Both the position numbers and the translations under genes were made by a program. The notes under the pieces were generated by a model, which did not search any database, was not told where the DNA came from, and saw only the letters and a list, made by a program, of their open reading frames with translations. From Paraphysomonas bandaiensis (Eukaryota; Protista; Chrysophyceae), in assembly GCA_965644295.1 (NCBI GenBank), contig CBFFRP010000136.1, forward strand, positions 186,001 to 250,000: DNA of 64,000 bases. The letters are read 5' to 3'. Below are positions 1 to 64,000 of the stretch, one piece after another (within the stretch, counting starts at the first letter, position 1; every line of letters begins with the position of its first letter).

Positions 1-1260
1 AATCGGGAAGATGATGATGCTACACTAACTATTCGTGTGCGACCAGGAAGCGTGCGCGGTGCAGCAAGTATAAGTTCTGACGCAGATGATATTAATACCA
101 TTGAAGCCAGCAATGAACGCCCCCAAAGAAAGCGGCGCCGCGTCAGATATATGGGTGATGAATCAGAGGATACCGGAGACCATAATGGAAATATCAGTAA
201 TGGGGAGAATAAAGAATCTAGCGATTCCGAGCAGAATATTAACGAAGAGAAGATGCGTACGAGGCGTGCCACACGAAGTAGTCGTTCTGGCCTCCGGAGC
301 AACGTACAGTCGTCGCATGAAGAATCCAGCGACTCCGAGGAGGACGTTAACGAAGAGAAGATGCGTACGAGGCGCGCCACACGAAGTAGTCGTTCTGGCC
401 TCCGGAGCAACGTACAGTCGTCGCATGAAGAATCCAGCGACTCCGAGGAGGATGCTATCGAAGAAAATGTGCGTACGAAGCGCACCACACGAAGTAGTCG
501 TTCTGGCCTCCGGAGCAACTTACAGTCGTCACATGAAGAATCAAGCGACTCCGAGGAGGATGCTATCGAAGAAAATGTGCGTACGAAGCGCACCACACGA
601 AGTAGTCGTTCTGGCCTCCGGAGCAACTTACAGTCGTCACATGAAGAATCAAGCGACTCCGAGGAGGATGTTAACGAAGAAAATGTGCTTCCGAGGCGCA
701 CCGCTCGAAGTAGTCGTTCTGGCCTCCGAAGCAACGTACGGTCACGGCATGAAAAAGAGTCTGAGCCGAGCGAGCGGGTTACACGAGGCAGAATTACCGA
801 GCGACACAAACAATCTACCACGACGTCCGGAACCGAGCCTACCCGATCCAACAACCGACCTTCTAGGCGGGATGGTGCCCGTGTATCGGATACACTGAAA
901 GAAAAGATGACCATCATCTTGGACGGCGCATGCGAGAATGACAGTGGCAACATATTCGCTGAACCTGTGGACGAGCGGGATGCCCCAGGGTACCTCTCTA
1001 TCATTACGCACCCCATGGACTTTTCACTTGTTAGGTGGGATACTTTCTATGACTTTGCCCCGTTATTGTAATATCAAATTTTATACAGGGCTAAACTTAA
1101 TAGCGGCAAATACAAATCTATTCGACAGTTATCAGAAGATATCATGCTGATATTCGATAATTGCGAACTTTATAACGAGGAAGACTCCGCTATTTTCAAG
1201 GAGTCACGTAGACAGCGACGAGAGATCAAGAAGCTCATTGCTTTTTATGAAGAGTGTTAA
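1..1260 (+). CDS. Bromodomain-containing protein, 3' part (5' end outside window); one intron 1035-1088
   Basis: The frame is open from base 1. Splicing GT(1035)..AG(1088) gives IFAEPVDERDAPGYLSIITHPMDFSLVRAKLNSGKYKSIRQLSEDIMLIFDNCELYNEEDSAI, the bromodomain F..PV...APGY..II..PMDF / IFDNC..YN signature. Stop TAA at 1258-1260. Confidence 0.9.
214..760 (+). repeat. Coding tandem repeat, ~5 x 108 bp (36 aa: SSDSEEDVNEEKMRTRRATRSSRSGLRSNVQSSHEE)
   Basis: The period is directly visible (aacgaagagaag at 241 and 349). The repeat is in frame inside the bromodomain gene. Confidence 0.95.
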
Positions 1261-1933
1261 TAGCGTTTATGTGATATTCGTAGAACTAATAGCACGGGGG
1301 ATGGAAATACAGTAATGCCTCGCCTGGATATGAAAGTTATAGAGTGGTGTTGCAGAGTGTTACAGTGGCTTGTAGTTAACTTATTTTAGTTCTAAATAAC
1401 AATAATTTCTTTGGAGTTGAGTAAATTGAGGACAGGATTGTAATATTTGGAATCTAGACTTCAGAGTTTTAAAGCAGAATCGATTTGCGCCATTGACAAG
1501 ATTGGCACTACATGTCTTATATTGACATTGTGAAAATCTATTTATACTTTGTTTTGTCAGATAACCATTGTGTGTTCGCTCACTATTTTGTTCTGTTGTG
1601 AAGAAAGATTTCTTTCAGAAAGACATAGAGTGCATATGAAATATGCAAACTACTCAGCCCTTTCAGGGTATGGGTCATGTCGTGCTAATGGTAGTAAATG
1701 TCTGATTTATTGCTTTGAGTGTTATTAGTATAGTACAATTACCATATCCTTATGTGCATAGCATAGATATGACACAATAGTTTGATTCTTTTCTTCTCGT
1801 AACCTCTGGGTACACCTATTTCCTCCAGAAATAAGCAAGTTATAAAGCAAAAATCGCTATACATTCAGATATATTAGGTTTTCAACAGCATGAGGATAGT
1901 CTACAAATTAAACTATAGGGATAAAGAGTATCC

Positions 1934-2022
1934 CAGGGCCTGGTAACCATTAATGGTAATGCCATTATAATAGCCGGGACATTTTTCATTAATGCCATTA
2001 TAATTGCGGGGAACTGGACTAC
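1934..2022 (+). mobile_element. Isolated left end (TIR plus subterminal repeats) of hAT family A
   Basis: cagggcctggtaaccattaatgg is the exact reverse complement of the right TIR at 3804-3826. It is followed by the same gccattataat/cattaatg subterminal motifs seen at 2216-2350. Confidence 0.85.
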
Positions 2023-2215
2023 CGTATACGGATATTGCTAATAATCACACATTCATTAAGTCTTTTACGGAAAATAGATCTATTTAATGACTAGATGGTT
2101 TCATTGTCGGTTTCAAGAAATAACGCTTTGGAGTCTGAAGTAGTTGCAGCAACAATGTGCTCATAATACCCAATTCTACATAGCGGAATTATCAGTGTGA
2201 GTGAACAGAACAGCT

Positions 2216-3826
2216 CAGGGCTTGGTAACTATTAATGGTAATGGCATTAATGGCCATTAATGGGCCATTAATGGTAATGCCATTATAATTGCCGGGACTT
2301 TTTTAATTAATGCCATTATAATTGCGGGAAACTGGGCTACCATTAATGGGCTGTACTGCTATATATAGAACTGAGTGTTATTAAAATAATATAGAATATA
2401 GTATCTCCTCTACACTCCGAAGAAACTCTAAACAATATTGGTCTAGTTTTTGATGGGTGGACATGCGATGGCACGTCTGATCATTATATAGCAATATTCG
2501 CAATGTGGTCCAAGGAAAATGAAGCTGGTGTTACTCGAGTGTTACTATGCTGCGGACCTCAAGAGCAACCGGACGAAAACGATTTATCTGGTATTGAATT
2601 TACTGCGGCTGATATCGGAGATTATGTCATTAATCAGCTGTAATTATTCAATAAAACTCTTGCTAATGTCGATTGTCTTGTGTGTGATAACTGTGCAGTA
2701 AATCGCAAACTGGCTGAACTAATGGAGAAGCCAATGGTTGGTTGCTACTCACATCGACTGAATTTGGCAATTGCAAATATTTTCTGCGACCAGACAGGCC
2801 TCTCTACCATTATTGAAAGAATCGATTTATTGATGAAAGATCTAAGGACGCTGAAGAATGCAAGTTTGCTTGCGCATAAGACAAACATAAAGCCGGAAAG
2901 AAGAAATGTGACTCGGTGGTCTTCAACATACAACATGCTGGTTAAATACGTAAAACGGCATCCTTTTCTTGGTGAATGTAATTTCCCGAGCACCCTGGAA
3001 GATAAGATTCTTACTCCAGCTAAATTTCGAGATCTGAAACAATATTTGACGCAACTTGAAAAGTTGCAAAGTGTTACGCTGGCCTTACAAAGAGATGAAA
3101 CCAATTTGTACCAAGCCCGCCAGTTATTTGATATGTTGCTACAAGAATTTCAAGAGCTGCATCCATACCTTTCCCCGAATGCAAGCATTGTTGCCAGTGC
3201 AAATTTTGAGAAGGCAGTGGCTAAAATTCAAGGGAACGATGAAAGAGAGTTGACAGGCAATGAGAGAAGAGCAGTTAGACATTTGCAACTGGATTCGTCC
3301 ATGGAGGTTGGTGTACCCGACAGAAATAACGAGGACGAGAGTGAAGGAACTGATTTTGCACAGCGTGTTCTAGACAGCGCCGAGGTCACCAAGAGAGCTA
3401 CCTATGAGTCCAACTACAGCTGCTTTCTTCATATTGAAGCACAATCTAATGTTGTTGAGAGGCTCTTTAGTCGTGCAAAGTTGATTATGACACCTGAACG
3501 TAGAAACATGAATCCATATCGTCTAGAATCGTTGCTATTCCTACGAGCCAATTACATGTTGTGGGATGTTTATACCCTCTATGAAGCCCTGCAAGAAGAT
3601 CCTGATGTGCCAGTAGAGAGCGAGAAGTAGTTAAAATTTGTAGTCTGCTATTTAACTAAAAATTAGTAATTAAGGGAGCACAACACTATCTATTACATGA
3701 GTGGTGTTATCTACTTTAAGTTAGAAGGTATTAATGGCCATTAATGGCCATTATAATTGCCGGGACATTTTTCATTAATGCCATTATAATTGCCATTAAT
3801 AGGCCATTAATGGTTACCAGGCCCTG
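2216..3826 (+). mobile_element. hAT DNA transposon (family A), defective deletion derivative
   Basis: TIRs cagggcttggtaactattaatgg / ccattaatggttaccaggccctg; perfect 8-bp TSD GAACAGCT (2208-2215, 3827-3834); subterminal cattaatg repeats; transposase remnant inside. Confidence 0.95.
2401..3630 (+). pseudogene. hAT transposase, N-terminally deleted, with in-frame TAA at 2641-2643
   Basis: One frame carries LVFDGWT (first D), VCDN (second D), GCYSHRLNL (CxxH), TRWSSTYNML and SNVVERLFS (E, dimerization region). No BED finger or start codon is visible. Confidence 0.9.
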
Positions 3827-3834
3827 GAACAGCT

Positions 3835-5483
3835 AGTATCCTTCCTCATCCAACTCAATGAATCTGAAATATCAGCGACAGGGATAACTTAAAAGGCTCA
3901 AGTGACTGATAGCGGTATGAACAACATAACTATTTGAAGTATACATTGCGTACGTCTCTTCGTTCGTGAAGTAGAACGGAATAATCTGCCCATTAGCATT
4001 GTATCCGTGAATAGAGTAAAGTTGTAAAATTAGTAGCGAAGACTCACACTCCCGTTGGGAGATGCGGCCATACTATTCAAGTAGTTCTGGGACGTGAATC
4101 ACCAGCATATTTTCATCACAAAACCGGTCAGGAGACGAAAATTTGTTAATGACTTAAAATTTTCTCCCATATGGTGTACTATCTCCTTTCCATAGACATA
4201 ATGAGGATCTCTGTCAGACTTATTGGTGGAGTGATTGTTATTACAAGCTCTACAGCAGGTCTGCACAGACCGCGCATTAAACTTCGCAGAAACAAAAGTT
4301 GTCGGTGAAACACTCACGTCCAAATCTTTATGCGCCATATCAAGATCAGACATCTTTAAGTACTGATGCATTTCATCGAACCCATTCTCATACGCAATAC
4401 GAATTAATTCATCTTTATGAGGCGGGTTGCATTCACTTAACTCATCAAAACCAATACTATCAACTTGATGCGAGGGTGTGTACTCAAAACATAGCGATGA
4501 CACTTTACTGTTAATTCATCCCCCTGATCTGTCACTCATCACTCCAACTGTTTAACTAATGATAGACTGTTTAATCTCTTCCTTATGAAGCTACTCCACT
4601 TTGCTAGGCTCTGAGGCCGCATTAGAGATTGTCATTCCTATAGATATACAGAAATATACTATACATTGCTTTTACATTGTCATTTGATTGCGTTAGTGAC
4701 AGTGTTGATCACGTTGCCGTACCCATTACATTGAACGTAGAACCATTAACGCTGTTCTGGTATTGGGCTACCTGAGGGTGCTTCGCACATCACGCACCTG
4801 GAGTATCCCATTTCCGGAACTTAAGATGTCTTCCGTCTAGCCCCAATGAGGTAGTTTCCCATAAGTGGACAAATATCCGTAAGGACTAAATATTTGAAGG
4901 TACACATGTGGCTTATGCAAACGGAATGACGTGTACTTGTAGCAGCTAGTCTACCTTTATCTGTCGCTACTTCTAGCTACTTGTTACGGCCATCACTACG
5001 GATGACTGAACTTGCTAGACTAATACAGTTAACTGCTACAAGGGGTTGAGAATAGCAACATGCCAACTGCGCGTTTCCTTCATAGGGATATAATTAGGTA
5101 TACACAGATGATGGGTAGCACTATATGTCCACAGCAATATGCATAATAGCTTTTGCAATGGTGTGCTTCTGCAATCTAATCAACTTCCTGAAATCATCGG
5201 AATCATTTCAGAAGTATAGTGAGAGCAGCCTGTCCATCATTTCAGGAATAGATTTCCCAAGTTGAGAAGAGAATCTCCGAGTACATGACGACCAATATGC
5301 AGGTGAATATCTGTGGATTCACCACTTGAGAGAGAACGTTCCAGTGAAATCAGATTCGACTTCATCTAACGTATTTACTCTATTCGTGAGTGCAGGAACG
5401 AGAAATATCTTCAAGAGACAGCTAAGCGCTCACTGTACATAATAGAGTACAGTATCGAGAGAGGGGGCGAGTAAGGACTCCAT
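3835..5483 (-). pseudogene. Possible decayed gene of unknown function; its 3' part may continue at ~2093-2215 beyond the hAT insertion
   Basis: A 134-aa ORF at 4099-4503 is flanked by coding-like frames broken by stops. No family recognised. Confidence 0.3.
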
Positions 5484-5928
5484 GGTATTAACAGAGAATG
5501 GCTTTAATCGATCAAAGTGACTCTAATGAATGAAAGAAGCTGATGTTCAAACATACACACTACTGAGAGTTGACATGACTCACCCTCACCATCCTATGGA
5601 CCCTGCTGTATCATGATACACTCAAGAGGAAGTGGATTTCTGTATTTTGTTCGTGTGGGTTCGATGTAAAATCCAGTGGAATTACTATGAGAATGACAGA
5701 AATCTAGTGAATTTTGGCAAATCTTCGGCTTTTTTGATCAATGTACTTTTATTGTGGCAGCACGTTCCTATCCATAGCAAGTGATGTATGCGGAGCGTGT
5801 GACTGAGTGGCGAAGTGAGATAAAGCAAGTTAGTTCCGTATGTGTACTTCCTGCCTGAGTAGACAGTGTGATGATGTACAGCATATAGTATATATATACG
5901 AGTGATGCGCAGAGACTTATACATATAG

Positions 5929-7116
5929 ATGGCTTCTAAAGTTCCCTGTAACTTTTATCACAAGCAAGGATATTGCGCCAAAGGAAACTATTGCGAGTTC
6001 TTGCACAGCTCTAGGCCTGTATGTAAGTTCTATCAGTCGGAGGAGGGCTGCAGGCGTGGTCGCTCATGTACTTTTGCTCACATTAAGCCTCAAAAGGCTC
6101 CTCAAAGTGCTCCTCACAGGCCGAAGGTCTCTCAACCAACCCCTCTATCAACCAACTCAAGCCCTCAGACGACAGCAGTGATCAAGGGGGAGGAGAGTGG
6201 GGGCCGGTCTGTGGATAGCGTGTGGGGGTTCGATGATGCGGGCGATAGCAGTGGAGTTTATTTTTATGGTGCTGGTGGTACGAGTGTCTCATCTACTAGT
6301 GCTTCTCGGTGCACCAAGTACGCTGATATTGTTGGTACCGATGGTGACCCCAATATACAAACACAACTGCCAACCGAAGACTCCAAAAATAACTCGGCAC
6401 GAAAGCTGTGTCCATTCTATATATCAGGAAGTTGTAGGTTTGGTACAGCTTGCCGAAACCTTCACGTCGTGAACTCTGATGTGAACGATGTACAATCATC
6501 TGAGGAAGAGGAAGCTGCTGAACGGGCTCTCATAGCATCTGAAGTACAGGCTGCACAGGTTGCGGAGTGCGGAATATGTTTGTCGCCATTGGATGGGGCT
6601 TCGAGGGGAATGCTTAGTAACTGTTCGTGCGTGTTTTGTTTGGAATGTATACGCTCATGGAGACAGGAGGGTGGTGCAGTGGCAAAGGCATCACAAGTGA
6701 GGTTAGTGTTGTCGTGTCTACAAACATCATGTTCAATCGCTTTTGTGTTACAATCTCTGTAGGCTTTGTCCTCTCTGTCGAACAGAATCTTTCTTCATTA
6801 TTCCTTGTTCACGTATTATCAGTGACCCGGCCAGGAAAAACAGAGTTATAGAAGAGTATCGGAAGTCTCTCTCCATCATACCCTGCAAGGTTAGTTGCTA
6901 TGTCGATGGTGTAATATATTTTTTGACCGCAAAGTTCAGCATTTTCAGTCGGGTTCTTGCCCTTTTGGTAGTTCGTGCTTCTACAAGCATATTTTACCGA
7001 ACGGAGAAGTAGAGGAGACTACCCCACCTAGAGTTGTATATAGTTCTGACGACACTCCCACCTATACAGTCCCTACTATGTTGGGGGACTTTATCCGTCA
7101 TAGTAATAAAACATAG
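5929..7116 (+). CDS. MKRN: Makorin-like E3 ubiquitin ligase (3 CCCH, RING, C-terminal CCCH); introns 6702-6762 and 6890-6939
   Basis: Three N-terminal CCCH fingers, a RING (CGICL...GMLSNCSCVFCLECIRSWR...CPLCR), SFFIIP, and terminal CKHFQSGSCPFGSSCFYKH after splicing. This is the makorin architecture. Confidence 0.9.
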
Positions 7117-7415
7117 TAATTATCTATTATCTTGTCCGGTGGTTGTGGTTATCAAATACGGAATTATAAACCTCCTAACTGCTGGTTTGGAACACTTCGC
7201 TACTATTCCGTGTGAATAAATAATAAATAAATATCCACTTCCGTGTGAAATACACAAAAGTATATTGACATAGGTAGAACACCAAGAAGTAGGTACAGAC
7301 TAAAGCAGCAAGTAAATGTTAATATTAGTTACTGCTAAATTTTGATTTCATAAAAACTGCACTTCGTCATAGTCAAAGAAACGCAGTCAAATCAAGATGC
7401 CACGCAACTCAATAT

Positions 7416-9344
7416 TTAGTAAGAAGGAACATACATCTCTTTGCGGCAATGCTCAACAAGGCAGCCGCTGGGTCGAGGCTTTGTTGCGCGCCCAGTAGCG
7501 AACATTTGCTCGACAACCGCGGCAGCGATGTGGGCGGATACATCTCTGATGTCCTCCAAAGGTGGATAGACGCACCCTAGAGCGAGGCTGTCATCAGAAA
7601 CCTGACCGGCAAGTGCATATGCAGCCACGTAGAAATCAGCATCTGTGATACTTGTAGCACCAGCAGTGACAGCAGCCAGCCCGACTCCAGGGAAGATGAA
7701 CCTGCGGATAGGTAAGTCCGTGATGCTATAGCAAAGTAAACTTACGCATTGTTTCCTTGACCAGGTTTGAATTGTTGCCCACTAGGTAAAGTAACGCGGT
7801 CAAAAGGCGAGCCACTGCTATAGACGGCCTTGCCATTGGTCCAAGTATAAGCTTGCGTAGGTGTGCATTCCGCAAGCGTGGTAGGATTGGAAAGGGCAAA
7901 GATTACAGGGCGCTCGTTGATGGCGGCCATTGCCTTGCAAATCGCCTCCGTGAAAGACCCACCCTGCGCGGATACACCCAATAGAGCAGAGGGGCGTATT
8001 GCCTCGATGCAGTTCAGCAACAGATCTGAGCCTGATAATCCCGACTTGGATGTCACCTTACTTTTCACGGCATCATCGACAGCGTGTGCGTAGTTAACCT
8101 TAGCAGTAAAAAAGTCAGTGACTATAGCAAGAGACAGAAAAATTTGCATTATACATAGAAGAAAAAATCACCTTATGGGCAGCCAATGTGTCACCACGAC
8201 CATCAACGACAAGCCCCTTTGAGTCCACGAGCCATATTTGCTTGCGGGCCTGCTCGACAGATATGTCTTCACACTCTCTCGCCACTGCTATCGCGATAAG
8301 GTCAGCAATGCCAACTCCGGCTGCCCCTGCTCCATAAAACAGAACACGGTGCTCTGACAGCTGACGCTTTCCCACCAGTCTTAATGAGGCTACGAGACCA
8401 GCTAAGATGACAGAAGCAGTGCCCTGGATGTCGTCGTTAAAACAGCACGAGCTCTCACGGTGCGCATCCAAAAGGGAGAAAGCAGTCGCGTTGCCAAAGT
8501 CCTCAAACTATAGTATTATGCCTCATTTAGTTGCGACTGAGGTAATAGCGCAATCTGGATTACCTGTATGAGAACATGCTCTCCGTACATCTCCTTGCAA
8601 GCAGACATGAATTCCGCCATCAGGGAGGAGAATGCCTCTCCTCGAACCCGCTGTTGACGGAGACCCAGATACATGGGATCCGCCAGATTACCCTCATTGT
8701 TCGTACCAACATCAATATGCACTGGAAGGCACTTCATCCACAAAATTATTCATTGACGACGAAAATGAGTTGACACTTACCTTCATAGGATGGACCCCTG
8801 CGCAGGCAGTGTATAAGGCCAGTTTGCCAATAGATATTCCCATTCCGTTAGCCCCAAGGTCACCCAGACCAAGAATGGCCTCACCATCAGTGACCACAAT
8901 GACTTCGATATCCTTATTGGGATAGTTCGCTAGTATGCTCTTAATACTACCCGCATCCTCCAAGGTGATATAAACACCACGAACACTCTCGCGATAGATG
9001 TGGCTCCACTGCTGACACGCCTGTCCAACAGTCGGAGTGTACACAAAAGGCATAACTTCAATCAGGTGTTTCATAACACACGCATGATAAAGAGTCTCGT
9101 CATTGTCCTGGATGGTGTGAAGATATATGTACTTCTCCAGAGGACTTGTCTTCTTGCGCAGCTCCGTGATAGCATTCTCTACTTTCAATTCCAGCGAGAT
9201 AGATGCCCCTCCTGGAATGAGTCCCCTAACACCAAGCGAACTAGCTTCATCACGGGTGAATGACGAACCCTTGTTCAGCATAGGGTGCTTAACCACATCA
9301 AATCCAGTGGCAGCTTTCCTCTTCTTGTCAATGGAGTCAGACAT
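7416..9344 (-). CDS. NAD(P)-dependent malic enzyme; 4 short coding introns plus a probable 5'UTR intron
   Basis: Motifs MPFVYTPTVGQAC, IVVTDGEAILGLGDLGANGMGISIGKLALY, DVGTNN, QFEDF, FNDDIQGTASV, GAGAAG, IFALSNPT and PGQGNNA-FIFPG. Confidence 0.96.
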
Positions 9345-10248
9345 ATTTTCTGCATAGGCTTCTGTCAGGTACAAACGGAATAGTATTAAAGACTAACCAG
9401 ATTTCTTAGTGAGCAGGCTTGAATGATAATATCAAGAGATCAGGACGGCAGATGGATAACAATCTCTTGTCTCTGTGGCGATAACTATATACATATACAT
9501 ATAGCTAGTCTACATACACATACCACAGCCATTTTTTGCCTCCACCTCACACCACTGTACTGCTGCTGTATTCCACTGTTGGTATCTTTTTGTAGGGCGG
9601 TAAAGGACTGTGTATATGTGTGGCTAGAGGTGTTTTTTTGGTACAGTTGTACACGGCTAGTATACCGTCCGTATACCGAGGGGAATATTTCCAGAATGGT
9701 TCTTCAATCCAATCCCTCTGAGCGAAACTGTCGTTGAGATATGGGAATATGGGAACTGTTTTAAACAGCAACAGAGAGTTCCTGGAGTTCTGACAGCAGG
9801 ATAATTCTAATGGAGAATACGTTCACTTGATCATATACAACTGATTTCGTTTTCCTTGGCGAACTATATGGGGTTCTATGGAGTTAAAATCTCATAGGTT
9901 AAAATACAGAGCTGAGATTTGTAGCCTACAACACACCCCAAATGACTTAGACACACAGTGAATATATATTTAGGCTCTATGTAATATAAGGTAGTTTATA
10001 TATCGTTGTTTTATTTATAATGAATGGTGTTTATGAATACCAAAATCTGACTAAACATGATATGACAGAAAAAGTAAAAAAGTAGTAAGTAGATTTTATG
10101 TAAATACTACTAAACTCGTTGCTACAATTGGCATGTAAAATCACTAATACTCAGTATTTAGTGGCTTCGTATGCTATGCTGATACAAAGAACTGGAAGTG
10201 CGAAGTAATGTATGACCTGAAGTCATAAAATATAAAATCAACCTCTCT

Positions 10249-10355
10249 TGCTCACTGCGTTTGCTTTGAGTGATAGAGCGGAAGTCGTTGCACTTTTTTG
10301 GTAAATAGCTGGATATCAGAGCTAAGTACTAGTTAGTTAAATTGTATTGCTACAT
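10249..10355. repeat. Dispersed repeat, copy 1 (related to 48401-48540)
   Basis: Shared colinear blocks tgctcactgcgtttgct(t/g)tgagtgatagagc and taaatag..ggatatcagag.taag.act..tattgcta. Confidence 0.65.
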
Positions 10356-10762
10356 TAGTACTTAGTACTGACGTGTGACTGACCCCTACAGGCCTATTGC
10401 TCATAATAAGATATTCATTACTTCAGGTAGTGCATGCAGAAAGGCGCAAGATATGCTCACTTACTTAAGAGTTATAAAATAAATAACTGCAGAAATTGCG
10501 CTCATACTAACTAGTACTAATGTAGGTTATTTACTTTAAAAAACTAGGAACCACTGTATTGGTACTTTTAGAGTTCCAAAATTCGTAGTAGACTTTCTTA
10601 TCATCTGTGTAGAAAGACATGATTCATTTCTGTCGCAGATTCTAGTCTCAGATCATTAAAATGTAAATACCAAATCATTAATAGCATGAACTCTATTTAA
10701 CTCTATACTACGACGGACTGCGATTGTAATCATTTAATCATGTACTTATCCGTAAAAGTACA

Positions 10763-11498
10763 CTAGGAGTTTATCGAAAAATAATCAGCAGGAACTGGTT
10801 CAACAAGCCCAAGCGATTTCTCTTCTTCAATCACTTCGTAGAGGGGTCTGGCGTGAAATTTGACTGACATGCCTTCCCGAATAGTAATACTGACATCTGC
10901 ATTAATCTTCTTTTTAATGGCCCTTTTGTCAAATTGAATATCTGTAAACAGCAGTTGAGACAAGTAGAAGTAAAATCGTAAACTATTACCGGGATATTTC
11001 TGTATGAAATCAAGTAACAATTGCTCAGAGAAGTGAGGGTCATGGCTGGTGGTACCGATAACAACTTCAGCGTGTTCCAAACCATGATGGTGAATGCGAC
11101 CTGGCTTGGGACTGGCTAGCTCAATACATCTATGTGTTTAACATATGTTAAATTACTTTAAAGTGGTACAGATTCATACACAGTCACCTGACTTCCCATT
11201 GCTTGAACGCAAGCGGCTGATTCAGCTGAAACGTTGCAATTGGTCTACCGCCAATCATACTTTCCACAAGCAAACAACCACATTGATGAAGCTTGTCAAA
11301 TATGTCTCTATATTCAGGTAATGATGCAGCCCTGTAACAAATATGATCAATTTCTTTGCCGTCCAAGACAATGCCAAGATCCTGGATATCGTTATTACAG
11401 ATAGTATAAACACTGTTGCATACCTCTGTTTTGGAAACAAGTTCCTCCAGAAAATCAGAAACTGATCCAAGGATCGCGAAAGATTCGTGCTCACACAT
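10763..11498 (-). CDS. YecM-family (VOC/glyoxalase-like) protein with 3 introns
   Basis: The spliced product has IDHICYR, LLVESMIGGRPIATFQL, CIELASPKPG, GLEHAEVV and SVKFHARPLYEVIEEE. These match the motif order of bacterial YecM (DH...R, E..INGRPI, VELP.P, GWEHIE, KFH...L..I). Confidence 0.85.
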
Positions 11499-11877
11499 CT
11501 TCGTATATATGGCTACTGGAACACATTGCACCGCTGCACATATGTGGCTGTGCAGCTATTCCTATGAGTGGATATTCCACAAACAAGAGAAAGTCTCGGA
11601 ATACAACGTATTATAATACCACACCCAGCGGATGATATCATATATGTACGTAGGAATACAGATTACATACACTACAAGTACAGTAGATTCAAACCCTCCA
11701 ATAGCAGAGTGGGCACTTGATATACTGCTGTACATTACTGTACTGCTGTACATTTGAACTCTGAAGAAGTAAGTTAGAGATGAAGTAGAAGTGAACCTGT
11801 TCGAATAGTATTCGAATATATGGCTGAATGGTCTCAGTACTTCAATCACTTGTAGGGCTTATTTATAAATAGTCATA

Positions 11878-14800
11878 ATGGGGACTGAAGTAGTTGATTT
11901 GGAGAACTTTTTCATTGGTAAACCTGATCGGTGTGAGCGGTTGATATCATGTTTGCAGTATTGTCTAGAGAGTGATAGTGCTAATATTCGTAATGGAGAT
12001 CATCTCTATGCGGTGAGAATTGATATGAAGAGTGTTCCCTCTTATGGTTTCATATGATAACCATCATACAGGTGCTTGAGAAGGGTCTGTTTTATCGAGG
12101 GATGATTCAGGATTTTGAGAATCTTGAGTTCCTGAGTCAAATAGATACGATTTTAAATAAATTTTCGGAGTTTGAAATGTTTGTTTTCTATTTCTGATTG
12201 TGGCTTAGTGTAATATTCCCTCAGGTTGTTTGTACCGAAAACTCAGATTGATATGTGCCGGGTTAAGAGTGAGGTATTGTGTTGTACTATGATATTCAGT
12301 GCTGATGTATGGGTCACACAGATTCCCGGAACTTGTTCAGCAATTATTAATATAGTTGCCCAGAAGTGTCCAGTTCACAAGAATTTGTCGTGTTATATAC
12401 TGATTGATACGAAAGTGAATATATATGTTGTAACAGTGTATGAAAAGCAGGTTGTTGCCTTGCTATCCATAAGGTGGTGATATTTTCATCCTCACTTTGC
12501 TGTAACTAACCTTTATCGCCAGTGAAGATATTCAAATGCACTCAGTGTCTAGCACTGGCGACGTACATCAGATATTAAGTCGCGATGTTTCTTCGTTTCA
12601 ACCCCTCGCTGACAGTTCTCGTGAAGAGGAGTGCATCGCTGCCGCACATGTGGCAGTAGTAATGTGCGCCGATGACGAAACCATAGCGACTATGGATTCT
12701 GACGCGCGGAAGCTGGAGGCTACTCTACAGGTGAAATATTGTAGTAATATATAGACAACATGTGTAACCAATGGAACAAAGCGTCTTCGCAAGTCAGAGA
12801 AAGTTCATTCGATAAAACTGATTCGGGAGCATATTGCCAGCATGAAGGACTGTGAGCCTGCTGCCCCCGGATCCCGTGACGCTGACATTGCTTCTGTAAA
12901 AACAAGAGAACAGTCGGTTACTGCTGCAGAATTCGAAAGAGCATTCCCTCTTGAGCCTGGTACTACAGTACGAAAATCATTCGCTGCGATGGCTGCATCC
13001 CTCGACTCACCTGACAAGAGGCCCGACTCAGCTCCGTCCCGAAACCCTGGCAACAGCGTAGACTTGACTATTAATAGACTACACTCCCGGCGTTCTTTGT
13101 CTCCAAGTCAAGCGCACGAGGGATCCCCGCCAGTTGTTGCGCCGACACCATCGGATGTCAGCCCGTTGGAACGACCTGTGTCAGTTTCTGCTGAAAGGAA
13201 TATCGATATTCGAGAAAGTCTTCTCAATGAGCTCTTGCGGTCCAATGAGTCAGAAGACGTGGCGTCATTTGGCATGCGCGCTTATCATGCTATCCGAGAA
13301 AATGTATTGGGACACCAGGACTGGGGAACAACAGGTGTGTGGAATCAAGCCTTTCGTATCCTTTGTGACGTGTCGTTTTCACAGGATCAACTTGTATTCC
13401 AGAGAACGATGGTGAGGAAGAGGAGATGGAAGGTTCTGGTGCGGAGGATGCGGAAGAGGAATTTGACCTCCTAGAGGAATTGGGTGGAGGTGGAAAAATG
13501 CCTTCGGAAATGTTTTACGCAGATGGTCATGCGAATGCTTTGGATGACTCTTCTATTAATAAGACTGGGTTGGACGGCGAAAGTACGGAGGAGTTCGTGG
13601 TAGTAACGAACAGTCAAGGCGAGTATGTTTTCTCGAAGCTCAACTCTCCATCCGAGCGGTCCGGTTTTGGTGGTTATGTATATAAAGACTACGAGCGCTC
13701 GGGGCTTGGGCATATGGACGACTCGAATGCGGAAGGTAAAGTTTTCGACCGGAAGGAATCTCGGGATCACGATAGAAACTCCAGTACTGATAGACCGCGT
13801 AATTGGGGAAGTACTAAATCGCCCGATGAAGCACTCCTAGCAGTTTCTCAAGAATACTCTCGCAACACTACTTCTGATATCATGGTGGGTCGGGAGGATC
13901 TAGAGAATACGCAGACTCTCAACGAGCGTACTCGAATGATATCTCCTCTGAAAGGTACTCATACTCATTTTACAAATGAAAAAACTCCGGATCCGCTGGA
14001 GTCGTCGAATCAATTCAGACACAACTACGAGATGGAATCGGGTGCTGGTGGTGTGTCCGACCGTCGACCAGTAGATGAAGTAGGTTCGGATCCACTGGAG
14101 TCGTCGAATTACGGCAAACACAACTATGAAACTAGGAAGGAATCCGGTGATGGTGTACAGTCTGACCATCGATCAATAGATGAAGTAGGTTCGGATCCTT
14201 TGGAGTCATCTAATTACTATAAAAACAACTACGAAACTATGAAGGAATCGGTTGGCGGTGGTATGTCTGACCATCGATCCGTAGATGACGGAGGTTCGGA
14301 TCCGTTGGAGTCGTCTAATTACTACAAACACAACTATGAAACTATGAAGGAATCGGTTGGCGGCGGTGTGTCTGACCATCGATCCATAGATGAAGTAGGT
14401 TCAAATCCGTTGGAGTCGTCTAATTACTACAAACACAACTATGAAACGAGGAAGGAATCCGGTAATGGTGTACAGTCTGACCGTCGATCCGTAGATGAAG
14501 TAGGTTCAGATCCGTTGGAGTCGTCTGATTACTACAAACACAACTACGAAACTATGAGGGAAACAGTTGGAGGCGGTGTGTCTGACCATCGATCCATAGA
14601 TGACGGAGGTTCGGATCCGTTGGAGTCGTCTAATTACTACAAACACAACTATGAAACGAGGAAGGAATCCGGTTATGGTGTACAGTCTGACCGTAGATCC
14701 GTAGATGAAGTAGGTTCAGATCGGTTGGAGTCGTCTGATTACTACAAACACAACTATGAAACGAGGAAGGAATCCGGTAATGGTGTACAGTCTGACCGTA

Positions 14801-17800
14801 GATCCGTAGATGAAGTAGGTTCAGATCCGTTGGAGTCGTCTAATCAATTCCGACACAACTATGAAACTATGAGGGAATCGGTTGGCGGTGGTGTGTCTGA
14901 TCATCAATCCATAGATGACGGAGGTTCGGATCCCTTGGAGTCATCTAATTACCGCAAACACAACAAGGAAACTATGAGGGAATCGGTTGGCGGAGGTGTG
15001 TCTGACCAACGGTCCGTAGATGAAGTAGGTTCAGATCCGTTGGAGTCGTCTAATCAATTCCGACACAACTACGAAACTATGAGGGAATCGGTTGGCGGAG
15101 GTGTGTCTGATCATCGATCCATAGATGACGGAGGTTCGGATCCCTTGGAGTCATCTAATTACCGCAAACACAACAAGGAAACTACGAGGGAATTGGTTGG
15201 CGGAGGTGTGTCTGACCAACGGTCCGTAGATGAAGTAGGTTCAGATCGGTTGGAGTCGTCTAATCAATTCCGACACAACAAGGAAACTATGAGGGAATCG
15301 GTTGGCGGAGGTGTGTCTGACCATCGATCCGTAGATGACGGAGGTTCGGATCCGTTGGAGTCGTCTAATCAATTCCGACACAACTACGAAACTATGAGGG
15401 AATCGGTTGGCGGAGGTATGTCTGATCATCAATCCATAGATGAAGTAGGTTCGGATCCCTTGGAGTCATCTAATTACCACAAACACAACGAGGAAACTAT
15501 GAGGGAATCGGTTGGCGGAGGTGTGTCTGACCAACGATCCGTAGATGAAGTAGGTTCAAATCCGTTGGAGTCGTCTAATCAATTCCGACATAACTATGAA
15601 ACTATGAGGGAATCGGTTGGCGGTGGTGTGTCTGACCGTCGATCCGTAGATGAAGTAGGTTCAGATCCGTTGGAGTCGTCTAATCAATTCCGACACAACT
15701 ACGAAACTATGAGGGAATCGGTTGGCGGAGGTATGTCTGATCATCGATCCGTAGATGACGGAGGTTCGGATCCGTTGGAGTCGTCTAATTACTACAAACA
15801 CAACTATGAAACTATGAAGGAATCGGTTGGCGGCGGTGTGTCTGACCATCGATCCATAGATGAAGTAGGTTCAAATCCGTTGGAGTCGTCTAATTACTAC
15901 AAACACAACTATGAAACGAGGAAGGAATCCGGTAATGGTGTACAGTCTGACCATCGATCCGTAGATGAAGTAGGTTCAGATCCGTTGGAGTCGTCTAATC
16001 AATTCCGACACAACTACGAAACTATGAGGGAAACAGTTGGCGGTGGTGGGTCTGACCGTCGAGCACTAGTTCGGGGAAGTGCCAGTGGTTTCGGTGGTTC
16101 TATGCCTTCAGGTGATGCCTGTTTTCACGATGAAATTCGAGCTCTTTTAAGTGCAGAGATGGAATCTATATCACAGAAGAAAGCTGAGAGAGATGTACGC
16201 ATGATATAATGTCACTAAGTTTTTAATTTTTTTGTAGTCTAGACGGTCTCTTCGAAGGGTTGAATTGGGTCGTGATATCTTCTTTAAAGTTCAAGCATCC
16301 GCAAAGAAAAGAATGGCAGATAGGAATCGAGCTACGTTCGTGTCGGAAGATAGAAAGAAAAGTATTGATGTGAGTCATCTTTCATCAGCAAAAGATCGTG
16401 TGAATGCTCCACCGCCTCCGCACTGGGCAGGTCATGGAAGCGATTCTGATATGAGGACGGAAGTATTGGATCATGGAAGTAGTCATGTTGCAAGGGATAG
16501 GGTCGCAGTGGGCGATAAGAGACCTAATGGAGGTGAAATACAGTCAGTACCGCGGATGGAACCTACCGTAGAGGGACTTGACGCTGCCAGAAATGGTAGT
16601 AATTTAGGGTTGCCACGCCCACCAAGTGCGGATGATATTCGTTATCGTAGTGGTACTATTTCAGGACAAGAGATTGTGCAAAAGAAGATTCCTGGTGTGT
16701 CTGAGTTAAGAGGTATTGAAAACGAAATTTCTCCTCCACCAGCAGGCCCTGCGTCTTCATCGTCGACGCTACCCAGAGGACGCGGGGTGGTCACTGGTGG
16801 GAGTGTTGCTATGACTAAACCGGAAATTAATACAGGTGTTTCTAATGCGCCTGAATCTAAGCATGTGCAGGCTCCACGAGAGCTGTCAGACAGAGAGAAA
16901 TTGATCCGTGAGAGGAGTCGACAGCGTGCCGTTGAGCTGTGGAGAAAGAAACAAGACACGGACAGCACTAGATCGGAGGAGCATAATGATGCAAGTACTG
17001 TTGCGACTCATCAGACTCATGTGACCGACAGGAGTGCATTTGGTCTCAACTCCGTGAATGAAAAGGAACACACATCTAATACAAGGAAGCCGCGAAAGGG
17101 AGAAGTTTTAGAGATTCCAATCGGTCCCGACGATGTTGGTGTGCAAGGCAAGAGTGCCACTCCGAGTTCAATACAAGATCAAGAAAATCGAAGACTGAGA
17201 TTTGAAATGATGAGGAAAAAGAAAATGGAGGAGGCTGCAGATCGTGAAAAGGTATTCGATTATAGTCGTTTGGGTGTGTAATCAGTTGTGGGTAATCCTT
17301 AGATCCGCCAACAGAGCAAGGAGCGCGGTATGAGCGCCGCAGGATATGCTGCTCGTGAACTTGAGAGAAGGAACCTTGCAAAGGATCCAGTTCGTGGGGT
17401 CATAAAGGATAGGGGGGTGGAGAGTTCAGGATGTGGTAAGACAAGAGATATTCGGGACGGCGACAATGGCCCGCCCTCAGTCGGAAGCTCACGGTCCAGG
17501 AGTAAACTGAATAGTCGCACCTCTGCGAGACCTGACGGTGCAGAAGCGACGGGGGGCACTGAGAGGAGCGGCTATCTGACGAAACATATAGATGACACTG
17601 ATATGGATAGACAGATAATAGAACTTGAGCGTGAAGTGGCTAATCTCGATGTCGGCAGCGTAAGCTCGGGAAATAGTGGAAAACCGCGGTCGCACAGTGC
17701 TAGTCACTCCTCACGACGACCGACGTCAGAGCAACTGAGCACACGTGCCGGGCGCCGGGATTCCGGGAATCATGGGACACCTCGATCTGTCGGTCAGAAA

Positions 17801-18419
17801 AGAGCAATGAGCGCTGGTCGCAACAGGTCTGTTACGAACCGCAGACTCAGTAATGCCCAGCAGGTGTGACAGTGACAATTGTGATTACGTTTCTGAGATT
17901 TACTTGCTTTGTAGATCAAAAATGCTCTGATGAATGTGTGTCTGGCGGGTTCTCACCAGAGTGTTCAGAGAGAGGAAACCTTAGACGCCATGGATGACAT
18001 AGTGGTAGGATGCATGTTTTGAGATTGCCTTGTGCTGTGTTTAATGGCCTGTATATCAGGCACATATTGAGAAGGCTGAATCACCGAGCGGTTATGTACA
18101 ATTTGTAATTGTGATGCACCAATCCAAAATGTTGTCCTTTAAAGGGCTGTATATTGTGGATGGTCACACAGGTATGATCGTCAAGTGGTAATTTTTCGTG
18201 TGGGGTAGTGATAAGTTTTTAGGTGATATCACACGCCTATGTGGTCGCGGACCTCGAATAATTCCTACAAGTGTTATAGCGGAGTATTTTAAGTATGAAT
18301 CGTCAACTCGATCATTTAAGAAGTTACCAACTCTGACGCTGGCTAATACATGTGATGCCATCAGTGTTGATCCGACCAAATTGAAAAAGCTTGCCTCAAA
18401 GTCTGAGTATATTATGTAG
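11878..18419 (+). CDS. Large multi-exon protein with a C-terminal CKK (CAMSAP/Patronin-type microtubule-binding) domain and a central 35-aa repeat array
   Basis: ORFs 12842, 13426, 16265 and 17330 are joined by GT-AG introns (e.g. 13334-13384). The C-terminus SNAQQIKNALMNVCLAG...QFVIV...FKGLY...RLCGRGPRII....YFKYESSTRSFKKLPT....CDAISV fits the CKK consensus. The 5' exon structure is less certain. Confidence 0.8.
13987..16065 (+). repeat. Coding tandem repeat, 20 x 105 bp (35 aa: SDPLESSNYYKHNYETMRESVGGGVSDHRSVDEVG)
   Basis: The LESS motif occurs 20 times in ORF 13426-16209, with a 105-bp period (tagatgaagtagg at 14072 and 14177). Confidence 0.97.
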
Positions 18420-18754
18420 AAAATACTGAGTTATATTTGTAAATGCAGCAACGCAGTTATAGGAAGGGGAGGTTTTTGTTCTTGGTCGTTAATGCTCGCA
18501 CATTGCAATTTCCGTGTTACCGGGTAATTAATAATGGGAAATATAGTGTATAGGTGTATAACGTATATTTTGGATAATATGATTTACATGATATTAGTGT
18601 GTCTCGTATTGGCGTGTATCGTAACAATATAGTTGTAGCAGAATTAATGTAAGTCAGAGCAAGAATCAATGTATAGAAAAGTCCTCGTTCTATAACCTTG
18701 TCTTTATATGTAGTCTATCTACACATACTGAACTTAGTCACATTTACTGGGATT

Positions 18755-18843
18755 AACAGACTACGAATCGCAACTACTTCTCGCTCTCCACTGGCACATC
18801 AAGATCTTCTCGCAGGGCTTCATGGTTCATGGAGGGCATAAGC
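18755..18843 (-). mobile_element. Degenerate hAT family A copy, 3' part (left flank of the Copia-1 insertion)
   Basis: The reverse complement atgaagccctgcgagaagatcttgatgtgccagtggagagcgagaagtag matches 3581-3630. Confidence 0.85.
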
Positions 18844-19163
18844 TGTTGAGTTTTGCTGTTTGTGAGCAATTAAAAGCTGTAGTTTCCAAGATATTAGAAT
18901 TATATCCGTTACTCAAAGAATACAGTAGTAGCTAGCTGTAGTATGAGAACCAATAATATGATAGCCATTGTAGTGATAAAACTGAAATATACTGACTGTA
19001 CAAGATAGTGACGATGTAAGATCGTACTAGAAATGGTTGGTGTAGTAGAGATAGAAAGAGTTGGTGAACGTCAATGAATGAAGTATGGTATCTCTTATAA
19101 TTATATAATATTCCATATAAGTGTTAACAAAGGTCTTATTACTAAAAATGTCTATTTCTAACA
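18844..19163 (+). repeat. 5' LTR of Copia-1
   Basis: tgttgag...ctaaca, a direct repeat of 24020-24339. Confidence 0.97.
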
Positions 19164-22100
19164 TGGTAGCAGACAGTAGTTCGGAGTGGAAACTTCTTCC
19201 TAAATTTGATCAGTTCGGTGTAGTGAATTGGTCAAAGAATCTGAAAGTGTGGTTGATGAGGAAGAACAGGAACCATCTTGGTCTAGAGGACCGTCCAGTA
19301 AGACCAGCAAATAATGCGCCAGTGACAGTCCGAAATAAGTACAAGGAGGATCTGGACAAGTGGCTGGAGAGGAAAGACACGTGCATCAGTTCAATATTTG
19401 AAGCTGTTCAACCAGTCGCTGAAGCCCTTGAGATCGTGGATCAGTACTTCCGGGAAAAGGATATGCTCCCGCAGGACCATCCTGATAAAGAGCAGTTAGC
19501 GAGTGAACTCATCTCTAGGTTAATTGTTCGGTTTCGAGGGGAAATCCAATATGAATTAGTTGAATTGAATAAGAAGTTTGCAGGATTCAAAATTCTACCG
19601 GGGGAACTCGTGTGCGCAGCATCTGTCAAAAAATGTCCGAGTTGGGGGAACCACCCACTGACATCGCTAAAAAAACGAAGTTACAGACTGCCCTCGAAAC
19701 ACGAAGCGATTTGGAGCAATTGTACACCAATCTCTACCTACAAGGTGACATAACCTTTATTGATATGATCACCATATGCAGGAGATACGATCAGGCAAAA
19801 GGTGTCCCGAAAGAAGGCACCGACGAAGTAAACATGAATTCCACTGCTGATGAAAATGAGGTGTGCAGCTATCCCAAATGTGGCAAACGGGGTCACTCAC
19901 AGAAATCGTGCTGGAAGAAGAAGAGAGACCTTAAGATCGCGAAATTAAGAAGGCAGGGAAAGAGTCGTGGCGCTAGGAATCGATCTGAGAGTCGCAGAGA
20001 CAACAACGAGAAGAAAAAATCAGATGGCTGCTATGTATGTGGAGACACCAGACATCGTGCGTATAAGTGCAAATTTCGTGCTCAAGTACGTAGTGACTCT
20101 GCCCAAGGAGACAAAAACCGGCCATTTTTGGACGAAAAGCCTGCAAAACGCACAGATTGGAATCGTTTTTTGCGGAGAGAGGAGCAAGAGGAAGATTCGG
20201 ACTCTGTGAACATGATTATGTATGAGGAACCGCATGATGATTCATGTGTCTCTGAAGAGGTGCTACACACTTCCGATGAACCCGTGTATTTAGACAGCTG
20301 TGCCTCTAATAAACTGTTCATTGTTAAGGACAGAAATTTCCTTCATACGGTCAAGAAGGAGGATGGAAATATACAGACAACCAGAGCTGGATCCAGTTTA
20401 CACTATGAGGAAACTGGAGGCTTTGGCGATTGGACTGACATCAAGATCTGCCCTGGATCAGTCAAGAATATCTGCTCTGGAGGAATACTCCGTTCTCACG
20501 GGTATGGATTGCAGTTGTTGAACAAGCCCACTGTTGTGCGACTTGATACTGGGGAGACTGTATTGGAGGCAACCTACTCAAGCAACGGAATGCCTTATGT
20601 AAATTTACAGGAAATACTTGATCTTCCAAATTTGACAATGCTGGAGGAAGTATATTTGTCCGACAAGGTGCATGAAGATCCGTTAGAGATGTTACACAAG
20701 CGCTGTGGACACGTCAGCAAACATAAGCTGATTGAAGCGTTTAAACACAGACTTTTTACCGGGAGCGGATTAACCCGACGACATCTCAGCAAGAAGAGTT
20801 TACGAAAAATGAAAGGTATTTGTAAAGCTTGCGCAAAATCAAAGATGACAAGGAAATCATTCACCGCAAAGAGAGATGACGAACTGCAAGCTACAGAGTT
20901 CCTTGAGAAGGTTTCTGTGGACATTGCTGTATATTTCAATTGCCCATCCAGACAAGGATACAAATATGTTCTGACATTATCAGATATAGCCACCAAGGAG
21001 TTTTGGGAATATCCGTTGGAGACACGGTCTGCGAATGAGGTGTTGAGTTGCGTGAAGGACTGGGTTGAGCGTAAACTCCCTACATATCCCGGTTCACACC
21101 GGTTGATACAGTACCATTCGGATGGGGGGGCTGAGTTGATCGACAAGTCCATTCAGCAATACTTAATGAGCAAGTTTGGAACTAGCATCACTTGGAGCTC
21201 CACAGACAGCCCTGAGATGAATGGTGTATCTGAGCGTAGGAATCGAACATTGGGAGAAATGACTCTGGCTCTGTTAATGGACTCAGGATTACCCGTAATT
21301 TTTTGGTGGGATGCTTATGTATATGCATGCATGATAGTTCGACGAATGCCTACACGTACATATCGAGGTTGGATGTCTCCAATGGAATGCGTCCCAGGAG
21401 GTTCAGTCCCTGACTTATCGAGATTTCGACGCTGGGGGTGCAAGGCTTATGTGCTTATTCCCAAAGGTGATCGTCGAAAGGACTGGCAGGAGAAGTCGCA
21501 GACTGGGTATTTCATAGGTCTATCCAATACGAAAAAGGGATCCCGTGTGTGGCTTGGTGACAAAGAAGTCGTATCAGTACATGTTCTGTATGATGAAAGT
21601 ATACCTCCAAGAGATAAGGAGTACTATGCAGAGCTTGAAGAGGCCTTAGTCAAAACTGACCCATTAGATCGATCAGTTGAAGAGTTTAAACATCTGATTG
21701 GTTCGTATCATGTGGACGACGGGTTTCTCTTCAAGACTACGAGAGTTGTGGTGCGAAAAGGACTAATTGTGGCGTTTAGGGCGCTAGTAACTGCTGGGAA
21801 AGAGCAGATAGAAGAAAAAGTCCCTATTCACGTACGTGATATTGCCGAGTTGACTGGTGACTATAACCGCAGGCTGTACTCAAAACCTCGTTCTTGTGAC
21901 GACAAGAGAGGTGGATCGTCATCTACGCCGGCTTCGGGTGACACGCCCAATAAGTCTACGGCGGATGAGATTCCAGGGAAGAGAATGTCCCTTCGTACTT
22001 TGCCGGAGAGTAGTGCGGGTGCTCTACCGAGTGGGGTCAGCGCGAATCGTGTCTTTGAGAATGTACCTTCTTGTGTGCCAAGTGAGAATAGTGGTACTGT

Positions 22101-23892
22101 ACATGCTGAGTCAAGGGAGACCAGTGGTAAACGTACGCGAATCCGAAGGGTGTTGACTAATGTGTCCACCCTGGGTGAGGTAAACCTTCTCCATGACGAG
22201 GAGATTGTTAACTTGTGTGATGAGAGTGATTGCGCACTTATGTCTAACTCGTCTACTTATAGAGAGCCTGAGACGTATGAAGAGTCATTGACATGTCCTG
22301 AAGCTTCAAATTGGAAGGAAGCTAGACGATTAGAACGGAATGCATTATTCAAGCGGGAAGTGTTTAATGTCGTTGAGACGCCACCTGGTGTTAGACCTCT
22401 AAAGTCCAGATATGTGTTCAAACGAAAATACAATAAAGATGGATCAATAAAAAAGCATAAAGCTCGTCTGGTCGCTCTGGGATATGGTCAAAGGACAGGT
22501 ATAGACGTCGAAAATACATTTGCTCCTGTGGTGAAATCGATTACGGTTAGACTAATCATTGCCCTTGCTTTCATGTTTAGTATGCACATCCATCAACTTG
22601 ACGTGTCGAATGCATTCTGTTATGCTAAAATCGAAGGAGACGTGTACATGGACCCTCCTCCCGATTTTCAGTTGCCACCAGGACACTGTTTCAAACTATA
22701 TCGCTCACTATATGGCCTTCGGAGTTCTCCACGTTCATGGTGGAAGACCATACATGGATTTATAAAGTCTTTGGGATTCAAACCCTGCATTTTAGAACCA
22801 TGTCTATATTATATGATGTACAAAGGTCATCGTGTGTACTTAACCATATACGTTGATGATATAGTAATCGCTTGTGCGGATCTGACTATTTTGACAGAAA
22901 TCAAGAAACGGTTTTGTGAAAGATTTGACATGTCAGACATGGGAGAATTAGAGCATTTTCTCAACGTTCGAGTTACAAGGACCAAGAATTATATTCAACT
23001 TGACCAATCGACATACGCTGAAAAAATTCTCACCAAATATGCAGCATTCCTTGGACCTTCAAACAAAGTTCGCAAATCCCCACTACCTGTAGATGCCATG
23101 GACAGGATTAATTGCACTGATAGTGAGAACTCATCTCAGGAGGAAGAGGGAGTCGACAATTATCCCTATCGTAGCTTACTAGGTGCCATGCTATATCTAT
23201 CAATGAATACGCGTCCAGATATTGCGTATGCTGTTGGCCTATTGTCACGATATGCTTCGAAACCAACAAAGGCTACATGCAAGTTGATGACTTATTTGTT
23301 ACAATACATCAGGGGTACTGTGCGGAAAGGTATTCGGTTCAGTGGTAAGAGCTTTGACATGCATATTTTCACAGACGCTGACTGGGCAGGCGATACTGTG
23401 TCACGAAGGTCGACAACTGGATACATTGTGTTTGCAGCAGGTGGACCACTCACCTGGCAATCAATCTTACAAGTTACTGTGTCTACGTCTTCAATGCAGA
23501 GTGAGTACCAAGCTATGTACGCTGGCATGCAAGAACTGGTGTGGCTTCGGGGGGTGTTGGCCGAATTGGGACTTCGACTGTACGAACCCACTCCATTTTT
23601 TTTAGATAGCCAGAGTGCTCGTGATCTAGCATTAAATCCAGTGTTCCACAAAAGATCAAAACACATTGAAATCAAATACCACTGGGTGCGTGAACATGTA
23701 GATCCAGAAGGACGTTTTAACACTGCGATATTGTATCACGTTGGAACTGATAACCAGACTGCAGACATATTTACGAAATCTTTGTGTGGCGTTATATACG
23801 AGAAGCATAGAAAGAGATGTCTAGGAGAAGATCAGAAGTCATCTGTGGATGTCATCAGAGAGAATTCATACAAACGAAACAGAGGCTCATAA
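19163..23892 (+). CDS. Copia gag-pol polyprotein with one frameshift in gag near 19610
   Basis: Zn knuckles CSYPKCGKRGHSQKSC and CYVCGDTRHRAYKC; protease YLDSCAS; integrase HKRCGH..CKAC, VD, HSDGGAE, NGVSERRNRTL; RT QLDVSNAF, SLYGLR, YVDD; RNase H TDADWAG. Confidence 0.95.
19164..19173 (+). promoter_or_regulatory. Primer binding site (tRNA-iMet type)
   Basis: TGGTAGCAGA lies directly after the LTR and is complementary to an initiator-Met tRNA 3' end (..UCUGCUACCA). Confidence 0.8.
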
Positions 23893-24019
23893 ACGTGTTG
23901 TCTACGGAGAGGCTAGCTGAAACGTCGGAGCCATACGTCCACCGGTTTGTCCTATACGGTTTCGGTGGTTGCGTATCCGTCAGTTATGCCATGTGTTACA
24001 GCTTTGAATTGAGAGGGAG

Positions 24020-24339
24020 TGTTGAGTTTTGCTGTTTGTGAGCAATTAAAAGCTGTAGTTTCCAAGATATTAGAATTATATCCGTTACTCAAAGAATACA
24101 GTAGTAGCTAGCTGTAGTATGAGAACCAATAATATGATAGCCATTGTAGTGATAAAACTGAAATATACTGACTGTACAAGATAGTGACGATGTAAGATCG
24201 TACTAGAAATGGTTGGTGTAGTAGAGATAGAAAGAGTTGGTGAACGTCAATGAATGAAGTATGGTATCTCTTATAATTATATAATATTCCATATAAGTGT
24301 TAACAAAGGTCTTATTACTAAAAATGTCTATTTCTAACA
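24020..24339 (+). repeat. 3' LTR of Copia-1
   Basis: Direct repeat of 18844-19163, preceded by the PPT and followed by the TSD TAAGC. Confidence 0.97.
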
Positions 24340-24660
24340 TAAGCATCCCACAACATGTAATTGGCTCGTAAAAATAGCATCGATTCTATACGATATTGAT
24401 TCATGTTTCTACGCTCAGGTGTTATAATAAACTTTGCACGACTAAAGAGCCTCTCAACAACAATATTAAATGTTTCGATATAAAGCAACCAGTGGTAGTT
24501 GGACTCATAAGTACCAAGTAGAGTTCTCTTGGTGATCTCGGCGCTATCCAGAACACGCTGTGCAAAATCAGTTCCTTCATTTTGTCGTGATTTCTGTCGG
24601 ACCAGAGCAAGCTGGCATTCTTAAGCACCTTTAGATCTTTGTAATGCCAGTTTGCTTGCT
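24340..24660 (-). mobile_element. Degenerate hAT family A copy (transposase remnant), right flank of Copia-1
   Basis: The reverse complement matches 3400-3572 (gttgttgagaggctctttagtcgtgcaaag, gagccaattacatgttgtgggatg) and 2837-2870 (KDL..LKNASLL). Confidence 0.88.
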
Positions 24661-24806
24661 CAGAAAACAAAGTAATTGATAATGAACAAAGTTGCCACAA
24701 AGTAGCTGTAGAATTGCATGAACTTGCTTAACATTGTTTAGATTTCACTTAGTTCTATATATTGAATTAAAACGTAGAAAGTAGAATTGCTTTTTGTCTC
24801 CAAATG

Positions 24807-25099
24807 TGTTTGCGCAATTAAATGCTGTGGTGTAAGAATACTGAATTATAACCGTTAATGTGAAAAATACAGTATAGCCAAATAGGGCATTAAAAATGAA
24901 TCATTACGAAGCAATTATATTGGAAAACAGAAATCGTGACTTTTTATGATAATGAATTATTAATTGACTTTGGAGTTAGGAGATGCTAATGATGAAGCTA
25001 ATATATGGATATATGGGTGTGAGTGTTTATCCTAACTTTAGTAAAGTGTGGTGTTTACAGTATTTACAGAACTAAGTGTCCAAATGTCAATTTTGAAAT
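24807..25099 (+). mobile_element. Old LTR relic related to the Copia-1 LTR
   Basis: tgtttgcgcaattaaatgctgt..gaattata.ccgtta..aatacagta..aaaac.gaaat and terminal aaatgtcaattt are colinear with the Copia-1 LTR. No TSD found. Confidence 0.55.
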
Positions 25100-25590
25100 G
25101 TATGTAATACATGGAAACGCATAACAGTACAAAAAGCACAATATGAAGTAGATACCTTAAAATAAGCGAAAAGTAAAAATATCCTTTGTAAAGTTGTGGT
25201 AGCATTCTTTATTAACTAGGTCGAAAAATAGATCCCGCAATCTTTTGCATAGGTTGTACGAGGAAGAGTTAAGCTGTCTGAGCAAGCTTATAAAATCGGA
25301 AGTTTATTAAAGTAGGAGAGCTATCGTAGTGTAGTTGTCAATTACAATAAAAGGATAATATCAGGCTACATTTTCTCCGTGAATCTATAAATGGTCGAAA
25401 ACTTGTTCTTGAGGCAAAAAAGAGACAATTATTGCGTATGAGTTTAAAACGCAATGGTAATTTGCCACCGCTTTTGCTACAGCAATGTAATTTAGGTTAG
25501 AACATTTTATAGTACCCCGCTGTCAGATACGGAGCTATTCAGTGCCACCGGCAAAAATTTACCGTTGGCCACTAGCCACCAACCATATTT

Positions 25591-26362
25591 CAGGGCTGCG
25601 TATCAATTAATTGACAAGTAATTGACGCAGATTGTAGGTAACTATAATTGCAATTATTGCTTGCTGTCTCAATTTCAATTATTTGCAATTATTTAGTACT
25701 AAATTACATTAGCTGCCTCTATAGCTACCTCAACACACACAGACTGTCTTGTTCTTCCACAGGCGACGGTTCATGCGTAAAGTATAAGTAGTAATACTCT
25801 TGTGCATATCAGTCATAACAATCTTAGCTCTACTGAACAACCATTCAACCCTATTGGTTGTGGCATGCGAGTGCTTTACGGTAACGAGTTTGCTGATTAA
25901 GACGTGCTCGCTTCCGTTGCCTGCTACCATCAATCTAACGTTGCGCTGCGCCGTCATTCTGAACTACACTCTCACTGTCATTATCTTCTTCATCCTCATC
26001 GAGCAAAAATATTTCAATTTTAATGTTCCTTTTTGCTGCGCGTCCACCCATCAACAATCAAACCGAAATTCATAGAAAGCATTGCAAGTTCATTTATTTT
26101 CTCAAAAAACAGTCGTGCATTGACTTCAGGTGTACCAGTTTATCGATCACATCGCCAATTATTTAAATAAATTATATGGGTATTATAGTTAATCTTCTAT
26201 TTTTATCATAAAAATTGGATTTTCGCAATAAAAATACCTTTTTTTAGTATCAACTTTTCAGTATAAGAAGCTGGAGTCTATTATAATTGCAACTATGATT
26301 CGATGGCCCAAATTCAACTATTGCAATTTCAATAATTGACAATTAATTGATACGCAGCACTG
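25591..26362 (-). mobile_element. hAT family B non-autonomous element
   Basis: TIRs cagggctgcgtatcaattaattg / caattaattgatacgcagcactg; internal remnant TTNRVEWLFSRAKIVMTD of the hAT C-terminus. Only a degenerate TSD is present (ccatattt/cctttttg). Confidence 0.85.
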
Positions 26363-26406
26363 CCTTTTTGTACTATCATGTGTCATGACTGGAAGTCTGT
26401 ACGGAG

Positions 26407-26748
26407 TATTGAGAATTGCTCATTTTAAGCTAGATCACAGAGAGAATTTGTCGTAAGACTAGATAGATTTATTAATATCGTTTACACGAAGTTGTGATAA
26501 CCAACACTAACTCATTATAATCCCTGCATAATATTCTACATATGCGAACCTCTCGTTACTGAACATATCTTGAAAGATCAAACTATTTCAGTTTCTCAAT
26601 ATCATCACAGCATTTGTACATCACTATATTTCACTGTATTCTCGTACATTGTCTTCAAGTGACATACTGAATATACTAGAATAAGATCCATATTCTAATA
26701 CGGAGATATAATTTTACATTTTACTCTCTATATATTATGCATACAACA
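26407..26748 (-). mobile_element. Solo-LTR-like relic related to the Copia-2 LTR
   Basis: The minus strand starts tgttg and ends aatctatctagt..ttctct..gatct..aaaatgagcaattctcaata, resembling the Copia-2 LTR 3' end (aaaatggtcaatactcaata). Length ~340 bp; no TSD. Confidence 0.55.
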
Positions 26749-27275
26749 GACCATAGGAACCAACTGGATAGCACCTTCACTTGTTGACTAGTTTGTACTG
26801 GGTATTTATCTGTGTTGTGGTCATCATTTTCTCAAACTACTAATCAGAATTGTCCACATCGACAAAGCGTGACTCCCAAAAATGAATTTCCACAGCTTGT
26901 ACCGACTGGTAAATCACGCTACACAATCGCTTGTGGCTCGTCTATAATTTTTAGACTACGCTGGCGTCCACCTACTTCATTCTTGCAACAAGTTAAATGG
27001 AATTTTGAGCACTTATCCCACAATGAGTATTAGTAAAAATGGCATATTGACCTACGACTGCGAAAAAGACAAGGTTTGGTATATAAATTATAGCAAATAT
27101 CCGTTGAACTAAGACGGTACGTTATTATTGGGAGTATGAATAAGTCCTACTAACTAAACTAGAGTCAGTAAAGTCATGCATGATGGTCCGTAACACAGAT
27201 TCTAGACGGTTGAAAACTTCCTATGGTAGTCAGATTCCACCCAATCATACATATATGATACTGTGCATTTGGCAT

Positions 27276-30236
27276 TTATTTTCGCATACTTTGCAACTTC
27301 ATCATAACCTGAAAAAAGTGTAACAAGCGGAGAAAATATCAATTTTATATTACCTGTCGGGTCCATTCTGCGATTTCTTTTATGTCTTCGTCCTGAGACC
27401 CTTCGTGCAAGATAGAAGCTACGTAGGGGTCACTCAAGACGGGGACCATTTTTTGGCCAAAGAAATCTCCCAGATCGCCCAGCAGCGCTATGGATGCTTT
27501 GAGTACTTGTGGTGACTTATGTGGGTCCGTAGAGCTGCGTTTGACGAATTCGAGAATACTCTCACAATGGGGTATCACTACGTCCTGCTTATTACTCGGC
27601 TGAAGACCCTATCATCAACCTTTACCGAGCTGTATACATAATAACGCTTGTGAGATACCTGTACGATACCAATGTAAGCATCAAGAATAGATTCTCTCAA
27701 ACTATTAATGTAGTCGATCATCTCGTCGTCATCAGTAGTGATCGAGACCTCTCCAGCTTGCTGCAGCATGCGCAGAACAACTGGGCAGTAGCGCTCGAAT
27801 TCACCCTCCAAAGCCATTGACAAGTCAGAAAAGGCGGAGAGTACGTGTGGTTTCACACTCCTGGTAAGAACAATCAGGGCAACCATCGAAAAAAACAATA
27901 CCACACAAAAAGACACTCACCGCTGAAGATTTTGTGACTGCAGGAGCTCAAGTAGAATACGTACTATATCGTCACAGTACGGTAGCATTTCAGCACCCAG
28001 AGCCCTGCAGAGGTCCCCAATAACTCCCACCGAAACCGTGCACACCTGATGTTCTTCTACGTTATTCAGTCCATTGAACAGTGCTGGCATGAAGTGGGTT
28101 ATGTATCGCCCAAAATCGCGCTCTAGCTTGTCGGCAAGGTAGCCTACCATAAGGAAAGCATCCTCATGGGCGACTGCGGCTTTGGTAGTAAACACCTGCA
28201 ATGTGAGGGTCATTATTCTATCGGCTAAAGGCATTATTTCGGTCTTTGGCAACTTTTGCACACAGTGACTGATTAAGCTGCACAACATAGACTGGAGTTG
28301 CATGCGTTCCTGTTGGTCTGTCTGGCCAAGAAACGTCCTCTCCAAGCGTGAAAGAGCCTCGTTGAGCATCGAGAGCACAGTGGGAGCCATATCCGCTGCA
28401 CTATTCTGCACAAGCATATTGATGGCTTCAAAAGCAGAGGAACGTAGGTTATTGCAGTCCCAATCCTCACGGTTGGTGGTAAGCAGTAGTTTCTCAAGCA
28501 TATGAGGCATGTATGGAGATAAAACATTGGTTTCAGAGTCAGCATCAGAGCTGCACGCTTCGGCAATATTGAGTACGGCAGTACACCCCTGCACTGCAAC
28601 GCGTGAATATTCGTCCTCCAAAGTCTGAGAAAGTGTTGAAAATAGGGTTGGAATCATGTCAGGGGAAATTGCTCTATTATGATACTCGCAAACCCGTCCA
28701 ACAGTCCAAGTGGCTGAGTCCCGAACAAGCTCCGAGCTGTCTCTTACACACTGAAGCAGCGTCGGCAACGCAGATGCAACGATAGGGGTCAGTTTTTCCT
28801 CAGAGGGGCCGTTCATAATGGCTCCGAATGCCATGATCGAGGCCTCTTTGAGTCTCCACTCTCCACTCATGATGTTGCTACTGATAAAAGGTATTACCAG
28901 GTCCACAATCTGGTCCTCTACCACCAATGCCAGTGCTTCTAAGCACGTGGCACCAGCCATTGAAATATTCCATGAATCGTCTGAGGAATCATCCTCTTGT
29001 TTTGTCAGAGTCTCAAGCAGGATAGGAGTCAGATGTTGAGCGCACTGTTCCGTAATGCGTAAATACTTAACTTCTCCGTGGTTTGGTTCCTTCAGTTCCT
29101 CTACCAAGTCGCTCTCCACATCACATATCGTAGACCAGAACTCTACTGCCCTCTGTCCTACCAACTGGTCATCGGCCTTAATGGCACTTGCAGTAAGATT
29201 GAACAGTGTATCCATATATTGCCCGAGATTTTCGTAGTATAGCTCAGCGACAAGCGCAAGACCCTCGAATGCTTTCATGCGCACTTGTATGTCAGAGCAC
29301 TGAGTTGCTTCGCATAGTACCTGCATGATGGCATTTCGTTCATTTTCTATCTTGAAATTATTAGTGGTAAAGTGTAGCGAGTTACACATGGCTGTTACTG
29401 CGGCCTTTCTGATCTCGTTCTCTCGGTCTGCACGCATACCATCTACAATAGTGTTGAGGATGACGTCAACTACATCTTTTTGGATGCTATCAGGGTCCAT
29501 CTCCTCACACATGTATCCAAGCGCCTATATAACCCGCAGGTAGGAGTCACGTTTTTTCAAAAAGATATGTGAAATTTACCTCGAGTGAGGATACTTTCGT
29601 GAGCATTGGGGATTCAGGAGAAGAGACATTGCTGAAGAGAGTAGGTAGCAGGTTTTGCCACTGACCCATAGGTGCATCGACCGCACCAAATGCTGCTACC
29701 ACTTGTGCCGCGGTGTGACCGACGATTCGAACGGGGCAAAGTAGACCTTGTAGCATCTGTGGTTATAAATAAATACAGGTAAACAGCATTGTTTGATATA
29801 CTTACGCCTGCTCGAATCTGCTCCCTCACAGCAGGATCGCAGTTCAGCCATCGCTCCCTCTTCATTTGAAGAATTTTCTCATCCTGAAAATATAATAACT
29901 CCAATAATACTTATATACAAAATATTCCTACTTGTGCAGTGATGAGATTCTTCATATACAGACCAGCCAATTGTCTGTTGCCGTCTGGCTTCCCATCTGT
30001 AGCTAACTCCGAGCAAAGTGCCAAAAGGAATTCACCCTTAAAGATATAATCAAAATATTTTAATCTCATAAATATAGGAGCATACATATTGCTGCTCCAC
30101 AGCGTGATTCAGCTGTGTCTCTGCGGGTATACGGACATTGGGGTCTGCAATATCAAATAATTAATTCCATCTATTAAAATCATTGAAAAAACTAACCCGG
30201 GCTCTGAGCATTTTGTAGGGTAGTGTGCAAATCCAT
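27276..30236 (-). CDS. KPNB1: Importin subunit beta-1 (karyopherin beta), multi-exon
   Basis: IBN_N start (LQNAQSPDPNVRIPAETQL; RQLAGLYMKNL), LEALGYMCEE, LTKQEDD..DDSWNISMAGATCL, WRLKEASIMAFGAIMNGP, VRDSATWTVGRVCE, VKPHVLSAFSDLSMAL. Confidence 0.96.
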
Positions 30237-30770
30237 TGCAAATTGTTGAAATGTATTATACTGCACGATCTCAGAGTTAAATCAGACCGATGTACAGACT
30301 TTATGGCCTAAATATTTTGAAATCAGCAGAAATGAATGTCCAAAACTCTCAATCTTCTCTGTTGTTTCGTTGGTGCGGGGCATTCATATTACAGCACACA
30401 CTGCTGATGATGATGTCGTTCGAGAAGAAAATGGGTATCATTTGCGGTCATTTTATCTTTTCATTTTTTTAGTTAAGTAGATATTAGCCCACATTGGGTG
30501 GTTGATCGAATCAAGTAGAGGATTTGTATATTAGAGGTATATGATTGGATAGATGACCATGCGAGGAATTGAGTGATAATACGAAGTGGTGAAGTGATAT
30601 ACATGAGCAGTGAAGTGATCTCACTATATATATGTGAGAGGATTCATACGGAGTATATTTAACAGGATATGTATGAGAGGGGAGGGAGTGGTATGGGGCA
30701 TGTATTATAATCAACTTGTGCTATCTGATCTTCAAGAACACTTTATTCCATAATGCTATGATTTGAGGAC

Positions 30771-33700
30771 ATGGCAAATTGCAGTGGTATCGTACAGTGG
30801 CTGCGATCAGATAAGATCACTATAAGGGCTAAGGGAAAGAAGAAACTCCTAGAATTCATATCTCTTGATCGAATATTTGTCTGTGGTAATGACAGACAGT
30901 GGTGGGATATCATCCGTGCTGTGATTGAGTGGGAATGCAAAGAGCTCACAGCAAGTCGAGGAAAAAGAAGAGACTGTGACTCTGAGAACGCTGTGTTTGT
31001 GAGGCAGACTATGCGGCATGGTTTGGATTTGTGTCACTTATCACCCAAAAAGTGTGCAGATATAATAAATCACGTGTTGTCGATGTTGTGCAATAAAGAC
31101 TTAAGTCAAACATATCACAACGAGCATTTGTCAATCTTGCACGAATGTTTAGAAAACATGAAGTTTGTCTCTGCCATTGAGCTGCAGGAGACACTTAATG
31201 TGTTAAATTTTATGAAAGGATATGTGACTGAAAGAAATGTGAGCTCACGCGAAATTGTTCGGATAATGCAGGGCCTTGCACAGACCACCCTCAAGGAAGG
31301 CCATTCTTCAGGAATTATACCGGCATTATTGGAGTGGTTCCAACAACTTCTCCAGGAGACTCCGGTATCCTCACCATCGTTTGACAAACTTCTTCCGGCA
31401 TTATGTGATGCGCATACGACAGTACTAGATCTGCATGGTATTGACTGCGTTTCAGAAATATTCCGATATGTGGATGGACTACTCGTTGCTATTTCCAGAG
31501 TGTTGCCGCAGCTGTCGGTATCGGGAAGAGATCCTCTTCTTCGTCTACTCCTCAGCTACATCCGCACATGCTGTACAGGGTCTTGTGGATTGCGGCTATG
31601 CACTGCGGATCCGCTCAAGAAATCGTTGAACCAATTACTTGAGGTTGTTTCACACACCGACTTCCTCAAAGGCCTGATGGTGCACATGCGCAGCCAGTAC
31701 ATGTCCAGACACAGCACAAGTACAGCAACACAATCCTTGACTCCACCTACAAACGATACTTTTGTCAACTACTTGGAAGATACACGCTTTAACCTTCATT
31801 TGGAAGTGATTGCATCACTGACTTCTGCGGCAGCGTCTCAGAGCGATTCTTGCACCAATTGTTGTCCCATTCATTGCGAATTATTTCGCGCTATCGAGAG
31901 CTCTCCTTCTCAATTTAGTCACTCTGGAACTCACGGAAATAACTATTCACAGAGTTATCTATCTATGCCTAGTAGTACTTCAAGACCAGTGGGAGGGACA
32001 AGCGCTAATCAAGCTGTGGTTGAAAGCCGTCTCTATCTTCTACATGCCCTCTGCACAACACCTTTTCGACGGTACACACTGTGTCCTCCTTGTGCCCACC
32101 CTAAGAACGACTCCAACGACATTTTTTTGGCGTGTGAATTAGTGAGATGGGTTCACCTCTTGCGAAATCAATTGTTCAATCACATTCGAAATAGGTCGCC
32201 CTCCCAGTTGTGTGGAGCTATACTCACAGCCCTTGAGGGGATTGCAATTGCGTCTTACTCCCTTAGTGTTGAACACTCCAAGCTCAGAAGTGCGTGGTCT
32301 GACTTTGTTGAAACTCTAATTATTAGTGAAGTGACATGCAGCTTGTTGCGTGGTCCTGTGTCGCGATCGTCTCTCCCTGAAAGTCTCTTGAAATTACTTA
32401 CGTTCTTGTTGGAGTCTAAACTCTTGCATGAACCCGCTATTTATGCTCTTATGCAACATCTCTGGGCAAACAGTGCATGTCTGAGAGATCTCAGACTTGT
32501 GGAGAGCTGTTGCTTCTTCCAGCTTTTGTCGCATTTGCTGCTCACATCATCGTCCATTGAAGCTGTACGAAGTATTGCCTCGGCCTCATTCGAGAACTCA
32601 ACTGATGAGTGTGGCACTTCAAGTACTAACAATGAATGGTTAGCACATTTACATGAAGGTAAGCCTGTGCGAGGAGTGCTCTGTGCCACCCTGTGGCTAG
32701 ATAGTCTGCTGGAGGCACCTTCTAATCAACGCGTTTCTGCTCTCGCCCAGGTACCGGGGTATATTTATGGGCTAAAGGCGCTTGCTGCGACATCACTAGG
32801 TCTCAACCGCGTTTGTACTGATGGGGGTAGAGAGAACTGGGAGTGTATTTTTGCTCGCGAAATGGATGGTATACTCTTAGGACGGGTAAACTGGTGTGAA
32901 CGGTCTGTTCTGGACCGTGTCACAGCGTATGCATCATTACAAGAAAAGGAAGTAGAGAGTGCGATGGACTGCGCCGGTTCTGTCTTCACTCCTAACGCTG
33001 TTTTTGAATCCGCAACCACGGCACTGGATATGTTGTGCGTCTTGTATAGACGTGTGGAGGCTAAGGCTGTTGGTGAGCTCTCACTGGATGAAACCGTTGA
33101 GCACGTGACATCCTGGCAATTGGTGAGCTTATTTCTGGCCGCTGTATATATTGCTATCGCTGAAGCAGTTGGAAGCATGGGTTTGCGTAATGAGCGCATG
33201 GAACACATCGTTCGAGATTCACTAAAGCAATTCTGGCTCGTAATGCGTATGATTTTTAATGCTTTATCCTCCCGCCCTTGCCTTCTTCGTGGCAACACAG
33301 GCTCCACAGGAACAGTTGAATATGTGTCTTGCTGTAGTGCACTTGTTGCAAGGGCGGCTTGTGTAGGTGGGACAACCCGTTCTATAAATGGATCCGATAA
33401 TTCTCGTAAGTATATGGTTGAGTGTTGCGATGAGATGTTGTCATACATACCACTTGTGGTCAACGAAGCAGTAGGGGATGATTACACGACAGCAGGGTCT
33501 GCGACCTCTATGGGCATGCGGCGTGGAGTCTCTGGAAGTACTCTGCGTAGCAGCTCACGCGACATTTCAGATACTGGTGATGATTTTGATGTCTTTATGG
33601 AATGCATTGGGCCCAAACAGCAGTTTCAGGACATGCCCTCATGTGAGGGAATTGTATCAGACATTAGCCAAACAGATCTCAGGCTATTGTTTAGTGACCA

Positions 33701-36700
33701 CCAGATTCACATAGTTTGTTCTACTGCAGCAGCTGTTGTATGTAGTAATCCGACGCAAGAAACGCTGGAAATGCTTTTGAACGTGTTGACTACAGTGTCT
33801 GATGGTGGACGAAAGTATCGCTTGCCATCTGAAGTGGCACTGTATATAGGAGAAAGAATAGGAATGGTATCGAGTGCACAGGGCGTTTTTGACTTCGTTA
33901 AGTATAATACTTGGGAGGAGGACTGGGGATTCTTGGGTTACTACAAGGCACTCTGTGTGATTCGTGAGCTCTCGTTTAGGGAAGAATACTTTCGGCAAGA
34001 TGATTGCAGTGTAGTTATTGAAATGATATTTCCTAGCAATACCTTACTTCAGGAATATCTGGTTATGTTTTGGAGAGCTAGGGTCTTGCAGCTAGAGTGT
34101 GCTGCGAGAGCTTTCTGTCTGTACCCTGAAAAATACAAGCAACAGATGGGCGATGTTGTCCTGCAGAGTTTGTTGGATATTGATACCCGAGTACGCTCAA
34201 CTGGGCAATATATGCTATCGTTGTTGTTTCGGTTTCTCAAGAACCATTCTATCATATACTCGACCGTGAGAGATCATATCGATGTAGATAGGACCATATT
34301 CGACTGCATCACGCTCCAGACTTATTCTCCTGAAGGGTTATATACTGGAGAGGCTCATATTCTTGACGACTGTGTCGTGTCTCGTGTGCTGGCTTGTACA
34401 CGCTGTGGTATGGCAAGCAGGCGAGTGCTCCATTTGGCTCTGCGTGACGTCCTCTATCTCTGTGGCCTGCACCCTCAGTGCCGGCAAGACAATGCCATAC
34501 ATATTTCACCCTTGTCTTCTGTTAATGACACCTTGAGGCTGTGTGTAAAACATATGGCACGCTGCAATGGATATTCTTCTGAGGGCTTATTGCTTCGTGA
34601 CCACTTGGAATGGATAGTTCAAGAGTGGCTAAAAGTACACAAGCACGAGTCTGAAGAGTTATGCTATAAAATACAGTACTTTCCCTTCTATATATTTGGT
34701 TATGATTCATTGTCTGTATGTTTGTCGGAACTGAGTAGTGTTATTGTCCCGCTGATATGTTCGTTGGAGCCATGGATACACAGGTGGAATACTTTGTCGG
34801 CTTATGCTGAGCAATGCGGGTTTGGTCAAGAGGACTCATCGCTTGCCTTGATTCTGCGCCAGAACATTGTGAGTATCAAAAGTAGAGAGATATTGTTATC
34901 AAGTGGCTTCTATAATTCTCCTCTTGGTATTGAAATTACGTGTCACAGTGAAAGTGATTGTAAATCTCAGGCACGGTACCTTAAGTTGTTCATTGATCGA
35001 ATGTCGAACCTTGAGGAACTACAACGATTTGCACGGAAAAACTTGACTGACGTTGTTTACCAGTTGCTTATGCTGGTTGCTTTCGATCCTGACTTATCTC
35101 GTGTTGACGATGTATTGTCTGGATCTATTTTTGGTGACATGAATCACATAGTATGGTACGAAGAGTATGAGAAGCAGCTGACATGCTTACTTAATTTCAC
35201 TGCAAGAGAATTTCAGCTGACCAATTTTGTGTCCCTGGTGTGTGATGTGAATGCTCTTTACTTACTTGCTCAACTTCGCACTCATATACGAGAGACCCGC
35301 AATGATTTCACGGCCTTTTTTCTTTCGTGCTCTGTGTGTTACATTTCTGGCTGTGTAGTATCTGATAGCTTTTTAGTAACTCAAGACGCCAACGGCGGGG
35401 CGGGTTTGATATATCGTTCCGTCATAGCCTGCTTATTTACATGTATTGAGTGTTTTCCACAAAGTATATTCATCGTGATAAATTGCGTGTCGAATGTTGT
35501 TAGTTCCGTAACTGCATTTTTAAAGAGTAAGCGCATTCCGTCGTGTTCCTTTCAAGCAATTGTTCCGGACATGTTTGCAGAAATTTTATGTCTGCTTTAT
35601 GTAATTACAATGAAGGAAAACAACCTTTCTCTAAATCCCACTTGTGCAGTTAGGGATGGGCATTTGAGTATGAGGTATGCCGCACTGATGGAGTCCGATG
35701 TATTTTGTCCCGACAAGTGTTCTGAAATTTTACATAGACTTCGTGCCACCATTTTAGAAATGCTGGAATGGGGGAAATTGGACAAGGCCTGCTCTGTGTC
35801 CATGTGTCTTCCTCTTCCTTGTAGCGTGCTATCTGTTGTTAGTGCCGATGGTTTCCTGTGCGACTCCTTTAAACATCAGGATACCAACTCACCAAACGTG
35901 GTCCATCGCATTGAGTATTTTGATGATGTGGTGTCGGCAATGCTGGGAGGGCAGTTAGTTGCAAAAGGCTTGATATGGCTGCAACTTCATGAAATCAAGG
36001 AAATGTTGCAACCGCAAACATGCTCTGACCAGGTAGCTGGCGAGGCTCTCTGGCGGAAAGATGTTGATATTGTTGCATCCTTTGTTGCGTCTTTGTTATC
36101 TTTGGGCAATTCTGAAGGGATAGTGGAGGTCTCCAAGAATTTACAAACCGATATTGCGTATGTTCTCGGAAGTTTAGGATTTGTTGATTTACATTCCATA
36201 GGTCACGGTAAATTGATGTCGCGACCAATTGCGGAATATGACCCACAGGCATTAAAAATGAGGTTGTTGTCTAAACTCATGCTCAGTATATGGGAGGGGG
36301 GCACTGATGTTGCGAGAGCATCGTTAGGAGCGATTCGCAACGTTCAATTTACTGGATGCATGGCGTCGTATGTGTCCGATGTGCAGAATGCTCGAGATAG
36401 TTTTTTGTCTGTGACTTCGATTCTGAGCAAGAGTCTTGTTCCCTTTCATTACGAATATCAAAGGCACTCGGCCGACCAGTCATCCGAAGCATGGAGCAGC
36501 CGAACTTGGAGTACAGCAGGGAAGGATTATGATATGTGGTTAAAAAATCTCGTTGCGACATTGTTGTCGAAATGTTATTGTGGCCTTCAAGAGAATTCAG
36601 TTGGTCCACCCGTCTCAGCAGTAAATACAGGAGGCCAAAGCAAGTCCAGTCTCAGTGGAAGTGACGTTTTCCTGTCATGTTTTTTACAAGTCTCTAAAAC

Positions 36701-39700
36701 TTCGACTGTTGTTGCAGAGTGCCTCTTCCCTCTTATATTATTTGACCTCCTTAGTCACGATGATTCGTCAGGTAGAGTGGCAGAAAAAGTAGGATATTTG
36801 ATGAGAACACACCTATTCAGCAAGGATTGCACATTGCCTGCAGCAACACGTATTGGGTGTGACTGTATGGTGTTCATCCTGCGTCAGAATATTTCGAAGC
36901 ATATCGAAAATTCTTTACAACGGAATAGGAAACGCCCTCTGGAATCACAGAAGTCCAGCAGGAGAGAAGACACGTGGTCGCTTCCATATTCAACTGGCCT
37001 CAACATTGACTACAAAATTGTGGCAGAAGCTGCTCTCCGATGTGGGTATGTGTGTACTGCAGAGCTGTTTGTTGAACTTGCAGCTGAGGCTATACGCGGT
37101 GATGTTGTCCAGCACAGTATTTCCTCTCGCAGAAGCCTTATTAATGGTGACGAGGATAACAGCATCGCTCACCTTGCCGACTTGCAGCTTCGTATATATA
37201 AGGATGTACACAACCCGGACGCTATCTTCGGGGTGACTCAGAGTTCAGATTTGTCCACACAGGCCCTTGTGTATTCTCACACGGGCCAGTGGACGGAGGC
37301 GCTGGCTGCATATGACTGTATTGCTCAGTGTGGGGGCATTTTCTCCCGCGCTAAAACTGATTTCGAGGCAGCGCAGTATGGGACGGCACAATCTCTTCAT
37401 GCTTTAGGCTATCGTTCTGTTTTGCAAAGGTATATCTCGGCACCTACTTTCGGTAGCGAGCCGGAATCTTCTCAAAGTCTCTTGGATAGTACAACGAGTG
37501 CACTCTCTGAACAAGGTGTCAAATCCGCTCTGCATCTCAGTCAGTGGTCTTGTGGGACAATGCACCAAATCTTTGACTCTACGTGTGCACAGAAACCACC
37601 TATGTCTCTTCGTTCCAATGTTAATAATTATGATTTCATCAGCAGTAGTATTACCGCTGCTCTTCGAGATATTTGTTCTGGGGACAGAGTTAGTTCACAA
37701 AGTCGAATTGACGCCTGTATTCGCATGTTTTTTCCTCGAGTTACTGACCTATTTCAAGAAGAAACGTCAAAGAGTATGATGATTCAGCTGGCCGATTTAC
37801 AGCAGCTCGTAGAAGTTGGGGAGGCGATAAGCCTCGTAAATCCCAGGAATGAAACTGATCTCCATACAACTCTATCTCATGCTCCTATAAACGCTGAAAG
37901 TTTAAATAAAATAATTAATTCGTGGAGAGGGAGGTTGTCATGCACATTCAGTGACTCTGTGTTTTGTGAAACGATTTTGTCGTTGCGGTTATCGATACTG
38001 TTTTCGTTGCTTGGTTCTCGCTGCATTGAGTTCTCTCATTTTTTGCTCTTATTAGATCAAGTCCACGATGCTATCGACTCAAAGAATGCTGCCCATGCAC
38101 TTAGCCCTATTCTCTACAAAATTCGCGGCTTACTTGAGACATCGTCTGGTGCCCGTACATCGACTGCTAATGTCACCAATGTATGCCCGTTTCCAACAAT
38201 TTCTGTAACCAGTGCTACTAAAGCACGCTATGCGATGCAGGAAGCTCGCCTGTTATGGAGTAAGGGTTTACACGACGTCGCGCTGAACACCATGGTAGGT
38301 GATGCCATTGCCCCACTCAAAAGGGTGTTGTTAAAATCAAGCCGCACGAGAAGAGATTGGGGTGAATCAGAAGATTCCGCTATTTCAGATTCTCTATCCG
38401 AGGCGTATCGCATCAGTGGTAATTGGTTGTCGTCGAAGAAAGGGGCAAGTGGATCGCAAATTGTGACTTCTTTTTTTATGCCAGCTGTGAAAGCGGCAAG
38501 ATCAGTGTCTCAGAAAGTTGGAGCTCATTTGTCGTTGGCTCGTTTTAACCTTCATTTACATCACACTGTTAAAAATCGAGTAGGGAGTGCGGAATGGATT
38601 CAGGGAAAGAAGGTATCAGAAGACAGAAAATATGAGTATGAGCAGTGCTTGGCACTATACAAAGCAAAATATCCTCGGGAATCAGCCGTGAGAAAATCTG
38701 ACAAGGCTGAAGAGTTGGCACTCAAAAGGCACATGGTGGTGCTCAAGAAGGAGTTAAGTATAGATGCTAAAGAGCGCGAAGCAGTGGAGAATTCAGTTCA
38801 AGACCACCTTATTAATGCACTCAAAAACTATAAGGAGGTTTTGGCCTTGTCAAAAGAGTCCGATATGGATACAATTTTTCACGTTATTAATATTTGGTTT
38901 CAGTATTCAGAATCGAAGGAAGTAAACGACGTGTTTAGGGATATTGTGTCCGAGACCGCAAGCTTCAAGTTTGTTTCTCTAACGTATCAAATAATGTCTC
39001 GATTGGATGGATCTGGAGATGCTGGTAAAAGTAGTCTGCAACGAACATATCCTGTATCAACTGATGGAAAAGCAGCAGTGCGGGATGTACCATCACCTTG
39101 TGCTTCCGATTTTCAGTCAGTACTACGTAATCTTTTATTTGCTCTGTGTCGGGACCATCCATACCATACTCTTCCTCAACTTTTTGCACTTGTCAATGAG
39201 AAATTGAAGTTAGATAATATTTCAGATGGTTATAATGTTCTATCGTCAACATCTACTTCTGGACATGAAGGCTCTACTAGGATTCAGGCAGCTAGAGGTA
39301 TACTGCATAGGCTAAATTCTGAGTTCTTGTCAACGGGACGATATGCTAATTTGGTTGAGTCTATGGACCTGGTTTTCCGCACTTATATCGAACTCTCTCT
39401 CACAAGTGTTGAGCAGTGCATAAACGACAAAAAAACTAAGGACGTTAGATTTACTGCTTTACATCAGTATCGTGGTAAAGTCCCTTTCCACCAGCGCATT
39501 GGAAGTGTGCGATCATCTCGTGCAACTTATGACGCGCCGTCGACCTGCATTCCTGTGTTGACGAGAAGCCAAGCAATCCATGCAGATTGCGACTATAGTG
39601 ATGCTGTCTTTATCACAGGATTTGCTGATACCTTCTCTCTGACGGATTCTGGTCTCTCTCGACCAAAGATAATTAAATGTGAAGGAAGCGATGGGAGAAT

Positions 39701-40736
39701 ATATACTCAACTCGTTAAAGGAGGCGATGATACGAGGCAGGATGCAGTTATGGAACAAGTCTTTGACCACGTAAATGTCATGTTGAGGACGAATAAAGAG
39801 TGTAGGAAGCGGAATTTGTCCGTGAGGACGTACAAAATAATTCCCATGACCCAGCAAAGCGGAATCATCGAATGGGTTGAGAATACTGTTCCATTTGGGA
39901 CGTACTTATGTGATAAGCCGAAGGAGAGGTTATTGGGTGCTCATTCCAGATACTTTCCTCAGGATATTTCACATCTTAAAGCGAGAGAGAAGTTTGCTGA
40001 TGCAAAAGACAACAAAGAAGCCGTTTTCAATGATATTTGTGCACAATTTCACCCGGCTTTTCGTTTTTTCTTTCTGGAGAATTTTCCCGATCCGTCTGTG
40101 TGGCTAAGTAGTCGCGTTGCTTACACACGTACAACTGCAGCAACTTCAATGGTAGGATACGTGTTAGGGATTGGGGACAGACATTCCCATAACATTTTGA
40201 TCGACTATAAGAGTGCTGAGGTTATACACATTGACTTCGGAATAATGTTTGAACAAGGGAAAGCATTGGGTACCCCAGAGACAGTACCATTCCGGCTTAC
40301 ACGTGACATTGTGGATGGTATGGGTATATGTGGATGCGAGGGAACATTTCGGCGGTGTTGCGAAGAGGTTCTTAAAGTATTGCGTGCTAACTCATCTCAG
40401 TTATTAACTATCTTGGAGGTAGTTATTCACGACCCTCTCTATAAATGGTCCCTGTCTCCGATACAGGCTCGGAAGAGGCAGCGCGCTGAAGGAGACAGCG
40501 TTCGTCCACTTTTTGCCATTGCAAATGATACTGGTGTGGACACTTCAGTTCACAATAGTTCAAGTATGGATGCAGCACAGAGGGCATTGCTGCGCATTAA
40601 GGATAAGCTCCAAGGATACGAGGATCCCAGTGGCGAAAGCTTGAGTGTAGAAGGACAAGTGGAGCTCCTAATTAATGAAGCTATAGATCCAAAAAATCTA
40701 TGTATGCTTTTTCAAGGCTGGGCGCCGTGGCTGTAA
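30771..40736 (+). CDS. ATM: Serine/threonine kinase ATM/Tel1 (PIKK), single exon, 3321 aa
   Basis: N-terminal TAN-like LRSDKITIR; DHPYHTL; kinase QLVKGGDDTRQDAVMEQVF, GYVLGIGDRHSHNIL, HIDFG, PETVPFRLTRDIVDGMG, HDPLYKW; FATC LSVEGQVELLINEAIDPKNLCMLFQGWAPWL. Confidence 0.96.
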   Translation: MANCSGIVQWLRSDKITIRAKGKKKLLEFISLDRIFVCGNDRQWWDIIRAVIEWECKELTASRGKRRDCDSENAVFVRQTMRHGLDLCHLSPKKCADIINHVLSMLCNKDLSQTYHNEHLSILHECLENMKFVSAIELQETLNVLNFMKGYVTERNVSSREIVRIMQGLAQTTLKEGHSSGIIPALLEWFQQLLQETPVSSPSFDKLLPALCDAHTTVLDLHGIDCVSEIFRYVDGLLVAISRVLPQLSVSGRDPLLRLLLSYIRTCCTGSCGLRLCTADPLKKSLNQLLEVVSHTDFLKGLMVHMRSQYMSRHSTSTATQSLTPPTNDTFVNYLEDTRFNLHLEVIASLTSAAASQSDSCTNCCPIHCELFRAIESSPSQFSHSGTHGNNYSQSYLSMPSSTSRPVGGTSANQAVVESRLYLLHALCTTPFRRYTLCPPCAHPKNDSNDIFLACELVRWVHLLRNQLFNHIRNRSPSQLCGAILTALEGIAIASYSLSVEHSKLRSAWSDFVETLIISEVTCSLLRGPVSRSSLPESLLKLLTFLLESKLLHEPAIYALMQHLWANSACLRDLRLVESCCFFQLLSHLLLTSSSIEAVRSIASASFENSTDECGTSSTNNEWLAHLHEGKPVRGVLCATLWLDSLLEAPSNQRVSALAQVPGYIYGLKALAATSLGLNRVCTDGGRENWECIFAREMDGILLGRVNWCERSVLDRVTAYASLQEKEVESAMDCAGSVFTPNAVFESATTALDMLCVLYRRVEAKAVGELSLDETVEHVTSWQLVSLFLAAVYIAIAEAVGSMGLRNERMEHIVRDSLKQFWLVMRMIFNALSSRPCLLRGNTGSTGTVEYVSCCSALVARAACVGGTTRSINGSDNSRKYMVECCDEMLSYIPLVVNEAVGDDYTTAGSATSMGMRRGVSGSTLRSSSRDISDTGDDFDVFMECIGPKQQFQDMPSCEGIVSDISQTDLRLLFSDHQIHIVCSTAAAVVCSNPTQETLEMLLNVLTTVSDGGRKYRLPSEVALYIGERIGMVSSAQGVFDFVKYNTWEEDWGFLGYYKALCVIRELSFREEYFRQDDCSVVIEMIFPSNTLLQEYLVMFWRARVLQLECAARAFCLYPEKYKQQMGDVVLQSLLDIDTRVRSTGQYMLSLLFRFLKNHSIIYSTVRDHIDVDRTIFDCITLQTYSPEGLYTGEAHILDDCVVSRVLACTRCGMASRRVLHLALRDVLYLCGLHPQCRQDNAIHISPLSSVNDTLRLCVKHMARCNGYSSEGLLLRDHLEWIVQEWLKVHKHESEELCYKIQYFPFYIFGYDSLSVCLSELSSVIVPLICSLEPWIHRWNTLSAYAEQCGFGQEDSSLALILRQNIVSIKSREILLSSGFYNSPLGIEITCHSESDCKSQARYLKLFIDRMSNLEELQRFARKNLTDVVYQLLMLVAFDPDLSRVDDVLSGSIFGDMNHIVWYEEYEKQLTCLLNFTAREFQLTNFVSLVCDVNALYLLAQLRTHIRETRNDFTAFFLSCSVCYISGCVVSDSFLVTQDANGGAGLIYRSVIACLFTCIECFPQSIFIVINCVSNVVSSVTAFLKSKRIPSCSFQAIVPDMFAEILCLLYVITMKENNLSLNPTCAVRDGHLSMRYAALMESDVFCPDKCSEILHRLRATILEMLEWGKLDKACSVSMCLPLPCSVLSVVSADGFLCDSFKHQDTNSPNVVHRIEYFDDVVSAMLGGQLVAKGLIWLQLHEIKEMLQPQTCSDQVAGEALWRKDVDIVASFVASLLSLGNSEGIVEVSKNLQTDIAYVLGSLGFVDLHSIGHGKLMSRPIAEYDPQALKMRLLSKLMLSIWEGGTDVARASLGAIRNVQFTGCMASYVSDVQNARDSFLSVTSILSKSLVPFHYEYQRHSADQSSEAWSSRTWSTAGKDYDMWLKNLVATLLSKCYCGLQENSVGPPVSAVNTGGQSKSSLSGSDVFLSCFLQVSKTSTVVAECLFPLILFDLLSHDDSSGRVAEKVGYLMRTHLFSKDCTLPAATRIGCDCMVFILRQNISKHIENSLQRNRKRPLESQKSSRREDTWSLPYSTGLNIDYKIVAEAALRCGYVCTAELFVELAAEAIRGDVVQHSISSRRSLINGDEDNSIAHLADLQLRIYKDVHNPDAIFGVTQSSDLSTQALVYSHTGQWTEALAAYDCIAQCGGIFSRAKTDFEAAQYGTAQSLHALGYRSVLQRYISAPTFGSEPESSQSLLDSTTSALSEQGVKSALHLSQWSCGTMHQIFDSTCAQKPPMSLRSNVNNYDFISSSITAALRDICSGDRVSSQSRIDACIRMFFPRVTDLFQEETSKSMMIQLADLQQLVEVGEAISLVNPRNETDLHTTLSHAPINAESLNKIINSWRGRLSCTFSDSVFCETILSLRLSILFSLLGSRCIEFSHFLLLLDQVHDAIDSKNAAHALSPILYKIRGLLETSSGARTSTANVTNVCPFPTISVTSATKARYAMQEARLLWSKGLHDVALNTMVGDAIAPLKRVLLKSSRTRRDWGESEDSAISDSLSEAYRISGNWLSSKKGASGSQIVTSFFMPAVKAARSVSQKVGAHLSLARFNLHLHHTVKNRVGSAEWIQGKKVSEDRKYEYEQCLALYKAKYPRESAVRKSDKAEELALKRHMVVLKKELSIDAKEREAVENSVQDHLINALKNYKEVLALSKESDMDTIFHVINIWFQYSESKEVNDVFRDIVSETASFKFVSLTYQIMSRLDGSGDAGKSSLQRTYPVSTDGKAAVRDVPSPCASDFQSVLRNLLFALCRDHPYHTLPQLFALVNEKLKLDNISDGYNVLSSTSTSGHEGSTRIQAARGILHRLNSEFLSTGRYANLVESMDLVFRTYIELSLTSVEQCINDKKTKDVRFTALHQYRGKVPFHQRIGSVRSSRATYDAPSTCIPVLTRSQAIHADCDYSDAVFITGFADTFSLTDSGLSRPKIIKCEGSDGRIYTQLVKGGDDTRQDAVMEQVFDHVNVMLRTNKECRKRNLSVRTYKIIPMTQQSGIIEWVENTVPFGTYLCDKPKERLLGAHSRYFPQDISHLKAREKFADAKDNKEAVFNDICAQFHPAFRFFFLENFPDPSVWLSSRVAYTRTTAATSMVGYVLGIGDRHSHNILIDYKSAEVIHIDFGIMFEQGKALGTPETVPFRLTRDIVDGMGICGCEGTFRRCCEEVLKVLRANSSQLLTILEVVIHDPLYKWSLSPIQARKRQRAEGDSVRPLFAIANDTGVDTSVHNSSSMDAAQRALLRIKDKLQGYEDPSGESLSVEGQVELLINEAIDPKNLCMLFQGWAPWL

Positions 40737-40945
40737 TTATGTGATTTATGATTTCGTTGCTTCAGCTAGATTATTTACTTTGCTGCTATTACGGGCCATT
40801 ATTTACTTGATAACTAGATATTTAGCAATAGACATGTACATTTGGATTCCTAATTGTGAGTATTGAACAGGCTCTTATCGCATTGCAAGATCAAATAGCA
40901 TAGTACTAAGATCAGCATATTAGTTTCATCAATAAAGTACCGCTA

Positions 40946-41260
40946 TGTTGGAATACGTACAGTTCTCTAAGATAGTACTGTAGAATACGTTAAATACAAT
41001 GTGAAAACAGTAATACGTAGTCAATAGTCAAAGGTGCTATATAGCTATAACTGTGAAACTGAGCGAAGTATTATATCATGACGATTCGAGATACGGAAGT
41101 TGAGCAGTGGTTTACATGAACGAAATAATTTACATACATGTGTTACATGACAACACACACGATTGTGTATACAATTATAATAACGTAATCTATCTAGTTT
41201 GACTAACTTAAACTTCTCTTAAAACTATCTTAATCATCAGAAAATGGTCAATACTCAATA
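40946..41260 (+). repeat. 5' LTR of Copia-2 (TG...TA)
   Basis: tgttggaatacg...actcaata, a direct repeat of 47708-48035. Confidence 0.95.
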
Positions 41261-44020
41261 TGGTAGCGAATGCGGAGGAGAGAGCTGATGTTCCATGGTT
41301 CGACGAGAGCAACGTTGAGCAATGGATCGAAGATTTCTAGACGTTCCTTATGAGAAAGGAGCAGAGTGAGGTGGCTCTAGAAAGGCCACCAGAGGAAGAG
41401 GACTTCGGAATTCAACCCCTGAACAGTCTTGAGACCAAGTCCTACAAGGAAGCGGTGGACAAGTATTGGAAGGCAAATGAAATTGCCTACTCATACTGCA
41501 GAGAGGCGGTGAAGCGATCTCCGAAGGCGCTGCAGAAGTTTCATCTGAAGCACAAGGATTTCAAGGCAGCTGAAGGAACTATAAACAAGTTCAGCGCCAG
41601 AGAGATGGTTAGCACTTTGAAATTGTGTTTTGAAGGAGGAAAACAAAACAAGATTAGTGTTTTGCTCGCTCAGTGTGGATCATTCAAGATGAAGCCAGGG
41701 GAGACCGCGAAAGAATATGTACTGCGTTTTGAGCTGCTTCTCCGTGAACTTCAGGCGCATAACCAAACGGTAACTGAAGGAGGGAATTATCAGTGATGAA
41801 TATGACGGTTTGAATTATGCCCTGTATTTAATGCCCGATGATGTACCATATGAATTGTTATCCAAACGTATCGAACAGTTCGACGACACCAAGTATGGGA
41901 GGAAAATCATAGAGAAAAAGCGCAAGAGCACGGAGGAGCTGAATCATATTAAGAAGCCTCGAAAGAAAGAGAGAGTATCTACAAAGAGGAAGTGCTCTTA
42001 TTGCTCGAAGAAAGGTATAATACACAATCATAATACAGAACAATGTAGGAAGAAAAAGGGGGAAACGAAGGGACAAAGACCGGGCAGTAAGGAATATACA
42101 GGATGCAGAGTATGCAAATCCAAAAACCATCGTGCGAACGAATGTCACCGAAATTCCACAAGATAGACCAAGAAACCCCAGAAATCTGGGAAAGTCTTCA
42201 CGTTCGAGAATATCCGCAGAGGAGGAACCGAGTCTGACTCTGAGTCCGAAGCGAATATGATTTATGACTGCGCTGTTGATATATATGAAAAAAGTGATAC
42301 ATGTTGTATGATTGACACTGACCACTATACATACATATATACATGCTGCTCGTCGTCTATGTTTTTGGTAAATGATCAGCAAGTACTCGATGAATCTATT
42401 CCATCAGATAGAGTTATCAGAGGCTCCAAGAAAGGAACTGAGATCAATGTAACAGCAACAGGAAGGGTATCGAATACTCCGAAGACATCAACAGATTTCT
42501 GTGTTCGGGAAACGTTTGAACGATATATGGGTTATGAGTTCATCGTTTGGAATGGAATTCGAATTGTGGATCACAACACTGGAGCGACAGTATTGGAGGG
42601 ACCCGTGCTTAATGGTATGACTGCGGTCCCTCCTACGCAAAACTTACTGAGTCTGCCAGGTGTATCCAGTTGTAGCAGGGGTGCACCAGTAGCAAATTTG
42701 ACTGATCAGTATGGAGAAGATGAGTTGGAGCTGCTGCAGAGGAGAGTGGGCCATTTCAACAAAGGGGCTCTAACTGAGGCACATAGAAGGATGTTGTTTA
42801 CTGGCTCAAATCTGCAAAGGAAGCACCTATCGAAGACTGCATTGAAAAAATCTTGTCTCTGTAGCATACAGTATTATGTGCCAGATCCAAAAGTACGAGG
42901 GTTTCGTTTCATACAAAGGATGATACGGATGTCAAGCCGAACATATCGGCTGATGTGCAAGTATTTCTTAATACTCCTGCACGTGGAGGAGAGCGCTATG
43001 TGGTCAAACTCACTCATCGCCCGAGTAGGATGTTCTGGGTGAAAGGCATATATAAACAAGCGTACTAAAAAGAAGAAGTGATTCAGGATTTTAGAGAGGT
43101 GTTCGAAGGAGAGATTAGGCAGTACAAGCTGAGAATAGATCATTACCATGCTGATGGAGCAGGAGAGCTGGTGGTGAATCTGGAACTTAGGAGTTATTTG
43201 AGGTCACATGGCTGCTACAAACACACTTGGTCCCACATGGCTGCTACAAACACACTTGGTCTTCAACAGATAGTCCAGAGATGAATGCAGTGGGGAAGCA
43301 AAAATTCAGGACTGTATCAGAGATGACGTTGGCGATGTTGTTGCAGTCAGGCCTACCGGTTCCATTCTGGTTAGACGCATATTATGCTGCTCGTGATCAG
43401 ACTTCCTACATGGACGGATATAGAGGATACATGTCACCATACGAGTATGTCATGGGTCAGCCACCCAGTTTAAAATATTTTAGAGTATAGGGGTGTAAAA
43501 CTTATATATTGACACCTAAGGCTGACAGGCGAAAGGACTGGGACGACAAATTAAAGATTGGACACCTAGTGGGATATTCGGAGAACAAAGTGGGATACCA
43601 GCAGGTATATCTGCCAGCCACAGATATAAGGTAGTCACATGTGTGCATATACTTACGGACGAGAAAATACCTTCTCGTCCAGAGGAATATTACACAGAAA
43701 TTGATGCACTATGGGTACAGACAGAACCCAAACCGAAATCCGTTGACAATTATCAGCACCTGGATGGTTAAGACGTTTCACATCGACGATATGACGATGG
43801 ATTGTTATACAAAACCAACAGGGTGGTGGAAAGAAAGGGAGTCATAGTGGCATATCGATCACTTGTAACTGCGGGGAGGACCCACATTGAACAAAAGGTA
43901 CCTATACATATAGAAGATGTACAGGTTTGGAACACTCCTGGATATACGGGAACGAGGGACGCCTCCAGTACGACTACCGGACGGAGTACGTCTACTATCC
44001 CAGCATCTGAGAGTCATCAG
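41260..44020 (+). pseudogene. Copia-2 gag-protease-integrase pseudogene
   Basis: FKMKPGE, CRVCKSKNHRANEC, LQRRVGHFN, YHADGAGEL, WSSTDSPEMN, LLQSGLPVPFW; multiple stops and frameshifts. Confidence 0.9.
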
Positions 44021-44107
44021 GTGCTCCCTGAATAATACCATGGTTAACTAGCTGCTCCTGCTGATGACTCTCAGGTGCTGGATAGTAGACGTACTCCGTC
44101 CGGTAGT
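43973..44107. repeat. Small nested inverted repeat (~48-bp arms, 40-bp spacer); mirrored at 45327-45461
   Basis: actaccggacggagtacgtctactatcccagcatctgagagtcatcag ... ctgatgactctcaggtgctggatagtagacgtactccgtccggtagt. Confidence 0.93.
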
Positions 44108-44773
44108 GAAGCAAACTTTTTTCAAACTTGGGAAAAATTCTAAATTTGGGCCTTTTTAAAAAATTCATCATGAAAACCTCATGTTTATTGTTGATATAAT
44201 TTAGACAGAGGTAATGAAGAATATTAATGTTGTGTAATGATGACGATTCCAAGAAACCTTTTTACATTATCAAGACTAAGTCATATATGGTATAATAATA
44301 TCATAATAATATTACTATAAAATACAACATGTATGTATTATTATTATATATGAATACTCTTCTCTAGTAACTATAACTTTCAATTCTTTTCCTGTTACGC
44401 TTTCCTTTGAGTACAGGCGCAGCTCCAACCGCTCCTGTGTCTACCCAATCGGTATTTGGAACAACTTCGATATCCCAACTACCTGATGTATTCGTTTTCT
44501 TCTTTCCGGAGGGTTTTATCGCAGGTTTCAACTCTTTCTGCCTTATACCTCTGATAATTTCACCATCAATGAATTCTATATCATACTTTCCATCTTTATA
44601 CCCAATAACACTACCATTGAAATTATACATATTTCTAATTTTTTCACCAACGGCATATAGTGTTGCAAATCATCACTACAACTATCACTGGAAGTTTTAT
44701 CGATAACAACGCTATCCCTTGAGCTGCTGTAATTATCTGATTCCAGTGATAGTTGTAGTGATGATTTGCAACA

Positions 44774-45070
44774 CTACATGCCGTTGGTGAAAAAATTAGA
44801 AATATGTATAATTTCAATGGTAGTGTTATTGGGTATAAAGATGGAAAGTATGATATAGAATTCATTGATGGTGAAATTATCAGAGGTATAAGGCAGAAAG
44901 AGTTGAAACCTGCGATAAAACCCTCCGGAAAGAAGAAAACGAATACATCAGGTAGTTGGGATATCGAAGTTGTTCCAAATACCGATTGGGTAGACACAGG
45001 AGCGGTTGGAGCTGCGCCTGTACTCAAAGGAAAGCGTAACAGGAAAAGAATTGAAAGTTATAGTTACTAG
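44774..45070 (+). pseudogene. Captured non-Copia gene fragment with a Tudor/SH3-like domain (mirror copy 44364-44660 on the minus strand)
   Basis: (Y/H)AVGEKIRNMYNFNGSVIGYKDGKYDIEFIDGEIIRGIRQKELKP fits a Tudor-like VG..V...G.I.....Y.I.F.DG pattern. The segment is AT-rich and has no counterpart in Copia-1. Confidence 0.55.
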
Positions 45071-46289
45071 AGAAGAGTATTCATATATAATAATAATACA
45101 TACATGTTGTATTTTATAGTAATATTATTATGATATTATTATACCATATATGACTTAGTCTTGATAATGTAAAAAGGTTTCTTGGAATCGTCATCATTAC
45201 ACAACATTAATATTCTTCATTACCTCTGTCTAAATTATATCAACAATAAACATGAGGTTTTCATGATGAATTTTTTAAAAAGGCCCAAATTTAGAATTTT
45301 TCCCAAGTTTGAAAAAAGTTTGCTTCACTACCGGACGGAGTACGTCTACTATCCAGCACCTGAGAGTCATCAGCAGGAGCAGCTAGTTAACCATGGTATT
45401 ATTCAGGGAGCACCTGATGACTCTCAGATGCTGGGATAGTAGACGTACTCCGTCCGGTAGTCGTACTGGAGGCGTCCCTCGTTCCCGTATATCCAGGAGT
45501 GTTCCAAACCTGTACATCTTCTATATGTATAGGTACCTTTTGTTCAATGTGGGTCCTCCCCGCAGTTACAAGTGATCGATATGCCACTATGACTCCCTTT
45601 CTTTCCACCACCCTGTTGGTTTTGTATAACAATCCATCGTCATATCGTCGATGTGAAACGTCTTAACCATCCAGGTGCTGATAATTGTCAACGGATTTCG
45701 GTTTGGGTTCTGTCTGTACCCATAGTGCATCAATTTCTGTGTAATATTCCTCTGGACGAGAAGGTATTTTCTCGTCTGTAAGTATATGCACACATGTGAC
45801 TACCTTATATCTGTGGCTGGCAGATATACCTGCTGGTATCCCACTAGGTGTCCAATCTTTAATTTGTCGTCCCAGTCCTTTCGCCTGTCAGCCTTAGGTG
45901 TCAATATATAAGTTTTACACCCCTATACTCTAAAATATTTTAAACTGGGTGGCTGACCCATGACATACTCGTATGGTGACATGTATCCTCTATATCCGTC
46001 CATGTAGGAAGTCTGATCACGAGCAGCATAATATGCGTCTAACCAGAATGGAACCGGTAGGCCTGACTGCAACAACATCGCCAACGTCATCTCTGATACA
46101 GTCCTGAATTTTTGCTTCCCCACTGCATTCATCTCTGGACTATCTGTTGAAGACCAAGTGTGTTTGTAGCAGCCATGTGACCTCAAATAACTCCTAAGTT
46201 CCAGATTCACCACCAGCTCTCCTGCTCCATCAGCATGGTAATGATCTATTCTCAGCTTGTACTGCCTAATCTCTCCTTCGAACACCTCT

Positions 46290-47539
46290 TGATGTTAGCT
46301 CGGCATTCTGTTACGTGAATTTAGACGAAAAAGTGTACATATATATCCACCGCCTGATGAGGAACTCGGGGACGGATGGTGTTTCCAGTTGATAAATGCA
46401 TTATACGGATTGCGGTCTTCACCACGTCAATGGAATCGCAACATAGACAAATTCATCAAATCAATGAAATTCAACGCATGTGTTCTTGATACGTGTCTCT
46501 ATTATCGTCGGCACAATGCAAAACTCACATTATTGATATTGTATGTAGACGATATCATAATAGCATCTGTGGACCTTGAGTTTTTAATATTTGTCAAGGA
46601 CAACTCCTGTCATACGTTCGAAATGCGTGACATGGGAGAGTGCGAGAGTTTTCTGAATATTAGGATTACGAGAGGTGAGGATTAGTTCAAATTAGATCAG
46701 TATAAATACGCAGAGAATGTGGTACAGAAATTGGCTATTAGCCCAAAGAACAAAGAAGCACCTCTAACGTCCAATGCACAGGAAATGCTAGCTACAGAAA
46801 GAGAACTCACAGCAGAACAAGAAAATGGGTATCAACATTTCCATATCGTAATATAATAGGAGCCATTTTATATCTAGCGCTTTATACAAGACCAGATCTT
46901 GCCTATGCCGTCGGATTGCTGTCGAGATACAGCAGTAATCCTACATACGCATCGTGTCGTTTAGCTATTCATTTATTGAAATATTTGAAGGGCACCACCA
47001 GCAAAGGAATCAAATTCAGTGGGAGTAAGTTTGACTTACATGTATTTAGTGATGCGGACTCTGGGCAGTCGATATACTAACGAGACGTTCAACTACCGGC
47101 TATATTGTATTCTTATGTGCTGGAGCAATCGCATAGCAGTCCGAACTGCAGACTACAGTTGCAACTTCTAGTATCGAGTCCGAGTATATGGCTGAATATG
47201 CGGCCATGCAAGAACTGGTGTGGCTACGGGGGGTGTTACGAGAGCTAGGACTCGCATTGACGAAGCCAACTCCATTTTTTATGGACAGAAAATCCAGTCT
47301 ACCACAAAAGATCAAAACATATTCAGATAAAGTACCACTAGGTTCAGGAACACATAAATGGAAGGTTTCCTACAGCCAGATAGATTCATGTATCGACTAA
47401 GGATATGACGGCCGACATATTTACAAAAGCGTTATCTAAAAAGCTCTTTAAACTCCATGAAGAATCTATCACAGGGGAAAAGAGGAGCATTTCAAATGAA
47501 GTTGAGAAGAATCAGAAGAAGCGGTTCAAGAAAGGTTAA
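46290..47539 (+). pseudogene. Copia-2 RT (from LDVSSAF onward) and RNase H pseudogene
   Basis: LDVSSAFCY, ALYGLRSSPRQW, LYVDDII, TRPDLAYAVGLLSRY, SDAD, ADIFTKAL; stops and frameshifts present. Confidence 0.9.
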
Positions 47540-47707
47540 GGGTATGTTTTTAGTGGGTAAGAATCCCACATAACTGTGTTACAGCGATGTGTGATGTACA
47601 CAGTATCTTTATGAAGATTTTCACATCCATTTTATTCTATAAGATGACTAGATGATATATATAGCTGCAGTATAATGACGATTACTCGTTTCTATATTGA
47701 GGAGGAG

Positions 47708-48035
47708 TGTTGGAATACGTACGGTTCTCTAAGATAGTACTGTAGAATACGTTTAATACAATGTGAAAAACAGTAATGCGTAGTCAATAGTCAAAGGTGC
47801 TATATAGCTATAACTGTGAAACTGAGCGAAGTATTATATCATGACGATTCAAGATACGGAAGTTGAGCAGTGGTTGACATTACCGAAATAATTTATCATG
47901 TTGTTGACATACATGTGTTACATGACAACACACACAATTGTGTATACAATTATAATAAAGTAATCTATCTAGTTTGACTAACTTAAACTTCTCTTAAAAC
48001 GATCTTAATCATCAGAAAATGGTCAATACTCAATA
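47708..48035 (+). repeat. 3' LTR of Copia-2
   Basis: Direct repeat of 40946-41260, followed by the TSD CGCTA (48036-48040). Confidence 0.95.
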
Positions 48036-48400
48036 CGCTACAGGGTCTATGGTGTATTCACTCAATTTAGTGGCCTAGATACCTTGTCAGCACCGAGAAA
48101 TGAAGACAGTTTTGCATGTATGGTTGCAGAATTAATAACGTAGTAACGCAATGGAAGTAGTGGTACGATAATCTATAATCTACAGATAATATATAATGAT
48201 ATCACACCGGTCGCCAATATACCAGAAATTTCTTATTCCATGTTTGGGGTTTGGACGTTTGGACCCTCAACAAAGTCGGACTCGAACCTTTTCATGATGT
48301 TCTGGGGGATACGTACCGGAGATATTTGGGAAACTAATGTGAGCCGCAAATATAGTCAGCAGATGCTTGTGTAGTACAACGGACACCAATAAATGTCACA

Positions 48401-48540
48401 TGCTCACTGCGTTTGCTGTGAGTGATAGAGCAAAAAGTAGTTACACCTTGGTGCTTCTGGTGACGCACAATCAGCTCTCGTAGCGTTAAATAGTAGGATA
48501 TCAGAGGTAAGCACTGATTATTAAATGTCTATTGCTAAAG
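48401..48540. repeat. Dispersed repeat, copy 2 (related to 10249-10355)
   Basis: Colinear shared blocks with copy 1. Confidence 0.65.
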
Positions 48541-48924
48541 AGACATTCATTACTCCCATGTTTGGATACACTTTGGGATTAGTCCGGTCTTACATGTGAC
48601 ATTAAAATGCCGTATGTTCGACGCTGTATGACTAGGCTTATGAAGATTTTCTTGGGAGTACATATGTGTGCAAACACAAGAGAGAGTTCAACTACTACGT
48701 CTAACACGAAATCAATCTCACGATGGCAAAGTTGTTACACTGCGCAGACTACCAGGGAGTGATAATTACTCAAACAAACGCAAGCCACGAATAAACTCAA
48801 ATGAATGTAACAGCAGACAAATGATTATCACTGTAGACGGGTGCACATATTACATGTATACTCAGCCTTCAGCAATTTAGACCAGAGTTTCCACTTCACT
48901 ATCAACTCAAGAATATGAATATCT

Positions 48925-49055
48925 GTCTGTGGGAACAAGTCGATCCAGCAAAAAAAACCAGGCTTTTTTAATGCATGTTGTTTTTAGACGAATATATTTC
49001 AGAGAAATGACGAAAAATGTCGATTTTTTTGCTGGATCGACTTATTCCCACAGAC
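48925..49055. mobile_element. MITE-like element, ~131 bp with ~32-bp TIRs
   Basis: gtctgtgggaacaagtcgatccagcaaaaaaa ... tttttttgctggatcgacttattcccacagac (1 mismatch). Confidence 0.8.
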
Positions 49056-49201
49056 GCTATACCGCTTATATGCAGCTAGGCTTTACGTGCTATATTTCAG
49101 TAATTTTGGATATACACCCAAAAAAATACTCAAATTTTTATGATTTTATGTGCAGTATTGTGAGGTGTCGTATTTCGGAAAAGTGGTTGAAAAAAAATTT
49201 C

Positions 49202-49283
49202 CGACTGCTGCAGGATTCGAACCTGCGCGGGAATTTCCCAATGCATTTCGAGTGCATCTCCTTAACCACTCGGACAAACAGTC
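49202..49283 (-). tRNA. tRNA-Ser(CGA)
   Basis: Acceptor GACTGTT/AGCAGTC with discriminator G; D-loop CCGAGTGGTTAAGG; anticodon arm ATGCA-CT CGA AA-TGCAT; long variable arm; T-arm GCAGGTTCGAATCCTGC. Confidence 0.96.
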
Positions 49284-49614
49284 ACTTATATTATGTCCTC
49301 TAAAAATAACTAAATATATACTTACAAACTTGAATGTATGGAAGATGAAGAGAGACTGGATGGGGATTGTGGTCATCAATGCTCTCAGTGTTCTGAAAAT
49401 GCATCCACAGTATTCCATATATACCTGTACACACATACAGATGCCCTCTGCACCGCATGGAGTATATATGTATCTGTGCGTGTGGTAGATGTCTATGTAG
49501 ACGTGTATGTATGTATGTGTGGGTAGAACTGGAGTGGATTTTATTCTCTGGTCAGATAATTAGAAGCACACACATACACATATATACACACACTGTCATC
49601 TGAATACTGTCATA

Positions 49615-51554
49615 ATGTCTACAAAAGAAGAAATCACTCTTGCCATTGAAAGCAAAGGGAATGAGATCAAAGATCTTAAGGCTCGCAAGCCCCCTACACT
49701 TAAAGAGGACCTCCAGCCTCTAGTAGCCGAGCTCCTCGCTCTTAAGGCATCCTATAAGGACATCACTGGATTAGACTTTGATCCACCTAAGAAGAAGAAG
49801 GTGAGCACTCCAGTGGAAGCACCGGTTAAAGAGGGACCCAGCAAGAAGGATCTCAATAAGGAGAAGAGGAAAGCGGAGAAGGCTGCTAAGCGTGCGGAAG
49901 CTAAAGCAATGGCTGCATCCACACCAGATGCGAATAATTCACAGGGCGCTCCTGTGGTCGATGAGTCTTTGGCTCATCTCTTTGGAGACCTTCCATTGAT
50001 TCGATCCACAGTCATTACCGACAAGGTTTACAAAGATATCGATGAAATTTCTGAGGATCACGCCGGATTCAACATCTGGGTTCGAGCAAGGGTCCATGCA
50101 AATAGAGCTGTGGGAAAGGGGTGCTTTTTATTGCTTCGTCAGCGCGTGGACTCCATTCAGGCGGTTATGTTCCAGGGCGCGTCTGTCCCCAAGGCGATGG
50201 TGAAGTACGCGACCTCTATCCCAATGGAGAGCGTGGTAGATGTGCTCGCTGAGGTTACTGTCCCTGACGTTCCTATTCAAAGTGCTACTGTTAAGAATTT
50301 GGAGCTAAATGTATTGGAGATTCACGCAGTCTCAAGATCTCAGGAGCTTCCTTTCAATCTTGAGGATGCATCAAGGAACGAGGAACAGGCAGCTGCCACA
50401 GGAATGCCGATTGTTCACCAGGACACCTCACTCAACTACCGGTGGATTGATACTCGTACTCCCGCTAACCAGGCCATATTTAGAATTCAGTCCGGCGTCT
50501 GTCAGCTATTCAGGGAGTTTCTCACTGCACAGAAGTTCACCGAGATTCACACACCAAAGCTTATCGCGGGTGCCTCCGAGGGCGGCGCCAACTGTTTCAC
50601 ACTGCAGTACTTCGACCAGTCTGCGTGCCTAGCACAATCTCCACAACTATACAAGCAGATGGTATCCGCATGCGGCGGATTTGACAGAGTGTTTGAGATC
50701 GGTCCCGTCTTTCGCGCGGAAAATTCTAACACCCACAGGTCAGTCTGCCGTTAAGCATTTCAATCATGTGCTCATCCAGCTCTTCTTAGACATCTCTGTG
50801 AGTTCACTGGTATGGACTTCGAAATGGCTATTTACGAGCACTACTACGAGTGCCTAGATGTGAGTTTATGGGTTGCTTGTATTGTATGGTTTCGTTAACT
50901 GTATGTTGTAGTTAATGGGGGAACTCTTCCACTACATGTTCGATGGTATCAGGGACAGGTTCCACCACGAACTACAGATTATCTCTCAACAGTACCCATT
51001 CGAACCATTGCAGTACCAGCGCCCACCGCTTCGTTTGACCTACGCTGAGGGCATTGCTCTGCTGCAGGTGACTGTTGCATTGTTCTCGATGTATTGATTT
51101 AAACTGTGCATAGGCTGCTGGGTCGACTGATGCCTCCGTTGACGATGATCTTAGCACACCTAACGAGAAATGGCTTGGAAAGATTGTTAAGGAGAAGTAT
51201 GGTGTTGACTTCTTTATGATGGACAAGTATCCTCTTGCAGTAAGACCATTTTACACAATGCCCGACCCAGAGAACCCTAAGCTCTCTAATTCTTACGACG
51301 TATTTATTCGCGGCGAAGAAATTGTTTCTGGAGCGCAGCGTATCCATGACCCCGATCTTCTTGTTGAAAGAGCAACTAGCCTCGGTGTCAAAGTTTCCTC
51401 CATTCAGAGTTACGTCGACGCCTTCAAGCATGGAGCGGTGCCACATGCTGGTGGAGGAATTGGAATGGAACGCGTTGTCATGCTCTACCTCGGCTTGAAG
51501 AACATCAGAAAAGTTTCTATGTTCCCCCGTGATCCGTCGAGACTGACGCCGTAA
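49615..51554 (+). CDS. DARS1: Cytoplasmic aspartyl-tRNA synthetase with an N-terminal WHEP-like domain; 3 introns
   Basis: [96 protein letters not shown]. Confidence 0.96.
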
Positions 51555-52180
51555 ACATGATTTTTTTGGTCAGTGCTAGAATAGTTAATATTTTGAGCCT
51601 ATGCCATGGAGTTTGCTATTGCAGCTATGATCTATTTAACGGTATTAAGAAAATTATATGATTGACATCATATCGTCCATAGTCAATATACCCTTAAAAG
51701 TAGCTAGGTATCTTGAGTTTGACTGTTTGAGAGCATGAAAGCAAAACTGTATTTGTGAGGTATTGGAATTATGACCTTTACATGAAGAATGCAGTTTTCA
51801 CTTTTCACTAATAGTATTACGTAGCCACGAAATGAAAAATGAAATATACATACATTTACTATGTATATAGTTACAGATATCGAATACTAGCGTACATCCA
51901 TCTATTATAAAAATATACTGCGGTGTGTTTGGAGTTCTATTTGTACCTGGTATCTGGCTATAACAAATTTCAGAATTTGGGTTATCAACTGCAACACGAT
52001 ATCAAGACAATAATTATCTATTAATCCATTTCCATTTCAAAGTACTGATTATATAGTAAGGCTATGGATAAACGCATAGAAACACAACACATTTCTAAAA
52101 CATATGGCAATCAGCTGCATCACGACGAGGAATTTTGTCTGTATGCCACAAACTACCACACACCACAAAATAATTCCGCA

Positions 52181-53555
52181 CTATTTCTTTCCCTTTCCTT
52201 TCTTTTTCTTCTTCTTCGCCTCGGCCTCTTCCAGGGCCTTTCGTTCACGCTCCTTTTCATCTGCAATTGCCTTAAGGCGTTGCTCCATCTCAATCTTTGC
52301 CTGCTGTAACCGTTCCGCCTGATATCTGTGATAAGGACAAAGTAATATGACACCGATGGACTCACCTCAGCTAAGCGCCTGGATTCCGCTCTCTGACAGC
52401 GGCGTTCTTCCAACCAACTTGAGAGCTCTTTTTGCTTCTGCTCCCCCTGCATATACTTCTCAGCGGCTTCAATTATTACAATAATAGCCACACACCTCCT
52501 CCTTATCGCGCCGGGATTTCTCGACCTGTTCGCTTGCTTCTTGTTGTTGCCGCCTCAAGCGCTCTGCCTCTTCAAACGCAGCCAAGTTGCTATCCAGCTG
52601 ATTCGCTACCTTAACTACATCCTTCATATCCATGCCATTGTGGCTTACATCACAAAACAACAATTGCTTATTCTTGCACATGTGACGGGAAAATATACTT
52701 CCCCCGAGCTGACCAGCACCCACTCGCCAGATATTCAGAGACTTAAGACCCGTGTTAACTGCTAAAGACTCGGCAAATGCTGTGAAACCCTGTATATTAT
52801 TGGGGTTAACTAGTGGGTTGGAGTCCAATGACAGATAGACCAGCGTGGTGTTTACTGATAAAGATTCACCGAAGGCTGTGCAGGTCAGTGGTCCGAGCTG
52901 ATTGTTATCAAGCTCAAGCTTCCTGATCGTATTATTTCTCTTCAACATTCTCGCCAAATAAGATCCAGCATGATCCGATAGATCATTCGACGACAGGTCC
53001 AAACAGGTAATGGAATTATTCACCCACATAGCCTTCGCAAGAGCTCTTGCACCTACAGAATTAATGTCTAACCGAGCTGACGAGCCCAATAAATTCTCTC
53101 TAACAAGTTCGATCATCATCCCGATATGATGGTTCTTCGTTACTTCATCTTGTTCTTCTTGAAGCATTTTCTCCATCATCATTCTTCGTCTTTGTAGCCC
53201 AGCCTGCCTTGCAGCCCGACGACGAACTTCTCTTCTAACAAGGCGAGCATTCTCTAGATCCTGTTTAAATTCTTCGTCAAAAGCTTTCTGGAGAACTTCT
53301 CTATCTGTGTCTGGAAAACCAGTGGTTTTAAGGTTTCTTTTCTCCATCTACAAATTTTAATGTTGAATTAAACTAATGACATTAATCAATACTCACCTCA
53401 TAATACACGTCCGAATTATTGAGGTTAGCAGCAATTGTGGGACGAAAGGAAGCATCGTCTTCTTCCGTATCGTCAATGTTAGATATTTCATCATCAATAT
53501 GCTGATCCGTCAACCCCTCCAACTCTTCAAACTCTTTCATTAACTTCACGTCCAT
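52181..53555 (-). CDS. RNI-like leucine-rich-repeat protein with coiled coils and a lysine-rich C-terminus; 3 introns
   Basis: 28-residue-type LRRs (NNSITCLDLSSNDLSD, NNTIRKLELDNNQLG, NTTLVYLSLDSNPL); spliced C-terminus AEAKKKKKKGKGKK*. Confidence 0.85.
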
Positions 53556-54138
53556 CTTACAGTTGTTTGAACACTAATAAGACACAATACTTAACGGTCG
53601 AATAGATCTCAACAGCTGCAAGAATGAATAAGAATAACACCCCTGTATCAGTGAAAGCAATTTACCTGAATAAATCCACAGCCAGCTCCCCAAATACACC
53701 TCAGACTAACACTAACCTGGACGAGAAATATGGTGCATATATATACATAGATGTGTGTGTGTATGTATGTGTATATGGAGTTACAGTGCTGTAAGATGCT
53801 CTTACTGTGAAACTGCCATCTTTTTTTCCTAGGTTCCACATATCCTGATTTTTCGATAAATCCTTAGTTTTTATAGAAATATCGTAATATATAGCCATCA
53901 TTTCATGCATCAGTATTTCCTGTATTTCTCTATATAATACAGAATGAAATTACAAACTGAAAAAGAACGATTCAAGATATATTCGTATGGTGTGGTGAGT
54001 ATATGGCCCCAAAAAAACAAATAGATGAAACACACAATGAATGTGTTGAGGCTGCCTTGTATCAGTAATTTGCAAGAGGAGAGGTAGGTGTTCTACATAT
54101 CAGGCTGCTTAGACCTTACGTTGATTGTTTAGTTCAAC

Positions 54139-54832
54139 ATGCTAGCTGGTAGACAAAAGATTGTGAAAGCTAATGGCGCTGAGCCAGACGAGTTGGAGGC
54201 TCAGGTTGCTCAGGAACTTCTCAACCTTGAGGTGAGTAACAGCGACCAGCTGCTATTAGTAATAACAATATCTATACGCTTTAGATGTCAGCTAATGAAT
54301 TGAAAGCGGATCTTCACGATCTTTATATCTCTGCTGCTCGTGAGGTGGAAGTTGGCGGGGGCCGTAAGGCTATTGTCATTTTCGTCCCTTACAGACAGCT
54401 CAAAGATTTCCACAAAATTCAACCCAGACTTGTTCGTGAGTTGGAGAAGAAGTTCAGGTAATTAGATGTCTGCCCTTGTTGGATCATTTATTCTAATAAT
54501 GTGACACTTTTAGTGGAAGACACGTTGTTATTGTTGCCCAGAGAACCATTCTCCCCAAGACTGTCAACCGCTCTGCTCTCCAGAAGGGTCCCCGTTCTCG
54601 CTCCAGGACTCTGACACATGTTCATGAGCAGATTCTTGAAGACATCGTGTACCCCACTGAAATCGTAGGCAAGCGCACTCGCCATAGGGTCGATGGCTCC
54701 AAGACCCTTAAGGTGTACCTCAACCCCAAAGACCAGGTCAACGTTGAGACCAAACTCGATACATTCACCTGCGTGTACAACAGCCTTACTCATAAGGACG
54801 TTGCCTTCGAATTCCCTGTGGAGAACCCATAG
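54139..54832 (+). CDS. RPS7: 40S ribosomal protein S7 (eS7); 2 coding introns
   Basis: [70 protein letters not shown]. Confidence 0.97.
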
Positions 54833-55151
54833 ATGAATTGGCTAGCTATGTCTGTGTTTTAGCACACTCCTCTTGCTTAAATTAATCAGATACTTTCATA
54901 ATTTGGGCGTATGCTGTTTGCTTCACCATATTTCTTGCAACTCAGATAAGTTTGTAAAGTAAAATGAGACCATTTAAAAGTAGATTATTCAAATGATTTA
55001 GTTATGTTGTTAAATATGCAGTCATAATCTGATTTAATTTAAGCAGGAATTAATCTACGAAGTGGGGCCTTATATCTCATAGCAATAGCTATTTAAAGAC
55101 CGTATAATGCATAAATGTATACTGCCCTAACCTAAGACCAAGCATAGTAAT

Positions 55152-55250
55152 CAGGGCTGCATAACAATTAATTGTCAGTTATTTATAGTTGCAATTATCA
55201 TCTGTCCCTATTTCAATTATTGCAATGACATAATTGACAATTAATTGTTG
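55152..55250. mobile_element. Short MITE/relic of hAT family B
   Basis: cagggctgcataacaattaattgtc ... gacaattaattgtt resembles the TIRs at 25591/26362. The right TIR is truncated. Confidence 0.7.
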
Positions 55251-55566
55251 CTCGTGTTGGAATACGTAGAATGAAATAACAATGCTGATTCTGCCATATT
55301 CTAATAGATTCTTTGTTACTAAGTAGAGAGATATCGTGAAGTGGAAGCCTTCAATAATGCCGACGGCGACAACCCAGTCGATTAAAAAAGTCTCAAATGA
55401 GGGTATTACACTAAAATACGTGATAGAAGTAGAAAGTCACTGTAATTTATATAATTAGAAAATGTCTGGATTAGAAGATTGGGTTGTAGCCTAATTTAGC
55501 TATGCTTCTTAACAACAATAGCTACAATTCGCTAACATGATTGACACCTACAAATATTTAACTTTG

Positions 55567-57441
55567 TCATGAAGTAGTTCTGAAAGACAGAAACTGTCGC
55601 AATGGACGCTTGGCTAAATACCCCTGCGGGCCGCTAAATATTTCCAAGTCTTCATCTGAGAGAGATAATTCCTGATAGATACAAGTTAAAATACAGAAAC
55701 GAATGACATTGACATACTCTGAATTCCCAGGTAAAAGTTAAGCTATCGTCGCCAACGCTACTTTGGCACTGTGGCTTTCTGGCTGCACGCATGAATTCAT
55801 CCAAGGCCGTACGGATCTCATTTGTTATCAAGACCAATGTTGAATCGTTACAGATCTGGTCACCAAAATCAGATTGAAAACACGGCAGAGTAAGGCCGGT
55901 CTGATGCACTTACCACATTGAGAACTCGCAAAATTGGTAGTACAGAGTCTGTCTGGTAGAAACAATCGGATAGCACCACCAGATCTGGCGACAACAACTT
56001 AAGTTCTTGGATACGGGGTTCCTGACTTTTATCTTTCAATGACCAGTCAAACTCCACTACTCGAGATGGTCCGTCATCGCATCCAGTCAAAAGTGCAAGG
56101 TTCTCTCTCAGGACCCCCGCAAGGTTTGGTCGGTCGACAGCAATCACATCCCACCCGCAAAGACTCAGAACGGCGCTTGTGAGCCCGCACCCAGCGCCAA
56201 GATCCACCGCTACAGCGCGATCGCCTTCCACAGGTCGCGCATCATTATTTCTCTGATGAATTAATTCCCGAATAGCCCCAAGAGATGGGTAATGTAACAA
56301 GAACCTACATGTTACACTGTTAATCTACGTCTAATTTGAAAACGATGACGGATAGGTACCTAGACGTCACAACAGAACTCGCCCATAGAACCGCCCCTAT
56401 GCTCCCTGCACTTCCATTCTCTTCATTACTACGTACCAGTTGCTTGATAGTAAGAGTACGCTTGGCTAGATTTTGTCCAGCCAATTGTGGCACCAAGCAA
56501 TGCGCTGATACTACCGGTAAGGTGTCACCCCAGCTGGTCATTTGCAGTCGACCCATTGTATTATCTTGTTCCTCGCATGTGACAAACGTTACTTCCCACA
56601 ACTCTATATCATCAGAGCAGTAGTATGCGTCATGATCACCCAGGGGGATAGTGCGGACGCACAATCCATGCTCAGCTGCCAGCCGACGAAACTCCTGCAG
56701 CAGTTACACAACATAAAAGTTAAGTAAATTCTTCAATAGTTCATACATACATGTCTCGGATCATAAGAAGGGTAAGTCCGATGTTCGTAAGAAAAAATTG
56801 CGGTGCTACTTTCGTCCATGACTGCTTTAACTGCCTGTAACATGCGCGTATGAGTCACGTCAATAATACGCATGTAAGCGGACCAGTATCAATGGCTCTA
56901 TAGGATACAGTTTCGGGAGAACACAATCAGATACCAATACAACATCAAACGGGGGATTCAGCTGATCTACTGGTCCACCCCATTCATATTCACGATAAAC
57001 AACATCAGCTTCATCATTGCCGATGCTGTTTCGGTATATATCTATGTTGCTCTCAAGCAAGTTTCGAACAGAACTTTGATCACTTAAGACAACAGACGCA
57101 CCTAAAGCACAAGCAGCAAGGCCAACGCATCCTGTTCCACTACCAATATCAATCACCCTCTTTGAATTCAACCCACCATTTCCAAAGCGTTTCTCTAAGT
57201 ACTTGACCAGTACATGAGCTGCAGGCCAAACAACAGCACCAGTGCCTATACCCTTGAGCTCACCATTGTCAATCTGATTGAACGACATCTTCCTTCTATC
57301 ATTCAATTCTATTTCATAGATAGGAGAGTTCTGAAATCGCTGTCGCCATTGCAGGCTATTGGCTGCACGCTGAGCCCGCCCGCTCTTCATCCTCACCGCT
57401 CCATCTCGAAACATGCTCGTTATATCAGGAGCACTCGCCAT
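55567..57441 (-). CDS. Protein-lysine methyltransferase-like (family 16, METTL21/EFM-like) with two tandem catalytic domains; ~5 introns
   Basis: Domain 1: GTGAVVWPAA, VIDIGSGTG, DVVLVSDCV. Domain 2: IGAVLWASS, VDLGAGCGL, DLVVLSDCFY. The exons join in frame through GT-AG introns. Confidence 0.82.
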
Positions 57442-58561
57442 TATATCTGATTAGCAATAGTCTTTAATGAATGTGTTAGAGAGGCATTAAGTTTCCCTTG
57501 GTCAGTTATATTGTATGCATAGGGTCACAATCTGGTCAATTGAATCCATAATCATGCGGACAGAGCAGAGTGTATTAATGTATGAATGCCCATGCAGCAT
57601 ATGGATAGGATTATAATACAGTGGTTTACCAAACTTAGTCTCCACAAACTACCTAAAAACCCCAGGTTTTCTCTTTTCTGTATCGAAATATCTACAGTAT
57701 ACAGTATATCTATCAAGATATCCTGCATGATGATATGGGGGAGTATCTTAACAGACATGCCGACTGTGATACAGTGCTAATATCGAGTGCTTCGATCACC
57801 TGATATCCTTATTATCTGGAGTCATTATCCAGTATGAACCGGGAGTTATGCACCACTCTCTATGTGTTATCTATACCCATAATATGATATGTGACCACTC
57901 ATGGTTCGTTGGCCTCGTTGTATATCATGCATCATCTGTATACGAAACGTATCCGACACTGTTATATATACCCCGCATGCAGCATACTAGTCTCTATTCT
58001 ACAGCTCTGTCTCCTCTTGCAATTACAACATGTATTGCTGAACGCTGAACGTATATTGCAACAACAACAACAACAATATTCAGTACAATGTATTGAATCT
58101 GTAACCCTGCTTTAGCTTGTATTACAGTTTATGTCAGCAGCAGATCTTATGTCTACATCGTGAGGAGATAAAGCTGTGTATATTAAGGAGTTCATACTTT
58201 GAGTTTCGAGTTCACAGTGAATGAATAATCGCTTTTGTATGTAGAAGGAAAATTCCATTTTTTCTGGTATTAAAATAAAAGTAATTAATGACATTATACC
58301 CGTCAATATTAGCTACAATAATTGTTACTAGGTTCACATAGAACTCACGGACTCACTATTTTCTCAACTACGGGCACATTGTGATGAATATGTCAAGTAG
58401 TAGTATCTCAATCGCATATGCTATGTTTGATAATTCAATACAAATGATTATAATACTTTGCATTCGTGCAAATTATTTGAATATCTCTATTTCCTATTGT
58501 AATACATATGTAACGAAACACCTTCACAAGAACTTAATCCAAACCACTCATAACCGGTAGT

Positions 58562-60637
58562 CTACTTATGATCATCCCCCATAATTTCGTCAATATGCGA
58601 CCGCAATTCTGATAGCTCTGGCATCTCCCAGAATATAATATCCCCAAATGCCCCGACAGAGACAATTTGGGATAGATCTGGACTCATTTTAACTGCTTTT
58701 ACACCTCCACTGTGGCCTCTACCTACAGCGGCTGGAATACCGTCATCATAGTGCCACACCTTCACAAGCTTATCTTCACTGCCCGATATAAAAAACTCTC
58801 CTTCAGGCTCAACATCAAGTGACGTCATGACTGCATCTCCACCTTCAATCACACGGATAGCCTGCCCGTCCACAGCATCCCAGTAAGAAAGTTTAAAGTT
58901 GGACCCACAAGTGAGCATCTGAGACTCATCGGGATGGAAGAAGACGCTCGTGAAGACTGTAGGTTCGAAAAAGGCAGTGATACGTACATACCGCTCAAGG
59001 TCCCAAACAATACAGCTCCCATCCGAGGACGCCGATATGCACTGACTACCGTCTCTGTTCACCTTCAGACAATTAATAGCACCCCTGTGCTCTTTTAATG
59101 AAGCCACTAGAGTCTGATGTGAGCTGTGAACATTCCAGATCCTGACTTTCCCTTCATCACCGCCAGACACCATACGCCATGGGGAATGCGAGTCATTGTC
59201 ACAAAGTGCAATTGCCGTCACCTTCTCTGAATGCGCATCCGGAATTACGAACTTCATGCGTCCTGTCTCAGGGTAGAAGGCACGGATCCGCCCATCATTC
59301 CACCCGCTCACCAAAGAGCTTCCGGTGGGAGTTACCTGGCAACACAGACACTCAAGGTTTGGAACCTGGATGCGCAAAAGCTCTTGTCTAATCCGAACAT
59401 TCCATATCCTTATATCTCCAACACTAGAAGTGACAATCAAATCGGGGCATCCTTCAGGAAATGATATATCATTGACAGGACCATGGTGGCATGACATCTT
59501 TAGCTCTACATGACTGAGATCGGCAGACATGAGATACTTATTGCAAAGGTCTGTACCGGCCAAAATCTCATTTTTTGAAGGGGATAGCGAAAGTGACTTC
59601 ACAGCACCCATAAGTTCAGCTTTGCACGATGTTACAACATTCATAGAGTTATTGAGATAGGTGACGGTGCCATCACCTGCACCAACTAGGATATTGGTGT
59701 TACCTGTGTTCTCATTCAGAACACAACGGATTGATCGCACACCCTTTGCAAAGCGATGCTTTGAACAGCCAACCATTGTTGGGCACGTGGTATCGGGGTC
59801 ATTAGGTGAGTGGATATCGTTGCGATCAATCTTTACTTTTATTACATCACCCGTGTGAGTGCCAAAAAATGCGAAGTGGTCGTCGTCAGTGATTGACAAG
59901 CACTGCATAACACGACGGAGCTGACCCATCTTGACGTCCATTGCGTGCAGCTTAGGTAGGGAGAAATCAACTTGCCATACTCTGCAGTTATAATGACCAG
60001 CAGTAACAATACGGTCGTTCCTTCCGTGCAGCCACATTACACACAGTGCAGAGTCCGGTGCAGCTGGAGAGCCACATAAGGCTTCCCCATCCGCCACGCG
60101 CCACACGACCAAAGCGTTATCATCTGGACCACCTAGTGTACATATATAGTCGCTATCACGTGAAAACCCTATGTCTTGAACTTTTCCCAAATGTTGCTTC
60201 AGCTTACGAATTATGCACGCATCTCCAATCATTACCGCTCCAGAGGAGCACATTTTCTTTGCTTCGTCGAAATCCCAGATTATTACATCAGCCTATCTCT
60301 CTATAAGAACAATTGCAATATGACAACAAAATATCACACCTTTACACCAGCGAAATTCTTTTGGCCGGATGCTAATGTACGACCATCACGAGAAATTCGT
60401 ACACAAGTCACCTCGTGAGTGTGTCCATCTAGAAACGATTCTTTATCAGTTTTGACATTCTTAACAACAACCAACGATCCCAGCGCATATACGACAAAAC
60501 GTCCACATGGAGAATACTGCAATGCACCAGTCACATTTCCTGAAGATAACGGCTTTCAGATACATTACAAATACATGCATGACAGTAGTACCACTAAATC
60601 CAATAACCGACTTTATTTTCAAATCAAGAGGATTCAT
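58562..60637 (-). CDS. CFAP52: Cilia- and flagella-associated protein 52 (WDR16), WD40 repeats; 2 introns
   Basis: SVIGFSGNVTGAL, FLDGHT, LASGQ, LGGPDDNALVVW, DIRIWNV....ELLRIQVPNL, SGWNDGRIRAF, CISASSDGSCIVWDL, HPDESQMLTCG, SGSEDKLVKVWHY. Confidence 0.93.
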
Positions 60638-61235
60638 TTCCCGCTCCCAAAGTGCCTTATTAAAAATTTACGGCAACCAATTTGTCAATAGAGTGATGAT
60701 GAGCGTCTATATCGAATCTTGCATGTAAGAAGAATAAACTCCAATCAGTTCATTGAATTTATGCAGTTACAAAAATGGTTTTCAGTTACAACTCCCATCT
60801 ATTGCAACCGCTGAAGTATCTTGTATGGTCACACTTCATACATTTTCACTGCTACTTTCTTTAAAATACAGTATTTTATATCGATCAGGCAAAACAAAAC
60901 AGGATTTTTTGTTGTATTCTGTTTTTTTGATCAGTATTTCTCCAAAAAAAGGTTCTGACCGACATGTATTTTTATGCAATTTGCTACATGTACTGCAATA
61001 TATGTACTGCTGTATATACAACAGAGTACACGCTGTTATGTACAACAGTACGTGCTGTATGTACTGTATGTCCTCTGTGTACCTGTGCTGTATTCCTTCT
61101 TCATGATCTCTCGGCAGAATAGAATATGCGACTGTGGTCCTGTGCTGTCCGGCCCTCTGATCTCATCAAGAACATCGCATCCCACTGCTCACAATAGTCT
61201 CTATATCGATATTACTACCAGACATTAACCTCATC

Positions 61236-62395
61236 ATGTTCAGCACACGTACTCTTGCAAGGAAGGTGACCACTACTGCTGTCAGGAACTACAAGGTGGC
61301 TGTTGTGGGTGCCAGCGGTGGTATCGGTGGGAGAATACATACATGTTCACACATCACTCTGATGATATATATATATACAGGCCAGCCTCTTTCTCTCCTC
61401 CTCAAACTCGACCACCATGTGACTCAGCTATCGCTGTATGATGTTGTTAATACTCCGGGTGTTGCTGCAGATATCGGACACATATGCACACCTGCGAGGA
61501 CCAGAGGATACGTTGGTCCTGATGAAATCCATCATGCCCTGGATGGATGCGACGTTGTTGTTATTCCAGCAGGTGTTCCAAGAAAGCCAGGAATGACTCG
61601 TGACGACCTGTTCAACACTAATGCTAGTATTGTCCAGGGAATTGCTGAGGCATCCGCTAAAGCGTGTCCCAATGCCATGTTCCTTATTATATCCAACCCC
61701 GTCAACTCCACTGTTCCTATCTTCGCTGAGACATTGAAAAAGAGTGGAGTATACAACAAGAAGCGAGTATTTGGTGTTACTTCCCTCGACGTTGTGCGTG
61801 CTAATGCGTTTGTGGCCGAGAACCAAGGCTTTGACGTGAACAAAATGAACGTACCGGTGATTGGTGGTCACGCGGGCAAAACAATTCTCCCCCTCCTCTC
61901 CCAAGTCCCAGGTGCTAAGTTCAGCGAGGATGATATCGCGAAGCTCACGCATAGAATTCAGGTAATAACTGTCGTAGTGGCAAATGCGCGTGATAACTAA
62001 TACACTCTATGCATAGTTCGGAGGTGACGAGGTCGTTGAAGCCAAGGCTGGTGCTGGGTCTGCCACACTTTCTATGGTATAATAAACGTACTGTACTTAT
62101 GCAGTCACTCATTATTAGATGTACTTGAATCATATAGGCTTACGCTGGTAAATTTTTTGCGAGCCGCCTCATGTCGGCTATGTCCGGCGAAAAGGACGTC
62201 GTGGAGTGTACTTTCGTAGAGAATGATCTCACCTCGGCCCCCTTCTTCTCCACCAAGGTGCGCCTCGGTCCTAACGGCGCAGAAGAAGTTCTACCATTTG
62301 GCGCCCTGAGTAAGTTTGAGCAAGACAGTCTAGATAAACTTGTACCGGACCTCATCGTCCAGGCCAACAAGGGCGTTAGTTTCGTTACCAAGTGA
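61236..62395 (+). CDS. MDH2: Mitochondrial malate dehydrogenase; 3 introns
   Basis: Basic transit peptide [11 protein letters not shown]; [85 protein letters not shown]. Confidence 0.97.
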
Positions 62396-62704
62396 ATTTC
62401 CACACAGAGAAGATTTCATGAATTGGTGAAGCTATTGTCCTAGATTTTCGCGAAATTCTTGTAATTTACGTAGTTTTAATTCAGTATCTACCACCAAGGA
62501 ATGAATACCTTATATGACTTATATCATTAATTTTGAGGGAAAGCGCTTACTATATATAATGCTAAAATCTGTTTAAAATTCTTTATATTCGAAAGTGAGT
62601 CTCGACAATGCCCCTTAAGAGCATTGACAAAAAAATCTTTTGAAGTATACCCCATTCGGAGGGCATCCACGATGGTGTTGTTAAACTTAATCTATGTTAG
62701 GTGC

Positions 62705-62793
62705 TAAGGCCCGGTCACCGGTAACGGTCCATTAATGGGTGTCCAGTTCCCCGCAATTATAATGGCATGAACATTAATGGTTACCAGGCCTTA
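62705..62793. mobile_element. ~89-bp MITE/relic of hAT family A
   Basis: ccagttccccgcaattataatggcat..cattaatggttaccaggcc is the reverse complement of the family A left end. Imperfect terminal repeats taaggcccggtcacc / ggttaccaggcctta. Confidence 0.75.
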
Positions 62794-63214
62794 TTTGTTT
62801 ACTTGTGCATGTCATTGGGGCTTGAATAAAATCTCTTGAGATCCCCAAATCCCAAATGACATATTCCTTTTGTCTAATAGTAAGCTACAACTACTCAGTT
62901 CAAAATCTACCATGAAAATTGCTCGTCAATTTATACAGTTGGACATAAAATAAATTTCAAATTTACAACACAGATTAACATATATAACGCACTATTTCTT
63001 CTTTAACTCCCGTTCGACGCCTCCACTGCCCTAATCTAATAATTCAGATGTATTCGTAACAAGCCAGAGTGTACGTAGTAGTATCGGAATTTCTTGCATT
63101 TTTCAATAACTTCATTTGTTCCTTACTTAGATCATTCCTACGAGTTCCAAGCAGAAATACAGTTTTAAAAAGGTAAATCGACATGAATAGTTATCTACAT
63201 ATATATTTCACATG

Positions 63215-64000
63215 CTAGTAATCAATATCTTGACAGTACCACCTATCAGTGTACCATATAGCCAACGTAACTAAGTAAACACACAATCCAAATAATATAA
63301 CAAGCCCAATCTTAGACCTCATAAGCATTCTAATTTGCCACGATTTCTCAGTTAGTAAATCGGTGTCAATATCTCTAATACGTATATAAGATGCAAGCAA
63401 TTCATCAACTTGAAGCACAATGGCCACACCTTTCATGAAAAACTTAGGATGTCAGAAAAGAATCATGAGCAATGCATACCTACAAAGTTACTGATAAGTT
63501 CAAGAAGATTCACGCTCTTACCCATCACCACGCCCACACACAGAAGCTGGAGAAGAGCATTGATTTGCATCATGAAAACAAGGCACCTATGCGAGCGCCC
63601 CAAATGCAGATATCTCATCATCTGGTGCACAGATTCTATCCCCGCTAGTACATATGCGATTATCCAACAACTAGAACAGGATACAACAATCACGTACCGT
63701 ATCCACAACAGAGAGGTATGCCAACTACAACTGCCCAGCTGACCTTTTCTTCAGGGCAAGGGAGCATAGTGTAGAAGAGAGCGGCAAGAGTAAAAAATTG
63801 ACACCACCAGAGCAAATACGCAAAAATTTTCAGAGTTATAGGATAAGGTTTGAAAAGGATTTCTGTTATGCTACTAAGAACCGGATCTTCATTCGACGCC
63901 GGCATATATTTGCTCAGCGAATCCACTTGAGAGTTAACTTCGTTGAAGAATATGTCGAGTGCCTCTACACCATATTTAGATCCTGATCTCTGCAAACGGG
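63215..64000 (-). CDS. Unknown multi-pass membrane protein, 3' part
   Basis: Three consecutive minus-strand ORFs with hydrophobic helices, separated by intron-sized gaps. No family recognised. Confidence 0.6.

Follow-up and report, generated by a model that had tools for sequence, protein, structure and literature searches.

The window, a 64,000-nucleotide stretch of a Paraphysomonas bandaiensis contig, contains a near-perfect palindrome of 3.2 kb inside a Copia retrotransposon. This structure is probably a genuine rearrangement that took place after integration of the element, through repeated fold-back (snap-back) repair at short inverted microhomologies, and it is best regarded as a by-product most likely without function. 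Its nested arrangement suggests that an inner fold-back came first, followed by insertion of a DNA transposon, here called F, and finally by an outer fold-back.

The host Copia element

Judged by its sequence, the host element is an old, dead Copia retrotransposon. Its LTRs, primer binding site (PBS), polypurine tract (PPT) and target site duplication (TSD), which the original prediction described as preserved, were all located:

30771–40736, + strand: ATM-like PIKK gene upstream of the element, one 3321-aa ORF (ORF list)
40941–40945 and 48036–48040, strandless: left and right TSD, CGCTA (direct sequence reading)
40946–41260, + strand: 5′ LTR, TG...TA (direct repeats, sequence and LTR alignment)
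41261 onwards, adjoining the 5′ LTR: PBS, TGGTAGCG (sequence)
41261–43094, + strand: degenerate gag, protease and N-terminal integrase, approximately positions 821–2683 of the intact copy L021
46290–47707, + strand: degenerate C-terminal reverse transcriptase (RT) and RNase H, with numerous stops and frameshifts
End of 46290–47707, immediately before the 3′ LTR: PPT, GAGGAGGAG (sequence)
47708–48035, + strand: 3′ LTR (direct repeats and LTR alignment)

With two LTRs, a 5-bp TSD, a PBS and a PPT, the element shows the hallmarks of the Ty1/copia group. L021, the intact family copy used as reference, encodes a 1578-aa gag-pol in which Pfam domains follow the Ty1/copia order (Retrotran_gag_2, gag_pre-integrs, SH3_retrovirus, RVT_2). 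A BLAST map reveals that, apart from the rearrangement, the host copy is collinear with the intact copy; the segment 41261–43094 is ∼84% identical to intact family copies and its ORFs are broken up (ORF list). The LTRs, predicted to differ at roughly 10 positions in ∼315 bp, show 10 mismatches in 315 aligned positions and 2 indels. FAT, PI3_PI4_kinase and FATC domains are found in the C-terminal 1321 aa of the upstream ORF (Pfam), the stop codon of which, at 40736, lies on the same strand as the element, 209 bp before its 5′ LTR, in agreement with the ∼210 bp reported earlier. The flanks of the locus are single-copy in the assembly, in which neither an allelic contig nor a second copy of the locus was found.

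Architecture of the palindrome

The palindrome consists of two inverted arms around a short spacer, to which the following elements belong:

43095–44693, + strand: left arm, 1599 bp
43973–44107, strandless: inner small fold-back, with a mirror image in the right arm at ∼45327–45461
44109–44740, + strand: left end of the TIR DNA transposon F, beginning at its exact terminus AAGCAAACTTTTTTCAAACTTGGG
44694–44740: spacer, 47 nt of native F sequence (alignment with four F copies)
44741–46289, − strand: right arm, 1549 bp, reverse complement of the left arm
46288–46291: outer junction between the right-arm end and Copia position 4212 (RT, LDVSSAF)

The left arm is made up of Copia sequence (43095–44024), a nested inverted segment extending to 44107, a single base (44108) and the left end of F (44109–44693). 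The right arm contains the reverse complement of F (44741–45325), Copia positions 3539–3631 in forward orientation (∼45327–45420) and the reverse complement of Copia positions 2684–3591 (45410–46289). In L021 numbering the Copia part of the arm corresponds to polyprotein residues ∼643–945, comprising the C-terminal half of the integrase core, the SH3-like domain and the linker, while residues ∼958–1151, including the first ∼80 residues of RVT_2, are deleted from the host copy. The palindrome had been proposed to replace the N-terminal part of RT up to LDVSSAF at ∼46290, and RT indeed restarts at ∼46288–46290. At this outer junction, between 46289 and 46290, the joined sequences share a CT microhomology and an imperfect ACACC..CT patch.

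Homology to the four aligned F copies spans the spacer as far as 44737. As in known fold-back inverted duplications, the spacer is therefore native, contiguous sequence of one arm. At the outer turn the fold-back junction shares ATC (44732–44734), that is, a 3-nt ATC/GAT microhomology. The last 6 nt of the spacer, TCTGAT (44735–44740), formerly belonged to the arm, but the bases pairing with them on the left were removed by a 27-bp deletion. Native F sequence extends 6 nt further in the right arm than in the left one, which reveals both the original ATC junction and the later deletion; the original loop can be reconstructed as about 62 nt. Microhomology is thus present at both turns and at the resolving junction (ATC/GAT, an 11-nt inverted repeat and CT, respectively), as is characteristic of fold-back events.

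The outer ends of the palindrome arms are not flanked by a TSD, and within the genome both the fold-back junction and the Copia portion of the arms are found solely at this locus. A Foldback (FB-type) mobile element was rejected on these grounds, the palindromic unit being confined to a single locus and its arm ends lacking a TSD. A scan of metagenome contigs for the two diagnostic junctions gave no match, a blank that is uninformative.

The nested inverted segment of 94 bp between the Copia and foreign parts was absent from the earlier description. It is seeded by an 11-nt inverted repeat (9/11 matching) that is natural to the Copia family and present in intact copies: forward Copia sequence runs up to this repeat and is followed by the reverse complement of the 29-nt loop and of ∼53 nt of upstream sequence. 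The 48-nt halves of this inner fold-back carry 2 differences, exceeding the rate observed between the outer arms (P=0.002 under that rate). The best model accounts for this divergence only if the inner event is older or if repair synthesis was mutagenic.

Identity of the foreign DNA

The ∼590 bp of foreign DNA in the arms was found as a 585-bp non-Copia block, which can now be assigned, together with the spacer, to the end of a DNA transposon. The start of F in the window is a terminus common to 28 termini genome-wide, and both F termini in the window represent the left-end variant. F is multi-copy, with TIRs of 34–36 bp, sharp shared termini and a 3-bp TSD (AAT, CAA, TAT) in three of five complete copies, features that identify it as a cut-and-paste TIR DNA transposon. 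The 312-aa and 226-aa ORFs of the 3-kb F copies yielded neither a Pfam match nor an Atlas lead, and a 6.6-kb copy is without a long ORF. Because the foreign DNA begins exactly at a transposon terminus, its acquisition by template switch was rejected.

The F part in the window is 92–96% identical to one F copy and 79–83% identical to a young F lineage whose copies are 99% alike. A further F copy, L026, contains a palindrome of its own, with 310-bp arms and a 57-nt spacer.

Differences between the arms

The original prediction counted about 2 SNPs and 2 small indels between the arms. Exactly these were found:

43205–43233, + strand: 29-bp tandem duplication confined to the left arm, without counterpart in the right arm and the family
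43568–43588 (left-arm equivalent), + strand: 21 bp deleted from the right arm only, flanked by 9-bp direct repeats
43657/45777: SNP between the arms
44657/44777: SNP between the arms

The 27-bp deletion at the border of left arm and spacer is a third private change, which had been overlooked. Polarity was set against independent family copies, in which, as in the left arm, the 21 bp at 43568–43588 are present. Accordingly, the derived changes are the 29-bp gain, an A>G substitution and the 27-bp loss in the left arm, and the 21-bp loss and an A>G substitution in the right arm.

The arms show 2 differences in 1549 positions and the LTRs 10 in 315, a 25-fold lower divergence of the arms (Fisher p=8e-7). 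These figures support the earlier view that the palindrome is younger than the insertion or has been homogenised. Arm-to-arm gene conversion could account for the near-identity of the arms, but youth appears the simpler reading.

Proposed mechanism of formation

The palindrome may have originated at a chromosomal break or stalled fork. In a first step, a 3′ end that had broken or stalled within the integrase–RT linker of the already inserted Copia copy would have switched strands at the 11-nt inverted repeat natural to the family, which encloses a 29-nt loop, and copied the integrase backwards; rejoining of the RT region at the CT microhomology would have completed this step with the loss of ∼580 bp. 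Subsequently, F would have inserted by cut-and-paste, with a 3-bp TSD, into the inverted copy, 42 bp from the hairpin. In the third step, a break within F would have released a 3′ end that folded back on the ATC/GAT microhomology ∼62 nt upstream, so that F, the small hairpin and the integrase were copied backwards until homology allowed the end to rejoin the inverted integrase copy left by the first step. The arms would afterwards have gained the 2 SNPs and 3 slippage-type indels. Priming by fold-back at short inverted repeats near breaks is known to generate inverted duplications with short spacers (PMC10622511, PMC3907307, PMC11724301).

Alternative explanations

The original prediction proposed a hairpin-RNA silencer similar to maize Mu killer. 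In such a reading the locus would be transcribed across the spacer and diced, and its siRNAs would silence the Copia-2 family and/or F in trans. We consider this unlikely. The proposal does have structural support: the ∼1.55 kb of dsRNA into which a transcript was expected to fold corresponds to a perfect stem of about that length, and the inner 641 nt are predicted to fold at −550 kcal/mol (z = −51). Transcription, if any, would start from the diverged LTR of the element itself, which bears a promoter, or result from read-through of the expressed-looking, ATM-like same-strand gene 209 bp upstream, and the RNA would be a Dicer substrate. The genome encodes an Argonaute/Piwi protein, a Dicer-like protein with two RNase III domains, and an RdRP. 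In addition, inverted-repeat transgenes silence genes in a diatom, and LTR retrotransposons account for most of the mapped small RNAs of diatoms (PMC2724275, PMC4247016).

The idea that such dsRNA is directed against the Copia-2-family integrase is weakened, however, by the divergence of the arms from their supposed targets. The locus is an inverted duplication of a transposon, but its arms are not near-identical to active elements: the Copia part is 77–84% identical (∼80%) to every one of the 30 or more other copies in the genome, whereas Mu killer derives from the very element that it silences (PMC3440606). Perfect matches to an active Copia copy comprise 84 of 993 21-mers (∼8%) and 48 of 987 27-mers, with ranges of 6–8% and 3–5%, respectively, and 40% of the arm 21-mers lie within 2 mismatches of an active copy. 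Perfect matching of arm-derived small RNAs to active copies would be confined to 7 shared blocks. The F part offers a better target in one case, since 61% of its 21-mers are found in one F copy and identity to F-end fragments is 96–97%, but only 21% of the 21-mers are in common with the young F lineage.

In the active Copia lineage the 1578-aa ORF is intact, LTR pairs show 0–1 differences and copies are 98.8–99.7% alike. The lineage hence shows no sign of family-wide shutdown and was moving at about the time of palindrome formation. CpG depletion and transition bias, examined as traces of small-RNA-directed methylation, gave nothing specific: the CpG observed/expected ratio is 0.61 in the arm Copia part and 0.78 in the active copy, but GpC is lowered too, so that the difference carries no specific signal. 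Small RNAs, if made, would match chiefly the locus itself and one F sub-lineage, and active Copia only patchily; because of this patchy match, the locus is probably not an effective silencer of the Copia family. A transcribed and diced locus that supplies small RNAs against the Copia integrase and the F ORF, with RdRP-based spreading to offset the patchy identity, is similarly unlikely.

In a further alternative, the rearrangement would have arisen before integration, while the element was being reverse transcribed: RT would have switched strands or primed on itself, using a foreign template packaged along with the RNA, and gene conversion would since have kept the arms identical. Intact LTRs, PBS, PPT and TSD are what an integrated rearranged cDNA should show, the junction microhomologies resemble RT template switches, and the halves of the inner fold-back are ∼4% diverged, close to the LTR level. 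Nevertheless, we regard such an origin as improbable. The foreign piece starts at a transposase-defined terminus, which fits insertion and not a switch of RNA template, and the 25-fold lower divergence of the arms relative to the LTRs would demand sustained gene conversion. Furthermore, genomic RNA folded into a 3.2-kb hairpin would be expected to be reverse transcribed less readily.

Chimeras from long-read sequencing and amplification are typically inverted and contain microhomology. The palindrome might accordingly be an assembly or library artefact, in which a chimeric fold-back read or a chimera from amplification entered the consensus, and the missing allelic contig and the blank metagenome scans are in line with this. 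The palindrome lies, however, within the element: one and the same Copia copy is resumed correctly on either side, with an intact 5-bp TSD, and at least two chimeric junctions would be needed. Derived mutations private to each arm, including slippage-type indels of 21, 27 and 29 bp, further argue against an artefact, as does the nested architecture, which implies successive events. An artefact is therefore quite improbable.

Finally, both outer ends of the 1217-bp block at 44109–45325 are valid inverted F left termini, but transposition of this left-end/left-end F derivative as a whole into the Copia copy is extremely improbable and was rejected because the inverted symmetry continues ∼1 kb past both F termini into Copia sequence; moreover, the genome has no second copy of the fold-back junction, and a 3-bp direct TSD is not definable.

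Significance

Interpreted as the product of repeated fold-back repair, the locus is a cleanly readable natural case of palindrome building, in which every junction, the inverted repeats that served as seeds, the later deletion at the centre and the slippage mutations private to each arm are visible, and in which a transposon end has been caught within the structure. With the fold-back in L026 as a further example, it points to fold-back repair as a process that has repeatedly altered the structure of this genome. The locus also offers a concrete test of whether diatom-like algae convert accidental transposon hairpins to small RNAs; should it prove to be a dual-family hairpin silencer, it would be the first natural locus of the Mu-killer type outside plants and animals. 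Silicon-transporter genes are present in the genome as well.

Comparison with known systems

The palindromes of primate Y chromosomes are large, and their arms are kept identical by arm-to-arm gene conversion. The locus resembles them in that its arms differ far less than would be expected from the age of the sequence around them, but it measures kilobases instead of tens to hundreds of kilobases, and here youth is a simpler reading than gene conversion.

A closer likeness is found with the fold-back inverted duplications of yeast and human (PMC10622511, PMC3907307, PMC11724301), which also have arms around a short native spacer. The 3-nt microhomology at the turn, the 11-nt inner seed repeat and the microhomology at the outer junction fit this class. 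Unlike these examples, the locus is small (1.6-kb arms), interstitial and locally resolved, with no dicentric chromosome; it is also nested in two rounds and includes a transposon end, and its pathway is one proposed from the sequence.

Drosophila hpRNA loci and plant inverted-repeat siRNA loci (PMC10317233) share with the locus a long inverted repeat and a short loop that form a potential Dicer substrate. These loci are defined by their small-RNA output and targets, whereas the locus described here is known from its sequence. Like maize Mu killer (Slotkin et al. 2005; PMC3440606), it is a naturally occurring inverted duplication of part of a transposon beside a host gene on the same strand, in principle able to yield a long hairpin RNA. 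Mu killer is, however, derived from the active MuDR that it silences, and its dominant, heritable silencing has been demonstrated genetically, while the arms of the present locus are ∼80% identical to the active lineage, its host element is a retrotransposon, and its arms also hold part of an unrelated DNA transposon.

Palindrome and host element

The window (C136:186001-250000) belongs to an assembly comprising 62.6 Mb in 669 contigs, from a genome with at least seven loci for silicon transporters. In the 40000-50000 region a repeat search gives three collinear inverted blocks, each 100% complementary, which merge into a single palindrome upon gapped alignment. The palindrome lies inside a Ty1/copia element, for which L021, an intact member of the Copia-2 family, serves as reference.

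Features of the palindrome and the surrounding Copia copy
Stop at 40736, same strand: 3321-aa ORF (ATM-like) with FAT, PI3/PI4-kinase and FATC domains, ending 209 bp upstream of the 5′ LTR
40946-41260 and 47708-48035: LTRs (repeat search and sequence)
Target site duplication: CGCTA, intact on both sides
Primer binding site: TGGTAGCG
Polypurine tract: GAGGAGGAG
40946-44024: corresponds to L021 501-3591
43095-44693: left arm, 1599 bp (gapped alignment)
44014-44107: reverse complement of L021 ~3539-3631
44109-44737: unrelated to Copia
Between the arms: spacer, 47 nt (gapped alignment)
44741-46289: right arm, 1549 bp (gapped alignment), mirroring the Copia, inverted Copia and non-Copia segments of the left arm
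46288 onward: corresponds to L021 4212-5979
Private derived changes, left arm: 29-bp tandem duplication, A>G at 43657, 27-bp deletion (direction from independent family copies)
Private derived changes, right arm: 21-bp deletion between 9-bp direct repeats, A>G opposite 44657 (direction from independent family copies)

The Copia part of each arm spans polyprotein residues ~643-945, residues ~958-1151 are absent, and the reverse transcriptase restarts at LDVSSAF. At the outer junction (46289|46290) the right-arm end, the reverse complement of position 2684, is joined to position 4212, with CT common to both sides inside an imperfect ACACC..CT patch. Two substitutions (43657/45777 and 44657/44777) separate the arms, together with two indels, of 29 and 21 bp, that are both extra in the left arm. 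The LTR pair, in contrast, differs at 10 of 315 aligned positions in addition to two indels (2/1549 versus 10/315, Fisher p=8e-7). The original prediction had described near-identical arms within an element with diverged LTRs, and all of its factual statements (arms, LTRs, target duplication, both priming sites, upstream ORF and LDVSSAF restart) hold. The copy shares ~84% identity with the family in its 5′ part and 86-91% in its 3′ part, with disrupted reading frames; judged by its sequence, it is an old, diverged and dead relative of the active lineage. About 0.9 kb downstream of it, at 48925-49055, lies a MITE-like hairpin (43-nt arms, 86% complementary, 45-nt spacer) with more than 40 copies of 85-94% identity elsewhere in the genome.

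Copia-2 lineage

The Copia family has at least 30 copies in the genome, of which five full-length ones were fetched (L021, L022, L024 and L025 on C314, C378, C433 and C645; L023 on C92). Four of the five have LTR pairs that are 100% identical, and the fifth pair shows one difference; pairwise identity is 98.8-99.7% among four copies and ~95.5-96% for the remaining one. L021, the only full-length copy with ORFs listed, contains a single intact 1578-aa gag-pol ORF with the order gag, pre-integrase, SH3-like integrase domain (753-823) and RVT_2 (1073-1302). The main lineage looks active now or very recently.

The LTRs of this lineage end in TA, not CA, and the long ORF begins within the 5′ LTR. 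Pfam detects gag_pre-integrs, SH3_retrovirus and RVT_2 in L021:759-5492, whereas no hit to the rve integrase core reaches E≤0.01 (residues ~580-750), so that the catalytic core of the family appears unusually divergent from the Pfam model. A solo-LTR-like copy (L024:128-452), which shares 93.6% identity with the LTRs, lies immediately upstream of the full-length copy on C433 and points to more than one insertion at this site or to an older element that has recombined. Over the 5′ LTR and gag of the window element (40942-42128), another copy (L042:4118-5343, C352) shows 92% identity overall and 98.5% over 41786-42128; such a mosaic points to exchange between Copia lineages by recombination or gene conversion.

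Transposon F

The non-Copia part of the arms is the left end of a DNA transposon, here named F. The 585 bp plus spacer are 92-96% identical to one copy on C235 and ~79-80% identical, over the searched stretch, to seven further copies, of which those examined further reach ~83%. Five short left-end fragments (160-220 bp) are 96-97% identical to the F part of the arm: C136:263281-263441, C12:12439-12659, C210:79405-79565, C589:18546-18709 and C95:15973-16136. The C136 fragment is located ~32 kb downstream of the palindrome on the same contig. At least those on C95, C210 and C589 are left ends of complete F copies, which would share a sub-lineage with the source of the arm's piece.

All F matches share their first base, at the terminus AAGCAAACTTTTTTCAAACTTGGG. 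Complete copies measure 1.55-6.6 kb and have terminal inverted repeats of 34-36 bp, with a 3-bp target duplication at three of five. The 28 F termini in the genome fall into two variants, left-end and right-end, and both window termini are left-end. F is thus classified as a cut-and-paste TIR transposon, its superfamily being left without assignment. Larger copies contain adjacent ORFs of 312 and 226 aa on the same strand (L046:1365-2999, in a 2984-bp copy on C183), for which neither a Pfam match nor an Atlas lead was obtained. Their product may be a transposase not recognised as such, or an accessory protein. The 3′ part of the 226-aa ORF is included in the palindrome arms. A second palindrome (L026:4105-4781, C235; 310-bp arms, 99% complementary, 57-nt spacer) lies within the F copy L026:3318-5329. 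Its segment is present once in other F copies (L016, L019), and it appears to be a second, independent fold-back within the F family.

Turning points and proposed order of events

Four F copies can be aligned across the spacer as far as ...GTAATTATC at 44734, beyond which the sequence is the reverse complement of upstream F sequence. The right arm keeps six nucleotides of native F (TCAGAT) that are missing on the left, since 27 bp were lost there exactly at the arm/spacer border. Loss of sequence at palindrome centres after their formation is a familiar outcome. With the deletion restored in thought only, the 3′ end ...ATC at the original outer turn would pair with a GAT on the same strand, ~62 nt upstream, and prime backward synthesis. 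Fold-back priming is recognised by such short-repeat pairing with backward synthesis (PMC10622511, PMC3907307, PMC11724301), and the ATC/GAT turn would conform to it.

Intact Copia copies contain a natural imperfect inverted repeat at 3581-3631, CCATCAGGAGC ... GCACCTGATGA (9/11, 29-nt loop). In the window, Copia sequence runs into the first half-site and is followed by the loop and ~53 nt upstream as reverse complement until 44107; a single base (44108), with no source assigned, precedes the F terminus at 44109. The inverted 48 nt carry private variants of the window copy and therefore were copied from it and not from the active lineage. The two halves differ at 2 of 48 positions, above the outer-arm rate (P=0.002), an excess that may reflect greater age of the inner event or mutagenic repair synthesis. 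Because the exact F terminus abuts inverted Copia while forward Copia in the same arm is uninterrupted, the insertion of F must, on this reading, have been into an inverted copy that already existed.

The most economical order that we infer has three steps. Fold-back at the natural hairpin would have copied the integrase backwards as far as 2684, with rejoining at 4212 and deletion of 3632-4211. F would then have landed in the inverted copy, 42 bp from the hairpin. Finally, a break within F would have been followed by folding back at ATC, with F, the small hairpin and integrase copied backwards until homology-based rejoining with the older inverted integrase copy, and the remainder of F would have been lost. 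The reading that we favour for the palindrome is a scar of nested fold-back repair, left in a dead Copia copy and incorporating a DNA-transposon end.

Alternative explanations

The original prediction regarded the locus as a candidate Mu-killer-like silencer, a transcript of which would form double-stranded RNA against Copia-2 integrase. Any transcript through the region is predicted to form a near-perfect stem (inner 641 nt, -550 kcal/mol versus -146 for shuffles). RNAi genes occur in this genome, with two Piwi/Argonaute loci, two RdRP loci and a 1695-aa frame that carries a pair of RNase III domains. In P. tricornutum, a diatom, genes can be silenced by inverted-repeat transgenes, and methylated LTR retrotransposons are covered by small RNAs of 25-30 nt (PMC2724275, PMC4247016). 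Transcription of the locus, if it occurs, could therefore plausibly give rise to small RNAs. However, the match to the proposed target is weak. The Copia part of the arms is at most 84%, mostly ~80%, identical to anything else in the genome, and perfect matches to an active copy (84/993 21-mers, 63/990 24-mers, 48/987 27-mers) are confined to seven short blocks; 40% of 21-mers match within two mismatches. From the F part, 61% of 21-mers are common to the single C235 copy, but only 21% to the young F lineage (copies 99% alike). Active Copia LTR pairs show one difference in ~1600 bp versus two in 1549 bp between the arms, implying that transposition continued around or after palindrome formation. 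Mu killer, in contrast to the palindrome arms, originates from the element that it silences, and even in its case doubt has been cast on the model of a read-through hairpin (PMC3440606). No trace specific to targeted methylation emerges from the CpG and transition statistics. Where the active Copia lineage is concerned, the silencer reading lacks its key prerequisite in sequence, and we consider it unlikely.

Still less probable is an assembly or chimeric-read artefact: although the assembly contains no allelic contig and metagenome contigs scanned for the diagnostic junctions gave no match, the palindrome is internal, with the same element and intact target duplication on both sides, and two physical copies that are each separately mutated are hard to obtain from a chimeric read, so that the evidence favours a structure that is real in the genome.
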